64,000 nt of DNA from Paramoeba atlantica. Lineage: Eukaryota; Protista; Discosea. Every line of letters begins with the position of its first letter. Position 1 is the stretch's first letter. The position numbers and the translations under genes were made by a program. The notes below the pieces were generated by a model. The model worked only from the letters and a program-made list of their open reading frames with translations, was not told the origin of the DNA and did no database searches. The DNA is taken from positions 310,001-374,000 of the forward strand of contig CDRNVI010000014.1 in NCBI GenBank assembly GCA_977017575.1, in the 5' to 3' direction. This document shows positions 1-64,000 of the stretch, piece by piece.

Positions 1-1116
1 TGAATGTTTCAGCACCGTGTGATGTCTCTTCTCGCAATACAAACGCACGTGGTTTCTTTTTATGTTTAACACTCTTGGAGAGCCGAAGCGATGAAGCGTG
101 AGGACCAAGAATTGCCGTGAGCTCAGGAATTCCCAATAAGTGGGAAGGGGACAGTAGCAGAGTGTCATTGAGGGAAATTGTTTTACGGAGCGCAAGAAGA
201 GGACAAGGGTGGCTTCTTGTTTTTACCTTTTCGGGAGACTCCTTATCAGTGCTTAGCAGCCAGTGCTCAGTGACGTTCTTTTTTGCTCTAATTCTCCGGA
301 CTGCATGTCGCGGCATCAGTTGAATATGGAACGGATTGCAGTAGATAAAGATGTTAGATGACCCGGTGACTTGCAGTAGCAAATCCGGGGTGAGGTAGCG
401 AATTCCTTCCTCACCTACTGGCATTGCATAGCTTACCCTGAAGGAGAACCTACCACATTCACTGTCAGTCATTTGCGACGTGATTCTAGTCATCAAATAT
501 TTGTATGTCTTTCTAGATAGGTCAACAGGGGCAAGAATTGTAGCATCTCATCACTAATAACGGAAAAAAAATAAGACAAATTATAAAGATGCGTAAACTA
601 ACAAACATACACTGTTCAGTTCCCGCAATAGCATAAAATCAAGTATCCTTAGAAAGAAGAAAGTATAAAACATGCATCACATGTATCATGTAAACGTTTT
701 CGCTTACACGCTACCAAAAAAGATCTGTTTTTGTAAAAACAACTGTTTTTGAATATGTTTGAATATAACCAGAACCCCGTTCGTAAAAGAACCCCGCTCG
801 TAATCAGAAGGAAAAAGGATAAAAAATGGATAAAAAACATGAATAAAACACAAATGGATAAGCAAAGGATAAGCAAAGGACAAAACAGTAGATAAAATAT
901 CATGCATTCCTTATACATCATAGTGTAGTGAAAATAGCATAGTTGAATTTGTTTAAAATAAATTTCTTTGTTTAAATTAATCTACACGCATACTCTATAA
1001 ATGACATTCTTTCAAATAATTGAAATTCTTTTTGACTTATTAAAAACGAATGCACTTGCGGCCATTTCAGCTGGAAACACAAATCATCATATAGGAAAAG
1101 ATTGCGCAAACTGCAT

Positions 1117-4100
1117 TCAAAGATCAACACGCCGTCCCAATCTTCCGTTCCAAGCAACGAACGCACGAAGTTTTGCCCTCGCAAGCGACTTCACGTTCAG
1201 AAATTCTTGCTTGTCCAAACTAACACGTGTCCCGTTGGGACGAAGCTTCGGGTGCCGGACGGGAATCTTAGTACGCTCAGCAAACTCCTCCATATGCGAT
1301 CGCATCGCAACTTCTAATTCCTCGAGGTCGGAAAGCCAGAAGTCCTTTGGGGAACGCTGTCTCAACATATTAGCTCGTTCCCGCAGTATGGCCACATTTT
1401 CAGCGAGAGCGTCTCGTCTTTCGGAAGAAAACGACGCCATTTTCATCCCCAAAAGATATTCGTAGGACCCGTCCACCGGATCTCTCGGGATCTTAAGCTC
1501 CACAAGTGCTTTTACAATATCTGCACCGTTACCTGAGATGTTTATCTTTCCATCCAAGATGCTTCGCAGAAACACATGCCTTCCTTCCGCGACACTCAGC
1601 TGGTTCTCCACCTTCTGCACCTCCGACTTCTTCCGCAGCTCATAAAAGTGCATCCGCATCTCACAGAAATTTTTCAACACCTCCATCGCATTCCTCATCT
1701 GAAAAATCCCCCGTGTCTTCTCCTGCACAATAAACCGCGACTTCCGGCTTCGTCCCACCAGCGACAGCAAATGGTACAGCACATTAAACCGAATCCCCAT
1801 CGAAATCACCTGCGGGGCGAGCTCAATTTCAAAATCCACTGCATCCACCGTGTGGTGCTCCTGGTAGCTTCGTATCACTCCTTTCTCCACCATGCCATTT
1901 AAAATCGCCTTATAATCCGAAGTCCACATCCAGGCCGGCAGCTCCGTCACCCGCACCGTGCAGCCATTAATCAGCGAGACCCGCCCGGTGGTGTAGTACC
2001 TGCCGCTCTTCCCAAGGCAGTGGACCTTCCCTTTGAATCCGGTCACCCAGGGCTTCAAGTCCCCAGTCATCTCCTTGCCGGATTTCAGCCAGGACCGGAT
2101 CAGCTCGATCAGCACCAGCGGGTCGTGCCCGGGAATCGAAGTGGAGAAGCCGGTGCCAATCCCGTGGGAGCCGTTCACTAAGAGGGTCGGGATCACGGGG
2201 ACGTAGAACTGGGGCTGCACGGTGAGAGCCTCATCGACCTCATGTGTGAGATTGGGCTCGTCCTCGGCACGAAACAGCAGATGGGTGATGGCACTGAGTC
2301 GGATGTGGATGTAGCGCGGGGCAGCGGCATCGACCCCTCCCTCGAGTCGGGTCCCGAATTGACCCTCCCCGAGGAGAAGGGGGACGTTGTTGGAACCGAT
2401 AAAGCTTTGGGCCATGGCGATCGCGGCGGATTGGAGGCTAACGTCCCCGTGGTGGTAGGCGGTGTGTTCGGCAATGTACCCGCAGAACTGGACGACCTTG
2501 ATGGGGTCCCGGAGGTTACGTTTGAGCGCGGCGAAGAGGATTTTGCGTTGGGTTATTTTTAGGCCATCCATGAGATGAGGGATCGATCGCGCACAGTCCT
2601 CGATGGAGTAGTGAATCATTTGGCGGTGGACAAACTGGTGGTAAGACATGCTTCGAACAGAGAAGTCCATTTGGTTGTCTTGGGTCACATTTTTCAGTCC
2701 TTCTTCGATCCATGTTCGTCGCTCAGCGGCTTTTATGTTCGCTTTGCCAAACGGAAGCTCGAGGGCGTTTTCGTCGGTGACAGGGTCGTATACGAAGGAA
2801 ATCGTGTGTGCGTCCATTTTCCTAAAGTACTCCCTAGCTTCGGTCGATGTATTTGTTCCCAATCCCTTGTAGTATTTGTATCGGTATCTTGGCTTCGGGC
2901 TCATCTCTTCCAACTCCTGGGTAAATTTAGTGTAACTCCCCATAGAATAAAACGAGCGGACTTCTCCCCTTGGCCCGAATGCCTTTACCAGCGGAGTGAC
3001 GAATTGCGCAAGAAATCCCGGGCGTTGAAACAACTGTGGAGCAACGACTTGGATCAAGTTGGCAATGAGCCCTTTGATGTGGTCGCCATCTAGATCTTGA
3101 TCTGCCATGATTAGCAACTTCCCATACCGAAGTCCGTTGGAATTCTGTTGCACAACCAGTCGATTTGAGAGGCCTTTGGTTGTTTTCAGATAAAGTCCCA
3201 GAATCGCTAATAGATTGCGCACCTCTGTGCACTCTGCAACGCTTGAAACGGATGCAGATCGGACATTCATGGGTTTTCCTCGTATGGGATATATACCGTG
3301 GTAGTCGCGACCTAACACGCTCAAGCCTGCTACGGCAAACGCCTTCGCGCTGTCACCCTCCGTGATGATCAGAGTACATTGGTTGGCCTTTTTCGTCCCG
3401 GCGTGAACAGCGTCCTCCAACTTCGGTATCAATAACGTGCTTGTCCTTGACACAACGGTGGTTTGGTGCTTCTTCATAATTCTGCTGTAACGATTCTCAG
3501 TTGCTACGAGGACGCGATCCACGATATCTGTCTCGGCCAGAAACCTGGAAATGAGAGTTTTGAGGACCGGAAGCGAACCAAACTCTTGTGTTCGGGAGCG
3601 TAATGTGGTTTTTGTTTGCGAATCGAAATGAGGGTTTTCTATCTTGCAGTTCAGAAAGAGGGAGATGTTTTGTCTCACGAGGTCTTTCGCTGCCACAACG
3701 TTTGGCATCTTTTCCTGCACGTGAGATATCACTGCAGTACTCAAGGCGTCCGTCACGTAGTTCACATGGGTCCCCCCGCGAGTAGTGTTGATGCAATTAA
3801 CAAAGCTCGTCTGGTTGTAGCCCTCGTCACTGGTACGCACAAGAACGTCCCAACGGTATGAAGACTGGGCCACAGATGGATGTGTTCGTGCTCCCGGGTA
3901 GAGGGCGCAGTACTCCTTAAAGTTGTGTACCTTGATCTGGGTGGCGTTGAGATATATGGTTGTATTGGACCCAATAACTCCAGCGAGATCCACAACACGA
4001 CGACACATGAGTTCGTACATGTCATCCGTTAGGTTATCCATCCCGAATCTAGCGTAATCAGGGAGAAAAGAAATTTTTGTATAACCTGAGTCTCCTCCCT

Positions 4101-4704
4101 CTCGCACCTCTGGAGCTGAAGCAACCATCATGTGATCTTGCCACTTCATGGAGAAGAACTGCTTCGTCGGTTCGTAATTTGTATCAACAGAAAATTCTTT
4201 AGAAAAGATATTTGTTAGCTTTGCGCCGTATCCATATCTCCCACCCGTGATTCTTTTCTTTGATTCATCGTAGTTGGAAGAGGTCAATACGTGGCCAAAA
4301 ATCATTTCTGGAATCCATAATTTGTATTTTCGATGTTTCACGACTGGGATACCAATGCCGTCATTCTCTACGCTTATTGCACCTGTTTGTCGATCGATCT
4401 CAACTTTTACATATGTTTGTTTGGCGCCTTCACGGGTCTTGTTGTCTGCTGCGTTAACAATTATCTCGTCAAAGATCTTGTACAAGCCTGGGGAATACTT
4501 TAGCTCCTTTCGCTCCATTGTATTACCTGTCTCGTCGTAAACCCAGCATAACTCTTTGGAACATGAGGTATTTCCGATGTACATATCAGGTCTGGCTAAA
4601 ACGTGTTCTCGCGGTGTAAGCTTCTCATACACGTCGTCAGGATGCTTAACGGTTCGCAGATGCAAACAAATGCGAAACAAATTGGGCTTCAAAGAGCGCA
4701 GCAT
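1117..4704 (-). CDS. TOP2: DNA topoisomerase II (type IIA), catalytically intact copy, 1195 aa, probable mitochondrial presequence
   Basis: GHKL motifs (EIIVNAADN, GRYGYGAKL), TOPRIM EGDSA, PIRGK, DQDLDG, YKGLGT, catalytic APRYI. First ATG at 4704 (MLRSLKP...); the ORF-track start at 4767 is a TTG. Confidence 0.95.
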   Translation of the reverse strand: MLRSLKPNLFRICLHLRTVKHPDDVYEKLTPREHVLARPDMYIGNTSCSKELCWVYDETGNTMERKELKYSPGLYKIFDEIIVNAADNKTREGAKQTYVKVEIDRQTGAISVENDGIGIPVVKHRKYKLWIPEMIFGHVLTSSNYDESKKRITGGRYGYGAKLTNIFSKEFSVDTNYEPTKQFFSMKWQDHMMVASAPEVREGGDSGYTKISFLPDYARFGMDNLTDDMYELMCRRVVDLAGVIGSNTTIYLNATQIKVHNFKEYCALYPGARTHPSVAQSSYRWDVLVRTSDEGYNQTSFVNCINTTRGGTHVNYVTDALSTAVISHVQEKMPNVVAAKDLVRQNISLFLNCKIENPHFDSQTKTTLRSRTQEFGSLPVLKTLISRFLAETDIVDRVLVATENRYSRIMKKHQTTVVSRTSTLLIPKLEDAVHAGTKKANQCTLIITEGDSAKAFAVAGLSVLGRDYHGIYPIRGKPMNVRSASVSSVAECTEVRNLLAILGLYLKTTKGLSNRLVVQQNSNGLRYGKLLIMADQDLDGDHIKGLIANLIQVVAPQLFQRPGFLAQFVTPLVKAFGPRGEVRSFYSMGSYTKFTQELEEMSPKPRYRYKYYKGLGTNTSTEAREYFRKMDAHTISFVYDPVTDENALELPFGKANIKAAERRTWIEEGLKNVTQDNQMDFSVRSMSYHQFVHRQMIHYSIEDCARSIPHLMDGLKITQRKILFAALKRNLRDPIKVVQFCGYIAEHTAYHHGDVSLQSAAIAMAQSFIGSNNVPLLLGEGQFGTRLEGGVDAAAPRYIHIRLSAITHLLFRAEDEPNLTHEVDEALTVQPQFYVPVIPTLLVNGSHGIGTGFSTSIPGHDPLVLIELIRSWLKSGKEMTGDLKPWVTGFKGKVHCLGKSGRYYTTGRVSLINGCTVRVTELPAWMWTSDYKAILNGMVEKGVIRSYQEHHTVDAVDFEIELAPQVISMGIRFNVLYHLLSLVGRSRKSRFIVQEKTRGIFQMRNAMEVLKNFCEMRMHFYELRKKSEVQKVENQLSVAEGRHVFLRSILDGKINISGNGADIVKALVELKIPRDPVDGSYEYLLGMKMASFSSERRDALAENVAILRERANMLRQRSPKDFWLSDLEELEVAMRSHMEEFAERTKIPVRHPKLRPNGTRVSLDKQEFLNVKSLARAKLRAFVAWNGRLGRRVDL

Positions 4705-4878
4705 GATAAAGGACTGACTGGTAAAGTATTCTAAGAAACGATTTGAAGTACAGTGCACACAATTCAATGTATCATTAATTCGTAAAACATTATGGAGAAA
4801 TGGACCTTTTTCATCGATGTCGCTATTAGGGCGTACATAGTCTATATAAGCACTCTATGATAGAGTGCTTGGTCGGAG

Positions 4879-5489
4879 GTGGGGACTTCCAAGGAAACCG
4901 TTTTTTTCAAAAAAATCCCGCTCAGTGATGCAACCGCTATGGGTTGGTACACCGCTATGATGAAGGATAATCATGAAACACGGGCAATATTTGATCTACG
5001 CTGGACGAACGATCACTGTCTTGATATTCGTGTTCCGTTCAAGTTACCATCCATCCAGGAGTTAGTAGCGCGGCTCGTGGAAATTGGGGACTGTGCCACA
5101 AAAAAGTTTCGAAATTTGCACGCAGACGTAAGAAACTGTTACTATCAAATTCCCATCTCACATGATCTGGGACGAGCCTGCTGTATCCGACTAGACCATG
5201 AAGTTCTATCCCCCAAGGTACTACCCATGGGCTACAGACATGCATGCGGAAGAGCGCAAGCCCTGGTGTGGAGTATTATTCTCCTGTCCCGAGAAAACGA
5301 CCAGCGACCAAACATTGAAGATAATGTAAATACACTGGCAGAAGCCCCCGCTTTCGTCTCCCTACCAAATGGGGGATTTATCACGGTACAAATAGACTCA
5401 ATTCTAATTATGAGCACCGCCGCAGATCTCATGTGGTAGGAAAAACGCATGAAACGTAACTTTCATCTAGCGAATACTCGCCTTAAATA
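4879..5489 (+). mobile_element. Degenerate reverse transcriptase of a VIPER/TATE/DIRS-type retroelement
   Basis: DLRWTN, ADVRNCYYQIPI, LPMGY..ACGRAQ and QIDSILI resemble DIRS-class RT motifs. The frame resumes at 6301 once the inserted TIR element is removed (NTRLKY-MKREEA). Confidence 0.7.
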
Positions 5490-6026
5490 CTGTGCCCCCC
5501 CACTTAATTGTCGTAGTCCCACCCCCTGGTCCTTTTTGGCGAGACTGGGCAGGAGGCGCCGAGAAGCGGCGCCGGATTTTTTTTGGGGGGGGACTCAATT
5601 TTTTCCCTATGAACCTGATACATACAGTATATCAGGGCCCGACGTCAGTTTGTATTTATATACTATCTAGTTCAAGTTTTTCATGTCACAATACGCTATA
5701 CCTACGTTTCTAACTTTTTTTCGGTTACTTCCTTTGTATGGATAATAGTTACTCACCCCCACCACCCCTCCCTTCTCCCCTCCCTGCGAACCGTCATTGT
5801 CCTCCAACATCACTCCCTTCCTCTCCCCTCTCTGCGAACAACCATTCCCCACCACCACCACTCCCTTCTTCCCTGCGAACCTTTCCTCCCTGCGAACCGT
5901 CATTCGCCACCACCGTCCGAATCGTCTCGCCCACGTCGCCTTGATGCTTGGGTTACAATGTGCCCTCCTACTCCACGAATCGGTGCTCTATCATACCCCA
6001 TACCTTATATCGGTTTGACAAAAGAA

Positions 6027-6085
<59 letters not shown>

Positions 6086-6300
6086 CACTACTACTACACT
6101 AGTACGGGAGAGGTAGAAAAACTACTCATACGATAAAGATAACGTTTCTGTAAAGCCAACTTTATCCGAACGCTTTGGAGATTCCTAAAATAATGAAAAA
6201 AGTTTGGGACCTTTTTTCATCTAACCAAATAAATTGACCCCCCATTTAATTGTCCTTTTTTCGAAAAAGTGGTGACAAACAAGTCGGGGGGGGGGCACAG
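5490..6300. mobile_element. Non-autonomous TIR element inserted at TA in the RT relic
   Basis: TA-CTGTGCCCCCC...GGGGGGCACAG-TA ends; carries low-complexity repeats and a (TAC)n tract. Confidence 0.8.
6027..6100. repeat. (TAC)n microsatellite
   Basis: About 24 near-perfect TAC units. Confidence 0.95.
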
Positions 6301-7100
6301 TATATGAAGCGGGAAGAAGCGTCATGCGATTTCGTCTACGGGAATCAGGTTTATGTAAAAAGATGGAGCTTTATCCTGGACTGCGGATCCCGAAAAAGTA
6401 GCGAAAAAGTGGGCTTCCATCCTAACGACCCTAAGAAACTTGTTCAGCATTGCAGGCTACATCCGACAGCTATCAGCCGTCCTCGGCATACCGAGGCACC
6501 GACTAGGCAGACTCTCGAAAGCTCAGAGTAGCCTTGACCAAGTCAGCAACTGGGACGAGAAGCGTGTTGCGGACAAAGATATGATAAACGCCAAAAATCT
6601 GGCACTACTGACGCTGCGCGAGAACCAGTGCCCGAGAGACTGGCAATTATTTAATTTAAATAATTGTCCTTTAGATTAAAGGACCCAAATGCCTAAATTC
6701 GGTCCTCTTTGCCACAGCCGATGTCACACCAGAGCGATCATGAGATACGGCACATGCCCAGAAAATATGAGGTTTTCAGGTCCCTGTCAAAATGGAAATA
6801 GCTGCAGTTGAGTCGTTTGCTATAAAAAAGGTCATGGAAATCGCTGTCACAAACAAGTTCCAGTCCATAGTCATCGGAACGGACAGCACCGTGGCCGGGC
6901 GCGCAGCAGCGGAAGGTTATTCGCGCGAGACTCCAATCGATGAAGAAGTAATCTACGTAAGTGAGTTCGAAGGAAGAATCGTTATGTGTGATATGAGAAG
7001 TGAAGAAAATGTCGCTGATATTGGCACAAGGCCACACAAAGCATACTCCGCAGTAGAGCGCCAATTTAGCTGTCAAGCTCCTGAAAAAACTTATTACACG
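6301..7100 (+). mobile_element. RT C-terminus and RNase H relic of the same VIPER/TATE-type element
   Basis: ORF 6792-7256: EIAAVE...GTDSTVA...GYSR...RSEENVADIGTR matches the DIRS-like RNase H layout. Confidence 0.7.
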
Positions 7101-7289
7101 CATGGGATGAGTATCAAAGTAAGGGTTCGACATACGTCCCGCGGAATAACAAACGACAGCGTGATCCGGAGGAGTGCAGCGAAGATGTTGATCCTTCAGG
7201 AAAGCGATAGACGATTAACGGATAAATCGTCAGAAAGATCAACAAATTTGTATTAGATTTATGATTGAGGTATTAGAATAGGATACATG

Positions 7290-8110
7290 TGAGGGGCTGC
7301 GGGTGGGGATTCGGTGCGGTCTCGGTGCGGTGTACCTACACACAGTGCAAGAACTACAGTGCAAGAACAGGAATGCGGAGTGTGGAATGGGTGGGGGTGG
7401 GGGGCAGGGACGTAGAAGGCGAAGGCGAGGCTTCATGAATCCGGACGTAGTTGGAGAGGAAATCTGAATGAAATTTACGGTTAGTAACAAATCTATACGG
7501 TTATTTACTAAGAACTGGAAAACGAACGCGCATCTAAATCGGTTGCGGAATGCGCTCGACTGATTCGGGTCTACGGTCATGAAGAGTTGCAAGAGGAAGG
7601 AAAGTTGTTTTTAAGCGAATGTAAGGAATTGCACGCAGCCCTTCGCCGTTTTTCAGACTCAAAGCGGGTACGAACTGCGACACGCGTTTTTCGGCTTCGT
7701 GAGACTGCTGCTTCTCCAAATGCCCCATCTGGATTGAGTGATGCCATTGAACGAAATTGGAGCCGGCTTGAGAGAAACCACGACATGAAGATTTGGCAGG
7801 ACGTTATGTGGTTCTCTCCTATATGCATAGTGAATTATTTGCGCGTACGGGGCGCTAGTCCCTTATCAGTGCATCGCGCCAACAACCTATTTTGCCGAGA
7901 TGAGAGTGAAGATTTGTTTGGCATTACTGAGATTGCTTGGAATGCTTTTGTTACCGCTAATTATCACATAAGCCCCGTCAAGCACACGAACGAGCACGTG
8001 TGGTGGGAGGACATCGGGCGGACAATGTTTCCGGCAGTGTACCGGGCAGCGAAACATTGGATTTGGCTTCCTTCTGTAGTAACGCAATGTGAGTCGTGAC
8101 TTTCAGGGTT
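7290..8110 (+). mobile_element. hAT transposase relic (C-terminal dimerisation domain) with a GAGGGGCTGCG terminus
   Basis: WWEDIGRTMFPAVYRAAKHWIWLPSVVTQCE fits the hAT WW..FP.L..A...P.TS..ER pattern. The same terminal motif recurs near 18551, 34565 (reverse) and 40206. Confidence 0.65.
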
Positions 8111-9087
8111 AAGTAAGTAGTACAGTAGTCGACAAGTCAGCACTGGAGATTCTGCAGTTACCCAGTGTGATCTTGTGTACGCTGTGTTACCCAGTACAAC
8201 CTGTGCTACCCAGTGTTACCCACAGAAGGCTTTTGCAAGGTCACTGGTGGTGACCCCCTCTGCAATGGCAGGGGTGGCCGACAAGCCAACCTGGAGGTTG
8301 GTGCCAGGCGGTCGAAAATAGTGGGACCGGTGTAGGTCTTTTTTGAGATAGTCAAAAGTATAAGTGAACAATGAAACGAAAAAGGTTTAGCATTCATCGA
8401 TATCCGTGGCTAAATTGACAATGTAGTCCTCAACCTGGGTTAGTACAACTCTATTTTCTGGCGTGCCATTACGTCGCCTCTTTTGGGATGCGCGACAGCC
8501 AGGTTTGGGATATCTTGAAGATTGGGCTTTATGTAAAGCAATTTCTCTTTTAAATTAAAAGCTGTCAGGAGATCCACAACATTGTTCAAGCTTGAAATGT
8601 TCAGGCAAAAGTTTTTCCGACATTCGATGTCGTGGCCTTCGTTCTGGTGTAGGAATGGTGCAATTTGAAATTCTCTGCTCTACGGGGGTTGGTTGCGGAG
8701 CTCCTATTGCAATGCGAAGAGACGTGCGTTCTTCGCTCCGCTCCGAGACACTCAGACCCGCGGCTGATGAAGTTCCTGTTGGAGACTCATTCTCCTCCGT
8801 TGGCTGTGAATTCGTCTGTGTGTGTCCGTGTCTGCTTACGCGAAATCGCTTTCCCATAAAGCAAAAAGAGAAATGAAAGTCAGGAAAGAATGTAATCAGA
8901 TGAAACACTATATTAAATTTTACTAGTTTCGTTTGGTAAGTACATATAAATATTTTTTTGCTGTACACCTGTTACGAAACGGGTTACCAAAAAAGTGTGT
9001 AAGTGGCTAACTTACACGTGTGCGTACACACATACACGCGGAAGGTGTGTTTAATGGCCTTGAAACCAGAGGTCCCTAAAACTATTA

Positions 9088-9416
9088 CTGTACCCCCCAC
9101 TGTTTATAATAGCCTCGCCCCCCCCCCCTTTATAGGTTCTATTTTTGGCAAACCGGGGAAGATTTTTTTTTGATTTTCTTGCACCGTCTTAAACTTTTTG
9201 ATATTTTCTCATAGTTCTGCGAGGTATGGCGCGGGGTGGTGCTGGATATTTTACTTTGGCAGATCGCCGGGGACCACTTAGCGATTGAATAATTCCTGGA
9301 TCCTCGCTCCAAAATGTAGGACGATTTCTGTGCCAACTTTAATCTTCCATCGCCCTCCCCCCTTTATGGGTTCATTTGGGCAAAATCGAGGCTATTATAA
9401 ACGGGGGGGGGTACAG
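9088..9416. mobile_element. MITE, 329 bp, TA-flanked
   Basis: TIRs CTGTACCCCCC...ATAATAGCCTCG; a sister copy spans 36792-39051 (interrupted). Confidence 0.85.
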
Positions 9417-9451
9417 TAATAGTTTATAGTGTTTCAAGAAAAATTATGGTA

Positions 9452-9634
9452 CTGTCCCCCCCCTTTATGCGCACCCGGTCAGCCCCCCCCCCCCCGTTTA
9501 AGCGCACATAGAGTTGAAGGAAGGATCCCGGCGCCGCGAAGCGGCGCCAATTTTTTTTTTATGTAGTGATTCAGACCCCCCCGTTTAAGCGCACTTTTCG
9601 CGGAAAACGAGGTGCGCTTAAACGGGGGGGACAG
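9452..9634. mobile_element. MITE, about 180 bp
   Basis: CTGTCCCCCC...GGGGGGACAG ends; reverse-orientation sister at 54328-54500. Confidence 0.8.
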
Positions 9635-10375
9635 CACTATAAACTTCGTTTATAGTACTATAAACACTACCCCTGTGTATACAGGGTGGATCAGCTAATG
9701 CTAACTAAATTATATTATGTTTCTCAGTGTTTCATGCCCAGGAAGGCACGCGGTAGACAGATCGGTGGGTGGACCCGGAGAAATTTCGCGGGGCAGGAGA
9801 GAGCCGATGGAGGTGTAGAGGCCTAGAAGGGTCATGAGATGTCAGGTGGTATGATGAGGGGTGTGGCACGTCGTGCGGCAAGTGGTGTGGATACGCCTTG
9901 CGCGGAGGAAAAACTCGCAACTTTTTCCCAAAATGCTCTTTCCTTGTGCCGCGCAAACAGCATTACATTCGCAGAGAGGAGGACGTTCCGTCATGAGGGA
10001 AAGCGCGCAGTGCGACAGGCGACGCCCTGGGCTTACTGTATTAAGGGCCCGAGGCGCATATCCTTCTGGAGAGGCCAGGCGGAAAAGGAGAAAAGCCGGA
10101 AGGCGGAGCACCAGTAGTCCACTGCAGGAAGGGGTTAAGCTTCCTGGCGTCTTCCTGGCGGGGGCGTTCGGCCGGGAGTGACCGGCTGCACAGGAGGTGC
10201 GAGTAGGCGGCCCCTACTCGAACGAAAAAGAGGGACAGCTTCAGCGGCGAAGGCGGGTCCCGGAAACGGGCATGTTTGAGTAAAGTATACATACCCGTTT
10301 CCGGGGAGAAAGAAGAGCTAGTAAAAAGTACCAACAAGGTACAGGAACTGTATCTTTGAGATAACGCAATCTGAG

Positions 10376-10800
10376 ATAAGTTTAGTAGATTATCATCAAC
10401 TTTTCCTATTCTTTTTTACCCTAAATGGATTGCCCGGGCTGCTCTGATTTTTCATGTACCGATAAGTAGTCTTATACCTTGCTTTGTTTGGCAACGGAAG
10501 ACAGCATCATATCGTGGATACAAAATCATGCTCTTATGTATCAGGCTGTTACTTATTCCAAAGGTCATGAGCCGCGGGTATGTGATCTTAAGGAAGAACA
10601 TTGGTTGTGTTCCGATCGTAGAAGGTGCCGCGGCAAAACATATTTTTTGGAACCTCTTCTGACGGCCGCACATGGGCGCACCGCGAATCAGCTTTTTAAA
10701 GTTTTATACGGCATCGCTTCCGGAAATAGCCGGTTACAGATCTCAACGGAGAGTGGACTTGGGCCAAAAGCGATCACTCGACTCACAAACACGCTAGAAT
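10376..10800 (+). mobile_element. Merlin/IS1595-like transposase N-terminal zinc-ribbon relic
   Basis: KGHEPRVCDLKEEHWLCSDRRRCR; second copy at 51337-51745 (CSKGHE...WLCSDRKCR). Confidence 0.5.
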
Positions 10801-11053
10801 TTTATTGCGGTGGTTGTATAATTACCGCTCTACCCTCGATTATTGAAAAAAAAGTGAACAAAAACAGTGAAAATATAAAGAGGAACACAGTAATCAAGGA
10901 AAATTATAATCAAGGAAAAAAGGAGCTTGGGACCTATACTAGCTTTTTCCGCAGTTGTTTTCGCAAGATACCCCTCCTTCGAGCCGTGGGGCGCCACTTA
11001 AAATGACCCATTTTTGACTAAAAGAGGTGAAAAAGTATTTTTCGGACCCCAAA

Positions 11054-11610
11054 GGGCCTTTTCGTGTCGAAAAAATGGTGTCGTTGGAGTTGCATTCTCT
11101 ACCCAATACGTTCGATAGACTTTCATTCATGTCTACGAGTGATTTCCCACGCGCAAATGTCGGATTTAGTGCTCTGAGAGCAAAAATACCCAAAAAATGA
11201 CCCGATTTTTACCCAAAACAAACGGCTATTTTTGGCCATAATCATTCTGTTTTCTTCAGCTTTACAGGCCAAATATATTTTTTAGGCTCTTCGTTAAACG
11301 CGGTGGTTGTTTTCAACTTAGAAGTCACTCATGCTGCGCGCTTCGCGTTGAAAACTGGCACCGCGTTTAACGAAGAGCCTAAAAAATATATTTGGCCTGG
11401 AAAGCTGAAGAAAACAGAATGATTATGGCCAAAAATAGCCGTTTGTTTTGGGTAAAAATCGGGTCATTTTTTGGGTATTTTTGCTCTCAGAGCACTAAAT
11501 CCGACATTTGCGCGTGGGAAATCACTCGTAGGCATGAATGAAAGTCTATCGAACGTATTGGGTAGAGAATGCGACTCCAACGACACCATTCTTTCGACAC
11601 AAAAAAGCCC
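11054..11610. repeat. Foldback: near-perfect 252-bp inverted arms with a 53-bp spacer
   Basis: 11054-11305 is the reverse complement of 11359-11610 with few mismatches. Confidence 0.95.
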
Positions 11611-11949
11611 ATTTGAATACGGACGGTAGGGACAAATATTTGACAAAAAATTGATTTTTTTCGTAAATGATTCAAAAGTCCTTTTAAATGTTTTTATGGC
11701 ATTTGCAGGTTCATACAGCCATTTTAAGCGTTTAAAAGAGACATCACCGCCCGCCCAGCTACCGTCACCCATCCCAGCCACGATCCCCCATCCAGCCACC
11801 CGCTCAGCCCCTCGAACCAAATCTCGCTTACTGGGGCCCAATCTCTCTTACGGGACTTACGGTAATAGTGGGCGGTCTAATACTCCGAGAAATTCGACCA
11901 GTCAGCTATCCACGAGGAAGAACAATGGTTAGTGATCCATACAGCTGCT

Positions 11950-12135
11950 CCGAACCCACACAGACCCTCCGAATAGGTCTGAGGTCTGGGGGACCGACTC
12001 GGACCCCCCCGCATGGAACCAACTCCCGTACCCGATGTGGTCGTTAAACAACGTTAAACACGTCGGCAGAAACTGGTAGAGCCGTTCGGACCTCGCACCC
12101 CCAAACGTCTGTGAAGGGCCTGGCGTGTCACCCTT
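11950..12135 (+). mobile_element. Diverged relative of the SINE-like body at 33008 and 45690
   Basis: Shares GACCG...GGACCC, GAAACTGGTAGAG, CGG.CCTCG and TGTGAAGGG.CTGGC in the same order. Confidence 0.55.
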
Positions 12136-12655
12136 GAAGGAGGGTGGCAACTTCCCAAAGGGGCAACATCCTGAGGGAGCCAGCGGCCAGCCGGGGGGAC
12201 CCGGTGCCCTTCATTCACTCAGAAACGCATTTGCCGTCCTGCGATAGTCATCTGCGTTTGTCAGGTAAGAAAATGTTGATTTCATGTGGTGATTTCATGT
12301 GTGGTTTCAACACGTCTCGAAGAAGGGGTATCTTGCGAAAACAACGGTGGGGAAAGCTAGTATAGGCAAAAATTCCGAAATTTTTGGGATAACCCCCTAA
12401 AAAAATTGACCAAAAAAAGTAAGAATATTTCTTTTTCAATTCTCATCGATTCTTAAAACGTATTTTGAGTTTGCGACCTGAGCTACCATTCTGTGATGTC
12501 TTTCTCGACAGATTCGCCTCCTACCCTTCTACGACTCCTACTGGTAAGGCGTCACAAATGGCCCAAATTTGGGGCACAATTTCACAATTTTCCCCGAAAA
12601 ATCGAGCTTTCTCATCCAAAAAATAGATTATTCATGATCTTTTGGCGATTTTTCG

Positions 12656-12761
12656 TTTTTAGGCTCTTCGTTAAACGCGGAGGTAGTTTTCAACGCGAAG
12701 CGATAGCAGTGGTGCCTTCTAAGTTGAAAACAACCACCGTGTTTAACGAAGAACATAAAAA
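12656..12761. repeat. About 105-bp hairpin element identical in type to the centre of the 11054-11610 foldback
   Basis: TTTTTAGGCTCTTCGTTAAACGCGG..GTTTTCAAC-spacer-GTTGAAAAC..CCGTGTTTAACGAAG, opposite orientation to the first copy. Confidence 0.9.
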
Positions 12762-13276
12762 GGTTAAATAAGAAAGTAAAGATAAATGGCACCAAATAAG
12801 GCAAAGAGTGGGTGGCACTAAAAAAAACAACTACCATCACAAGTATTATTAGTACTGTGCCTGTGGGGGTTTATTCTTTCATTTGTTATTCTTTCAGCTG
12901 TTATTCAACTTTTCATTCAAGCGACGTGTTTTAACTAAGTTTTTTACTTTAACTAATTCTACTTTACCTACGTGCAATCATCCTAGCGGCTGAGTTATTG
13001 AACCCTTTCAAACGATGTCAAAAAAAACCTACACGAACCTACACGTGCCTACACAGCTCGTCACGGACCAACACGAACTTACACATCCCTACTGCATACT
13101 CTCCATTGTCTTCGAAAATTCCTGTTTAAGAGTCCTAATGTCCAGAATCGGCCAACTGTTCTTAAGACTTCAGAAAGGCTGGGCAGAACGAAGGCTTCTA
13201 GGTACGAATCTAAAGCGAAGCTTAATTTGTTTTACGAGGGCCTAGCGGGAAATTCATAGGAAAATCGTTCCCTCTA

Positions 13277-14167
13277 TTAGAGGGTCAACGCAGAATTTTG
13301 AAATAGAGGTCTGGGGCGTTCGCAGAAACAAGTAAAACAAGGAGGCGCCAGTGTGGAATTTGGGAGCCCAATCGAATATGATGGAAGATGGAGGTGTGAA
13401 AATATAGTGCAGGGAGTTTGATGTGTGCCACAGTTCTCAGGCGAACCAGAGCAGCGAATGTCACCTCCATACGTTATATCACCTACAATGGGGTGGCCTA
13501 AGTACGAGGAAAGGTGAAGTCGGATTTGATGTCGTCGACCAGTGTGTAGACGAATTTTGACAAATGAAACCTCAATATCCGCAAATTTGTCATTCCTCTC
13601 TGCGTCTTCACCCATGATCAATACAGGTTTCGTTTCTAGAGTATCTAGGAGGGTTAACAATTCACACGAGACGGTAACAGGAAGTACGGCTCGAGATACG
13701 CGTATGAGTTCCGTGTGAGCGTCGCGCGCTTGGGAGCCATTGAGTTTCATAGCAAAATCGGTTGGATCAGTTTCATCATATCCAATAGGACAATGGATGT
13801 GGAATGGCACAAACGCTGTTTCCTCTGTGCTTCGTTGTCCATTCTCCATGAGGTTACGCTTCTTTGCTAGTGTGCGTAACAGATTTCCGAAAACAATTGC
13901 TTCATACTCCTTCTGTACCTCTCGCATCTCAAAGCAGTGGATCAGACGGGCCGCCATGGGCCGCGTCAGGGCGACTAAGAGAACTCCGCTGGTGGCGGCA
14001 TCCAGCTGATGGACCCAACGAACACCTTTGGGGTTTGCTGGGTCAGAGGACGCGTTTAACGCGATGCACGTCGATGCCCAGTGTTTCACCGTAACCATGT
14101 GGTCATTGTTTAATTTCAGCTGCAAAGACAAATCCGTTTCTACGAAAAACGATTGCGCAAACTGCAT
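13277..14167 (-). pseudogene. 5'-truncated RluA/RPUSD1-like pseudouridine synthase fused to the TOP2 3' flank
   Basis: HQLDAATSG and GRRHQIRLH are present; motif I (LVLHKP) is missing. The first ~20 codons derive from TOP2 downstream sequence. Confidence 0.8.
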
Positions 14168-17100
14168 TCAAAGATCAAGAGCCTTTCCTAATCTTCCGTT
14201 CCAAGGAATGAACGCACGAAATTTTGCCGTCGCAAGCGACTTCACGTTCGCAAATTCTTGCATGTCCAAACTAATACGTGTCCCGTTGGGACGAAGCTTC
14301 GGGTGCTGGGCGGGAATCTTAGTACGCTCAGCACACTCCTCCATATGCAATCGCAACGCAACTTCTAACTCCTCGAGGTCCGAAAGCCAGAAGTCCTTTG
14401 GGAGAGACTGTCTCATCACATTAACTCGTTCCCGCAGTATGGCCACATTTTCAGCCAGGGCGCTTCGTCGTTCAGAACACAACGACACGACCGTCATCCC
14501 CAAAAGATATTCGTAGGACCCGTCCACCGGATCTCTCGGGATCTTAAGCTCCATAAGTGCTTTTACAATATCTGCACCGTTACCTGAGATGTTTATCTTT
14601 CCATCCAAGATGCTTCGCAGAAACACATGCCTTCCTTCCGCGACACTCAGCTGGTTCTCCGCCTTCTGCACCTCCGACTTCTTCCGCAGCTCATAAAAGT
14701 GCATCCGCATCTCACAGAAATTCTTCAATACTTCCATCGCATTCCCCAGCTGATATATCCTCCGTGGCTTCTCCTGCACAATAAACCGCGACTTCCGGCT
14801 TCGTCCCACCAGCGACAGCAAATGGTACAGCACATTAAACCGAATCCCCATCGAAATCACCTGCGGGGCGAGCTCAATTTCAAAATCCACTGCATCCACC
14901 GTGTGGTGCTCCTGGTAGCTTCGTATCACTCCTTTCTCCACCATGCCATCTAATCTCACCTTATAATCCGAAGTCCACATCCAGGCCGGGAGCTCCGTCA
15001 CCCGCACCGTGCAGCCATTAATCAGCGAGACCCGCCCGGTGGTGTAGTATCTGCCGCTCTTCCCCAGGCAGTGGACCTTCCCTTTGAATCCGGTCACCCA
15101 GGGCTTCAAGTCCCCAGTCATCTCCTTGCCGGATTTCAGCCAGGACCGGATCAGCTCGATCAGCACCAGCGGGTCGTGCCCGGGAATCGAAGTGGAGAAG
15201 CCGGTGCCAATCCCGTGGGAGCCGTTCACTAAGAGGGTCGGGATCACGGGGACGTAGAACTGGGGCTGCACGGTGAGGGCCTCATCGACCTCGTGTGTGA
15301 GATTGGGCTCGTCCTCGGCACGAAACAGCAGATGGGTGATGGCACTGAGTCGGATGTGGAGGTCCTGTGGGTCGGCGACATCGACCCCTCCCTCGAGACG
15401 GGTCCCGAATTGACCCTCCCCGAGGAGAAGGGGGACGTTGTTGGAACCGACAAAATTTTGGGCCATGGCGATCGCGGTGGATTGGAGGCTAACGTCCCCG
15501 TGGTGGTAGGCGGTGTGTTCGGCAATGTACCCGCAGAACTGGACGACCTTGATGGGGTCCCGGAGGTTACGTTTGAGCGCGGCGAAGAGAATTTTGCGTT
15601 GGGTTATTTTTAGGCCATCCATGAGATGAGGGATCGATCGCGCACAGTCCTCGATGGAGTAGCGAATCATTTGGCGGTGGACAAACTGGTGGTAAGACAT
15701 GCTTCGAACAGAGAAGTCCATTTTGTTGTCTTGGGTCACAATTTTCAGTCCTTCTTTGATCCATGTTCGTCGCTCAGCGGCTTGTGTATGCGATTTGCCA
15801 AACGGAAGCGCGAGGACGTTTTCGTCGGTGACAGGGTCGTATACGAAGGAAATCGTGTGCGCGTCCATTTTCCTAAAGTACTCCTTTGCTTCGGCCGAGG
15901 TATTTGTTCCCAATCCCTTATAGTACTTGTATCGGTATAACGGCTTCGGGTTCATCTCTTCCAACTCCTGGGTAAATTTAGTGTAACTCCCCATAGAATA
16001 AAACGAGCGGACTTCTCCCCTTGGCCCGAATGCCTTTACCAGCGGAGTGACGAATTGCGCAAGAAATCCCGGGCGTTGAAACAACTGTGGAGCAACGACT
16101 TGGATCAAGTTGGCAATGAGACCTTTAATGTGGTCACCACCTAGATCTTGATCTGCCATGATTAGCAACTTTCCATACCGAAGTCCGTTGGAATTCTGTT
16201 GCACAACCAGTCGATTTGAGAGGCCTTTGGTTGTTTTCAGATAAAGTCCCAGAATCGCTAATAGATTGCGCACCTCTGTGCACCTTGCAATGCTTGAAAC
16301 GGATGCAGATCGGACATTCATCAAAACTCCTCGTATGGGATATATACCGTGGTAGTCGCGACCTAACACGCTCAAGCCTGCTACGGCAAACGCCTTCGCG
16401 CTGTCACCCTCCGTGATGATCAAAGTACATTCGTTGGATTTTATCGTCCCCGCGTGAACAGCGTCCTCCAACTTCGGTATCAATAAAGTGCTTGTCCTTG
16501 ACACAACAGTGGTTTGGTGCTTCTTCATAATTCTGCTGTAACGATTCTCAGTTGCTACAAGGACGCGATCCACGATATCTGTCTCGGCCAGAAACCTGGA
16601 AATGAGATTTTCGAGTTCCGGAAGCGAACCACACTTTTGTGTTCGGGAGCGTAATGTGGTTTTTGTTTGCGAATCGAAATGAGGGTTTTCTATCTTGCAG
16701 TTCAGAAAGAGGGAGATGTTTTGTCTCACGAGGTCTTTCGTTTGCACAACCTGTGGTATCTTTTCCTGCACGTGAGATATCACTGCAGTACTCAAGGCGT
16801 CCATCACGTAGTTCACATGGGTCCCCCCGCGAGTAGTGTTGATGCAATTAACAAAGCTCGTCTGGTTGTAGCCCTCGTCACTGGTACACACAAGAACGTC
16901 CCAACGGTATGAAGACTGGGCCACAGATGGATGTGTTCGTGCTCCCGGGTAGAGGGCGCAGTACTCCTTAAAGTTGTGTACCTTGATCTGGGTGGCGTTG
17001 AGATATATGGTTGTATTGGACCCAATAACTCCAGCGAGATCCACAACACGACGACACATGAGTTCGTACATGTCATCCGTTAGGTTATCCATCTCGAATC

Positions 17101-17755
17101 TAGCGTAATCAGGGAGAAAAGAAATTTTCGTATAACCTGAGTCTCCTCCCTCTCGCACCTCTGGAGCTGAAGCAACCATCATGTGATCTTGCCACTTCAT
17201 GGAGAAGAACTGCTTCGTCGGTTCGTAATTTGTATCAACAGAAAATTCCTTAGAAAAGATATTTGTTAGCTTTGCGCCGTATCCATATCTCCCACCCGTG
17301 ATTCTTTTCTTTGATTCATCGTAGTTGGAGGAGGTCAATACGTGGCCAAAAATCATTTCTGGAATCCATAATTTGTATTTTCGATGTTTCACGACTGGGA
17401 TACCAATGCCGTCATTCTCTACGCTTATTGCACCTGTTTGTCGATCGATCTCAACTTTTACATATGTTTGTTTGGCGCCTTCACGGGTCTTGTTGTCTGC
17501 TGCGTTAACAATTATCTCGTCAAAGATCTTGTACAAGCCTGGGGAATACTTTAGCTCCTTTCGCTCCATTGTATTACCTGTCTCGTCGTAAACCCAGCAT
17601 AACTCTTTGGAACATGAGGTATTTCCGATGTACATATCAGGTCTGGCTAAAACGTGTTCTCGTGGTGTAAGCTTCTCATACACGTCGTCAGGATGCTTAA
17701 CGGTTCGCAGATGCAAACAAATGCGAAACAAATTGGGCTTCAAAGAGCGCAGCAT
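14168..17755 (-). CDS. TOP2: Topoisomerase II paralog, full-length (1195 aa) but lacking catalytic residues
   Basis: Colinear with 1117-4704, no stops or frameshifts. APRYI is replaced by DPQDL, DQDLDG by DQDLGG, PIRGKP by PIRGVL. Confidence 0.93.
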   Translation of the reverse strand: MLRSLKPNLFRICLHLRTVKHPDDVYEKLTPREHVLARPDMYIGNTSCSKELCWVYDETGNTMERKELKYSPGLYKIFDEIIVNAADNKTREGAKQTYVKVEIDRQTGAISVENDGIGIPVVKHRKYKLWIPEMIFGHVLTSSNYDESKKRITGGRYGYGAKLTNIFSKEFSVDTNYEPTKQFFSMKWQDHMMVASAPEVREGGDSGYTKISFLPDYARFEMDNLTDDMYELMCRRVVDLAGVIGSNTTIYLNATQIKVHNFKEYCALYPGARTHPSVAQSSYRWDVLVCTSDEGYNQTSFVNCINTTRGGTHVNYVMDALSTAVISHVQEKIPQVVQTKDLVRQNISLFLNCKIENPHFDSQTKTTLRSRTQKCGSLPELENLISRFLAETDIVDRVLVATENRYSRIMKKHQTTVVSRTSTLLIPKLEDAVHAGTIKSNECTLIITEGDSAKAFAVAGLSVLGRDYHGIYPIRGVLMNVRSASVSSIARCTEVRNLLAILGLYLKTTKGLSNRLVVQQNSNGLRYGKLLIMADQDLGGDHIKGLIANLIQVVAPQLFQRPGFLAQFVTPLVKAFGPRGEVRSFYSMGSYTKFTQELEEMNPKPLYRYKYYKGLGTNTSAEAKEYFRKMDAHTISFVYDPVTDENVLALPFGKSHTQAAERRTWIKEGLKIVTQDNKMDFSVRSMSYHQFVHRQMIRYSIEDCARSIPHLMDGLKITQRKILFAALKRNLRDPIKVVQFCGYIAEHTAYHHGDVSLQSTAIAMAQNFVGSNNVPLLLGEGQFGTRLEGGVDVADPQDLHIRLSAITHLLFRAEDEPNLTHEVDEALTVQPQFYVPVIPTLLVNGSHGIGTGFSTSIPGHDPLVLIELIRSWLKSGKEMTGDLKPWVTGFKGKVHCLGKSGRYYTTGRVSLINGCTVRVTELPAWMWTSDYKVRLDGMVEKGVIRSYQEHHTVDAVDFEIELAPQVISMGIRFNVLYHLLSLVGRSRKSRFIVQEKPRRIYQLGNAMEVLKNFCEMRMHFYELRKKSEVQKAENQLSVAEGRHVFLRSILDGKINISGNGADIVKALMELKIPRDPVDGSYEYLLGMTVVSLCSERRSALAENVAILRERVNVMRQSLPKDFWLSDLEELEVALRLHMEECAERTKIPAQHPKLRPNGTRISLDMQEFANVKSLATAKFRAFIPWNGRLGKALDL

Positions 17756-18764
17756 GATAAAGGACTGACTGGTAAAGTATTCTAAGAAACGATTTGAAGT
17801 ACAGTACACACAACTATTAGTGTATCATTTTTTCATAAGACAAAAAGGACATCGTCACTCACCTAGACTCAATCTGTACCCAAAAATACGTTTTTTCAAA
17901 AAAAAAAGTGCCCCCTTCGACCAAATTTCAATTCAAAGTCGTTTTGAGCACCATAAAACAATAATTCCCGAAATGTGAAAGATTGGAAGCCATTTAAAGT
18001 CACTAGAAAATTCTTTAGAATTATTGTTCTGTATTGGTATAAAGGGGCTGTGGGTACATCTTCTATAAGGCTAGGTCTGACATGTAAAGTATAAAGGAGA
18101 AATCAACAAGCGAAGTATCGATTGAAAGTGCACAGAGTTACTGAAATAGTATCTTTATCCCAAGGAGGAATCCTTTCAACCCAAATGGGGTGATGCAAGC
18201 TGAAGATATGCGTCTACGAAACAAAAATATCTTTAAGGAGTAAGTAATGGGGTGGTATAAAATGAGGACATGCGTCTACGAACTAAAACAAGCCCAAAGA
18301 GAAGCAAAAAAATTGTAGATAATTCACACAGCGTAGTGTATAGTGGGTTAAGCACTGGTATGCAAAAAAATGTTCACATGTTTGACGCTTTCTTGTTATT
18401 GGTGTTTACCTGTAGCCAGGTGTCGCGTTCATTGAAGTAGTATATCAGAGTAGTGTATACGTGGGTACTGTGTATACGTGGGTACTGTGTATGTTGCCAT
18501 AGAGCTTACAACTTGAACGGCTTTGTAATAAAAATATGATCGCGTACAAGTGAGGGGCTGCGCGTGAAACCTCGCGAAACCTCGGTGAAACCTCGCGAAA
18601 CTCCGTTAAAAATCTCTCAAAGCCATGCTCAAGTGTTTGTCGTACAACAACTCAAAAAGCAAATTAAATAAAATAGAAATACAGCAATAATCAGTGCTGG
18701 ATAAATTCATTTTAACGTCTACCTTGTATTGTACGAACCACAGATTGATAAACTACACGTATTA

Positions 18765-19064
18765 CTCCTCCTCTGATTAATTTTGATAATATAATAATTT
18801 TTTTTTAATTTTTATCCCCCATTATTTTGATAATATATTGTTTCAATATATTTCGTTCTCTAGAACAGCAAAGTCACAAATTTTTCAGTTCGAACACCCA
18901 AAATGCCCCAAATCTGGGGTAAAAAGTTGCCTTTTTCGCCTAGAAATCGGGTATTTTCGCCCGAAAGCTGTTTTCGGTTCTTATTAATTTTGATAAATGA
19001 TAATGATAATAATAAGTCAATTATATTTATCATTTATCACTATCAAAATTAATCAGAGGGGGAG
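18765..19064. mobile_element. MITE, 300 bp, TA-flanked
   Basis: CTCCTCCTCTGATTAATTTTGATA...TATCAAAATTAATCAGAGGGGGAG ends. Confidence 0.8.
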
Positions 19065-19315
19065 TACCACTTTCTGAAAGATATTTCTAACCGTTTACCT
19101 TAAAACTGCTTTCTGAATTTTAAATCTTTCCACCTGCTTGGGGCAGACCCTAAAGTGAGCCTAAAAAATCGTACTGCTATACCCCCCAGTTTATGAGTTC
19201 CCCGTTTTTGAGAACATCCCCAGTCGTGGAACAAGAGGAAGTGAAACAAGTGGTGTAGGGGATTTGTGGCACAAACCGGGTATCCAACAAAAGACCCAGT
19301 AACTGGATGATTCAA

Positions 19316-20374
19316 TTAGCTAATCAATGTTTCAAGTGATAGTGGAGACTGAAATCTAGTCTTTTGCTCAAAAGGTGGAGTACTTTGCAAGTCTTTTCTT
19401 CCCCTTGGACTCAAGCCTTTCCGGTATCTTCTAATAATTCTCCTGCGTTCGGCCTTCTCCCGTCTCTCCCGGAGAGGAGTGCGAGGCGCCAGCGTGGAAT
19501 TTGGGAGCCCAATCGAATGTGATAGAAGATGGAGGTGTGAAAATATAGTGCAGGGAGTTTGATGTGTGCCACAGTTCTCAGGCGAACCAGGGCAGCGAAT
19601 GTCACCTCCATACGTTATATCACCTACAATGGGGTGGCCTAAGTACGAGGAAAGGTGAAGTCGGATTTGATGTCGTCGACCAGTGTGTAGACGAATTTTG
19701 ACAAATGAAACCTCAATATCCGCAAATTTGTCATTCCTCTCTGCGTCTTCACCCATGATCAATACAGGTTTCGTTTCTAGAGTATCTAGGAGGGTTAACA
19801 ATTCACACGAGACGGTAACAGGAAGTACGGCTCGAGATACGCGTATGAGTTCCGTGTGAGCGTCGCGCGGTTGGGAGCCATTGAGCTTCATAGCAAAATC
19901 GGTTGGATCAGTTTCATCATATCCAATAGGACAATGGATGTGGAATGGCACAAACGCTGTTTCCTCCGTGCTCCGTTGTCCATTCTCCATGAGGTTACGC
20001 TTCTTTGCTAGTGTGCGTAACAGATTTCCGAAAACAATTGCTTCATACTCCTTCTGTACCTCTCGCATCTCAAAGCAGTGGATCAGACGGGCCGCCATGG
20101 GCCGCGTCAGGGCGACTAAGAGAACTCCGCTGGTGGCGGCATCCAGCTGATGGACCCAACGAACACCTTTGGGGTTTGCTGGGTCAGAGGACGCGTTTAA
20201 CTCGATGTACGTCGATGCCCAGTGTTTCACTGTAGCTGTGTGCTCCGCTCCGTCCATGGCAACGTCAAAGGGCTTATGCAGGACCAAAAGTTCTTCGGAT
20301 TCGTACAAAACAAGAAAATCATTTGAGTGTTGCAACGAGGTCGTTGTATGTATTGGTCTCACAGAATGCGTCAT
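19316..20374 (-). CDS. RluA-family (RPUSD1-like) pseudouridine synthase
   Basis: LVLHKP, HQLDAATSG (catalytic Asp), KEYEA, GRRHQIRLH, HPIVGD. The C-terminus diverges abruptly from the 13277 copy near 19490. Confidence 0.88.
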   Translation of the reverse strand: MTHSVRPIHTTTSLQHSNDFLVLYESEELLVLHKPFDVAMDGAEHTATVKHWASTYIELNASSDPANPKGVRWVHQLDAATSGVLLVALTRPMAARLIHCFEMREVQKEYEAIVFGNLLRTLAKKRNLMENGQRSTEETAFVPFHIHCPIGYDETDPTDFAMKLNGSQPRDAHTELIRVSRAVLPVTVSCELLTLLDTLETKPVLIMGEDAERNDKFADIEVSFVKIRLHTGRRHQIRLHLSSYLGHPIVGDITYGGDIRCPGSPENCGTHQTPCTIFSHLHLLSHSIGLPNSTLAPRTPLRERREKAERRRIIRRYRKGLSPRGRKDLQSTPPFEQKTRFQSPLSLETLIS

Positions 20375-21175
20375 GAAGCATATTGCAGAAATACCAAATT
20401 AGCAAATGTGTGAAGTAAAATAGACAGCGAATAATATGGACTCGATTATTTTTGGTGATTAACGTTTTGTCTTTTGCAGCGCTGTCGGAAAATAAACCAG
20501 GAAAATAAAGCGGGAGAGGGAGATACCAATAACACAGATGCGGCAGCTTCCCACAGGAAATACGGTATATCGTACTTTATATACTATATAAATATAAACT
20601 ATTATATAGTATATAGTATACAGGTGTATAGTACTATGCGGGTGTATAGTACTATACCCCCCCTACTTATTTGTCACTTTTCTCGAAAAAGGCATGACAA
20701 ATAAGTAGGGGGGTCGGGCGTGTGACAAATAACTAGGGGGGGTGGCGTTCATTGGGTGACAAACAACTATGGGAGGTAGGTGTTGTCAGACCCACATCAG
20801 GAGCCTCCCCAGAAATGAGCGTGAAAGATACTCGTCTTTGAGGCATGAATGATGAAAACAGGAGAAGCCCCAAAAATAGTAGAAAAAATTGCGAAAATGC
20901 AAGTCGAAAAAACGTTTTCGTTAGAAGGAACTCAGAATGTACCCTAAAATCATTCTTTTGGAGTCGAAACACCGTGTCTTCGATGCGTAGAAACCAAGAA
21001 AAAAACAGTGTTTCTGGAAGCTCGAAGATGGATCTAAGTGCCGGCTAAAAATTCCGGAATTCGGGCCGTTGTTCCTCTTCAAATGCCGAATTGTGGATAA
21101 ATTCCGAAGTTGGTTACTTATTGCACAAGGAAATTTACCATGTAATATCGCGTTGCAAGCACAACTTTCTGGTCC

Positions 21176-21540
21176 CATTGCCGTCCTGATTGGATGAACT
21201 GTTGAGTTCATGCCAGGGACATCGAGATATGGATTTGATCTTGGACGTGCTCTTTCGAGACACCTCTCCTTGGTTCCATTGCCGTCCTGATTGGATGAAC
21301 TGTTGAGTTCATGCCAGGGACATCGAGATATGGATTTGATCTTGGACGTGCTCTTTCGAGACACCTCTCCTTGGTTCCATTGCCGTCCTGATTGGATGAA
21401 CTGTTGAGTTCATGCCAGGGACATCGAGATATGGATTTGATCTTGGATGTGCTCTTTCGAGACACCTCTCCTTGGTTTTCATTGCCGTCCTGATTGGATG
21501 AACTGTTGAGTTCATGCCATGAATACCGCGATTCATTTGC
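21176..21540. repeat. Tandem array of a 101-102 bp unit (3 units plus a partial) ending in a unique 31-bp cap
   Basis: Units start at 21206, 21307 and 21408; cap GTTCATGCCATGAATACCGCGATTCATTTGC at 21510-21540. Confidence 0.97.
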
Positions 21541-21541
21541 A

Positions 21542-21564
21542 GATACAGTTTCTGTACCTTGTTG
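21542..21564 (+). other. 3' part of a kinetoplastid spliced leader (mini-exon)
   Basis: GATACAGTTTCTGTACCTTGTTG versus the known kinetoplastid SL 3' half GATACAGTTTCTGTACTATATTG; not followed by the GT of an SL intron. Confidence 0.75.
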
Positions 21565-21640
21565 AATTATTTTAATTTTTCTACTTGGTACTAACTGTAT
21601 GAAACCTCCATGACAACCAGAACCGCCACACAGGAGGAAA

Positions 21641-24600
21641 TTGCAACACCAGGCCTTCCTCAAGGACCCGGCGTTGCGCGGAAACAGTCTTTGCATTTCA
21701 TCCAGAGCCGGGCACGACCCGTCAGTAGTCAGTAGTCATAGTATGCTTTGGAACTACTACCCCGACATAAAGTCCGCTTGTCTTAGTCACCTCGTGAGAC
21801 AACGCATCGCTTCACAACAAGGTGCTGAAGCTGCACTTAGTAAGGCCCTCAACGGCAAGGGAACACCACATGATTTGGTAATAGAGGCAGCTACACTCGA
21901 GGAACTAATACATCACCATGCCTGCGACTACATTGAAATTAGCAGAAACTCGCACCCATCGGAAAAGTACTACCACGCCAGCTGGACTTCCCTATTCAAT
22001 GACCCCCACCTTAGCATCAGCGACTCGTACTCCAGCCCGAACGCCCTAGGCAAAGCAGTCCTGAAGTCCGTGAGCGGGGCTAAAGTACCGGGGCTTGAAA
22101 AGTTTACCATCAAAATTACCCGAAACACAAACTCCAACACCGAAATTACACCATACCAACCGGCACAAAGAGTAGAGGGCACACCTTTCCAAATTGCGAA
22201 GCCACGTTCTACGAAACCCAACGAACCACAGACCGTGGAACCTCTCAAAGGACCCTGCAGACACAAATGCTCTAGCAAGCTAACGTGCCTGCACAAGTGT
22301 TGCAAAATATTTGGACCTACCCACAATCAAGAACCTGCAAGCACCTCTACCCTTGACACAACGAATTTGAACTCGACCACCGGCAGAACGCTAAAATGGG
22401 ACTTGAGAAGCTCGACTCGCGAACTTGGTCACTCCCCGAAGGCCACAGACATGCCCACTAGAAGTCGGCGAAACCCGCAGTCAAGAGCAGAGAAAGCGGC
22501 AACATCACAGTACAAAGGCCCAGTGAACGACCTGCCCACCTCGAATCCAGTGCCTGACATGAATGATGACGATACAACCTTTCTGGAAAAGGTCGGAGTG
22601 CTGGCAGGATGGGCAACTAGTAGGGTCTCTGAACTCTGTGATGCTTTCGCAACTGGTAGAAAAGCAGGGGCCCCTGTCAACGAGGCAGTACAGAAAAGCG
22701 AGAGATCGATGCAGTCAGGATACGACCCCACACAGGACCCCGAGCGTGACTGGCAGTACCGCAGCACTATGAAGCACTACGAAGCAAAGCACATATCTAG
22801 GAAGAATGACGTCAAAGAAGCCCCCAAAAGCGCGAGTTTACAGCCAGATCAAAGCACGAATCACGCAGCGCGACCCAGTACGACTTGTGTTACATTTGGG
22901 TACCCAGGCGCGGGGGGAAAAGGACCCTGCAAGCACACATGCCGAGAAAAGCTCTCATGCGCCCACCGATGCTGCAAGACATACGGGCCTCTCTCTTAAC
23001 TGCAATCTTCCACGCATGCAAGAAATACCACGAATATCTCCGGAGAAGCAACGAATCATTGCCCGGCACCGAACCGCGACGATCCCTTACACAAGAAAAG
23101 GCATGAACTACTTCAACAACACAACGACATTCAAGGTGGGAAACTCTGCGTCAAACTAAACGATGATCAATGGCGTTCAGTAGAAAAGCGAGCCCTAGGG
23201 AGATGCAAGGAGCTCCTACACAAAGACGCCACAAACGCGTTCCTAGCAAAGGAGAACGGTGCTATACTCGCCGCGTCTATCGCTGTATCAACCTTTGAGG
23301 TGAGTCAAGAGGTGAATCCCACCAAAGGGTTCGTTCTTCGCACAAAACAAGGACATTCCAAATTTAAATATAGACCTTTAGCCATAGAAAAAGTGAACCG
23401 AGAACTATCCAAGCATATACAACGACTGAAACGATCCCTTAGATTCACCCATGGCACGGAAGCCCGAAATACCTTACGCCGCCAAATCAAAGAAAACAAG
23501 AAGCTAGAAAGAATCTACGCAGACAAGGCCGACGTGCAACGCCGAGCGTTAGAAGGTAGATGGGCGCATGAACGTTTCTCAAGAAACCCATGGACTGCGG
23601 CTGCTGAAGCCATGGACAGACCCAGTGAGGATGAAGTCACAAACACGCAATACCCAAGCTGTACAATGCTCGAAATAGAGGAACATTTCAGTCAAACCCT
23701 AACGAAAGAGCGCGACACTCTCCGGCTCCCTAACTTCGATATACTAGGCCCTAGAGCCACCAACGAAATGACGTGGATACCAGTAACAGCCGAAACAATC
23801 GCCAATGCCATCTCAAGCAAACGGGGCTCTAGTTCACCAGGGCAAGATACAATCACAAACGCAGCGCTAAAACGATGCCCAGCACTATACAGCTCCCTGG
23901 CCAAAATGTTTAATGACTTAATAAAATTCGGGACATGCCCCACGTCGTGGTCTCTAGCGATCACGCGTCTTATCCACAAAGGTGGAGACCCTAAAATACC
24001 TAGGAACTGGCGGCCCATAGCACTCACAAGCTGTCTGGGAAAACTTCTTCACAGCATCATAGGACACCAACTCCTGGACCATGCTGTAAGCTCAGGAGTC
24101 ATTGATACGACTATCCAAAAGGGGTTTCTACCACGGATGAATGGAACTCTGGAACACACCCAAACACTGTGTAACCTGCTGCAACATCATCAGCGCAAGA
24201 AGAATCAGTACTGTCTGGCCCAGATCGACCTCAGAAACGCATTCGGTTCGCTTTCCCACGACATCATATTCGAAGCTCTCTCCTGGGCGCGCGTGTCACC
24301 CGAAATCATTGAATACATCAAAGGCATGTATCTCTCAGCCACTACGAGATTCAAATGCGGCCAAGGACTAACCAAGGAAATCGCAGTGCAACGTGGCGTA
24401 CTACAAGGTGATACTCTATCCCCAGTGCTCTTCAATATTGCGATGGAGATCGTCCTCCGCTACATGCGTCGCACATGCCCGTACTATGGCATATCCTACC
24501 CCGATACACCAAAGCACTTCCTAAAGGCTTATGTTGATGACCTTACGATAATTACGTCAAGTGATTTCGACATGAACAATGCAATACAATCACTCTCTAT

Positions 24601-26065
24601 CGTCCTTAGACGCATTGGATTGTCTATCAACGTCGAAAAAAGTAGGGTACAATGTATGGCCATGCGAGCGGGAACGGAACATCCAGGATATATGACGAGG
24701 CGGCCAAAGATTGAATGTGACGGAGATCCGATTCCCCACATTTGCGACAGAGGTAGTGCCTTCCTGGGAATGACACTGGCCCCTGGAGCACAACAAGCCA
24801 GAGAGCTATATAAAAAGTTGAACGCGAAACTTAAGACTTGGTTACAAAATGTGCACCGAAGCGCACATACGCTACCTGAAAAACTATGGATCTATCAAAA
24901 TGTTATGCTCGCTCGCCTACGATATGCTTTCACGGTCCATCCTTGCATAACGTTCAACTTTATACTTCGACTCCAGAAGACGGCAACCTCCTACATTAGG
25001 AAATGGATCAACATGGCCTCTAAAGGTAGCACAGAAGTCCTGTACTCAGATCGCGGTTGGGGCCTAACAGCACTCTCTAAGCTTTGGTTCGAATGCACTG
25101 CCACCGCGATGACTCAAATGAATAAATCCAGAGACATCAATGTCCAAGCAGCGCTACGTTCCCGCATTGAAGAGGAGCAAAACAGGCGAGCTAGAGGGCA
25201 ACTACGACCAGCATGCGAAATCCTACAACACCTAAACGACGCAAAACGCGCCAAAAAAATCATGCGGGAATATTACGAAGCGAAAATTGTACAAGACCTT
25301 CAGAAACGAGCACCGGTCGCAGCCAAATGGTGGACAACACCTTCCGAAACTGAACTTGCGAAGGAGTTTTCCGCCGTACTGAACAACCTGAACAGCACGA
25401 AGCTAACACGTTTTGCGACCTCGGTTCTACTTACCACTCCTTTACCCTCAAAGTCAAACCTTCGGACATGGGGCCTTCACTTCTCAAATGCTACATGTGT
25501 GGTATGCGGAAAAGAAGCACAGACGGTACGACACGTTATTTCAGGTTGCAAAACATCTCTTGATCAGGGGCGTTATACCCTCAGACACGACACAGTGCTA
25601 GCTGAACTGGCCAAACGCATCCAAGAATCCCCGCATACAAAATACCAGCATTTTGACCTACTAGGTCACCGAAATCCACCACACTGGCTGCACAACAATA
25701 CAAATCATCAACGCCCAGGCGGATTCGTTGCACTGACTGACGGTACAGAATTCATCGTTGAGCTCACTGTCCCCTGGGAAGAAAACTGTATGCAGGCAAA
25801 TGAATATAAACGCCTCAAGTACAACGCCCTATTACACGAACGACGAACAGTGCACCCGAACACGTACCTCCTCGTATTCGAAATTGGAGCACGAGGTGGT
25901 CTGGTAGCCTCCTCAGCGGATATTAATCGGTTGTTTGGAGGGGACGAAGATTTGGGGGCTAAATGTCGGGCGTCACTCTCCCGAGCTGCTATCCGTTCCA
26001 GCTCCTTATTATGGCATAAGCGTGATTCCCCGCAATGGAGCGATGCAGAGACACTGTCCGCATAA
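21641..26065 (+). pseudogene. Single long retrotransposon ORF split by one in-frame TAA (22997-22999)
   Basis: ORFs 21641-22999 and 23300-26065 are in the same frame and 23000-23299 has no further stop. The endonuclease PD motif reads PG (25715-25720). Confidence 0.85.
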
Positions 26066-26150
26066 GGGATGCACCTAACAGCGTCATATGCGCAAGTTAG
26101 TTACATCCTTAAAATACTCTATCTTAAAAGATATGATATCATCATCATCA

Positions 26151-26690
26151 GTTCATGCCAGGGACATCGAGATATGGATTTGATCTTGGACGTGCTCTTT
26201 CGAGACACCTCTCCTTGGTTTCCATTGCCGTCCTGATTGGATGAACTGTTGAGTTCATGCCAGGGACATCGAGATATGGATTTGATCTTGGACGTGCTCT
26301 TTCGAGACACCTCTCCTTGGTTTCCATTGCCGTCCTGATTGGATGAACTGTTGAGTTCATGCCAGGGACATCGAGATATGTATTTAATCTTGGATGTGCT
26401 CTTTCGAGACACCTCTCCTTGGTTTCATTGCCGTCCTGATTGGATGAACTGTTGAGTTCATGCCAGGGACATCGAGATATGGATTTGATCTTGGACGTGC
26501 TCTTTCGAGACACCTCTCCTTGGTTTCCATTGCCGTCCTGATTGGATGAACTGTTGAGTTCATGCCAGGGACATCGAGATATGGATTTGATCTTGGATGT
26601 GCTCTTTCGAGACACCTCTCCTTGGTTTCCATTGCCGTCCTGATTGGATGAACTGTTGAGTTCATGCCATGAATACCGCGATTCATTTGC
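26151..26690. repeat. Second copy of the 101-102 bp array (5 units) with the same 31-bp cap
   Basis: Units at 26151, 26253, 26355, 26456 and 26558; cap at 26660-26690. Confidence 0.97.
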
Positions 26691-26894
26691 TGTGATTGTA
26701 GACATCTTTTCACGCATCGCATTGGGATTCTGCTTTTTAAAGCGATGGAATAGAAGGTGGGGGAGGGGTTAAATGATGGTATTTGACGGACTCATTGTCC
26801 AGGAACGATCCGCGTTGACGAGTGGGCGCTTTCGCATAGAAATGATTTGTGCACATACAGGGGAGTGCACGAAAATATGGGGGGGTCAAATTTC

Positions 26895-27575
26895 TTATAA
26901 CTCGCCCAATTTTGGAAAATAATAGCGCATTCGAGAGCCATCACAGAGTCTCGAATGCTCTTGAACCATAGACCAAACGTTTTCTATGGGGGAAAGCTCT
27001 GGTGAATTGGGGGGCCAATTTTTCAATACATCTTTCATTCTACTTGTAATGTAGTACTTAGAGGCATGGGCGGTGTGTGCCTTTGCCCCATCTTGTTGAA
27101 ACATACAATTCATGGGGAAAGGTACCTTTTTGAGCGTCTCTATGTAGGACATACTCGTGACAGACGAGTCAGAATCCAGAATAACCAAGTGTCTCCACCC
27201 TACTCCTACGGCACCCCAAACTTGACATCTTGGCGCCCAGCGTACTTTTTGACGCGGGGCCGCTTTTTGACCGGGTGCTACCCACACATTCGCGGGACAG
27301 CTTCCTTTTTGACACACCCTGATCGTCCCTCATCCTTAACAAAAGCTTTCCGCTATTCGTAAGCCCCCCTTTCGGTAGCCGGGAAGGAGATTTCGGCATT
27401 TTCCCGAAAAAATGAAGTTTTTCAAAAAAATCAGTTTTTTTAAAGATTTTTAAACGAGCTGAAAATAGCGGGAACGTGCAGATCTCAAAATTTTGAACGA
27501 TAATGTGGTGCCGTAACCCCCCTACGCCCCCCTGTGCGAAAAATAAGGGTAGGTCACTTATTCGTTGGGGGGGGT
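26895..27575 (-). mobile_element. Tc1/IS630-type transposase relic
   Basis: VWGAVG...FQQDGAKAHTA...WPPNSPELSPIENVW; the terminus matches the TIR of the 29115 element. Confidence 0.9.
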
Positions 27576-27814
27576 TATATTCTACGCGTGTTCCACGGCG
27601 TAATCTTGTCTCAGCGCGGCACGGCTCACCGCTTCATATTACCACTCCTAGGGCAGGTACCTATCAGTATAGGGATACGAAGTTAGGCCCGGTGCCACCG
27701 TAAAGCCGGAGAAGGTAAACGAAAAGAATGCCACTAATTATCGTTAGTCGTACTCCTAAGTTTCCTTCCAACCCAAACCACAAAAGTGATTCAGGTAATT
27801 AACGTCCACGTATA

Positions 27815-28572
27815 CAGTGGTGTTCAGCGTCTTTTACCCCCCCCTACAGGTCTTGTATTTTGTCCGATTTTGTAAATATTTGGTATACCACCGTTTTTCG
27901 ACCTAATCGTTCCGAATCCGAGGTCCTTTTCATTCGAGCGACCCCCTACCCCCCCTAGCCAGGTAGGGGTAAAAAAAGCTAATTACATTTTTTTGGGTTT
28001 ATTTTTTTGAATGTTTCGGATGAGGAACAGTAGTAAAGTAGGTCAGAAGACGTGGAAAAGGTGTGCAAAGTAATCTCTAGTATTTAGTCATATGCACTTT
28101 AGCCTCCTTGACCAAAAGAAAACGTTTACTATAGTCCCGGAAGGCTTTCTTAAACGTTTCCGGTTGATCTTCGGAAAAAAAGCGAAAAGTTTCAATGATG
28201 GACCCGGTGCTAAGTTTATGAAATTTTTCGAGTGTCTTATAAGACTTAAGTCGCTCTCAATCGATCGCGAGTGCCGTGCGCATCTCGGGGCACACGAGGC
28301 TCCTGCCTCGTGGAAGGTAAGCACAGGGGGCGGTGCTTCTTCGTCATGAATCACCAACAAGTGTACCAATTTTGAAAAAAATGTACTCTGTGAAAAAAAA
28401 TCGGCTTTTTTGCAGTTTTTTCCGGCTTAGGTATGATACAGGTGTCCACGAGTGAAAAGGACCTCGGATTCGGAACGATTGGGTCGAAAAACAGTCCCAT
28501 ACAAAATATTTCCAAAATCGAACAAAATGCAAGACCTGTAGGGGGGGGGGTAAAAGAGGCTGAACACTACTG
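27815..28572. mobile_element. Non-autonomous TIR element, about 130-bp TIRs, TA-flanked
   Basis: TA-CAGTGGTGTTCAGC...GCTGAACACTACTG-TA. Confidence 0.85.
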
Positions 28573-28788
28573 TACATCCCTAATTGCAACTCATAAAATG
28601 TCTTTTATGCCCCAAGGTCATAAATTATACATCAACAACTCCGAATCTGCCCATTCTGCTTTGAAAGGCTATTGTAGTCGACATTTTTACACATGGGGAA
28701 GGAGCCTGAGTGATTGCGAAGCACGTGCGCGCTTGATTTCATGTATTTTCTTTAAAACAGAGGCGCATAACCGCTTTCGAAAACTGTA

Positions 28789-29115
28789 ATGGCTAGACAC
28801 TCGTCCGACAACAACGCTGTATATGATACAGATGCTGATTTTGACACTGATGAATTTGGTGCAAGAGACACACATTCAGACGCTAGTGATCATTCAGAGG
28901 CTAGCGATGACTCAGAAATGCCGACAACTCGATTAGGCCGGGCTCTGGTCGAACACATTCGACTTAAACGCAGGTACGGTAGGAATGAAATGGGGGACTA
29001 CAAGTATATGGTACGAAGCGCTACTGACCATCATTACACAATCTACATAGGTCTTAGTGGTGCTCGATGCACCTGCCCAGATGGACGCCGAGGCAACCGA
29101 TGCAAGCACATATAA
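28789..29115 (+). pseudogene. Small acidic SWIM zinc-finger ORF interrupted by a Tc1 insertion
   Basis: YMVRS..YTIYI..CTCPD....CKHI. Removing the element restores CKHIYFVETLNERIRSR* (continuing from 30421). Confidence 0.7.
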
Positions 29116-30418
29116 ACCCCCCGTCACGAATAAGTGACCATAGGCTAAAATCTGTGTTGAGGGGGGTATGGGGGTATACATACCATATTTTCGTGTAGAA
29201 TTTCGCGTTCTGCAGTTTCCCGCTATTGTTTTCTGTCCTAGAGAAACTAAATTTTTTAAAAAATTGAAAATATCGATTTTTTGAAAAACACTTTTTCGTT
29301 TATGAGAAGGAGAAAACTCTCCCTACCTAAAGGGTGTTTGACGCAAGCAGGGAAGCTTATACTTCGTTTGCGTCACGAAGACGGTGTTTCTAAGCGAAAA
29401 CTAGCAAAAGAATTTAATGTTAGTCGCCGAATTGTGAGACCTTACTTGGCAGAACCAATTGTGACTTATGAGGCTTCCACCCCGAAATCTGAAAGTCCGG
29501 AGGTGAAAAAATGAAGATGTGAAATTGAGAATGCCTTGCAGGATACAGATGCATGGGGGGTACCAAAGAACAATAGTTCCAGACGTATTGTAGCTGTACT
29601 TGCTAGGAAAGGAATAAAAATAGGGAGAAGAACTGTACAAAGGAATCTTAAAGAATTGGCATGGAACTACCAAGTGCGTCCTCTTTCTCAGGGCTTATCT
29701 GAAAAACAAATGATTAAAAGGGTAAAATTTTGTAAAAAATGGCTAAGAGAAGCGCCACTCTGGAGAAGTAATATTTAGTGATGAAAAGATATTTGACACC
29801 AATGACTCAAGGCGAAATCAGTGGGTACGCCCAAATGGAAAGCCATCCACAAGACAAAAAGTACGCTGGGCACCAAAGTGTCACGTTGGGGTGCGATTGG
29901 GGTCAAACCAAAGTGTCACGTGGGGTGCGATTGGGGTCGGGTGGAAATGCTAGCGCATCCTTCCTGTTTCGAATATAAATAGTAAAACCTACGTAGAAAC
30001 GCTCGAAAGTGTAACACTACCTTCTAAACGTATTTTTCAACAAGATGGGGCCACTGCTCACACAGCGAAGGCCACTAAGCAGTATCTTTTGAATTCAGGA
30101 ATAAGAATAATAGCAATTGCCTTCTAATACCGAATCACTTATCCATTGCGTAAAGAATGCATGGAGCAAGATTCCTACTGAGGTTATGTATCATATGGTT
30201 CTTAGCTTCAATAAGCGACTGAAAGCTTGTATTGAGAAAAATGGCGAAAAAGTGAAAAAATGGTAGGCGACCCCCCCTAGGTGTAGGTGTTCAGAATTTG
30301 TACCAAGTGTGTGACCCCAAGATATTAGGGCCTGAGATCTGCAAAATGCAACAAGAATTAGCTAAAACGGCCTCATATACCAAAAGTTAGCCTATGTTCA
30401 CTTATCGTGACGGGGGTT
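29115..30418 (+). mobile_element. Tc1-like transposon with both TIRs and a frameshifted transposase
   Basis: TA-AACCCCCCGTCACGAATAAGTG...CACTTATCGTGACGGGGGTT-TA; HTH, FSDEKIF and FQQDGATAHTA remnants. Confidence 0.9.
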
Positions 30419-31139
30419 TATTTTGTGGAAACTTTGAATGAAAGAATTCGGAGTAGATGAAAATCATCCCATTCTTTTGAAATCAGAATTTTCTCCAAGT
30501 GACATAGCTACGTTGCTCTAGGAAATTCAACAACAGTACATTAATTACCTTAAATAGTTCGTACAGCACCTTAAATAGTTCGTACAGCACCTTAAAACAG
30601 CACAATATCGATGTACATACCCGAAAGAAAGCCGGAGAAAAAAAGAAAAAAAAGGAATTTTTGGGGTACATTCTGAGTTCCGTCCGACCAACGTTTTTTT
30701 ATCCTAAAATGCCTCGTGCATAATAGCACGGGGGACGACATACATACTATGTATACTCCACGTGAGGGCTATGTGAGAGCTCTCGAATGCGCTATTATTT
30801 TCCCAAATTGGCCAAGTTTTACAAATTATAGACCCCCAGCATTAGCTGCTCCCCCATGTATGCAATTGCATACAGTATATTGATAATGCATATAGCACAT
30901 TGATAATGCAGAATTTGGAGAAGAGTGCCTTCGAAAAAAATAAAAGATTCGTTGACCCATCTGCAACAGAAATCGGCGAATGCTACGCATAATGTTTTGT
31001 AAAGGAGTCCAATGAATTCACCTTTGCTCCCGGTAAGGCCACGGAGTTGAGTGAAGGCCTCCATACCGCACAACTACCACCTTCCCCCTCTATTTAGCGG
31101 GGGTCGCGCGAACCCGGGCCTTGTTTTTGTGTTACAAAG

Positions 31140-31265
31140 GTGGTATGCATCATCAAAGTGCTATATGCATTATCAATGTGCCATATGCATTATCAATGTG
31201 CTACATGCACTATCAATGTGCTATATGCATTATCAATGTGCCGCTTAGTATGCATTATCAATGTG
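31140..31265. repeat. 18-20 bp minisatellite TATGCATTATCAATGTGC
   Basis: About 6 units; reverse-complement arrays at 43705-43900 and 54620-54695, single unit near 30890. Confidence 0.9.
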
Positions 31266-31969
31266 CGGGCGCCGCCACCTTCCCAAGTAGCGTTAAGCGC
31301 GTCCCTTTCTCCGCTTGACGAGGAGAATGCTCTTCAGAGAAAGAGAAAAAGCAACTGCGGGAACGACCCACTCTCTTGTGGAAGCCTCCGTCGACAACAG
31401 CAATTAATGTAGCGATTAATAAGTACGAGCGATGCGAATCTCGGCATTGAGTCCTCGGGAAAATTGTGCCTCGAGTGGGCTCGGAAAAACGTCAACAGGC
31501 ATCCGGAATGATGGGCATTGCATTACCTATGACTTCCTCCGCTTGTGACGGCGTGTGACGCTATCCTTTCGGTGCTTTCTTAGAAATATAGTGCCCGTCA
31601 AGCTCGCATTGAAACGGATGTTGTAGCGACACAAATGTTTCTTCGTCGAAACGAGAACTTGCTACCGTATCGTACAAGTCATGCAAAACAAAGTGGCGAA
31701 GCGTGGATCTGACACGGAACACTCCATATGTCGGTGTGCTAGCTGCTTCGTTAAAAAGCGGGGGTTGTTGTTAAACGGGGCTTCGCAAATTGCTTCCCAC
31801 TAACGACGTTCGTGCTTCATGTAGTTTGTGCAAAAACTACGAGTAGCGGGTTCGAACCCCCTTACAACGCGCACGTTAATGGGTGGGATAGGCAAATGGA
31901 CGAATCCCTTCGGATATCGTGGACCCAAGCTTATTAGCTAATCCCTGTGTAGTCGGACGAAAAGTACTT

Positions 31970-32040
31970 CAGTGGGAATCGAACCCAGCCCTCTCAGATG
32001 TAGAGTCACTGGACCTGACGAGATGGCTAATCAGACCCTC
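31970..32040 (-). pseudogene. Degenerate tRNA-like sequence
   Basis: GGTCTGATTAGCC...GGGTTCGATTCCCA with a B box; acceptor and anticodon stems are imperfect. A second B-box-like GGTTCGAACCC lies near 31850. Confidence 0.35.
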
Positions 32041-32789
32041 TGGCAAAAGTGAAAATCAACAGTATCCCTTTCATCGGCCATACCCCCCCTTTTTCGGGAT
32101 TTTATCACCCGCCTCGATTCACCCCCACCCGGCCACCATAAAGACGAAGAGGCAGAGGTTGTAAACAACCCCCGTAATAATATCAACAAGTCGTGCACCC
32201 CAAGGTGGGGGGGAGTGGAAAATACTCTACCACTTCCCTGCGCTCGATTTTGAAATGCAAAAAAATCAAAAAAAATCGACGTATGCCTCTCCCCCCTGGA
32301 CCCCACATTTCTTTTATTTTATTTTCAATTTTGGGCTACCGGAGCCCCCTTATATATTTTTTCTTTTATTGAGGGAGATACGGTATCTAACTCGCTTACT
32401 AAGGTAATTCCGCGATCCCAAAATGGGCATAAAACGAGCACAAAAACGATTTTTTCAAAATTTTAAAAACAGAGGTATGGCTCATCAATCAATCTATATA
32501 ATACTCCAAAAATGAAAAAAATCGAGTACGGTTAGCAGTTTTTAGAACTCTTTTACCAAAAACGCGACTCGGAATGCGGCTCAGAGACGGACATTTCAAA
32601 TCCAAAAAAACGCTAAGATGCTTGATTATGTTCTCAAAATTGACAGACTACAGCTGTTTCAAAGCTTGGGGAATATTTTTGAGCTCCTGAACTAACTTCC
32701 AGAACTATCCTTTTTTTTGAAACGCATTTCACTCGCCGAAGAGATAACAAATGAACGAAAAAAAAGGTATGATTTTCTCGGCATTGAAA

Positions 32790-33786
32790 ACGTGGCCAGC
32801 TGACCACCCCCTAGCACAATGGTGAGCTGGCCACCACCTGGAAAAAAGGCCAGTTGACTACCAAAAAATGCAGTTTGCATTTCGTATAAGTAAGATGAAT
32901 GGCGACGCCCAAAAATAGTCGCAATCTCGCCAACTCCTGCATGAAAGGACATGCTGACCACTTTTTCAGAGGGTGGCCAGGTGGCCACTTTTCCGGGGGG
33001 TGGTCCAATCCAAAAAAATCCGAATCATTCCGGATTGCTCCGGACGGTCGCTGGCAAGCCAGACCCTTCACACACAGATTTGGAAATTCCGAGGCCGACG
33101 TCCTCTACCAGTTTCCGCTTGACCAAGACGGCACCAACGTGCTGTTACCAACACGTTGCGTCCACGAATTGTACGTCAACACGGCTCACCCAAGAGGTGT
33201 AAGCCGGGTAAGGGAGCCGGTCCCCTGAGGGGAGGGTCCGGGACGGTCCTCCGAGTACTCGGCCTAGTCGGTTATCAGCCCAGCCTTTTAGAGTGAGGCC
33301 GCCGGGAATATTGCGATGAGCGGGTTTGAACTCGCCGTCTGAGCACCATGTTCTTCAAACTTTGAGTTCTTGCCACTCCGCCACCTCCGCTTCGGGGGGT
33401 GGCCAGCTGGCCACTTTTTCGGGGGGTGGTCAACTGGCCATTTTTCCTTAGGGTAGCCAGCTGGCCACTTTTTCATAGGGTGGCCAGGTGGTCACTGTTT
33501 CAGAGGGTAGCCAGGTGGACACATTTTCAGGGGTTGGCCAGGAGGCCACTTTTTCAGAGGGTGGCAAGGTCGCCACTTTTTCTTAGGGTGGCCAAGTGAC
33601 CAGTTTGTCAGAGGGTGGCCAGGTGGACACTTTTTCAAGGGGTGGCCAGGTGGCCACCTTTTCAGGGAGTGGTCAGCTGGCCACTGTTTCGTAGGGTGGC
33701 AAGGTCGCCACTTTTTCAGAGGGTGGCCAGGCGGCCACTTTTTCAGAGGGTGGTCAGCTGGCCAATTTTTCAGGGGGTGGCCAGCT
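32790..33786. repeat. Array of ~28-bp units centred on the palindrome TGGCCAGCTGGCCA, interrupted by a SINE-like insert
   Basis: About 14 units at 33390-33786 and further degenerate units at 32790-33007. Confidence 0.9.
33008..33390 (-). mobile_element. tRNA-headed SINE-like element, copy 1
   Basis: Head GCGGAGGTGGCGGAGTGG (A box) ... GAGTTCAAACCC (B box), ~300-bp body, short repeat tail; flanked by near-duplicated TTC(C)GGGGGGTGG(T)CCA. Confidence 0.75.
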
Positions 33787-34285
33787 GACGCCAGTTTGCA
33801 CAACAACGCGAGCGTTTTCCGGAAACAGAACGCCAAAGACTTTCCACAAAGTCAGTAACTTCGCTTGAACGCCGCGGAGCAAACAAAGGGTTTTGTTCAA
33901 GGAACGACCCAAGATCTTGACCTGCCTCTTCCACAAAGTAGATCGCGCGCGATCGAACATCTTGCAAAAGATGTCCACGGCGATCAATGATGTGGAGAAG
34001 TGCACGCTCTAGGAGCTTTGGCGTGACTTCGATTCCACACACAGTACGTCCTCCGTGCAAAAAAGAATCCATAGTTCGTTGTACACGATCCAAGATTTCT
34101 TCGATCTTAGCACCGAGCTCCTCCTCAGTGATTGTAAGCGCAGGAGGTGTGAACACAGACACTCGTTTCGTATAATTTCTCTTTGTTGAAGCCAGTACAG
34201 CCTTGTAGATGGATTCTTCTGTTTCACTCACCGAGGGACTCGCGATTCTTTGCATGAGCGCTTCGTTGCTCTCTATTTGGGACAT
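33770..34285 (-). CDS. Hypothetical protein, 171 aa
   Basis: ATG-initiated ORF with protein-like composition; no recognisable motif. Confidence 0.35.
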   Translation of the reverse strand: MSQIESNEALMQRIASPSVSETEESIYKAVLASTKRNYTKRVSVFTPPALTITEEELGAKIEEILDRVQRTMDSFLHGGRTVCGIEVTPKLLERALLHIIDRRGHLLQDVRSRAIYFVEEAGQDLGSFLEQNPLFAPRRSSEVTDFVESLWRSVSGKRSRCCANWRQLATP

Positions 34286-36791
34286 AATGCGTTTGAAAAA
34301 ATTATGATAATTTAAGAAAATCAGAAAGATAAATAAGTTGAATCCAGTAGTTCGAAAAAAAGCATTCGCAACACATTACACATGCATTATTACACTTCCA
34401 CTCATACCGTAAACGCCTTGAAAGAATAAAAAATCAAGTATTTATTCTGCAAGCTACTATCCACCGAGGCCTCGGAGGGTCAAATGTAAACCGCGGTTTC
34501 GCGCGGTTTCGGCATGGTTTCGCGCGGCTTCGGCACGGTTTCGCACGGCACCACCCGCAGCCCCTCATATGTTCTTTCGACAGATTTATAATTATTTATG
34601 AAAGGGATAGTACACATAAAATATAAGGTTGGATAATTCGTAATTCCAACAGTAATACAGTATACACAATTTTATTCCAACAGTATACACAATTTTATTA
34701 TTCCAACAGTATACACAATTCAAATTGCTAACGCAAAGCTTACATGAAAACTTTCTACAGCTTTTCATATTTTTACTTCGTTCTGGCTTTTTTCTTCTTT
34801 GCTACTTTTCGTATTTTTTTCGTATTTTTAACAATCTCGCACGAATTTGTTACCGTAGCACTCATGCAGCATTTAAGCATTGCACTAAAATCGAAAAAGG
34901 CTAGGGTGTTGTTCTTCTGCTTACTGTGAGTCCCACTTTAATGCGCCCATATTTTCAGAGTTTGCGCATGATACCCATTTGTAAATGGGGGTACATTAAG
35001 AGGGGTGCATAATAAAGGGGGTGCATAATAAAGGGGGTGCATAATAAAGAGGGTGCATAATAAAGGGGAGAGAAACAGATGAACGATGAAAAGTTCAGAG
35101 TAACAATATTCATGTCACAATTTCGACATCGCTCCGATTTGTTCAACATCTTCTTGCTGTTGGCACTCCTGAGTAAAAACGACAGAAAACTCCGGCCTCC
35201 ACAAGCTGGACGTTCCCTCTCTGGATCACCCTTATGATCATCAATAAGTGGGAAAGGCATCCGTTTTTGTGTGGGGGAAGCTTAAGGTCTCTGGACTCGG
35301 TACCTCATAGGTTGTGAATGCGAGTGGGTAAAAGTCCATCCCCCTGACCGCCGCCATCTCTTCATGAGAGCGCCGTTTGATGGCCTCCGCCTAGAGTGTG
35401 GGATGGCCCCGTTGCCATAGGATGAGGCCAGTGGGTCCCTCCAAGGCCAACCTCCGGCGTTGCTGGAAAGAACTGTGTGGGCTCTCACTGTGTGGAAAGA
35501 ACTGTAAAGGCTCTGTGGGCCCCGGCGTCATACAGGATGCGTCTCAGTTTCTTAGCTGAAGGGCCTTGGGGAGGCCTAGGAGTGCGTTTTTTTGCCTTTG
35601 CCTTCCGCCTTGCACTCGAAGGGGGTGGTTCATAGGAAATCCGCTGTGAAAAAAGGTTTGTGAAGAGCGTTTTTCCCAAGGATTTCATCCCCTTAACAAC
35701 TTTTACGGCCTTATTCAATTTTTTCATAGCTGTTATAATAATTATAATAATAATAATAATTAATAATAACTATTATTAGAGCTCTTGAATTATCAAGAAT
35801 TATTACAACCTAAGAAGACAGCGGCAGGGAGTGGTAGGAGTGGGTGATGGAACGTGCGGGATGTAGGGCGTGGGGTGGGTGGGATGCGTGATCAAGAGGT
35901 GTGTGTGTGGGTGCCATCGTACGCCATCCGTACAAAGGGGGTTCCTTCCGAAGCTAGCAGGGTGCACTGAACACACAGCCACTATTAGCCACTGCATTCG
36001 CTACGCCAAACATCACCACAAATCTCACTGCATGATACAATACGATTTGAATAATGATTTTAGATCCGTACCACATGAGATAATTTTCGTTACGTTCGCA
36101 AGCTTTACGAAAACACATCAATAGCGCTAAAACTAGCAGATGGACTCAGTGACAGCATCGATGTCAATGTCGGGGTTCTTTAACCCCTTCCTGCAGTGGG
36201 CTCCTGGTGCTCCGCCCTCCGGCCTTCCCCTTCACTCATCGCTCCAAACTGAGCATGGAAAACGCAAGGGGAACGCATCCGGCTCTGCATCCGCATACCT
36301 CGGCAAGGGCATCCCCACTATGGGATGACAGGCGGAGACATACACCTCGTTTTATCTTACACACTTTACACATAGCCAAAATCCTGGATTGGCGGGATAC
36401 CACACAATCTATCACTCCATCAAGACCTCATGGTCCATACTTTTCGGGATTAGGCTGCACTTTAATTATTATTAATAATTCCTTAATAATAATTATTATT
36501 AGAAGAAAAAATTATTAATGATTTTACAGCTATGAATTTTTTCATCCAATTTTGGAAACTAATAGCCCATTGGAGAGCTCTCGAAGGATTGAATGTCTTT
36601 GGCCTATTCGGAACGCTCGAATTGAAAGATTTAATCCAATGCGAAAAACATATTGTGCTTTTCATATAAAAATATGGCAGTTTTTCATTTTTTCTCCATT
36701 TTATGCCTCAAAAGCGAGTTAGGGTAGGACTTGCCGTGGTGTTTTCCACCTTTTGCTACGTACTCTGCGAGAGCTCTCGAATGCGGTATTA

Positions 36792-39051
36792 CTGTACCCC
36801 CCCGTTTATAATAGCCGCGATTTGGCCCAAATGAACCTATAAAGGGGGGGGCGATGGAAGATTAAAAGTTGGCACCGAAATCGCCCTACATTTTGTAGCG
36901 AGGATCAAGGAATTATTCAATCGCTAAGTGGTCCCCGGCACTCTGCCAAAGTAGAATGTCTAGTACCACCCCGCGCCATACCTCGCAGAACTATGTGAAA
37001 ATTAAACCACAATCCGGGTTATTATACCTAGGGACACCTATTGTACCTCCTAGGTATAATAAGTGTCCCTAGGGTCCTTATTATACCTCCCCCCCCCTAC
37101 CGCTGATCAAACATCGAATACGTATATAATTGAACATACATTTAATACATGTGCTACGAGGATACCCTCCATAATATTTCTGGCAACCGAGAAACAGAAA
37201 CAAGCGATACCAATGAATCCGATACCACGAACGAAGAGTTCGGCGATGGAGGGAATGAATCACCCGACAACGAAAATGACCTTGATCTCGAAGAAGTAGA
37301 TTTCTCTAATATATTTCAAGAGGAAGAGGAAAATTCAGAAATTTTGTCTGGCGTCGAAAGGGCCAATCTTCTTGAATCCTATGCACGGTTAAAAAATTGT
37401 CAAAACAAAAATGCTTCCGTCGCGGGAAAATCACCAGCAGGGAAGCAAAGACGTACGGACATATCAATGAAGGACAAGCGAACTGCCATGCGCTTGCTAG
37501 GTTCACTACAAGGCGAGACAGAGTGGTTTTCCAAACTACAGCGAGAGTTGTACCTTACTACACGAGGTCGAGTCTTTTTATCCGGTCGCTCGCAACTACA
37601 AAGCTGGAAACGTCAAACAGAGAATTCATCCCGTGGCGACGGATGTCGTAAAAGATTAAGAGGGGAAAACGTTGGAGAAGACGATGTTGGATCTGAGCTT
37701 TATAGATGGTTCTCTAGTCTTCGAGCGCAAAACCTCCGCGTTTCAGTTGCCACTACAAAGCTCAAAGCTCGAACACTGAAAGGCGAATCTGTAACCAGAA
37801 AATGGTTTTCAAAGTGGAAGAAACGACACAGTATTGTATTGCGGTCTGTTCAAAGACGAACCACCAAAACACACGAACAGATCGTAGCTTGTATTCAAGG
37901 GTTTCATCAGTTTCTATACTCTATTCGTCTATCTCGGTGCATTGCCATAATCATCAACTTTGATGAAATACCCTTTTCATTTAGCGGAAGCATGAACTCC
38001 AATTCAACGCTCTCCGAACGCGGAACCACGAACGTCATGGTTTCGGAGGACCCCAATTGGGATAGGCGTTGCTGTTCTTTCATCGCCTCAGTTGCGGTCA
38101 TCAAACGAGGAGCTGGGTATTCTCCTTTGCCAATACGTTGTACTGTTCTTCTGCGACGTTCTGCGAAAAAACCTTGGACTGTGAGCAACCCGTTCGGATG
38201 GCAAGTCCTCGAGAGTCCAACGGGTGTCGTTACTGGATCTCTGATGGCCAAGCACGTGATACCTTTCATGAAGAGTCAAATTGCTCCACTTTTGTCTAAT
38301 GATGAAGTATGCTTGAGTATATTTGATAGCGCCAGAGGACATTTGACCGATCTTGCGAAAAATAGAATGGGTGAATTTATGTTATTGGGGGTCATACCCG
38401 GTGGCATGACACAATTTCTCCAGGCCATTGATGTAAGCTAGATTTCGTCATGAGTACTCCGTAAATCATTATCAACCCTGGTTACAACAGGGGCACAGAA
38501 AGATCGCATCAAAGGCAGGTGCAGAACTTATGTTGCGTTGGATGGGTGAAGCCCACCAAGAAACCCTACATGAAATTGATATTGTCAAGAATTTTAACCA
38601 GTTGGGGTATAGCAACCACGAAAACATTCATATTCGTGGCATTTCATATTCTTTCACCCCCGAAGCTACAGAAAACGAAGTTACCCCCGCGCCTCACCCC
38701 ACTCAAGCACGTTTTCGAAGTACAATTCATGATTATTTTTCACAGGCACAAGAGGAAAACTAGCCAATGTATCATGCGAGTTTGTGGGCAATGTAAAGAC
38801 GTACGCGCCGCGAAGCGGCGCGAAATTTTTTTTACCCTTTTTCGCAAAGAAAAGTTATTATACCTAGGGACACTTATTATACCTAGGGACACTTATTATA
38901 CCTCCTAGGTATAATAACCCGGACGGTGGTTTAATATCAAAATCTTTAAGACGGTGCAAGAAAATTTAAAAAATCTTCCTCGGTTTGCCAAAAAAAAAGA
39001 ACTTATGAGGGTGGGGGGGGTCGAGGATACTATAAACAGGGCGGGGTACAG
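36792..39051. mobile_element. MITE of the 9088 family, split by the pogo element and itself inserted at a TA in a mariner-family TIR
   Basis: 36792-37001 plus 38935-39051 rebuild the 9088-9416 MITE. The outer flanks rebuild GAGAGCTCTCGAATGCG.TATTATTTTCC, seen intact near 30777. Confidence 0.85.
37006..38930 (+). mobile_element. pogo/Tigger-like transposon with TIRs; transposase ORF 37149-38441 truncated by a stop
   Basis: CENP-B-like HTH (LYRWFSSLR..KWFSKWKKRH), NFDEIP, FDSARGH, PGGMTQFLQAIDV; TIR ACCAC..CCGGGTTATTATACCTAGG with subterminal repeats. Confidence 0.92.
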
Positions 39052-39199
39052 TATTTTCCGAAATTAAAAAGTTTTTACAAATTATAGACCCCAGAATACA
39101 GAAGTTGACATCCCTGTATACGTACGATCGAATGTGATACGTAAGGATTCCTTTCAATGTCTACTCGTCTTCGAGGGAGGAGCCATGTATCAACTCTCA

Positions 39200-39990
39200 G
39201 AATTTGGTGCATGCTCTAGAAATTGCGGCCATGCCCAACCTGAAACACGCTGAACTCAAGATGTAGCTAAGGATTCATTTATCGTAAAGTCGTAGCACTT
39301 TCAGATAGTGAGGTGAGCTCTCCCATTGTACAGATCCAGAAAGTAAGTTCTATCGATACTAATTGATGTCTTGGGACTGTGTGACCAGTCAATGGACCTT
39401 CTGCAAGTCCGCCTTTTTAGAAGTTTCTGTGGGTAACACTGGGTAGCACAGGTTGCACTGGGTAAATTATTTTCAAAAAATATTCATTTAATCTACCGGT
39501 GACACACTTTTTAACGTACTGTGACCCCCCCCTTTATACTTCGCTGGTCAGCCCCCCCTTTATACTTCGTTTTTTGTATGGCCCCCCCGAAGGGGGGACG
39601 ATTTTTTTTAAATTTTCGTAATTTTTCTAAAGTTTTAAGAAAAAAACAAGAACGTTCTAAGCCTTTCCTTCTAGAAATGGAAGGTGATATAAAAGGAAAA
39701 TTGCTTTATGACCTTGCAAAAGCCTTCTGTGGGTACCACTGGGTAGCACAGGTTGCACTGGGTAACACAGCGTACACACACTGGGTAACTGCAGAATCTC
39801 CACTAGTGCCCTTGCCTCGCATGAACGAAAGGTTGATTCACTTTATTTCGTTTTGATTATTGCACGTGACGCCTGTCCACTTGCATGCGGATGCTTCAGT
39901 GAACCAGGGTTCGGGCGGCTCCCTAACCCCTCGGAAAAAACGTGCCATATCGTATTCTTGAGGTAAGCTGTGACCACGCATCTTAGCTGT
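39200..39990 (-). pseudogene. LRR-protein pseudogene
   Basis: W....ACKWTGVTC cap like the 44693 gene, with NLLSGSVQWE..LKVLRLYD remnants broken by stops; part is duplicated near 8144-8245. Confidence 0.55.
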
Positions 39991-40810
39991 GGCTATGATG
40001 GAGTATCTGACATGGAAAAATATAATATTAATAAGACGAGCTAAAAAGTGTATATGGAGCAAGCGTAACACCCTTAGACTTCCATTTGAAACCGCACGAA
40101 AGGCGTGCTCAATCACCACTCTCAACTCCTCACGTGTATACTATATTGTACACTATATTGCTAATCTCCCCAAATTAAAATATTTTCAACTACGTACTAG
40201 GCTAGTGAGGGGCTGCGGGTGGAACCTCGCCTCCCGCAGCCCCTTTAGAAGGGGCTCAGTGTGCATCATATCGTACTAGTCTAATACAACGGTAACGGAT
40301 CATCCTATTCACAACGGCTTCTTTTGAAATTTTGAAATTGGAGGTTATAATAAAAATAGTAAAAATTCGATACCTACGTGACGTACCCTGGCATCTGCGT
40401 TGCTGATTTCCATCGAGCAAACACGGCGTAACCTTACAAAGCCTCCTTTTCGCGCGTTGGTATTCCCCTGCCACGGACAGGTACCGCACTATACACAGCG
40501 TTTCGTTCTTTAAATCAACCACTAGGGCTCTACACATCACCCCTCCTATCTACAAGCACACCTACCCACGGGGCCGCGTCTTACCCTCTCACCCCACCTA
40601 CCCTCTCCGTTCCCTTATCCTGAATGCTACGCTCTCCACGAATGACTCACTTCTTACATTTATTCACAAGTGCGGGAGGAGACACACCCTGCCCCTCCTA
40701 TACCTTCCAAAAAAAAAACCCTTAACCTTGTTCCCAGCTCCCCCTCCCCCCTTCCCTCAACCTTCATCCGTATGTACCTCAGCTACCCGCACCCCCACCC
40801 CCTACCCCCC

Positions 40811-41881
40811 TCAATGCTTCAACACCGACAACAACCGCAACAGCTTTGTCAACAACACCATCGCCCCCGCCTGGTGACACAACGCCAACTGAAACTGCAC
40901 CGCGCTCATCAACGTCCCTATCCCCAGCCCCGCCTGCAGCAACACCATCACCTGCACCGGTCTCAAGTAAGGCCCCAACCCCGGGGTGTGCCGCCCCACC
41001 CGGGACAGCACCCCCACCGCCACCACACTCCCCAGCGCACTTGCCTTGTGCCACACCTGGGACGCGGCCACGTTTTCAAACCCATTCCGCCAGACCGGGA
41101 CCAATCCGGTGAGCTCCCCCCACGGGGGGACCACCACCCCGGGGGGTCCCATCCACGGGAACGCGTTGTACACCCTCCCCGCGTCCAGCCCCGCGACGCT
41201 GGCCCCACTGACCGCGCTCCCCGCCACGGCCCCGAGCGCGACCAGGGCCGCCACCCGGGTCCCGATCGCCCGCGTCGCGCACACGGTCCGGGCCCGCGGG
41301 CTGTAGCTCATGGCCAGGAACACCAGGCTGGAGTAGAGCGTGAGGGCGAGGGTGAGGTGGGCGGCGAGACGGTAGGAGGAGACCGTGGCGGCCTGCGTGG
41401 AGGCGAGCCACTCGGGGGCGAGACCGCTCTGGACCATGTACCACCCGAGGGCGCCCTGGGCGCCGAACCCGATGAGGTTCAGGCCGAGGACCAGGCGGGT
41501 GGGACGGGGGAAGGTGGGGGGGGGTCGGGTGAGGTAGTAGAGCGCGGGGAGGGCGTAGAGGAGACCGACGAGACGGGCGAGGAGGCGGTGGGCGTACTCG
41601 TAGGTGTAGAGGGTGTGGAAGTGGGCGAGGGTGATGGGGTGTTGGAGGTACTGGGGGTAGGCTTGGTAGTCGCGGAAGGCGGCGTCCCAGGCGGCGGGGG
41701 TGAGGGGGGGAAGGATCCCGGAGAGGGGGGCCCACTCGACAATGGAGAGACCGCTGTCGGTGAGACGGGTGGCGCCGCCGAGGAGGACGGTGGCGGCGAT
41801 GCCGGAGCCGCAGGTGTAGAGCCAGAGGCGGAAGCGGCGGTAGAATTTGTCGGACATGGGGCGGGTGAATTTGTCGGACAT
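40811..41881 (-). CDS. COX15: Heme A synthase
   Basis: LGGATRLTDSGLSIVEW, EYAHRLLAR, QGALGWYMVQSGL, YRLAAHL, LCHQAGA; ATG at 41881 follows a polypyrimidine tract. Confidence 0.93.
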   Translation of the reverse strand: MSDKFTRPMSDKFYRRFRLWLYTCGSGIAATVLLGGATRLTDSGLSIVEWAPLSGILPPLTPAAWDAAFRDYQAYPQYLQHPITLAHFHTLYTYEYAHRLLARLVGLLYALPALYYLTRPPPTFPRPTRLVLGLNLIGFGAQGALGWYMVQSGLAPEWLASTQAATVSSYRLAAHLTLALTLYSSLVFLAMSYSPRARTVCATRAIGTRVAALVALGAVAGSAVSGASVAGLDAGRVYNAFPWMGPPGVVVPPWGELTGLVPVWRNGFENVAASQVWHKASALGSVVAVGVLSRVGRHTPGLGPYLRPVQVMVLLQAGLGIGTLMSAVQFQLALCHQAGAMVLLTKLLRLLSVLKH

Positions 41882-42354
41882 GGGGAGGGAGGAGGGGAGA
41901 AAGAAGAAAAGGAGAGGAAAGAGAAGATGCAAAAACAGAAGGGTGGGTTGGTTCAGAGGGGAATCGGGGAGTAGAATAAACTTACTAGATAATGAAGAAA
42001 GATCAAAAACGGTGTAAAAGGAAAAAGTCCTGAATGTGCGACGTTTGCTCATGACGTAGAAAAAGGGAAACAACGCAAAAAAATACAATCAAATGGACAG
42101 AAAAGCCGCACTTTCTTCCACATGATGGAGAAACTCACCATTGAAAGAAGCAACATGGATAAATAAACAGTACAAAGCAAAAGAAACTTATGAAAAATAA
42201 TAAAGATGATCGAGTCAATAAAGAAAAAAATATTTTTCAAGGCTACACAACCTCCTTCCGGGTTTGCCAGTGTCATAGGAACCCCATTCAATGCAACAAC
42301 CTCCTTACGGGTTTGCCAGTGTCGTAGGAACCCCATTTATTAATCCGAAACTAT

Positions 42355-43530
42355 TCAAAAATCTGCCTCCAGCGTAAACACCTTACTGCTTCCCATCACC
42401 CCTGCCTTCTGGTAATCCCCCACACGCTTTTCAAAGAAATTGGTTTTGCCTTGCAATGAGATCATCTCCATAAAGTCAAACGGGTTCTTCACGTTGTACA
42501 GTTTTTCGTAGCCCAGGGCGACGATGAGGCGGTCGGCGCAGAACTCGATGTACTGCGACATCAATTCGGCATTCATCCCAATCAGCCGTACAGGCAACGC
42601 GTCGCATACAAATTCCTTCTCAATTTCAACCGCTTCTCCAATAAGTCCGTGAATCGCCGACTGAGACATTTTGTGAATCAGGTGGGAACTGTATAACAAA
42701 CAAGCAAAGTCACAGTGCAGCCCCTCGTCGCGGGAGATCAGCTCGTTGCTAAACGTCAGCCCGGGCATCAACCCTCGTTTCTTTAGCCAAAAGATGGCAC
42801 AGAAAGACCCGCTGAAGAAGATACCCTCGATGGCTGCAAACGCGACCAGCCGCTGCGCAAACCCGTCCGAGCTCTCAATCCACTTAATCGCCCACTGTGC
42901 CTTCTTCGTCACACACGGAATCGTCTCAATCGCGTTAAACAGGAACGTCTTCTCCTCCGCATCCTTAATATAGGTGTCAATCAGGATGCTGTACATCTCA
43001 CTGTGAATATTCTCAATCGCAATCTGGAACCCATAAAAGCACCGCACCTCGGCGACTTTACAATCATTCATAAACCGCGCCGCGAGGTTTTCCAGCACAA
43101 TCCCATCACTGGCCGCAAAAAAGGCCAGGACGTGCTTAATAAAGTGCTGCTCGTCTTTATTGAGTTTGCTCTCCCACTCCCCGACGTCCTGGCTGAGATC
43201 GACCTCCTCCACGGTCCAGAACGAGGCCTCCGCCTCCTTGTACTTACGCCAGATGTCGGGGTACTGGATGGGGAAGAGCACGTAGCGGTTGGGGTTCTCC
43301 CGGAGCAGCGGTTCCTCGGCCTCGTGGGCGAGCTGAGGTCCCGGGGTACACTGTGCGGTGATCGGGGACATGGGCTCGTCGTTACCCTGGGGCTTCGCTT
43401 TCTTGGCGTGGGGGGAGGTGGTGGTTGTCGTGGAGGAGACACTAAGCGCCTCGGAGTATTGCGCACGTGCGATTTTCTTGCCCTCCGCGGTGACGTGGGG
43501 GTGAGGGGAGTCGGAGGGGGGAGTGGACAT
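42355..43530 (-). CDS. RNR2: Ribonucleoside-diphosphate reductase small subunit (class Ia R2)
   Basis: [59 protein letters not shown]. Confidence 0.98.
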
Positions 43531-43704
43531 GAGAAAGATAGTGGAAAATTGAAAAAGAAGAGAAAGGGTTGAAACGCAAAAGTATGTAGCGTGCGTTGCG
43601 GTACGGTAATACGTTACGTTACGGTAGTGGTCGACGAAAGAGAGGCATGATCAGAAGAAGCGCGCAGTGCTTTTAGTGGGCACCCGCACATTCAAAATGC
43701 ATAC

Positions 43705-43900
43705 TAAGTGGCACATTGATAATGCATAAGTCATATTGATAATGCATAAGGCACATTCACAATGCATAAGGCACATTCATAATGCATAAGGCACATTCAT
43801 AATGCATAAGGCACGTTGATAATGCATGAAATTGGGCACTTTCATATTGCATACTAAGCGGCACATTGATAATGCATGGGGCACATTGATAATGCATAAG
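43705..43900. repeat. GCACATTGATAATGCATA(AG) minisatellite
   Basis: About 8 units; same family as 31140. Confidence 0.9.
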
Positions 43901-44143
43901 GCATTAAGTGGTGCGAAATTTGCTTTTAGTGCGGTCGTGAGACCATGCGAAATCACACCCGTCGCCACATGCAAAAATTTACTTCCTCTACGAAAAAAGT
44001 GTAAGGCGAACGATACTACACTGTATCACAAGGACCTCATGCATGCTCGAATGACTTTCCGTACAATACTAAAACGTTTGAGTTGGTTGCCCTCGTTTGT
44101 ACATGTAGTTGTAGATGAAAACTATTCTCCTAAAGGTGGAGTA

Positions 44144-44741
44144 CACCCACTATTGGCAATCACCCACTCTTGGAAATCACCCACTATTGGCAAACTCACT
44201 CACTGTTGGCAATCACCCACTATTGGCAAATAATTAATTACCTCAAAATTTGTTAAGATGGAATTTCTAAATGTACATTAGTAGCAACTAATGGACACCT
44301 TGAAGGCTGCGGCCATAAAGGAATTAAGTGATAACTCAGGTGATATCGGTGTAGAAGTGTACTCTGACATCGAAAGTGATTTTGCATGCGATTTCGAAGA
44401 TGACAAGAAATGTCACAACGATTTTCCTACTACCTTATACCCCCCAGTAAGAGATCCCCCAGTAAGAGAGATTTGGCTCGGGAGCCTCCACAGGAGGTAT
44501 ATATGTCGTAGGGTTGGGTGTCCGCACGTCGGGGGGCTTCGGGGGTTTTCAGTAGAAGAAATAGAACAATTTGTCGAAATTGTTGCGGTAAAAGAGGAAT
44601 TTGGAATGCGTTTGTAAAACGCCTTTGTCCAAGAGTGGGTGATCTGAATTAAAAATCACCCACTCTTGGACAAAGGGGGTAAAAATCATCCACTATTGGA
44701 AATCGCCCACTATTGGCAAACTTTTTTGCCAATAGTGGGTG
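44144..44741. mobile_element. TA-flanked TIR element with TCACCCACTATTGGCAA subterminal repeats, inserted in the LRR gene 3' end
   Basis: TA-CACCCACTATTGGCAA...TTGCCAATAGTGGGTG-TA. Confidence 0.88.
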
Positions 44742-45544
44742 TACCCCCCCTTTACACTAATTAGGTTTGTCTCTAGAGTTTCAAATAGTAGAGACACAGG
44801 CAACAAAGTTTTATCGTACTCTCCACAAAGCTCAACGTTATTTTCAAGGTTCAGCTCCTCCAAAGTGGGAGGCAGTAAATCTAATCCTGTTGCCCTCTCC
44901 AGATGATTTGATTGCAGATGAAGAACTAAAAAATTGTGAGGAAGACGACTCAAATCGATACTACCCGAAAATAGGTTATCGCTGAGATCAAGCCTTTTGA
45001 TTGATTGAGGTAAGGCAGTAAGATTCGGCGACCCAACAAAGAAATTTTTATATGCATAAAATTCCGAAAGATTCGCGGGTAACGTACTCAGATCAAGTGT
45101 ACCCTCAAACCTGTTCGCTCCAAAATTTACCTCTCTCATTTCAGGTGGCATATTCTCTAGATCTAGTGTACCACTGAATCTGTTGCTTGCCAAATCCAAT
45201 TCGTCAAGTGCACGAGGCAGAAGGCTGAGTGGCACCTCTCCCTCTAGTTCATTAGCAAAGACGCTTATAAAGCGTACTGACAAGGGTACGTGTCCCCATT
45301 GTGGAATTCCTTGAAGGTCGCCGAATCCCCAGTCGATTTCTGTAACGGCATCAGGCATAGTAGGATCGGTGCAACGAATTCCAGACCACTTACAGGCAGG
45401 CATAGATGAATTCCATGTGGGAAACTTATTTTCAAAATACTTGGTAAATAGTGTAAGTTCAACTTCTGGAGGGAAACAGGCACCACGAATCCTGCCGCGA
45501 GCAGAGCTATGTTTTTCAACGTTAGTCGGTTGATTGTCAGGCAT
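44693..45544 (-). CDS. Leucine-rich repeat protein
   Basis: ACKWSGIRC cap followed by LxxLxLxxNxFxGxLDLxxLP repeats; ATG at 45544. Confidence 0.88.
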   Translation of the reverse strand: MPDNQPTNVEKHSSARGRIRGACFPPEVELTLFTKYFENKFPTWNSSMPACKWSGIRCTDPTMPDAVTEIDWGFGDLQGIPQWGHVPLSVRFISVFANELEGEVPLSLLPRALDELDLASNRFSGTLDLENMPPEMREVNFGANRFEGTLDLSTLPANLSEFYAYKNFFVGSPNLTALPQSIKRLDLSDNLFSGSIDLSRLPHNFLVLHLQSNHLERATGLDLLPPTLEELNLENNVELCGEYDKTLLPVSLLFETLETNLISVKGGYTHYWQKSLPIVGDFQ

Positions 45545-45689
45545 TTTCTGTAATGAATGAATTGATTCGTAGATTGTCTTTGTCAAACGAGTATATTTAC
45601 TATACACGTGTACTCGATACATTACTACGTGTACAGGATATAGTACTATACAGTGTACCGTACAGTGCTAAATAAACTTTATATACTGT

Positions 45690-46066
45690 CCAAATCCAAA
45701 TCATTCCGGATTGCTCCGGATGGTCACTGGCAAGCCAGACCCTTCACAGACAGATTTGGAAGTTCCGAGGCCGACGTCCTCTACCAGTTTCCGTTTGTCC
45801 AAGGCGGTACCAACGTGCTGTTGCCAACACGCTGAATCGACGAACTGTACGTCAACACGGCTTACCCAAGAGGTGTAAGCCGGGTAAGGGAGCTGGTTCC
45901 CTGAGGGGAGGGTCCGGGAAGGTCCTCCGAGTACTGGGCCTAGTCGGTTATCAGCCCAGCCTCTTAGAGTGAGGCCGCCAGGAATATTGCGATGAGTGGG
46001 TTTGAACTCGCCGTCTGAGCACCATGTGCTTCAAACTTTGAGTTCTTGCCACTCCGCCACCTCCGC
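45690..46066 (-). mobile_element. tRNA-headed SINE-like element, copy 2
   Basis: Colinear with 33008-33390; tail GATTTGGATTTGG. Confidence 0.75.
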
Positions 46067-46958
46067 ATATATTTATACTGTAGTACCCCATATGCTACCT
46101 CGTAAATAAAGCGACAAATCAAGATTTTTATTATAGAGAACGAAACCGGTTGGAAAGTCAACTCTCTATCTCCCCTTACTCTCGTCCTTCCCGTCACCCC
46201 TTCAGCCCCTATCTGTCCATCGGTCTATGTCCCTATCTTTCCGTCTTCGTGCTCTCTCTACTTCGCGTCCTGACCCCAAGTACCCTTCTTCTGTCCCTGC
46301 CACCCTCTCCTCGCCCAGTCTCCCGAGCCGAATCTCAATTGCTGGGGGTCACCCCCAAAACGGCCAAGCCTCTCTTCCCTTCTTCTCGTCATAATATACA
46401 AATTGTACATGCTTTCTCCTGTATACCACCTCGTTGTGCATTACAATACATGAGAATTGAGTGTAAATCTCCAATTTACCAAACCATGTTCTTAATACGA
46501 CGTAAAACATTTTTGTACGTGTGCGGTGAGCAACTGGCAACATCACGCGACATCACGAAAAAGAAAATATCTGCAGCTTGATTCTGACCAGACTCTTACC
46601 ATGAAGTGATTTATTCATCTCATCCACTCTCTCCCTCCCAGTCCTCCCTCCCACTCCCACAGAGCCACATCTCTCGTGCTAAGGGTCAATCTAAAGGAGG
46701 CCAAATCTCCCTCCCTAGAAGAACCTCAACGCTAATCCGTTGAACACTCCATAACAGTTACCCTATTCATCACCCTTAAACTTCATGCTTCATTCTCACC
46801 CCTTTTTACAGAAAAATCACAAATGCAACAAGGAAGTAGAGGTAGCTCGGCACAATCCATCCCAACATCTTCGACCAAAACGGACGGCTAAGTAGGCGGG
46901 TGGGCAATGCCCATTCTCTACGAGGGAGGGTAACCTTATCCACCCCTCCCCCTCCCCC

Positions 46959-47543
46959 CTACTTCTTCCCCTTCTTCCCCCCGCCCCCGCCTCTCCTGTC
47001 CTCCCCCCTCCCCGCGCCCCCCTCCCCCAGGGGGCGGAACCCCCCCGGGGGGCTGCGCAGCCCACTCAGCGGGACGTACCGCATCTCGCTGCGCTGCTTA
47101 CGGTCGTTCCGGGCCGCGCGCTGGAGCTGCTTGAACAGCAGGTACCCGTACGGCAGTGAGGTCCCCATGTAGGTCTCCTCCGCGAGCGCCTTCCCGTACA
47201 GCGCGTTCTCGTTCCACGGGACCTGCGTGCGGGTGTAGAACTCGTGGACGGTGTGCTGCGGGAGGGTGCGGGAGAGGACCGCGTCGGGGCGCCCCCCGCC
47301 GCCGCCGGAGGAGGGGGCGAACGCGTCCAGGGCGTAGCCGAGGAAGCGGCCGTGGGTGGGGTCGAGGTCGCGGTGGTCCTCGAGCTGCCAGCACCCCGGG
47401 GGGGAGGGGTCGAGGTGCTCCCCCCAGAGACGGGCTTTGGTGAGGCGGAGGTCCCATCGGGGGCAGCCGGGGTAGGGCATGGCGCTGGCGGGGAGGTAGG
47501 TGATGCGGTGGGTGGCGTGGTGGAGGGAGGTGGGGAGGAGCAT
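46959..47543 (-). CDS. Hypothetical GC-rich protein, 194 aa
   Basis: ATG after a polypyrimidine tract, same GC-rich codon style and strand as COX15. Confidence 0.65.
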   Translation of the reverse strand: MLLPTSLHHATHRITYLPASAMPYPGCPRWDLRLTKARLWGEHLDPSPPGCWQLEDHRDLDPTHGRFLGYALDAFAPSSGGGGGRPDAVLSRTLPQHTVHEFYTRTQVPWNENALYGKALAEETYMGTSLPYGYLLFKQLQRAARNDRKQRSEMRYVPLSGLRSPPGGFRPLGEGGAGRGEDRRGGGGGKKGKK

Positions 47544-48489
47544 GGAGGAACAGGTGGGGAGGAATAGGGAAAAGTAAAACGTTTCGAGTGTTGGAAGGAT
47601 AAAAGGGGGTAAAAAATGAATTTATTTTAGACGAATTCATCCTTTTTATGGACGTATGATCTGCCTCAACGACAACGCATCACGCCCCCTTAAGAACTAC
47701 TGCACCCGTAGTACACCCCGAACTACTATACCCCCCCTCGTAGTAACCTGTCACGCGTCACCCATCCAAGAGCTATGGGTTACGTTTCCACCCAGATTCT
47801 TTTCTTTGTCGACTAGTTTTTTCTATTATCTTACTAATTTCCGCATTTAAGCCGGTGATTGTGCGCACGAAATTAGAGAGCATAAGGAGTATTCCATCAC
47901 TCACCTTCATCATCGCCTTCATGTTCGGAAAGACATTTCTCCAGATGAATCAGATTCACACCCTGATTCCTTTCCCCCATTACATCCACAATCTTCCAAC
48001 AGCAATTATTAAGCTCAAGCGAAAGCATCCGTTGTCGTACTACTGTCGTCTTCGGTGAAGGCCACACCTCCTGCTCCACGAACAGGCTCAGGTATTAATT
48101 CGCTGCTCACAATCCCCAGTGCCAACACTCTATATTAAACGGGTGTATGCGGAAATAACTCAATAACATTTCAAGGACAGTAAGAACAAGAGCAAGTTTT
48201 CAAAGCTCACACACATCCGAACCCATCCACCGGTGTACCCATCCCTCCATATTGGGACGCTCTTATCCAAGACACGCGCAAAAACCTTTTTCTGAGCCTC
48301 ACACGCATCTTTTCGTCCTGAAAAAGGTGATCCGTCAAAACACAAAGCTCCTTTTCACCGGCAAACACCTAACCACAGCACCTTTTACAAAACAAACCCT
48401 CCGTTTCTTTCACACCCTACACCCTGTTCTCATCGTTACTCCCGTCTTACCCTTACATCTCGTCGTTTTCTCAAAACATCACGTCTACG

Positions 48490-49506
48490 CTACACATCAC
48501 GATCACACAATGCCTCCAATTGGATAATTATCTCATGCACTCTCGCGTCCGGGTCACTCCCCTCCTCCCCTCTATCCTTCCCCCTCTCCATCTCCACACT
48601 GAGTTGCTCGGACAAGGCCGTGGCCTCCGGGTCCTGCTGTGCACAGAGCAGAACACTCTGAAGTGCGCGACCCGGAGACGTGGGAGAGGAGCTCCTCGAG
48701 GAGGACGCCTCATCACTACTCCCCTCCGTCCCCTCACTCGCGGAGGAGCTCGAAGAAAACATAACCCCCTGAGAGGACACCATAGACGCTGTGTTACCCC
48801 ACACCGCGCTCTCCTCTTCCTCCAAAGTAGACGACGAAAACCTTACGTTTCGTGATGAAACCATCGATGTCGTAGGGCTACCCCCTACCGCGCCCCCCTC
48901 TTCCTCCAAACCGAGCTCTACCGCACGGGTGTCTTCCTTCCCCCTCCAGCTCGACACCGAAGACAACGTTTCAACGCCTTTCTCGATCTCTTCTTTTTCT
49001 TCTCCTTCTCCCTCTACCCCCCTCTGCACAAACGCCTCCGTGTCGTACAGATCCGGGACCATAAAGAGTGCGGGATCCGACACCGCGAAGCGGTACTCAC
49101 GCTGGGGGGCGTAGGGCGTCTCCTGCTCCCCCCCCTCCCCCTCCTCCCACCGAAGGTACTCCCCTTGTGGGGCGTAGAGCGCACAAGGGGTCTGCGTTTC
49201 CCCACGACACTCTGCTTCTTCGGTACTACGGGCCACAATGGAGGGAACGCACTGCGGCTCCCACACACGCTTTCGACCCGATCGCTGAGCCTTAAAAGTT
49301 TCCCCCTCGTTGTCTTTGTCATCGTGGGGTGGTGGGTTTGTTGAGGGAAGCAGAGAGGAGAACAGATGGTGGATGGTGTGGTCACCCAGTATCATTGGTT
49401 TTTGAGGATTGTGTTGCTTTCGAAAAGGGTCTAGAAAAAGGACGAGGTTGAACGAGGAAAGTGAACACAGGAAGTATTTAATTGTAGATACAAAAAGTAT
49501 GTCCAT
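48490..49506 (-). CDS. Hypothetical low-complexity (Glu/Ser-rich) protein
   Basis: 338-codon ORF on the gene-cluster strand; the true start may be downstream. Confidence 0.55.
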   Translation of the reverse strand: MDILFVSTIKYFLCSLSSFNLVLFLDPFRKQHNPQKPMILGDHTIHHLFSSLLPSTNPPPHDDKDNEGETFKAQRSGRKRVWEPQCVPSIVARSTEEAECRGETQTPCALYAPQGEYLRWEEGEGGEQETPYAPQREYRFAVSDPALFMVPDLYDTEAFVQRGVEGEGEEKEEIEKGVETLSSVSSWRGKEDTRAVELGLEEEGGAVGGSPTTSMVSSRNVRFSSSTLEEEESAVWGNTASMVSSQGVMFSSSSSASEGTEGSSDEASSSRSSSPTSPGRALQSVLLCAQQDPEATALSEQLSVEMERGKDRGEEGSDPDARVHEIIIQLEALCDRDV

Positions 49507-49818
49507 GATTACATGTATTCAGAAAAGTTAGCCTCCCAGCGAAGGAAAAGAATATTTCGTGTGTTTGGCTTGCCTGTTTCACTGTCCCCCCATAGCCACT
49601 GGTGTAGTTTTGAGGGAAAAGGGACACCTTAAAGGGAGGAATCAAAAGATGGAATTACAAATCTCCCTTAATAATATGTGCAAGATGGTCAGAAAGCGAA
49701 CGTCACGACTACGCAAAAGGCTGTGCAATACACAGTATATCCTTAGCAACTTACGTATATCCTTAGCTGTATATCCTTAGCAACTTGCGTATATCCTTAG
49801 CTGTATATCCTTAGCAAC

Positions 49819-51216
49819 TTACGTATTCATGTCTTTTTTCTCTACAATAAAAGTGAGAGCATGATGGGGACCACATATTTCACTCAAAACGTTTTCCTTC
49901 ATTGTGAAATCATACGTTTCTCGCGGTGCCATAGAACGCAATCTCACCTCAGTCAGGTGCGTTATGTCCTCACTCATTGAGTATGCGTATTCCAAAATGT
50001 CGCTTATAGGTGTGCTAAAAGGTACAGATATCACACTGCGTTGTCCGGAACGAAAACGCAACGCTACATTTATCCTTTTTTCGTCTTCGGGGGCTTGCAC
50101 AGAAAATTTCTCGCTTAGTTCGGATAGACGTTTCGCCTTCTGTTTTTGCCTGGAATCTGCCTCTCGCAGTTCCCTATTCAGGAGTTCAGCAGCTTTTTGT
50201 GTTTCCAATTCTTTTTGATCACGTTCGCGATCGGCTCGCAATGTGCTCAAATATTCTTCCTCCATATCTTCCCGCTCATATTGTCGATGCAGTGCAGCAG
50301 CTAACTCTTCGCTATGCTGGGGTGTAGTCGTGCGAGCACTTAATCGTCTGCGTGATGAGATGCCTCCCTCTAACTCATTCAAGGTCGCGTTATCCCCAAA
50401 GTTCTCCGCACTAGGAAAGGAATGAGTCGAAGCGGATTGCTTTAATTGCTGCACAGTTCGTGATATTCGTAGTAAAGAATCATATGGATCGGACGGACTA
50501 AATTCTTTAAAAAAGCATTCACAGTGTGTAGAGTCACCTTTGCCCGTTACTGCAAAGGCAAAAACACTAGGGGCGTGTAACATTTCTTCACGCGTATGTG
50601 CTTTTATGAGCGGGTATATCTTGGAATCTAAGGATGTAAGAGCAGAAAAGTCTCTTTTCCAATTTTCATCATGAACGTTGAGGACGCAAAGCACAGTGTT
50701 AGCTTTCAAAAATTGAAGCTCCGGTGATAGTGACCACGTAAGTGCAAAGTCTTGAGACTTCTTTTGAAGGTCGTTTAACACAACTAGTATTAATATGTCA
50801 AAGGATTGTAGAAATTGAAAACTGTTCTCTTCTCCAAAATTTATGTCGCGTGATTCCTGCAACAACGTTTCGCAAAGACAACTATCTTCCGGATTGTCAG
50901 CATCCGTTGAAACATGCACACTCTCATCTTGAACCGGAAGTCGTTCAGATTTACCGAGGTCCTGCGATCCGGCATCGGAGAGGGGGGGTGACTTAGAACC
51001 ACGTAGTTCTAGCACTGGCTTATCATTTTTAATGGAAAAGAGCCATGCGGTCATGTCTTCTTCGTCTTGTATGTCTTGCGGCAAACCGAAAATATCCTGC
51101 AATTCCGGGTCTATACCGGTGGTCGCCCATAATGCACATTTTATGTCATAGAGGCAGACCGGTTCTTCCAATGAAAGTGTTTCTAAGCGGCCCTCGTACA
51201 GCACGTGAATTCTCAT
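49819..51216 (-). CDS. UBX-domain protein (N-terminal ubiquitin-like fold, coiled coil, C-terminal UBX)
   Basis: N-terminal IKCALWATTGIDPELQDIFG; EEEYLSTLRADRER coil; INVALRFRSGQR...APRETY UBX-like end. Confidence 0.85.
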   Translation of the reverse strand: MRIHVLYEGRLETLSLEEPVCLYDIKCALWATTGIDPELQDIFGLPQDIQDEEDMTAWLFSIKNDKPVLELRGSKSPPLSDAGSQDLGKSERLPVQDESVHVSTDADNPEDSCLCETLLQESRDINFGEENSFQFLQSFDILILVVLNDLQKKSQDFALTWSLSPELQFLKANTVLCVLNVHDENWKRDFSALTSLDSKIYPLIKAHTREEMLHAPSVFAFAVTGKGDSTHCECFFKEFSPSDPYDSLLRISRTVQQLKQSASTHSFPSAENFGDNATLNELEGGISSRRRLSARTTTPQHSEELAAALHRQYEREDMEEEYLSTLRADRERDQKELETQKAAELLNRELREADSRQKQKAKRLSELSEKFSVQAPEDEKRINVALRFRSGQRSVISVPFSTPISDILEYAYSMSEDITHLTEVRLRSMAPRETYDFTMKENVLSEICGPHHALTFIVEKKDMNT

Positions 51217-51336
51217 GATTCTCTTCTTGATTAAAGTTTATGAGTTTTCTATCTTTTCTATTCAATGATGTTACTGTTGCATGTTATTTTTTCACTCAAT
51301 TTCTAAAATATTGATACAGAACATAGTATGTCGCGA

Positions 51337-51745
51337 TAAATTTAGTAGATTATCATCAGCATTCCCTGTTCTTCTTTTACCCTAAATGGATTGCCCGGGC
51401 TGCTCCGATTTTTCATGCACTGATAAGTGGTCCTATACTTTGCTTTGTATGGCAACTGAAGACAGCATCATATTCCAGATAAAAAATCATGCGCTTATGT
51501 AGGACGCTGTTACTTGTTCGAAAGGTCATGAGCCACGGATATGTACTCTTAAGGAAGAGCATTGGCTATGCTCCGATAGAAAGTGCCGCGGTAAAACTTT
51601 TTTGGAACGTCTTCTGACGGCCGCACATGTGCGCACCACACACCAGGTTTTCAAAGTCTTATGCGGTATCACTTCTGTAGCCGGCTACGGACCTCAACGG
51701 ATAACAGACTTGGGGCAACAGCGATCACTCGGCTGACAAACATCC
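51337..51745 (+). mobile_element. Second copy of the Merlin-like N-terminal relic
   Basis: Colinear with 10376-10800. Confidence 0.5.
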
Positions 51746-52807
51746 CTTTGTATCGTGCTCTCGAACAATAAAATTCAAAAGAGTGAAAATCGAATTTTTT
51801 TCCAATTTTTTTCCAAAACATTTCAAAAAATTCCGTATTAAATGGGGGGTCAGGGGGGTCCGTATTAAAGGGGGGGTCACAGTATATTTCCGCACCCCGA
51901 GTTATATTGAAAAATGATCCCTTTTCCCATGAATCCCATGATATCCAACGATAGACCTCGGCAGGTGCCTATCCTAGCCCGAATCGAGCTCATTCGCCGA
52001 AGCGCAACCGCTTACCGACTCCTCTCGAGACTTCATCTCATAGCCAATCCAGACGTCAGTCCTTACCGTTCCCCCGTGTGTGATCCTCACTCCCTACTCA
52101 CCCGGTCCAGCAGTCGCTACCTCAACTTGGCCGGCACGACGGACGGTGCCCCCCCCTGGAAGAGCCTTAGGTCCCACCCGCGAGACCGCGTGTCCATTAC
52201 CCGGAAACACTGCTTCAAGGTGGAGGTTTGGCTGACTCTGGGCGGAGTTCCATTTTTCTTTCGCGGACCAGTTGTTGGCAGCATGCACGATGCATAAATT
52301 TACTGTGACCTCCCCCTTTAATCTTCACCCCCATCCCTCCCCCCTTTAATATACACAAAGAGCATAGAGAAGGTTCGTAAAGTGAGGCCTATGGGGTACA
52401 TATTTTTTGTGAGTGAGTTTTTTACGCTGGGGGCGGGGGGGCATATTATGCTACCGAAGTAGCAGCGCTGTTACCGTAGCAATGCTGCTGCTATGGAAGC
52501 ACTAAAGTACAAGTCGCTCCATGAAAGCAATAAATTGCAAACACATTGCTACCATGTGGTTGACGTCAAGCCTTCAGGTCTAAGCTTCTTCCACAGAAAG
52601 AGTATCTTTATCCCACGGAGACGATTGAAAAGAGATTCCACCCATTATCGCAATATTTCGATTGCGACGGTGGCGTACGGCAGCAACATTGGTTACATTT
52701 GTTGTGTCGCTTTCAGGGCTTGATTCGACGCTTCGTGCGTCAAGAGCGCCGTCTGTACTGCTGGGTGCTGCTGTGCTTGGAGTTTCTGATACAGTGGTTT
52801 CAAGATA

Positions 52808-53574
52808 CAGTGGTTTCAGTTGATCTTGCCCCCTCCTCGGAATTTTGATTTTTTTGATCCGTTTTTGCTCATCTTTGCAGCATTGGAGAGATCTCGTTCC
52901 CCTAGCGAAGAGCTTTGCCGCCTTTTTTTCATAGAGACCCCCTGGTGCCCCCTGGTTTCAAAAAGCACTGTTTTTGCGGAGTTTTTCTGTGTACACAACC
53001 ATTTTTTGCCACATTTTCCTGATTTTCTGTGTATTTTGCACTTGTAAGTACGAGTGATCGCGTTCTAAATTGATAATTTGAAAGCTCTATGTCTAGTACC
53101 CTTTCTATTGCCTAGTTCAATTTAGTCAACACCTCTACAATATGAAAATCAGATCCTCATTCCCCAAACAGGGGGGGGTACGTCGAACAATGTAAAGACA
53201 AAAGAGAAGACAACCCCACAATGTGTGCAACACAATTGATTCAATCCCAAATAGACTTCGAAGCGCGCTGCAAAACAATGGAAGCCATTCCGGATACTAC
53301 AGTATAGGATACTACAGTAGTTCTTTTCCTTCAGAGTTAAGTTTTAGACATAAAATCCGCTTTTTGTCTATTTTTCATAGGTAAAAAAATGTCATTTGTT
53401 TTTATTTTGGTCAACTTTCGGGTCACCCAGGGGGCACCAGGGGGTCTCTATGAAAAAAAGGCGGCAAAGCTCTTCGCTAGGGGAACGATATCTCTTCAAT
53501 GCTGCAAAGATGAGCAAAAACGGATCAAAAAAATCAAAATTCCGAAGGGGGGGCAAGATCAACTGAAACCACTG
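52808..53574. mobile_element. Non-autonomous TIR element with ~170-bp TIRs, TA-flanked
   Basis: TA-CAGTGGTTTCAGTTGATCTTGCCCCC...GGGGGCAAGATCAACTGAAACCACTG-TA. Confidence 0.9.
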
Positions 53575-53915
53575 TATCTTCCCCGCGCGGAAATTTGGTT
53601 TTTTTTATCCGTTTTGGCTCATTTTTGCAGCATTGGATAGATCTTGTTCTTCTGGTGAAGGGTTTTGCCGCTTTTTTTTGTAGAATTCACAAAATATTTC
53701 TGACATGACAGATACTCAAGTCCGCGTGCATCGACACCATTCTATTTCTATTCCTATTGCACAGCCCGTTTGTCCAACTAGGAATATGGCCTCACCAGAG
53801 AAGGCTGGTGCGCCCCTTCCAAGATTATTCTGGTGTCTGTTGTGCTCAGTCCGATCGAGAAAAGTCATAGAGCCCGCGACTGATTGGCGTGCACTAAGAA
53901 CACTGATGAACAATA

Positions 53916-54572
53916 CCCTAGTTGTCTAGTGTCTCGTTATCTTGACACCGGGTGGTTTACCACGAGAAAGACGGCTACCCTAGTTGTTTAGTGCCTTGGT
54001 GTATGTTGGCACAGGACAGGCTCTTTCCAAAAAGATTCTGGACACCCTAGGTCACTAAGTTATTTAGCGTCTCGTTTCGTTGGTGCTGCAATTTCAGACA
54101 GCGAAAGGGTACGCTCGCCCTAGTTCTTTAGCGTCTCGTTATGGTGACGCCGCGTGAGTTATCTCGGGAGGCTGGGGTCGCTGAGCCTCGTCCCGCCCCC
54201 GTACCGGGCGGTGTTATTCTCATTCTGCATTGTCAGAGTGACAATGTTGTGTGGTGCCTCGTTATGTTGGCACCGGGTATTGTCACCCGCTGGATCATGT
54301 TCACCCTAGTTTATTAGCGTCTCGTTACTATCTCCCCCATTTAAGAGCACCTCGTTTTCCGTGAAAAGTAAACGGGGGGAGGTCTGAATCGGCGCATAAA
54401 AAAATAGGCGCCGCTTCGCGGAGCCGGAGTCTGCATCTCGACTCTATGTGCGCTTAAACGGGGGAGTCTGACCGGGTGCGCTTGAGGGGAGGGGGGACAG
54501 TATACGGACGCCGGATGAGTTAGCTCGGGAAGCTGGGATCGCTAAGTCCCATCATCCGACAAAAGTTGGATG
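53916..54572 (+). repeat. Cluster of imperfect repeats carrying covarying hairpins
   Basis: Six GYGYC-TCGTTATNNN-GRYRC-type hairpins, most preceded by CCCTAGTT.TTTA; related copy at 56925-57017. Confidence 0.8.
54328..54500. mobile_element. MITE of the 9452 family inserted at a TA in a hairpin loop
   Basis: Reverse copy of 9452-9634; removing it restores GCGTC-TCGTTATACG-GACGC. Confidence 0.8.
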
Positions 54573-54717
54573 CCTTGACTGATCGATACCATTGCTGATA
54601 TGTTGGAGACGGAAGGGCGTTAGCACATTTATAATGCATATCAACTGCACGTTTATAATGCATACTAAGCGGCACATTCAAATGCATATAGCATTTTTTT
54701 TGAAAATGCCCCACATA

Positions 54718-55460
54718 CAGGGGTGCGGGTCTAAAGGTGGGGGGGTCTAAAATTCGTATAAGTTGTCCAATTTTGGAAAATCATAGCGCATTGGATAGCT
54801 CTCACAGAGTTGTATGTTTTAGGCGCATTAAAATCCTGTGATTTTATCGTACATATTTTTTGATACCATATTTCGGTCTTTTCCCTCGCAGAAATTACAT
54901 TTTTTACTAGAAAATGTCCCAAATGCGCGCTCGCTCGAGGACTTCCCGTGGAGCACTGAGCGATAGATCGTATTCTTCCCCCGCCCCCGTCAAAGAGAGT
55001 CACCGTATGCTTTTGGTGGCGGAATACGAGCGCACAGGATCGTACTCCGCTACAGCGCAGCACTTTGGTGTTCATGAGAACACAATAAAACGTTGGGTTG
55101 AACGTTTTACCCTTACGACGTGTTAACGGCATCCCGAGAGCGTGTCTCGACGGTGGTTACCCCTGCGTTCCTGGATGTGGTTCTCAAGCTTGTCGACGAG
55201 GGGTATCGCGACCTTTTACGGCGTAGAGAGCTGGAGCGAATTGTCTTTTGCAACCCAAATTACAGAACTTATTGACATCACTAAAGTATTGCAATATGTG
55301 TTTTTGACCCTTACATGAAAGGGGGGTACCCCCCAAACCCCGGAAGCTACCTATCCTAAAACATACAACTCTGTGAGAGCTATCCAATGCGCTATTGTTT
55401 TCCAAAACTGGACAACTTTTACGAATTTTAGACCCCCCCACCTTTAGATTCGCATCCCTG
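54718..55460. mobile_element. mariner/IS630-like deleted element with ~115-bp TIRs
   Basis: TA-CAGGGGTGCGGGTCTAAAGG...CCTTTAGATTCGCATCCCTG-TA; HTH remnant SYSATAQHFGVHENTIKRWVERF. Confidence 0.88.
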
Positions 55461-55621
55461 TATATTGTTATAATATTAAGAATTGCAGGAACTCTTTGAG
55501 TGATACATGTAATAATGCGAAATCATTTTTAAATACCGTATTCACATGGGAATAAACGATGGATAATCATGTGTAACTCATTAAAACCCTAGCCGTATTT
55601 TTCAAGGCAAACAAACGCACA

Positions 55622-56209
55622 GTGAATGAACTCCCACCACTCTCTGACTCTCGCATTGGAAGATTTGTGGCTGAGAGTCAGGTTGGGGATACCATTGCAG
55701 TTCTATGGTCCTCGGACAAAGTGTCTCGTGGAGAAATGTGGAAGGGGGTCAAGATTGGTGACGAAAAAACCACTATGTTGGTAGACTATGGGAAATTCGG
55801 CGAGCTCACATTTCCTCCTACGAATGCGCGAGTGCATGGTGTAGAGAAGATCGCCACTGACCCTTACTCCGCGGCGATGGAACGGGTAGAAGGTCGAGAA
55901 ACCGGAACCTTTGAACCGCTGGAATTATCTACCTACGCTACGTTCATTGAGGGGGCCCCGGAGAAAGACATCACTCTCGTGTGCTTATCGGTCCAGATCA
56001 CAACACCCAATCACCAGTCTGAAAAGGATTCTGTTGCAAGGACGTTTTCTCGGCGTAGAGTAACCACTATATCTCCGTGCGCTAAAAGACATATTCGAGG
56101 CATCGTAAAACCCACCAAGATGCGAGAGAGAACCACCCCCAGTAGAGGCGAAGACAAGATAGATAAGATAAGATATCCCGTTTGGCCAACTAGAGCTATG
56201 AGATCGTAG
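55622..56209 (+). mobile_element. Retroelement-associated ORF relic (TATE/SLACS ORF1-like domain)
   Basis: GDTIAVLW...W.G....VDY....FPP.N.RV resembles the domain in the 62608 ORF (GDEVIVAW...G.V...VEY...LPP.ENVRV). Confidence 0.45.
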
Positions 56210-58273
56210 CAGGAATCTCCGTTACAGAGAAACCTTTACGTCCGTCTGAGTCTCTTTTTAAGTGGGGCTGAGTAACCTCTCCGTTTAAGAGTACGGGCGT
56301 TAGAATCTCACCACCAAGAACTCATCAAGGGACGTAGAGTGAGGACGCACTCATTCACTAGCGATCCCAAAGGGGGCTACCGATGCCCTGAACAGGCCTA
56401 CCGGGCGTTACTTAATTACGGTTTTTACCTAATTACGGGTAATCTATTTAAGATTAAAACTGACATTTTAATTTTCCAAGTAAAATAGTTTTATGCGCCC
56501 TGTGACTGGAATATCAGGAAGCAGAAAGCCGCCTGGCCGAGGAATAGAGCGACTGGCATTCTTCGTGCAATGTGAAATGCGCCACTATGTTGCTGCATAG
56601 TATCAGATAATTGCATTACGAGGGGCTTGGAAACATTGTAGCTTGGATTCGGCTATGGGGAATGCAACGATGATGCGGATACCACTAGAAGAAAGCTACA
56701 ACGCACTTTCGAATCTACTGGGTAAAAGATGCACGATATTGATGATTGATTGTTATCGTCTCATTGATGTTGAAATTTGTTGCGGTCAATGCATAACCCA
56801 TTTTCCCTATTTACGGAATTTCTTAATTACGGTTACTCCCTAATTACGGTTAACCGATTTAAGGTTAAAATCGACGAACTTTTAACCTTTAACGTAATTA
56901 AGAAATTCCGTAATTAAGTAACACCCGGTAGTTATTTAGCGTTTTCTTTTGCTAGCGCCGGCCTTAGCTCGGGAGGCTGGGATCGCAAAGTCCCATCATC
57001 CGATGTGAATCGGACGCCCCCGGAGAGGCGAAGCTTCGCACCTTAGGGCACACGACAAGGACCCATGCGATAGAGGAGATTCTCCTGCAATGGAGCTCGA
57101 TTCATGTTTGACGCAACCAACAGCAACCCAAACGCAGACAGCGTCCGCTGGAGCCGCCATTCATGAACAAACTCCCCCTTATTTCCCACTGTCGCATCAA
57201 CAAGGAACGTACCCAGCTAACAGGTGTGAAGAAGACGCTGCCTCAGCAGAAGTGAGCCACAAACAAAGGGAATATGGTTCCGCCGGCTCACAAGACACGC
57301 CCTTACCCTGCACTAGGGTCGACGCTCGAGAGTGCCCAGCCCAGGGATACTCATGGTGGAGTTTTTGGGTTGAGGGCACGTTCGTTGAATGTTCAACGAA
57401 CATTTTGTTTGTTTCGAACACTTTGTTTGTATGTTTTCTTTTCTTCCTCAGTTCGTTGAAGACTCAACGAACAGACACTCGGTTCGTTGAACATTCAACG
57501 AACGGTTTTCGGAAATTTCAACTTTTCAAAAAACGCTCGAAAACGAAAGAATGCTTTTTTTTAATAGAAAATATGGCTCCAATAGTCTTGAAAAGTGACA
57601 AAAAGCAGAAGGACGAGTTCCTCTACGGTCTTGCAGACCCCAGGTTCTCCATCGAGCCCTTATCCTTTCCTCCTCCCACTCCGTAGTTTCCAAGAAGATC
57701 ATAGGGCTCCTTGCAGATTCCCATGCGAGGAAGTCGGCGGCGGTACGCCTTCTGTTTTTTACCTCGCGCCTCCTCCTTCCTCTACGGTATGCCAGCAAGC
57801 CGCTCGAGCTAATTTCTCCTTCGGGAAACGTGGGGCGTTCGGGATGAACTGGTGCAACCCCCAGTTCGCCCCGAATAGCGGTAGCTCAGCTCCCCACGTG
57901 CCCGGGAAAGGATGTCCTTGGAACAGCGGAACAACGTACGTAGTCGCATCACTGTGATTGCGTATGATATCCGAACTCGTAAGAGCTCGGATGGTTCAGC
58001 GGCCAAGGTACATCTTCCCCCAAGCTATCTCGGCTTACTCCGGGGAGGCTACATCTCAAGTAGGGATAAATGCCTGTGTTTCTATCTTCTATCTCATGGC
58101 GGAGTTTACTACATGGCGGGTCGGGGCAAGCGGTGGAATTAAAGCAAAATTCGCCTTTACTAAAAAAAAAAGAAAGTCGTCCCCACTAAAAATAATTGTA
58201 TCTTTTTTTTATCGTATCATGTATTTCCACTTTTTCCTTTATTTTTCAGATTCAGACTCCTCAACTCCAACAC

Positions 58274-59230
58274 ATGCCCTGTAAAGGATGCAACGGTCTC
58301 GCTTGCCGAGGAAATCTCACTTTGAGCAAAGTTTCTGTGTGGAGCGAATCGAAATGCAGGGAGTGGTTAAGAACCCATAAGTTGGTGGCTCAGAAGGTTG
58401 TATGTTATAAAAGACTACACAAGGCGCCCTATGCACGTCACTGACGGGAAATGGAGGTGTACTAAAAAATGCAAAGGAATGTACGCCACCTTAGGACCTC
58501 TCGTACCTGGAAGGGCACAAAGAAGTGCAAAGCAAACATTAAAGTACATAATTTTGTACGTTCGTGGTGGACGACATTCGGATTCGGCAGCGGAGACAGA
58601 ACTTAGTCCGCAGACCATTGTGTCTCTAAGGCAATGGATGGATGGCATGATGGCCACAGCTCATGTTCGCCGACGTATCAGGAATCGCGGCAGCGTTGCT
58701 TCAATGCAATGCGATGAGACATTTTTTTCCGTACGGAAACGTCACCGAGGTTCTCATGGTGCAAGACGGGTGCGAGATGATGGTACAGAAGTTGCACAGA
58801 CAATTGCTGTGACTACTCGAGCGAACAAATTATCTGAAATGTTCATGGAAGTTGTACCTGATCGTAAGGCGAGCACGTTACTTCCTCGAATTGAAGATCT
58901 GGCGAGCGGGGGGAGGACACGAATTTGGACCGACGGGGCGCGTCACAATATCCGCCTTGGTGGACGCTACAAGTGGAATAGCGTGAACCACCGCCGAGAA
59001 TGGATAACAGAAGAGGGTGTCCACACGAACACTGTGGAGTGCGCGAATTCGGTGGCGAAGAAGAGACTTAATCGAGAAGGAAACGTATTAGGAAGGAAAA
59101 AGGATAAACGGGCAGATCGTGTGCAAGCCAATGCTGAAAATGCAACGGCAGCCTACGGTACAATGACGGCGATGTAATGCTGCGCATCCTACAGAATCTA
59201 CAAGATCATTGTCATTGTATTCATTTGCAA
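58274..59230 (+). mobile_element. Merlin (IS1595/IS1016-like) transposase with one frameshift near 58425
   Basis: N-terminal Cys motifs; QCDETFFS, WTDG, VNH...GVHTNTVE (DDE intact). Confidence 0.9.
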
Positions 59231-59349
59231 GTCTTGTCCAAGTATTTAAGTCGAAAACTAGAAGCGGAAAGTGTTGATTTCATTGCACAAAATCTTTGAA
59301 AACCGGAAAAAAAAATGTTTTTAAAAAAAGGCGAATTTTGCTTTAATTT

Positions 59350-59710
59350 AACCTGGCAAGCTTTCTATAACCACGTCGCTTGCCGGCATGGAAGCAGCAT
59401 TCCTACAGAGTGGTGGGAAGGGGAGGGTCGCTTCGTATGTTCCTCCTGCGGGCGTAACTATGATAAAACCAAGCGTTTATCTCACTCTCATAGCTGCCAA
59501 GCAACAAAGGCCTCCTCGCTACCCGAACCTCACGCCGAAACCCTTTCTGAGGAAGACAGCGCCACCCTGGTGGATGGAACCACGCAGCTCGAGCTTCCAT
59601 CTTTATCCACTATGTGCTCACTACCCCTTAGTACGTGCAAAGACATACCGCATCGATGCCGCCAGTTGTGGGGCGAAATTCTTACAGAGGCCTTGTTGTA
59701 TGTACTTGAT
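59350..59710 (+). mobile_element. CRE-clade retrotransposon N-terminal fragment
   Basis: Zinc finger (HV..RH...CSSCG....H..SC) followed by LPSL......T.KDIP..CR.LW...L..AL. Confidence 0.55.
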
Positions 59711-60279
59711 AAATTAATGTTTCTTTCCCGGAGAGCAATTCTCCATGGAATGGCTAGGAAATATATACCCCCGTCCGGGTTAATGTATCCCCCCAGGTAC
59801 AATAACTAGCTACAGCTACATTACGTAGCTACAGGTACAATAAAAATTCTGAAAAATAACGAAAATAATGCAAAAAAAGAACGAGAAGCGCCGGAGCTTC
59901 TTTATTTTCATGTCTTCGCTGGTAAAAGTGGTAAAATTATAATGAATTTTGAAAATTAAATCTGTAAAAAGTCAAAAATAAAGTTGGCGCCGCTTCGCGG
60001 CGCCCTCTTTTGCGTAGGGGGGGTACAATAAAACCAAGCGTTCCCACTTACATACCTAAACCGAGTACAGCGAGTACGTACCGAGTACGTATTCGCTTGT
60101 ATTCGCCGTACGCGAGTACGTACTCGCCTGTTGAGAGCGAGTCACTTTAGATTATGAAATGTGGTCGGGCTTTATGAACAGTAAATTTTAGATTGTAAAG
60201 CCTAATAATTGTTATTCTCGTAGAGAGTGATTATTGAGACTTGTATGTAATATGTTGATTAGTGTTTTTTTCGAAAACG

Positions 60280-62400
60280 TTAAACCGGGGGTCAGTTCAA
60301 TATTAAGGTTAGTTTAATATTAAGATCTACTTTAATATTAAGATTGACACTTTAATATTAAAATGACACTTTAATATTAAGATTCACTTTAATATTAAGA
60401 TTCGATTTTTTAAGGATTTTCTTTGGTTCTTTAACTTTTCTGATTTTTTTGATGGACCTTATTGCTTCGCAATTAACGGTACTGTCGCTGCGTAGCCACG
60501 GAGAGGCAATCAACGAATGTTATAGAGCTGTCGAAGATTATGTTGATGAGGTTTGCTCTCTTAAGGATGACGAAGGTGTTATGCAACCCTCCGACTTAAA
60601 CGATTCTCTGCCTTATGAATCTGAAAATTGTAACTCTGAAAGTGGTCCAAGTGACAGTGCCGAGTCCGAAGAAGATAATGGTTATGAAAGTTCCGAAGAA
60701 TCGGATGAAAAATCGAATGACAGTGATGTATCACATTCCAGTGATTCAGAGGATTCGGGTAAACTTTCAAAAAATGGGGGTAGAACTAAAATTTGCCCTT
60801 ACGAGAAGCGAGCAAAAGATAATGGTGTTCGCGTTCGAGTGGAACCTACGGCAAAAATCAAACGGGCGATCTCACGTGACTGGGATAGCTGGAGTGTAGA
60901 GAAACAACGCAAGTATGGTTCCATGCAAGTGTTAAACAAATGGATCAAAGACAGATTCCCAAACTCCCGTATTCATATTAGCAACAAAAATCAGTTGCAA
61001 AACTATTCCGAATTAACGCGTGGCATTAAGAAGCGCAAGCGACACGAGCGCAAACATCGTCTTGAGTGGCTAAAATTACAACTGCACCATTTTATTCGAG
61101 GGGCTCGACAGAGAGACGGCCTCGTTACCATACAAATGATTAGGAAGGAAGCCTACAAAATGTTGAAAGAAGAAAATGCAAAACCTCAGGATAAGAATAA
61201 AGCGAAAGGAATTTATGAAGTAAGCGATCGGTGGATACGACGCTTTCTTAAGTTTACGTATCAAGGCGAAAAAGACGTTCGTGTAATGTGCAATCCGAAC
61301 GACAATAAGAGATGTGCAACTTTAATTTGCGGAGCGGGGGTGATTCTCAATGATGAACTACAGCCCATAAAATCATTTTTTCTTAAACCAATGCTGATTC
61401 GGAAGGGTTTGGGCAAAGGGATAGAAAGAGAAGCCTTCGATTTTCGCACTGCACGCGCTCTCACACGCAAAGGTGTCGCAAACAAAGAATTTTTTATTGA
61501 AACATTTATTCCTTTCTTGAAATCACAACTGCGCGCGCACAGTGTAAACACAACACTTTTAGTGTTCGATTCTTGTCGGTCGCATGTCAATAAGAGTGTC
61601 ATTAAATCTTTTGCAACCCAAGCCCATTGCTACAGCGCTATCATCCCTGCTGGTACTCGTGGATCCAATGGATAGATGTGTTTTATGCTGCAGCATACAA
61701 GCGTGAACAAGATATGGGATCGAGAACAAGATGTACCACGCACCGCTCGTCAAAAGAGGGAATGGATGCACCAAGCTGTGGCTCGTTCACACGAAAGAGT
61801 TGCAAACGCTAAAAATAGCATGCAAGAATCTTCGAAACGTGCATGTATTAACGTTATTGATGAATTTAATCGTTTAGGATATATTGATCCGCAACTCGCT
61901 GTTTGGAATCATTGTGAGGCTCTGCAAAATTATAAATTTGAAGCTCCCGTAGTAATTGTAGATGATTATGCAGAGCGAATTGAAAATGCGTTTTCCCGCG
62001 GGGCTGGAACAAACAAACCAAAAAAGGGTCTCGAAAAGTGGATTCCTATGCGAAAATAGTTATTTTTAGGCTATGCGAAATAATATTGCGATAGTTGAAG
62101 TAACAATAATATACATAATGCGAAATGTTTTTTTTGTTTTTACGGAGGTTTTTTTTTCGTGATATCTTAGAGTTCGTCTTGTTTTTCCCTTTCGTAAACG
62201 TATTTCTTATAAAATACTGTAATAAATTTATTCTACTGGGTCTTCAACCGTTCAAAACGATTCTACAATCTTAATATTATAATGGCTACACTTTAATATT
62301 AAGATTCATTTTTTGGACAATTTAATATTAAGATCTCACTTTAATATTAAGATTCACTGCCCAATCTTAATATTAGCACCTTTCCAATCTTAATATTAAT
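60280..62400 (+). mobile_element. pogo-like transposon relic (ORFs 60452-61675 and 61676-62059) with TTAATATTAAGAT subterminal repeats
   Basis: HTH (VSDRWIRRFLK), FDSCRSHV, IIPAG..WIQWIDV across a frameshift; the first catalytic Asp region appears deleted; the left end starts TTAAACC. Confidence 0.8.
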
Positions 62401-62607
62401 AATAATAATAATAATATACCACTTAGTTCTTAAAAGTGGTTAGGTATCTTTCTGCCATGACTTTGAATGCTACTTTCTTTCTCTTATTCTTTGGTCTGAC
62501 GCAAATGCCTTTTGCAGCATTAGGCCTCGAACGGAGGACAGTGGCGTATCCGTATCAAGAAATCATACGCTGTCGCTGCTAACGCTATCAAAACAGCTTC
62601 GAATGCA

Positions 62608-64000
62608 ATGTCCGATGCTGTGTTCGCCACCGAAAATGCTGTGCAACCCGTTGATATGCTCCCCGCTGAAGCTCACGGAGGAATCGACGTCCCTCTTTCG
62701 AAGCAACAAAACGATGATTTTCATGCACATATACTGAGCAGAGGTTACACGTACAACGGGGAGGGTTATGTTCACGATGTTCGTGCCTTCGACATTTTCG
62801 CAACTGAAAACTCTGCGCCACAAACTTCTGAACACATGGAGCATTGGACAGAACAAACGCGTCTTCCATCACCGCAGCCGGTTGGCATGCATACAATACT
62901 CCCGACCATCCAAAACATAATGCATAGCAATTCATCTGATGCAATCCCGATTGTTACGACAGGTGAGGAAACGATGAGCGGAGGTACTGCTTTCCACGAA
63001 TGTATGTCTCCCCCGATACGCGCGGAAAACTCTCCTCGAGAAGAGCCTCGAGAAACTCCTCCTGCCTCGCCGGCCCGCAATTCAGATATCCGTTCAGACG
63101 CCACAGGAAACATCGTCGAACAGCTTCTAAGCGATATTTCACCAACACGAGATTTTCCAATACCAGCAGAATCCGTATGGTATCAAGCCAAAGCCGCGAA
63201 GAAAGGAGACGAAGTCATTGTGGCATGGACCTTTGATCGTCAATCCAAGTTAAATGTATCGATTGGAACAGTGAAGCAGAAAACATCACGAGGAAAGCAT
63301 GGAAAAGTGCAGGTAGAGTACGTAGGTCTCCAGGGCCACAGTCAAGGCCAAAGTTTCTACGGAGTGTTGCCCCCTCATGAAAATGTCCGGGTATACAAAC
63401 TGCTATGGACCGACAGGGAATTCACGGAGGGCACGGCAGAGATCGAGCAAACAACTGCCGTGAACCACACGGAGAAAGATCTGGACTTAGAGCCGCTGCC
63501 CACAATGCGCACAATATCTCCAGAATTCGTACCAGGAGTGGTAACTATTTTCCGTGATATAATACGCGATTACGCGGACAGCAACTATGAATACAGAAAC
63601 CGAATCTGGCATCGATTGATGTCGGCAACGAAGCATTCACTGGCGACAATCAGAGAGAAGAACGGTAGAAAGCGGCGTAAAAGACCCCAGAATAGCGATG
63701 ATATTAGTGACTCAACAATGTCGGCTGACAACCTTGAACGGTCAGACATCCGTGCAATGAAAAAAGCTATTCGCCTCGTTTTGGATGGATGTACCTCGAA
63801 GGCCTCAAAAGTAATTGATATAGACATGCGAAAAGGAACGCTTTCGGACGCGGAAGTGATGACAAAACTCCGAGATCTACACCCTCAGCTACCCTGTACC
63901 TTTAATCTCCCTTCGGATGCGCCGGCCGTAGCTTGCTTTTCGACTGTGGAGTTGCGCGAAGCTGGCAAGAGGCTCTCAAAAGGAGCAGCGCCAGGTCCCT
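62608..64000 (+). mobile_element. CRE/SLACS/CZAR-like retrotransposon ORF running off the window end (absent from the ORF track)
   Basis: Open frame of more than 460 codons with no stop, ending G.TSKASKV...KLRDLHP...RLSKGAAPGP, the region preceding RT in CRE-clade proteins. Confidence 0.8.

What the first reader, a model, noticed from the sequence alone, without database searches (positions are those of the whole stretch)
21542..21610. Non-LTR element whose 5' end is a spliced-leader fragment
The element begins with 23 nt matching the 3' half of the kinetoplastid SL, joined directly to element UTR with no SL intron on either side. SLACS/CZAR/CRE and NeSL insert into SL RNA genes (established). 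Here the pattern instead fits reverse transcription of a trans-spliced element mRNA into the leader, meaning the element relies on host trans-splicing to define its 5' end (inference). It is also not CRE-clade-like by motif.
Basis: partly seen in the sequence, partly recalled or inferred. Interest (0 to 1): 0.75.

Follow-up and report, generated by a model that had tools for sequence, protein, structure and literature searches.

The report
Retrotransposon headed by spliced-leader fragment
A dead copy of a jumping gene in a trypanosome-like protist begins with the last 24 letters of the cell's own messenger-RNA leader, so it was copied back from leader-bearing RNA; hundreds of elements in this genome do the same, and how the leader is kept from one generation to the next is still open.

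Summary
Observation confirmed. Window 21541-21564 equals nt 15-38 of this genome's own 38-nt spliced leader (SL). I defined the SL from 38 SL RNA gene copies that lie in arrays with 5S rRNA genes. The match ends exactly at the exon's last base and runs straight into a 45-nt 5'UTR. There is no SL promoter and no SL intron.

The element is a 4.6-kb R2-like LINE: one ORF with reverse transcriptase, a CCHC knuckle and a restriction-like endonuclease, and an (ATC)n tail. The window copy is dead. It carries a frameshift, a premature stop and a D-to-G change in the nuclease motif. It sits between two copies of a 102-bp array, which I read as an unusually long target duplication.

Three sister copies at unrelated loci share the same SL/UTR junction, and about 38 heads of related families share the same design. 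So the leader arrived on RNA, not by insertion into an SL gene.

The junction is TG|AA, with no AG acceptor, so trans-splicing cannot remake it from such copies. The element is not unlike CRE either: it belongs to the same endonuclease superclade.

This scan has already reported SL-headed retroelements many times elsewhere in this genome. New here: one SL gene whose promoter and exon are fused directly to a young LINE, and misreading of SL base 2 in the copies.

The parts
21170..21540 (.). Left copy of the duplicated target: a partial unit, three 101/102-bp units and a 32-nt terminal piece
   Evidence: The array occurs only here and, at 85% identity, at one other locus, so it is target DNA and not part of the element.
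21541..21564 (+). DNA copy of spliced-leader exon nt 15-38, which is the 5' end of the element in this copy
   Evidence: Identical to the SL exon of the SL RNA genes. Sister copies carry nt 11-38.
21565..21609 (+). 45-nt 5'UTR with no AG. It contains the motif GTACTAAC (21588-21595), which is conserved in the heads of related families
21610..26065 (+). Remains of the single element ORF (1489 codons uninterrupted in one sister copy). Broken here by a frameshift near 21723 and a TAA stop at 22997-22999
23984..24655 (+). Reverse transcriptase domain
   Evidence: Pfam RVT_1, E 1e-28. R2 proteins are the best solved relatives.
25496..25825 (+). CCHC knuckle and restriction-like endonuclease motifs (RHD, RPD, ELT, K). 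The Asp of RPD is Gly in this copy only (codon 25718-25720)
   Evidence: Alignment with relatives, a profile match reaching the C-terminal end of R2 proteins, and comparison of copies.
26066..26149 (+). 3'UTR ending in an (ATC)n tail, with no poly(A)
   Evidence: The same end occurs in about 15 copies with different downstream flanks.
26150..26690 (.). Right copy of the duplicated target: five 101/102-bp units and the same 32-nt terminal piece
   Evidence: The element's 3' junction falls exactly on a unit boundary.

Best explanation
What it is (shown). This is a decayed copy of a young, low-copy family of R2-like non-LTR retrotransposons. The family has a single ORF with RT, a CCHC knuckle and a restriction-like endonuclease, and an (ATC)n tail. 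Its first bases are a DNA fossil of the host spliced leader: nt 15-38 in this copy, nt 11-38 in its sisters. The fossil is fused at the exact exon end to a 45-nt 5'UTR. The copy inserted by target-primed reverse transcription into a 102-bp tandem array, and at least 371 bp of target were duplicated.

How the leader got there (inferred). An ancestral element RNA carried the SL exon at its 5' end, most simply because it was trans-spliced, and that RNA was reverse transcribed.

What I think holds today (inferred, about 40%). In this clade the piece SL nt 11-38 has become a fixed, inherited 5' module. It is shared by several related LINE families and by a roughly 580-nt SINE-like partner, much as Pr77 is shared by L1Tc, ingi and their non-autonomous partners. 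The module passes DNA to RNA to DNA. It is not re-added by trans-splicing each round, because the junction has no AG acceptor. What sets the RNA's 5' end at nt 11 is unknown; it could be a promoter, a processing site, or a stop specific to this reverse transcriptase. In the window copy four more bases were lost at the 5' junction.
For: - The SL is defined from real genes, and the window shows an exact 24-nt match that ends at the exon end.
- Four full-length copies at unrelated loci are 98.9-99.3% identical. Almost all their differences are private (33, 25, 23 and 18 private against 4 shared), and all share the same SL/UTR junction.
- The element has R2-like architecture to its C-terminal end.
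- There are 38 heads of related families with the layout SL, a T-rich spacer, then GTACTAAC. Their N-terminal ORFs are homologous.
- Heads of the W-like LINEs and the SINE-like 'GTAC' family start at SL nt 10-15, with a mode at 11. In 61 of 66 heads of other families the start is at nt 1-8.
- The relic is unchanged between GTAC subfamilies whose adjoining sequence has diverged.
- No AG precedes the UTR in any copy, and no SL-less copy exists.
- The array is target DNA, not element DNA.
Against: - Of about 147 GTAC-family heads, 9 extend to SL nt 8 or further (about 2.3 expected by chance) and 2 extend to nt 5 or further. So at least some template RNAs carried more of the leader than nt 11-38. 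That fits a full SL on the RNA followed by a preferred stop.
- In other LINE families, SL base 2 reads T, C or G instead of A, and it varies between copies of one subfamily. There the leader is copied afresh from modified RNA each round, so renewal does occur in this genome.
- No promoter or ribozyme was found in the head.
- The 5' junctions of two sister copies overlap AT-rich flanks by 2-3 nt. For this family the start is therefore nt 11-15 rather than a sharp nt 11.
- No RNA data were available.
Confidence: 0.5

Rival explanations
1. SL-gene master. The active source copies sit directly behind the SL exon inside SL RNA genes and are transcribed from the SL promoter, as R2 is co-transcribed with 28S rRNA. 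Their RNA therefore starts with a genuine capped SL without any trans-splicing. The dispersed copies, like this one, are dead-end progeny whose cDNA usually stops near nt 11.
For: - One such arrangement exists for another LINE family. At G000:C41:280831 (L143), 340 nt of SL-gene upstream sequence (99% identical to the SL repeat) and the full exon run straight into a LINE family that has at least 14 copies at 99-100% identity.
- This needs no AG at the junction.
- It explains the misreading of SL base 2 in progeny and the star-like copy tree.
- SL arrays lie at contig ends, so copies embedded in them may be unassembled.
- Elements with a restriction-like endonuclease are known to live in SL genes (PMC12278014, PMC5814959).
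Against: - None of the 35 promoter-bearing SL genes in the assembly is followed by this family or a related one, and all five copies with this UTR are elsewhere.
- The family's insertion sites show no clear resemblance to the SL exon end.
- The C41 fusion could be a by-product of homology-guided integration of an SL-headed cDNA.
Confidence: 0.25
2. In every generation an element transcript is trans-spliced by the host at an acceptor just before the UTR. That defines its 5' end, and the spliced mRNA is the template for new copies.
For: - The junction falls at the exact exon end.
- Nested relics follow the SL's internal AGs: 14 after nt 22 and 2 after nt 16.
- Unrelated families have similar A/T-rich UTR starts after the SL, as a common acceptor context would give.
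- A GTAC-family head has a new SL in front of a relic cut at AG22 (C37:314227).
Against: - All copies have TG, not AG, before the UTR.
- No SL-less source copy exists in the assembly.
- Re-splicing at the relic's own AGs would give tandem relics, and no copy of this family has them.
- Heads of this clade start at nt 11-15, not at the cap end.
Confidence: 0.15
3. Leader capture during reverse transcription. The reverse transcriptase reaches the 5' end of an unspliced element RNA and jumps onto the 3' end of a free SL exon (the intermediate of trans-splicing) or of another SL-bearing RNA. This would resemble the way U6/L1 chimeras form.
For: - It gives an exact exon-end junction without an AG.
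- Related families show the SL attached at several points of a homologous UTR. Spacers ATCTTTT and TCTTTT are suffixes of a longer spacer, and the preceding bases in the sister families are not AG.
- A repeated TACCTTGTTG relic occurs 41 times without an AG before it, which points to slippage or jumping.
- End-to-end template jumping by R2 enzymes is established knowledge (from memory).
Against: - The spacer series can also arise from small deletions in a T-rich tract.
- The junction is constant within the family.
- No untemplated bases are seen at the junction.
- There is no direct test.
Confidence: 0.08
4. The SL piece is target DNA: a remnant of a degenerate SL gene, or of an SL relic into which the element inserted.
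For: In the C23 sister copy the element's tail abuts the SL head of a GTAC-family element, and SL-like bases (AACTTTGA) precede its own head. So insertion into an existing relic can happen.
Against: - The bases left of the SL piece in the window are the array's terminal piece. That same piece recurs to the right of the element next to unique DNA, so the empty site had no SL.
- The flanks do not match the SL repeat.
- The C63 copy interrupts an LRR-type coding repeat cleanly and brings its SL piece with it.
Confidence: 0.02

Closest known systems
R2-type non-LTR retrotransposons with a restriction-like endonuclease (R2Bm and vertebrate R2; solved structures 8gh6, 9nl3, 9dou)
   Same: A single ORF. 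RT, linker, CCHC knuckle and C-terminal PD-(D/E)xK-type nuclease come in the same order. The profile match runs to the end of the R2 proteins, with E from 1e-104 to 1e-138. There is no poly(A) tail, and many copies are 5'-truncated.
   Different: It is not in 28S rDNA and has no clear site specificity. The N-terminal 760 residues match no Pfam domain. No HDV-like 5' ribozyme was detected. The 5' end is host SL sequence.
CRE clade (SLACS, CZAR, CRE1, CRE2) of trypanosomatids
   Same: Euglenozoan host, RT plus restriction-like endonuclease, a single ORF, and an association with SL sequence (PMC12278014). The clade's head starts at SL nt 10/11. Aligned on the conserved ACAGTTTCTGTAC core, that corresponds to the nt 11/12 insertion point of SLACS and CZAR (PMC5814959; the alignment is my own, made from memory of the trypanosome SL).
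   Different: CRE elements sit inside SL genes with SL sequence on both sides and usually end in poly(A). This family is dispersed, carries the SL 3' part on its own 5' end, and ends in (ATC)n. No SL gene in the assembly is interrupted at nt 10/11. RT phylogeny was not done.
Dinoflagellate retrogenes with DinoSL relicts ('recycled cDNAs')
   Same: DNA copies of the spliced leader lie at the 5' end of retro-copied sequences. Some carry tandem relics cut at an AG inside the leader (PMC6050394).
   Different: Here the carriers are mostly autonomous and non-autonomous retrotransposons. In this clade the leader piece is a constant truncated module, not a full leader.
Pr77 hallmark of L1Tc/ingi and their partners NARTc, RIME and SIDER
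   Same: A short 5' module shared by autonomous LINEs and non-autonomous partners in a host that has polycistronic transcription. Pr77 binds the SL-gene factors TBP and SNAP50 (PMC8190864, PMC5814959).
   Different: There is no sequence similarity. Pr77 transcripts lack an SL. No function of the SL-derived module has been shown.

Membership tests
Non-LTR retrotransposon with restriction-like endonuclease (R2 superclade) | Reverse transcriptase of the LINE type | tested here: met
   RVT_1, E 1e-28. R2 and L1 ORF2 proteins are the best solved matches.
Non-LTR retrotransposon with restriction-like endonuclease (R2 superclade) | CCHC knuckle and PD-(D/E)xK-type nuclease C-terminal to the RT, and no N-terminal AP endonuclease | tested here: met
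   The motifs C-x2-C-x7-H-x4-C, RHD, RPD, ELT and K are conserved in the relatives. The profile aligns to the last residues of R2 proteins. There is no Exo_endo_phos hit. The C-terminal piece alone gave no PDB hit.
Non-LTR retrotransposon with restriction-like endonuclease (R2 superclade) | Insertion by target-primed reverse transcription: defined 3' end, variable 5' truncation, variable target duplication | tested here: met
   About 15 copies share the 3' end but have different flanks and 5' truncation points. Target duplications range from 0 to about 9 bp, with one of at least 371 bp.
CRE clade (SLACS/CZAR/CRE1/CRE2) | Site-specific insertion inside SL RNA genes at a fixed exon position | tested here: not met
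   The window copy and its sisters lie in a satellite array, an LRR-type gene and other loci. None of the 38 SL gene copies is interrupted in the exon.
CRE clade (SLACS/CZAR/CRE1/CRE2) | Poly(A) 3' tail | tested here: not met
   The tail is (ATC)n. The poly(A) feature is taken from PMC12278014.
CRE clade (SLACS/CZAR/CRE1/CRE2) | RT groups with CRE references in a phylogeny | not tested
   Two word-index searches returned no named CRE, SLACS or CZAR protein, so no reference sequences were on hand.
R2 clade proper | Insertion at the conserved 28S rDNA site | tested here: not met
   All the flanks that I read are non-rDNA.
SL-relic retrocopies (dinoflagellate type) | Genomic leader sequence joined at the exon end to the downstream sequence, away from SL genes | tested here: met
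SL-relic retrocopies (dinoflagellate type) | Renewal by re-splicing at an AG inside the old leader, leaving tandem relics | tested here: not met
   This occurs genome-wide in 16 cases but in none of the five copies of this family.

The most novel reading that the evidence does not exclude
The 28-nt piece SL nt 11-38 is a working 5' module that a clade of R2-like LINEs and its SINE-like partner took from the host leader. It would let them recruit the SL-gene transcription machinery, fix their RNA 5' end or gain leader-dependent translation, as a counterpart of Pr77. A linked possibility is that the real source copies sit directly behind the exon in SL RNA genes and are fired by the SL promoter, as the C41 fusion of another family suggests.
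Probability: 0.3. Interest if true: 0.8.

Novelty: new variant of a known kind. Interest (0 to 1): 0.62.

Why it matters
In trypanosome-like cells, genes have no promoters of their own and every mRNA needs the spliced leader. How a jumping gene makes a full-length, translatable RNA there is a real problem. L1Tc and ingi solve it with the Pr77 module. SLACS and CZAR solve it by living in SL genes. This genome shows a third habit: hundreds of elements of several kinds carry the leader in their DNA. I found no report of this for Euglenozoa in the papers I could search.

The family studied here adds three points.
- In one R2-like clade the leader piece is a constant, truncated head shared with a non-autonomous partner.
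- The junction cannot be remade by ordinary trans-splicing.
- An SL gene fused to a young LINE exists, which gives a testable route for renewing the leader.

The copies also record misreading at leader base 2, a free readout of cap-proximal RNA modification.

Tried and rejected
- Chance match: rejected.
- Degenerate SL gene or SL-gene insertion: rejected. The flanks do not match the SL repeat and the empty site can be reconstructed.
- The 102-bp array as part of the element: rejected. It occurs only here and at one 85% relative.
- Long target duplications in the sister copies: none found.
- A shared target motif. TGTTG precedes two reconstructed sites and resembles the SL exon end, but other flanks do not show it, so I dropped it as weak.
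- An HDV-like or other known ribozyme or RNA family in the head of this family or of the GTAC family: no match at E up to 5.
- CRE-type interruptions of SL genes at nt 10/11: none.
- The GTAC family as a 3'-end partner of this LINE: its 3' end differs.
- Homology between the ORF1 region of this element and the poly(A)-type SL-headed LINEs: none. Those encode a weak LsmAD-like motif.
- Pfam on the N-terminal 760 residues: nothing.
- The nuclease domain alone against PDB: nothing. The profile search succeeded.
- Protein atlas: only generic RT clusters.
- Exact SL string in papers: none.
- SL 23-mer in prokaryote genome contigs: none.

Full report
**1. The observation**

The window reads ...catttgc|AGATACAGTTTCTGTACCTTGTTG|AATTATTTT... 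at 21534-21573. The 13-nt core ACAGTTTCTGTAC has one exact hit in the window against 0.04 expected. It has 811 hits in the 45.7-Mb assembly G000, against 0 and 2 for the reversed control. The window is G000:C14:310001-374000.

**2. The organism's true leader**

Of 185 places with the SL 3' end followed by GTA, 38 continue GTATGAG. Thirty-five places carry one and the same upstream sequence followed by the first ten exon bases. These are tandem units (for example 1454 bp at C3:780.7 kb and about 2.6 kb on C97 and C107) that also hold a 5S rRNA gene on the other strand.

The exon is AACTTTAACGATAAAGATACAGTTTCTGTACCTTGTTG, 38 nt, at L036:1479-1516. A JGI metagenome contig (L150) has the identical exon behind a different upstream region. 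In the intron hairpin it carries a compensatory double change (T.G to G-C), which fits a functional SL RNA.

The core motif, the GTATGAGAAGC donor and the SL-5S linkage are of kinetoplastid type. I did not identify the species. Window 21541-21564 is SL nt 15-38, exact to the last exon base.

**3. The element**

Downstream DNA searches found four full-length copies (the window, C46, C23, C63), an older rearranged one (C51) and about ten 5'-truncated ones. The full-length copies are 98.9-99.3% identical. Their differences are 33, 25, 23 and 18 private against only 4 shared, a star-like pattern.

The true ORF starts at the ATG at 21610. It runs uninterrupted for 1489 codons in one sister copy. 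The other two sisters each have one frameshifting indel.

The window copy has three private defects: a frameshift near 21723, a TAA stop at 22997, and Gly for the Asp of the RPD nuclease motif at 25718-25720. It is a dead copy.

The protein has RVT_1. A profile of the element and 16 relatives matches R2 proteins from their N-terminal extension to their last residues: E 3e-138 for 9nl3 and 2e-104 for R2Bm 8gh6. L1 ORF2 proteins match only through the RT. The motifs CCHC, RHD, RPD, ELT and K are conserved. The 3' end is ...GATATGATATC(ATC)n, without poly(A).

So this is an R2-like LINE with a restriction-like endonuclease. That is the superclade that also holds CRE, NeSL and R4.

**4. The insertion site**

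The 101/102-bp array flanks the element on both sides (21170-21519 and 26150-26669). Each copy is followed by the same terminal piece, ending ...tgaataccgcgattcatttgc. The array is found only here and at one 85%-identical locus, so it is target DNA, not element DNA.

The element's tail meets the array exactly at a unit boundary. The left copy has 3 full units and the right copy has 5, so the arrays have changed in length since the insertion. The simplest reading is a target duplication of at least 371 bp.

The sister copies have none of this. One of them interrupts an LRR-type coding repeat cleanly (...LSPTLSML | ILSENRFFG...) with a 2-nt overlap at the 5' junction. One short copy has a duplication of about 9 bp.

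Because the terminal piece to the left of the SL fragment recurs to the right next to unique DNA, the empty site held no SL sequence. The SL piece came in with the element.

**5. The family's 5' ends**

The C46 and C63 copies read flank|ATAAAGATACAG..., which is SL nt 11-38. AT-rich overlaps of 2-3 nt make the exact start nt 11-13. The C23 copy reads AACTTTGA+ATAAAG... and lies between two GTAC-family elements, with its tail abutting the SL head of the downstream one. The window copy starts at nt 15. The C51 copy keeps only the last 8 SL bases and a shortened UTR.

In all copies the SL is followed by the same UTR. The bases before the UTR are TG, not AG.

**6. The wider picture**

I read 87 distinct SL sites from the first 100 places. 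In 66 heads of 'other' families, 61 start at SL nt 1-8 and 20 follow an A-rich run directly. Several of these families are LINEs whose first ORF has a weak LsmAD-like motif.

At SL base 2 these copies read T 23 times, C 6 times, G once and A 14 times, although every SL gene has A there. The base differs between copies of one subfamily. I read this as reverse-transcriptase misreading of a modified cap-proximal base. In those families the leader is therefore copied afresh from mature RNA at each insertion.

Six retro-copies of the SL RNA itself (exon plus intron, A-rich tail, no promoter) show the same oddity.

Two groups start at nt 10-15 with a mode at 11. One is a roughly 580-nt structured, non-coding 'GTAC' family (SL|GTAC..., about 147 copies). 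The other is the group of LINE families related to the window element. Those families share the layout SL, a T-rich spacer, then GTACTAAC (38 heads with at least 8 spacer variants), and their ORF N-termini are homologous.

Nine GTAC heads reach nt 8 or further (2.3 expected by chance), and two reach nt 5 or further.

Tandem relics exist genome-wide. Fourteen restart right after the SL's AG at nt 22 and two after the AG at nt 16, as re-splicing of retro-copy transcripts predicts. Forty-one repeat TACCTTGTTG without any AG before it.

**7. How the leader got onto this element**

Shown: the leader is joined at the exon end and travels with the element. So an RNA with the SL exon fused to the UTR was reverse transcribed.

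Inferred: four routes could make or keep such an RNA.
- (a) The relic is now an inherited 5' module. It is conserved across related LINE families and their SINE-like partner, as Pr77 is in L1Tc/ingi and their partners. Something sets the RNA 5' end at its start.
- (b) Source copies sit behind the exon inside SL genes and are fired by the SL promoter.
- (c) An SL-less source copy is trans-spliced at an AG just before the UTR.
- (d) The enzyme jumps onto a free SL exon at the end of cDNA synthesis.

Route (c) lacks its source copy and its AG. Route (b) has a real example in another family. At C41:280831, 340 nt of SL-gene upstream sequence and the full exon run into a LINE that has at least 14 copies at 99-100% identity. 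No example exists for this family, but SL arrays lie at contig ends. Route (a) fits the constant truncated head and the shared module, but it does not explain the rare longer heads. Route (d) fits the spacer series, but nothing else requires it.

My odds are (a) 0.4, (b) 0.25, (c) 0.15, (d) 0.08. The claim that the piece is an RNA-borne SL fossil on an R2-like LINE I hold at about 0.9.

One coincidence is worth recording. Aligned on the conserved core, nt 10/11 of this 38-nt leader corresponds to nt 11/12 of the 39-nt trypanosome leader, which is the SLACS/CZAR insertion point (PMC5814959; the alignment is from my memory of that SL).

**8. Comparison and novelty**

The closest known cases are listed here.
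- R2-type elements: same architecture.
- The CRE clade: same host group and nuclease type, but those elements sit inside SL genes and end in poly(A) (PMC12278014).
- Dinoflagellate DinoSL-relict retrogenes: the same kind of fossil (PMC6050394).
- The Pr77 hallmark: a shared 5' module that binds SL-gene factors (PMC8190864).

I found no paper describing leader-headed retrotransposons in Euglenozoa. That is a limit of the library I could search, not proof of absence.

Earlier notes of this scan report the same habit many times elsewhere in this genome and left open how the leader is renewed. I tested the R2-like nature, the LRR target and the array duplication myself.

**9. Limits**

As a result I could not read the C41 fusion beyond 1 kb, the SL arrays with 7.3-kb spacing on C74, or the 5' ends of more distant relatives.

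Noticed in passing
L143 (G000:C41:280500-281500): An SL RNA gene unit whose exon is followed by the 5'UTR and ORF of a young LINE family instead of by its intron. The upstream 340 nt are 99% identical to the SL repeat, and the exon is complete. The LINE family has at least 14 copies at 99-100% identity and an ORF1 with an LsmAD-like motif. This is a candidate source copy driven by the SL promoter.
   Followed up: partly
Loci L005-L030 and L082-L140 (G000 contigs C1-C5): In leader-headed copies that reach the cap end, SL base 2 reads T (23), C (6) or G (1) instead of the genomic A (14), and it varies within subfamilies. This looks like reverse-transcriptase misreading of a modified cap-proximal base.
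   Followed up: partly
L144-L149 (G000 C6:27.1 kb, C11:274.2 kb, C24:3.4 kb, C83:133.0 kb, C87:74.4 and 106.9 kb): Six dispersed retro-copies of the whole SL RNA (exon plus intron). They have no promoter and end at the RNA's 3' end followed by an A-rich run.
   Followed up: partly
window 10332-10358 (-), body running down to about 10200: A second leader-headed element in the window: SL nt 13-38 with one mismatch, then GTAC... and a long hairpin. It is 73-76% identical to the roughly 580-nt non-coding GTAC family (about 147 copies genome-wide).
   Followed up: partly
window 21170-21540 and 26150-26690: The element is bracketed by two copies of a 102-bp array plus a 32-nt unique end piece. This is a target duplication of at least 371 bp, far longer than in the sister copies (0 to about 9 bp). 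Another reader noted it separately.
   Followed up: yes
genome-wide, e.g. G000:C1:65013, C14:509725, C27:63916: 83 tandem leader relics. Forty-one repeat the last 10 SL bases, 14 restart after the AG at SL nt 22, and 2 restart after the AG at nt 16.
   Followed up: partly
L150 (metagenome contig Ga0316204_10168667): An SL RNA gene unit from an environmental sample. Its 38-nt exon is identical, but its promoter region and intron details differ, so a relative of this organism exists in that sample.
   Followed up: no
window 6129-6160 (+), 18148-18160 (-), 52601-52613 (-), 58194-58205 (-): Decayed SL-like fragments (12-14 nt with one mismatch, with partial similarity beyond). They may be older relics.
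   Followed up: no
G000:C74:104-122 kb (coordinates only): SL genes spaced 2.7, 7.3 and 7.3 kb apart, so two units carry an extra stretch of about 4.6 kb. I could not read it.
   Followed up: no
window 1117-20374 (-) versus 21610-26065 and 37149-41974 (+): The element lies where the long ORFs change from the minus to the plus strand, possibly a divergent strand-switch region.
   Followed up: no
L141/L142 (G000:C11:3.4-7.3 kb): Paired SL genes 297 bp apart. The second copy of each pair has C for A at exon nt 30. About 90 nt downstream resemble, in reverse orientation, the 3' part of the GTAC family (83% identity).
   Followed up: no
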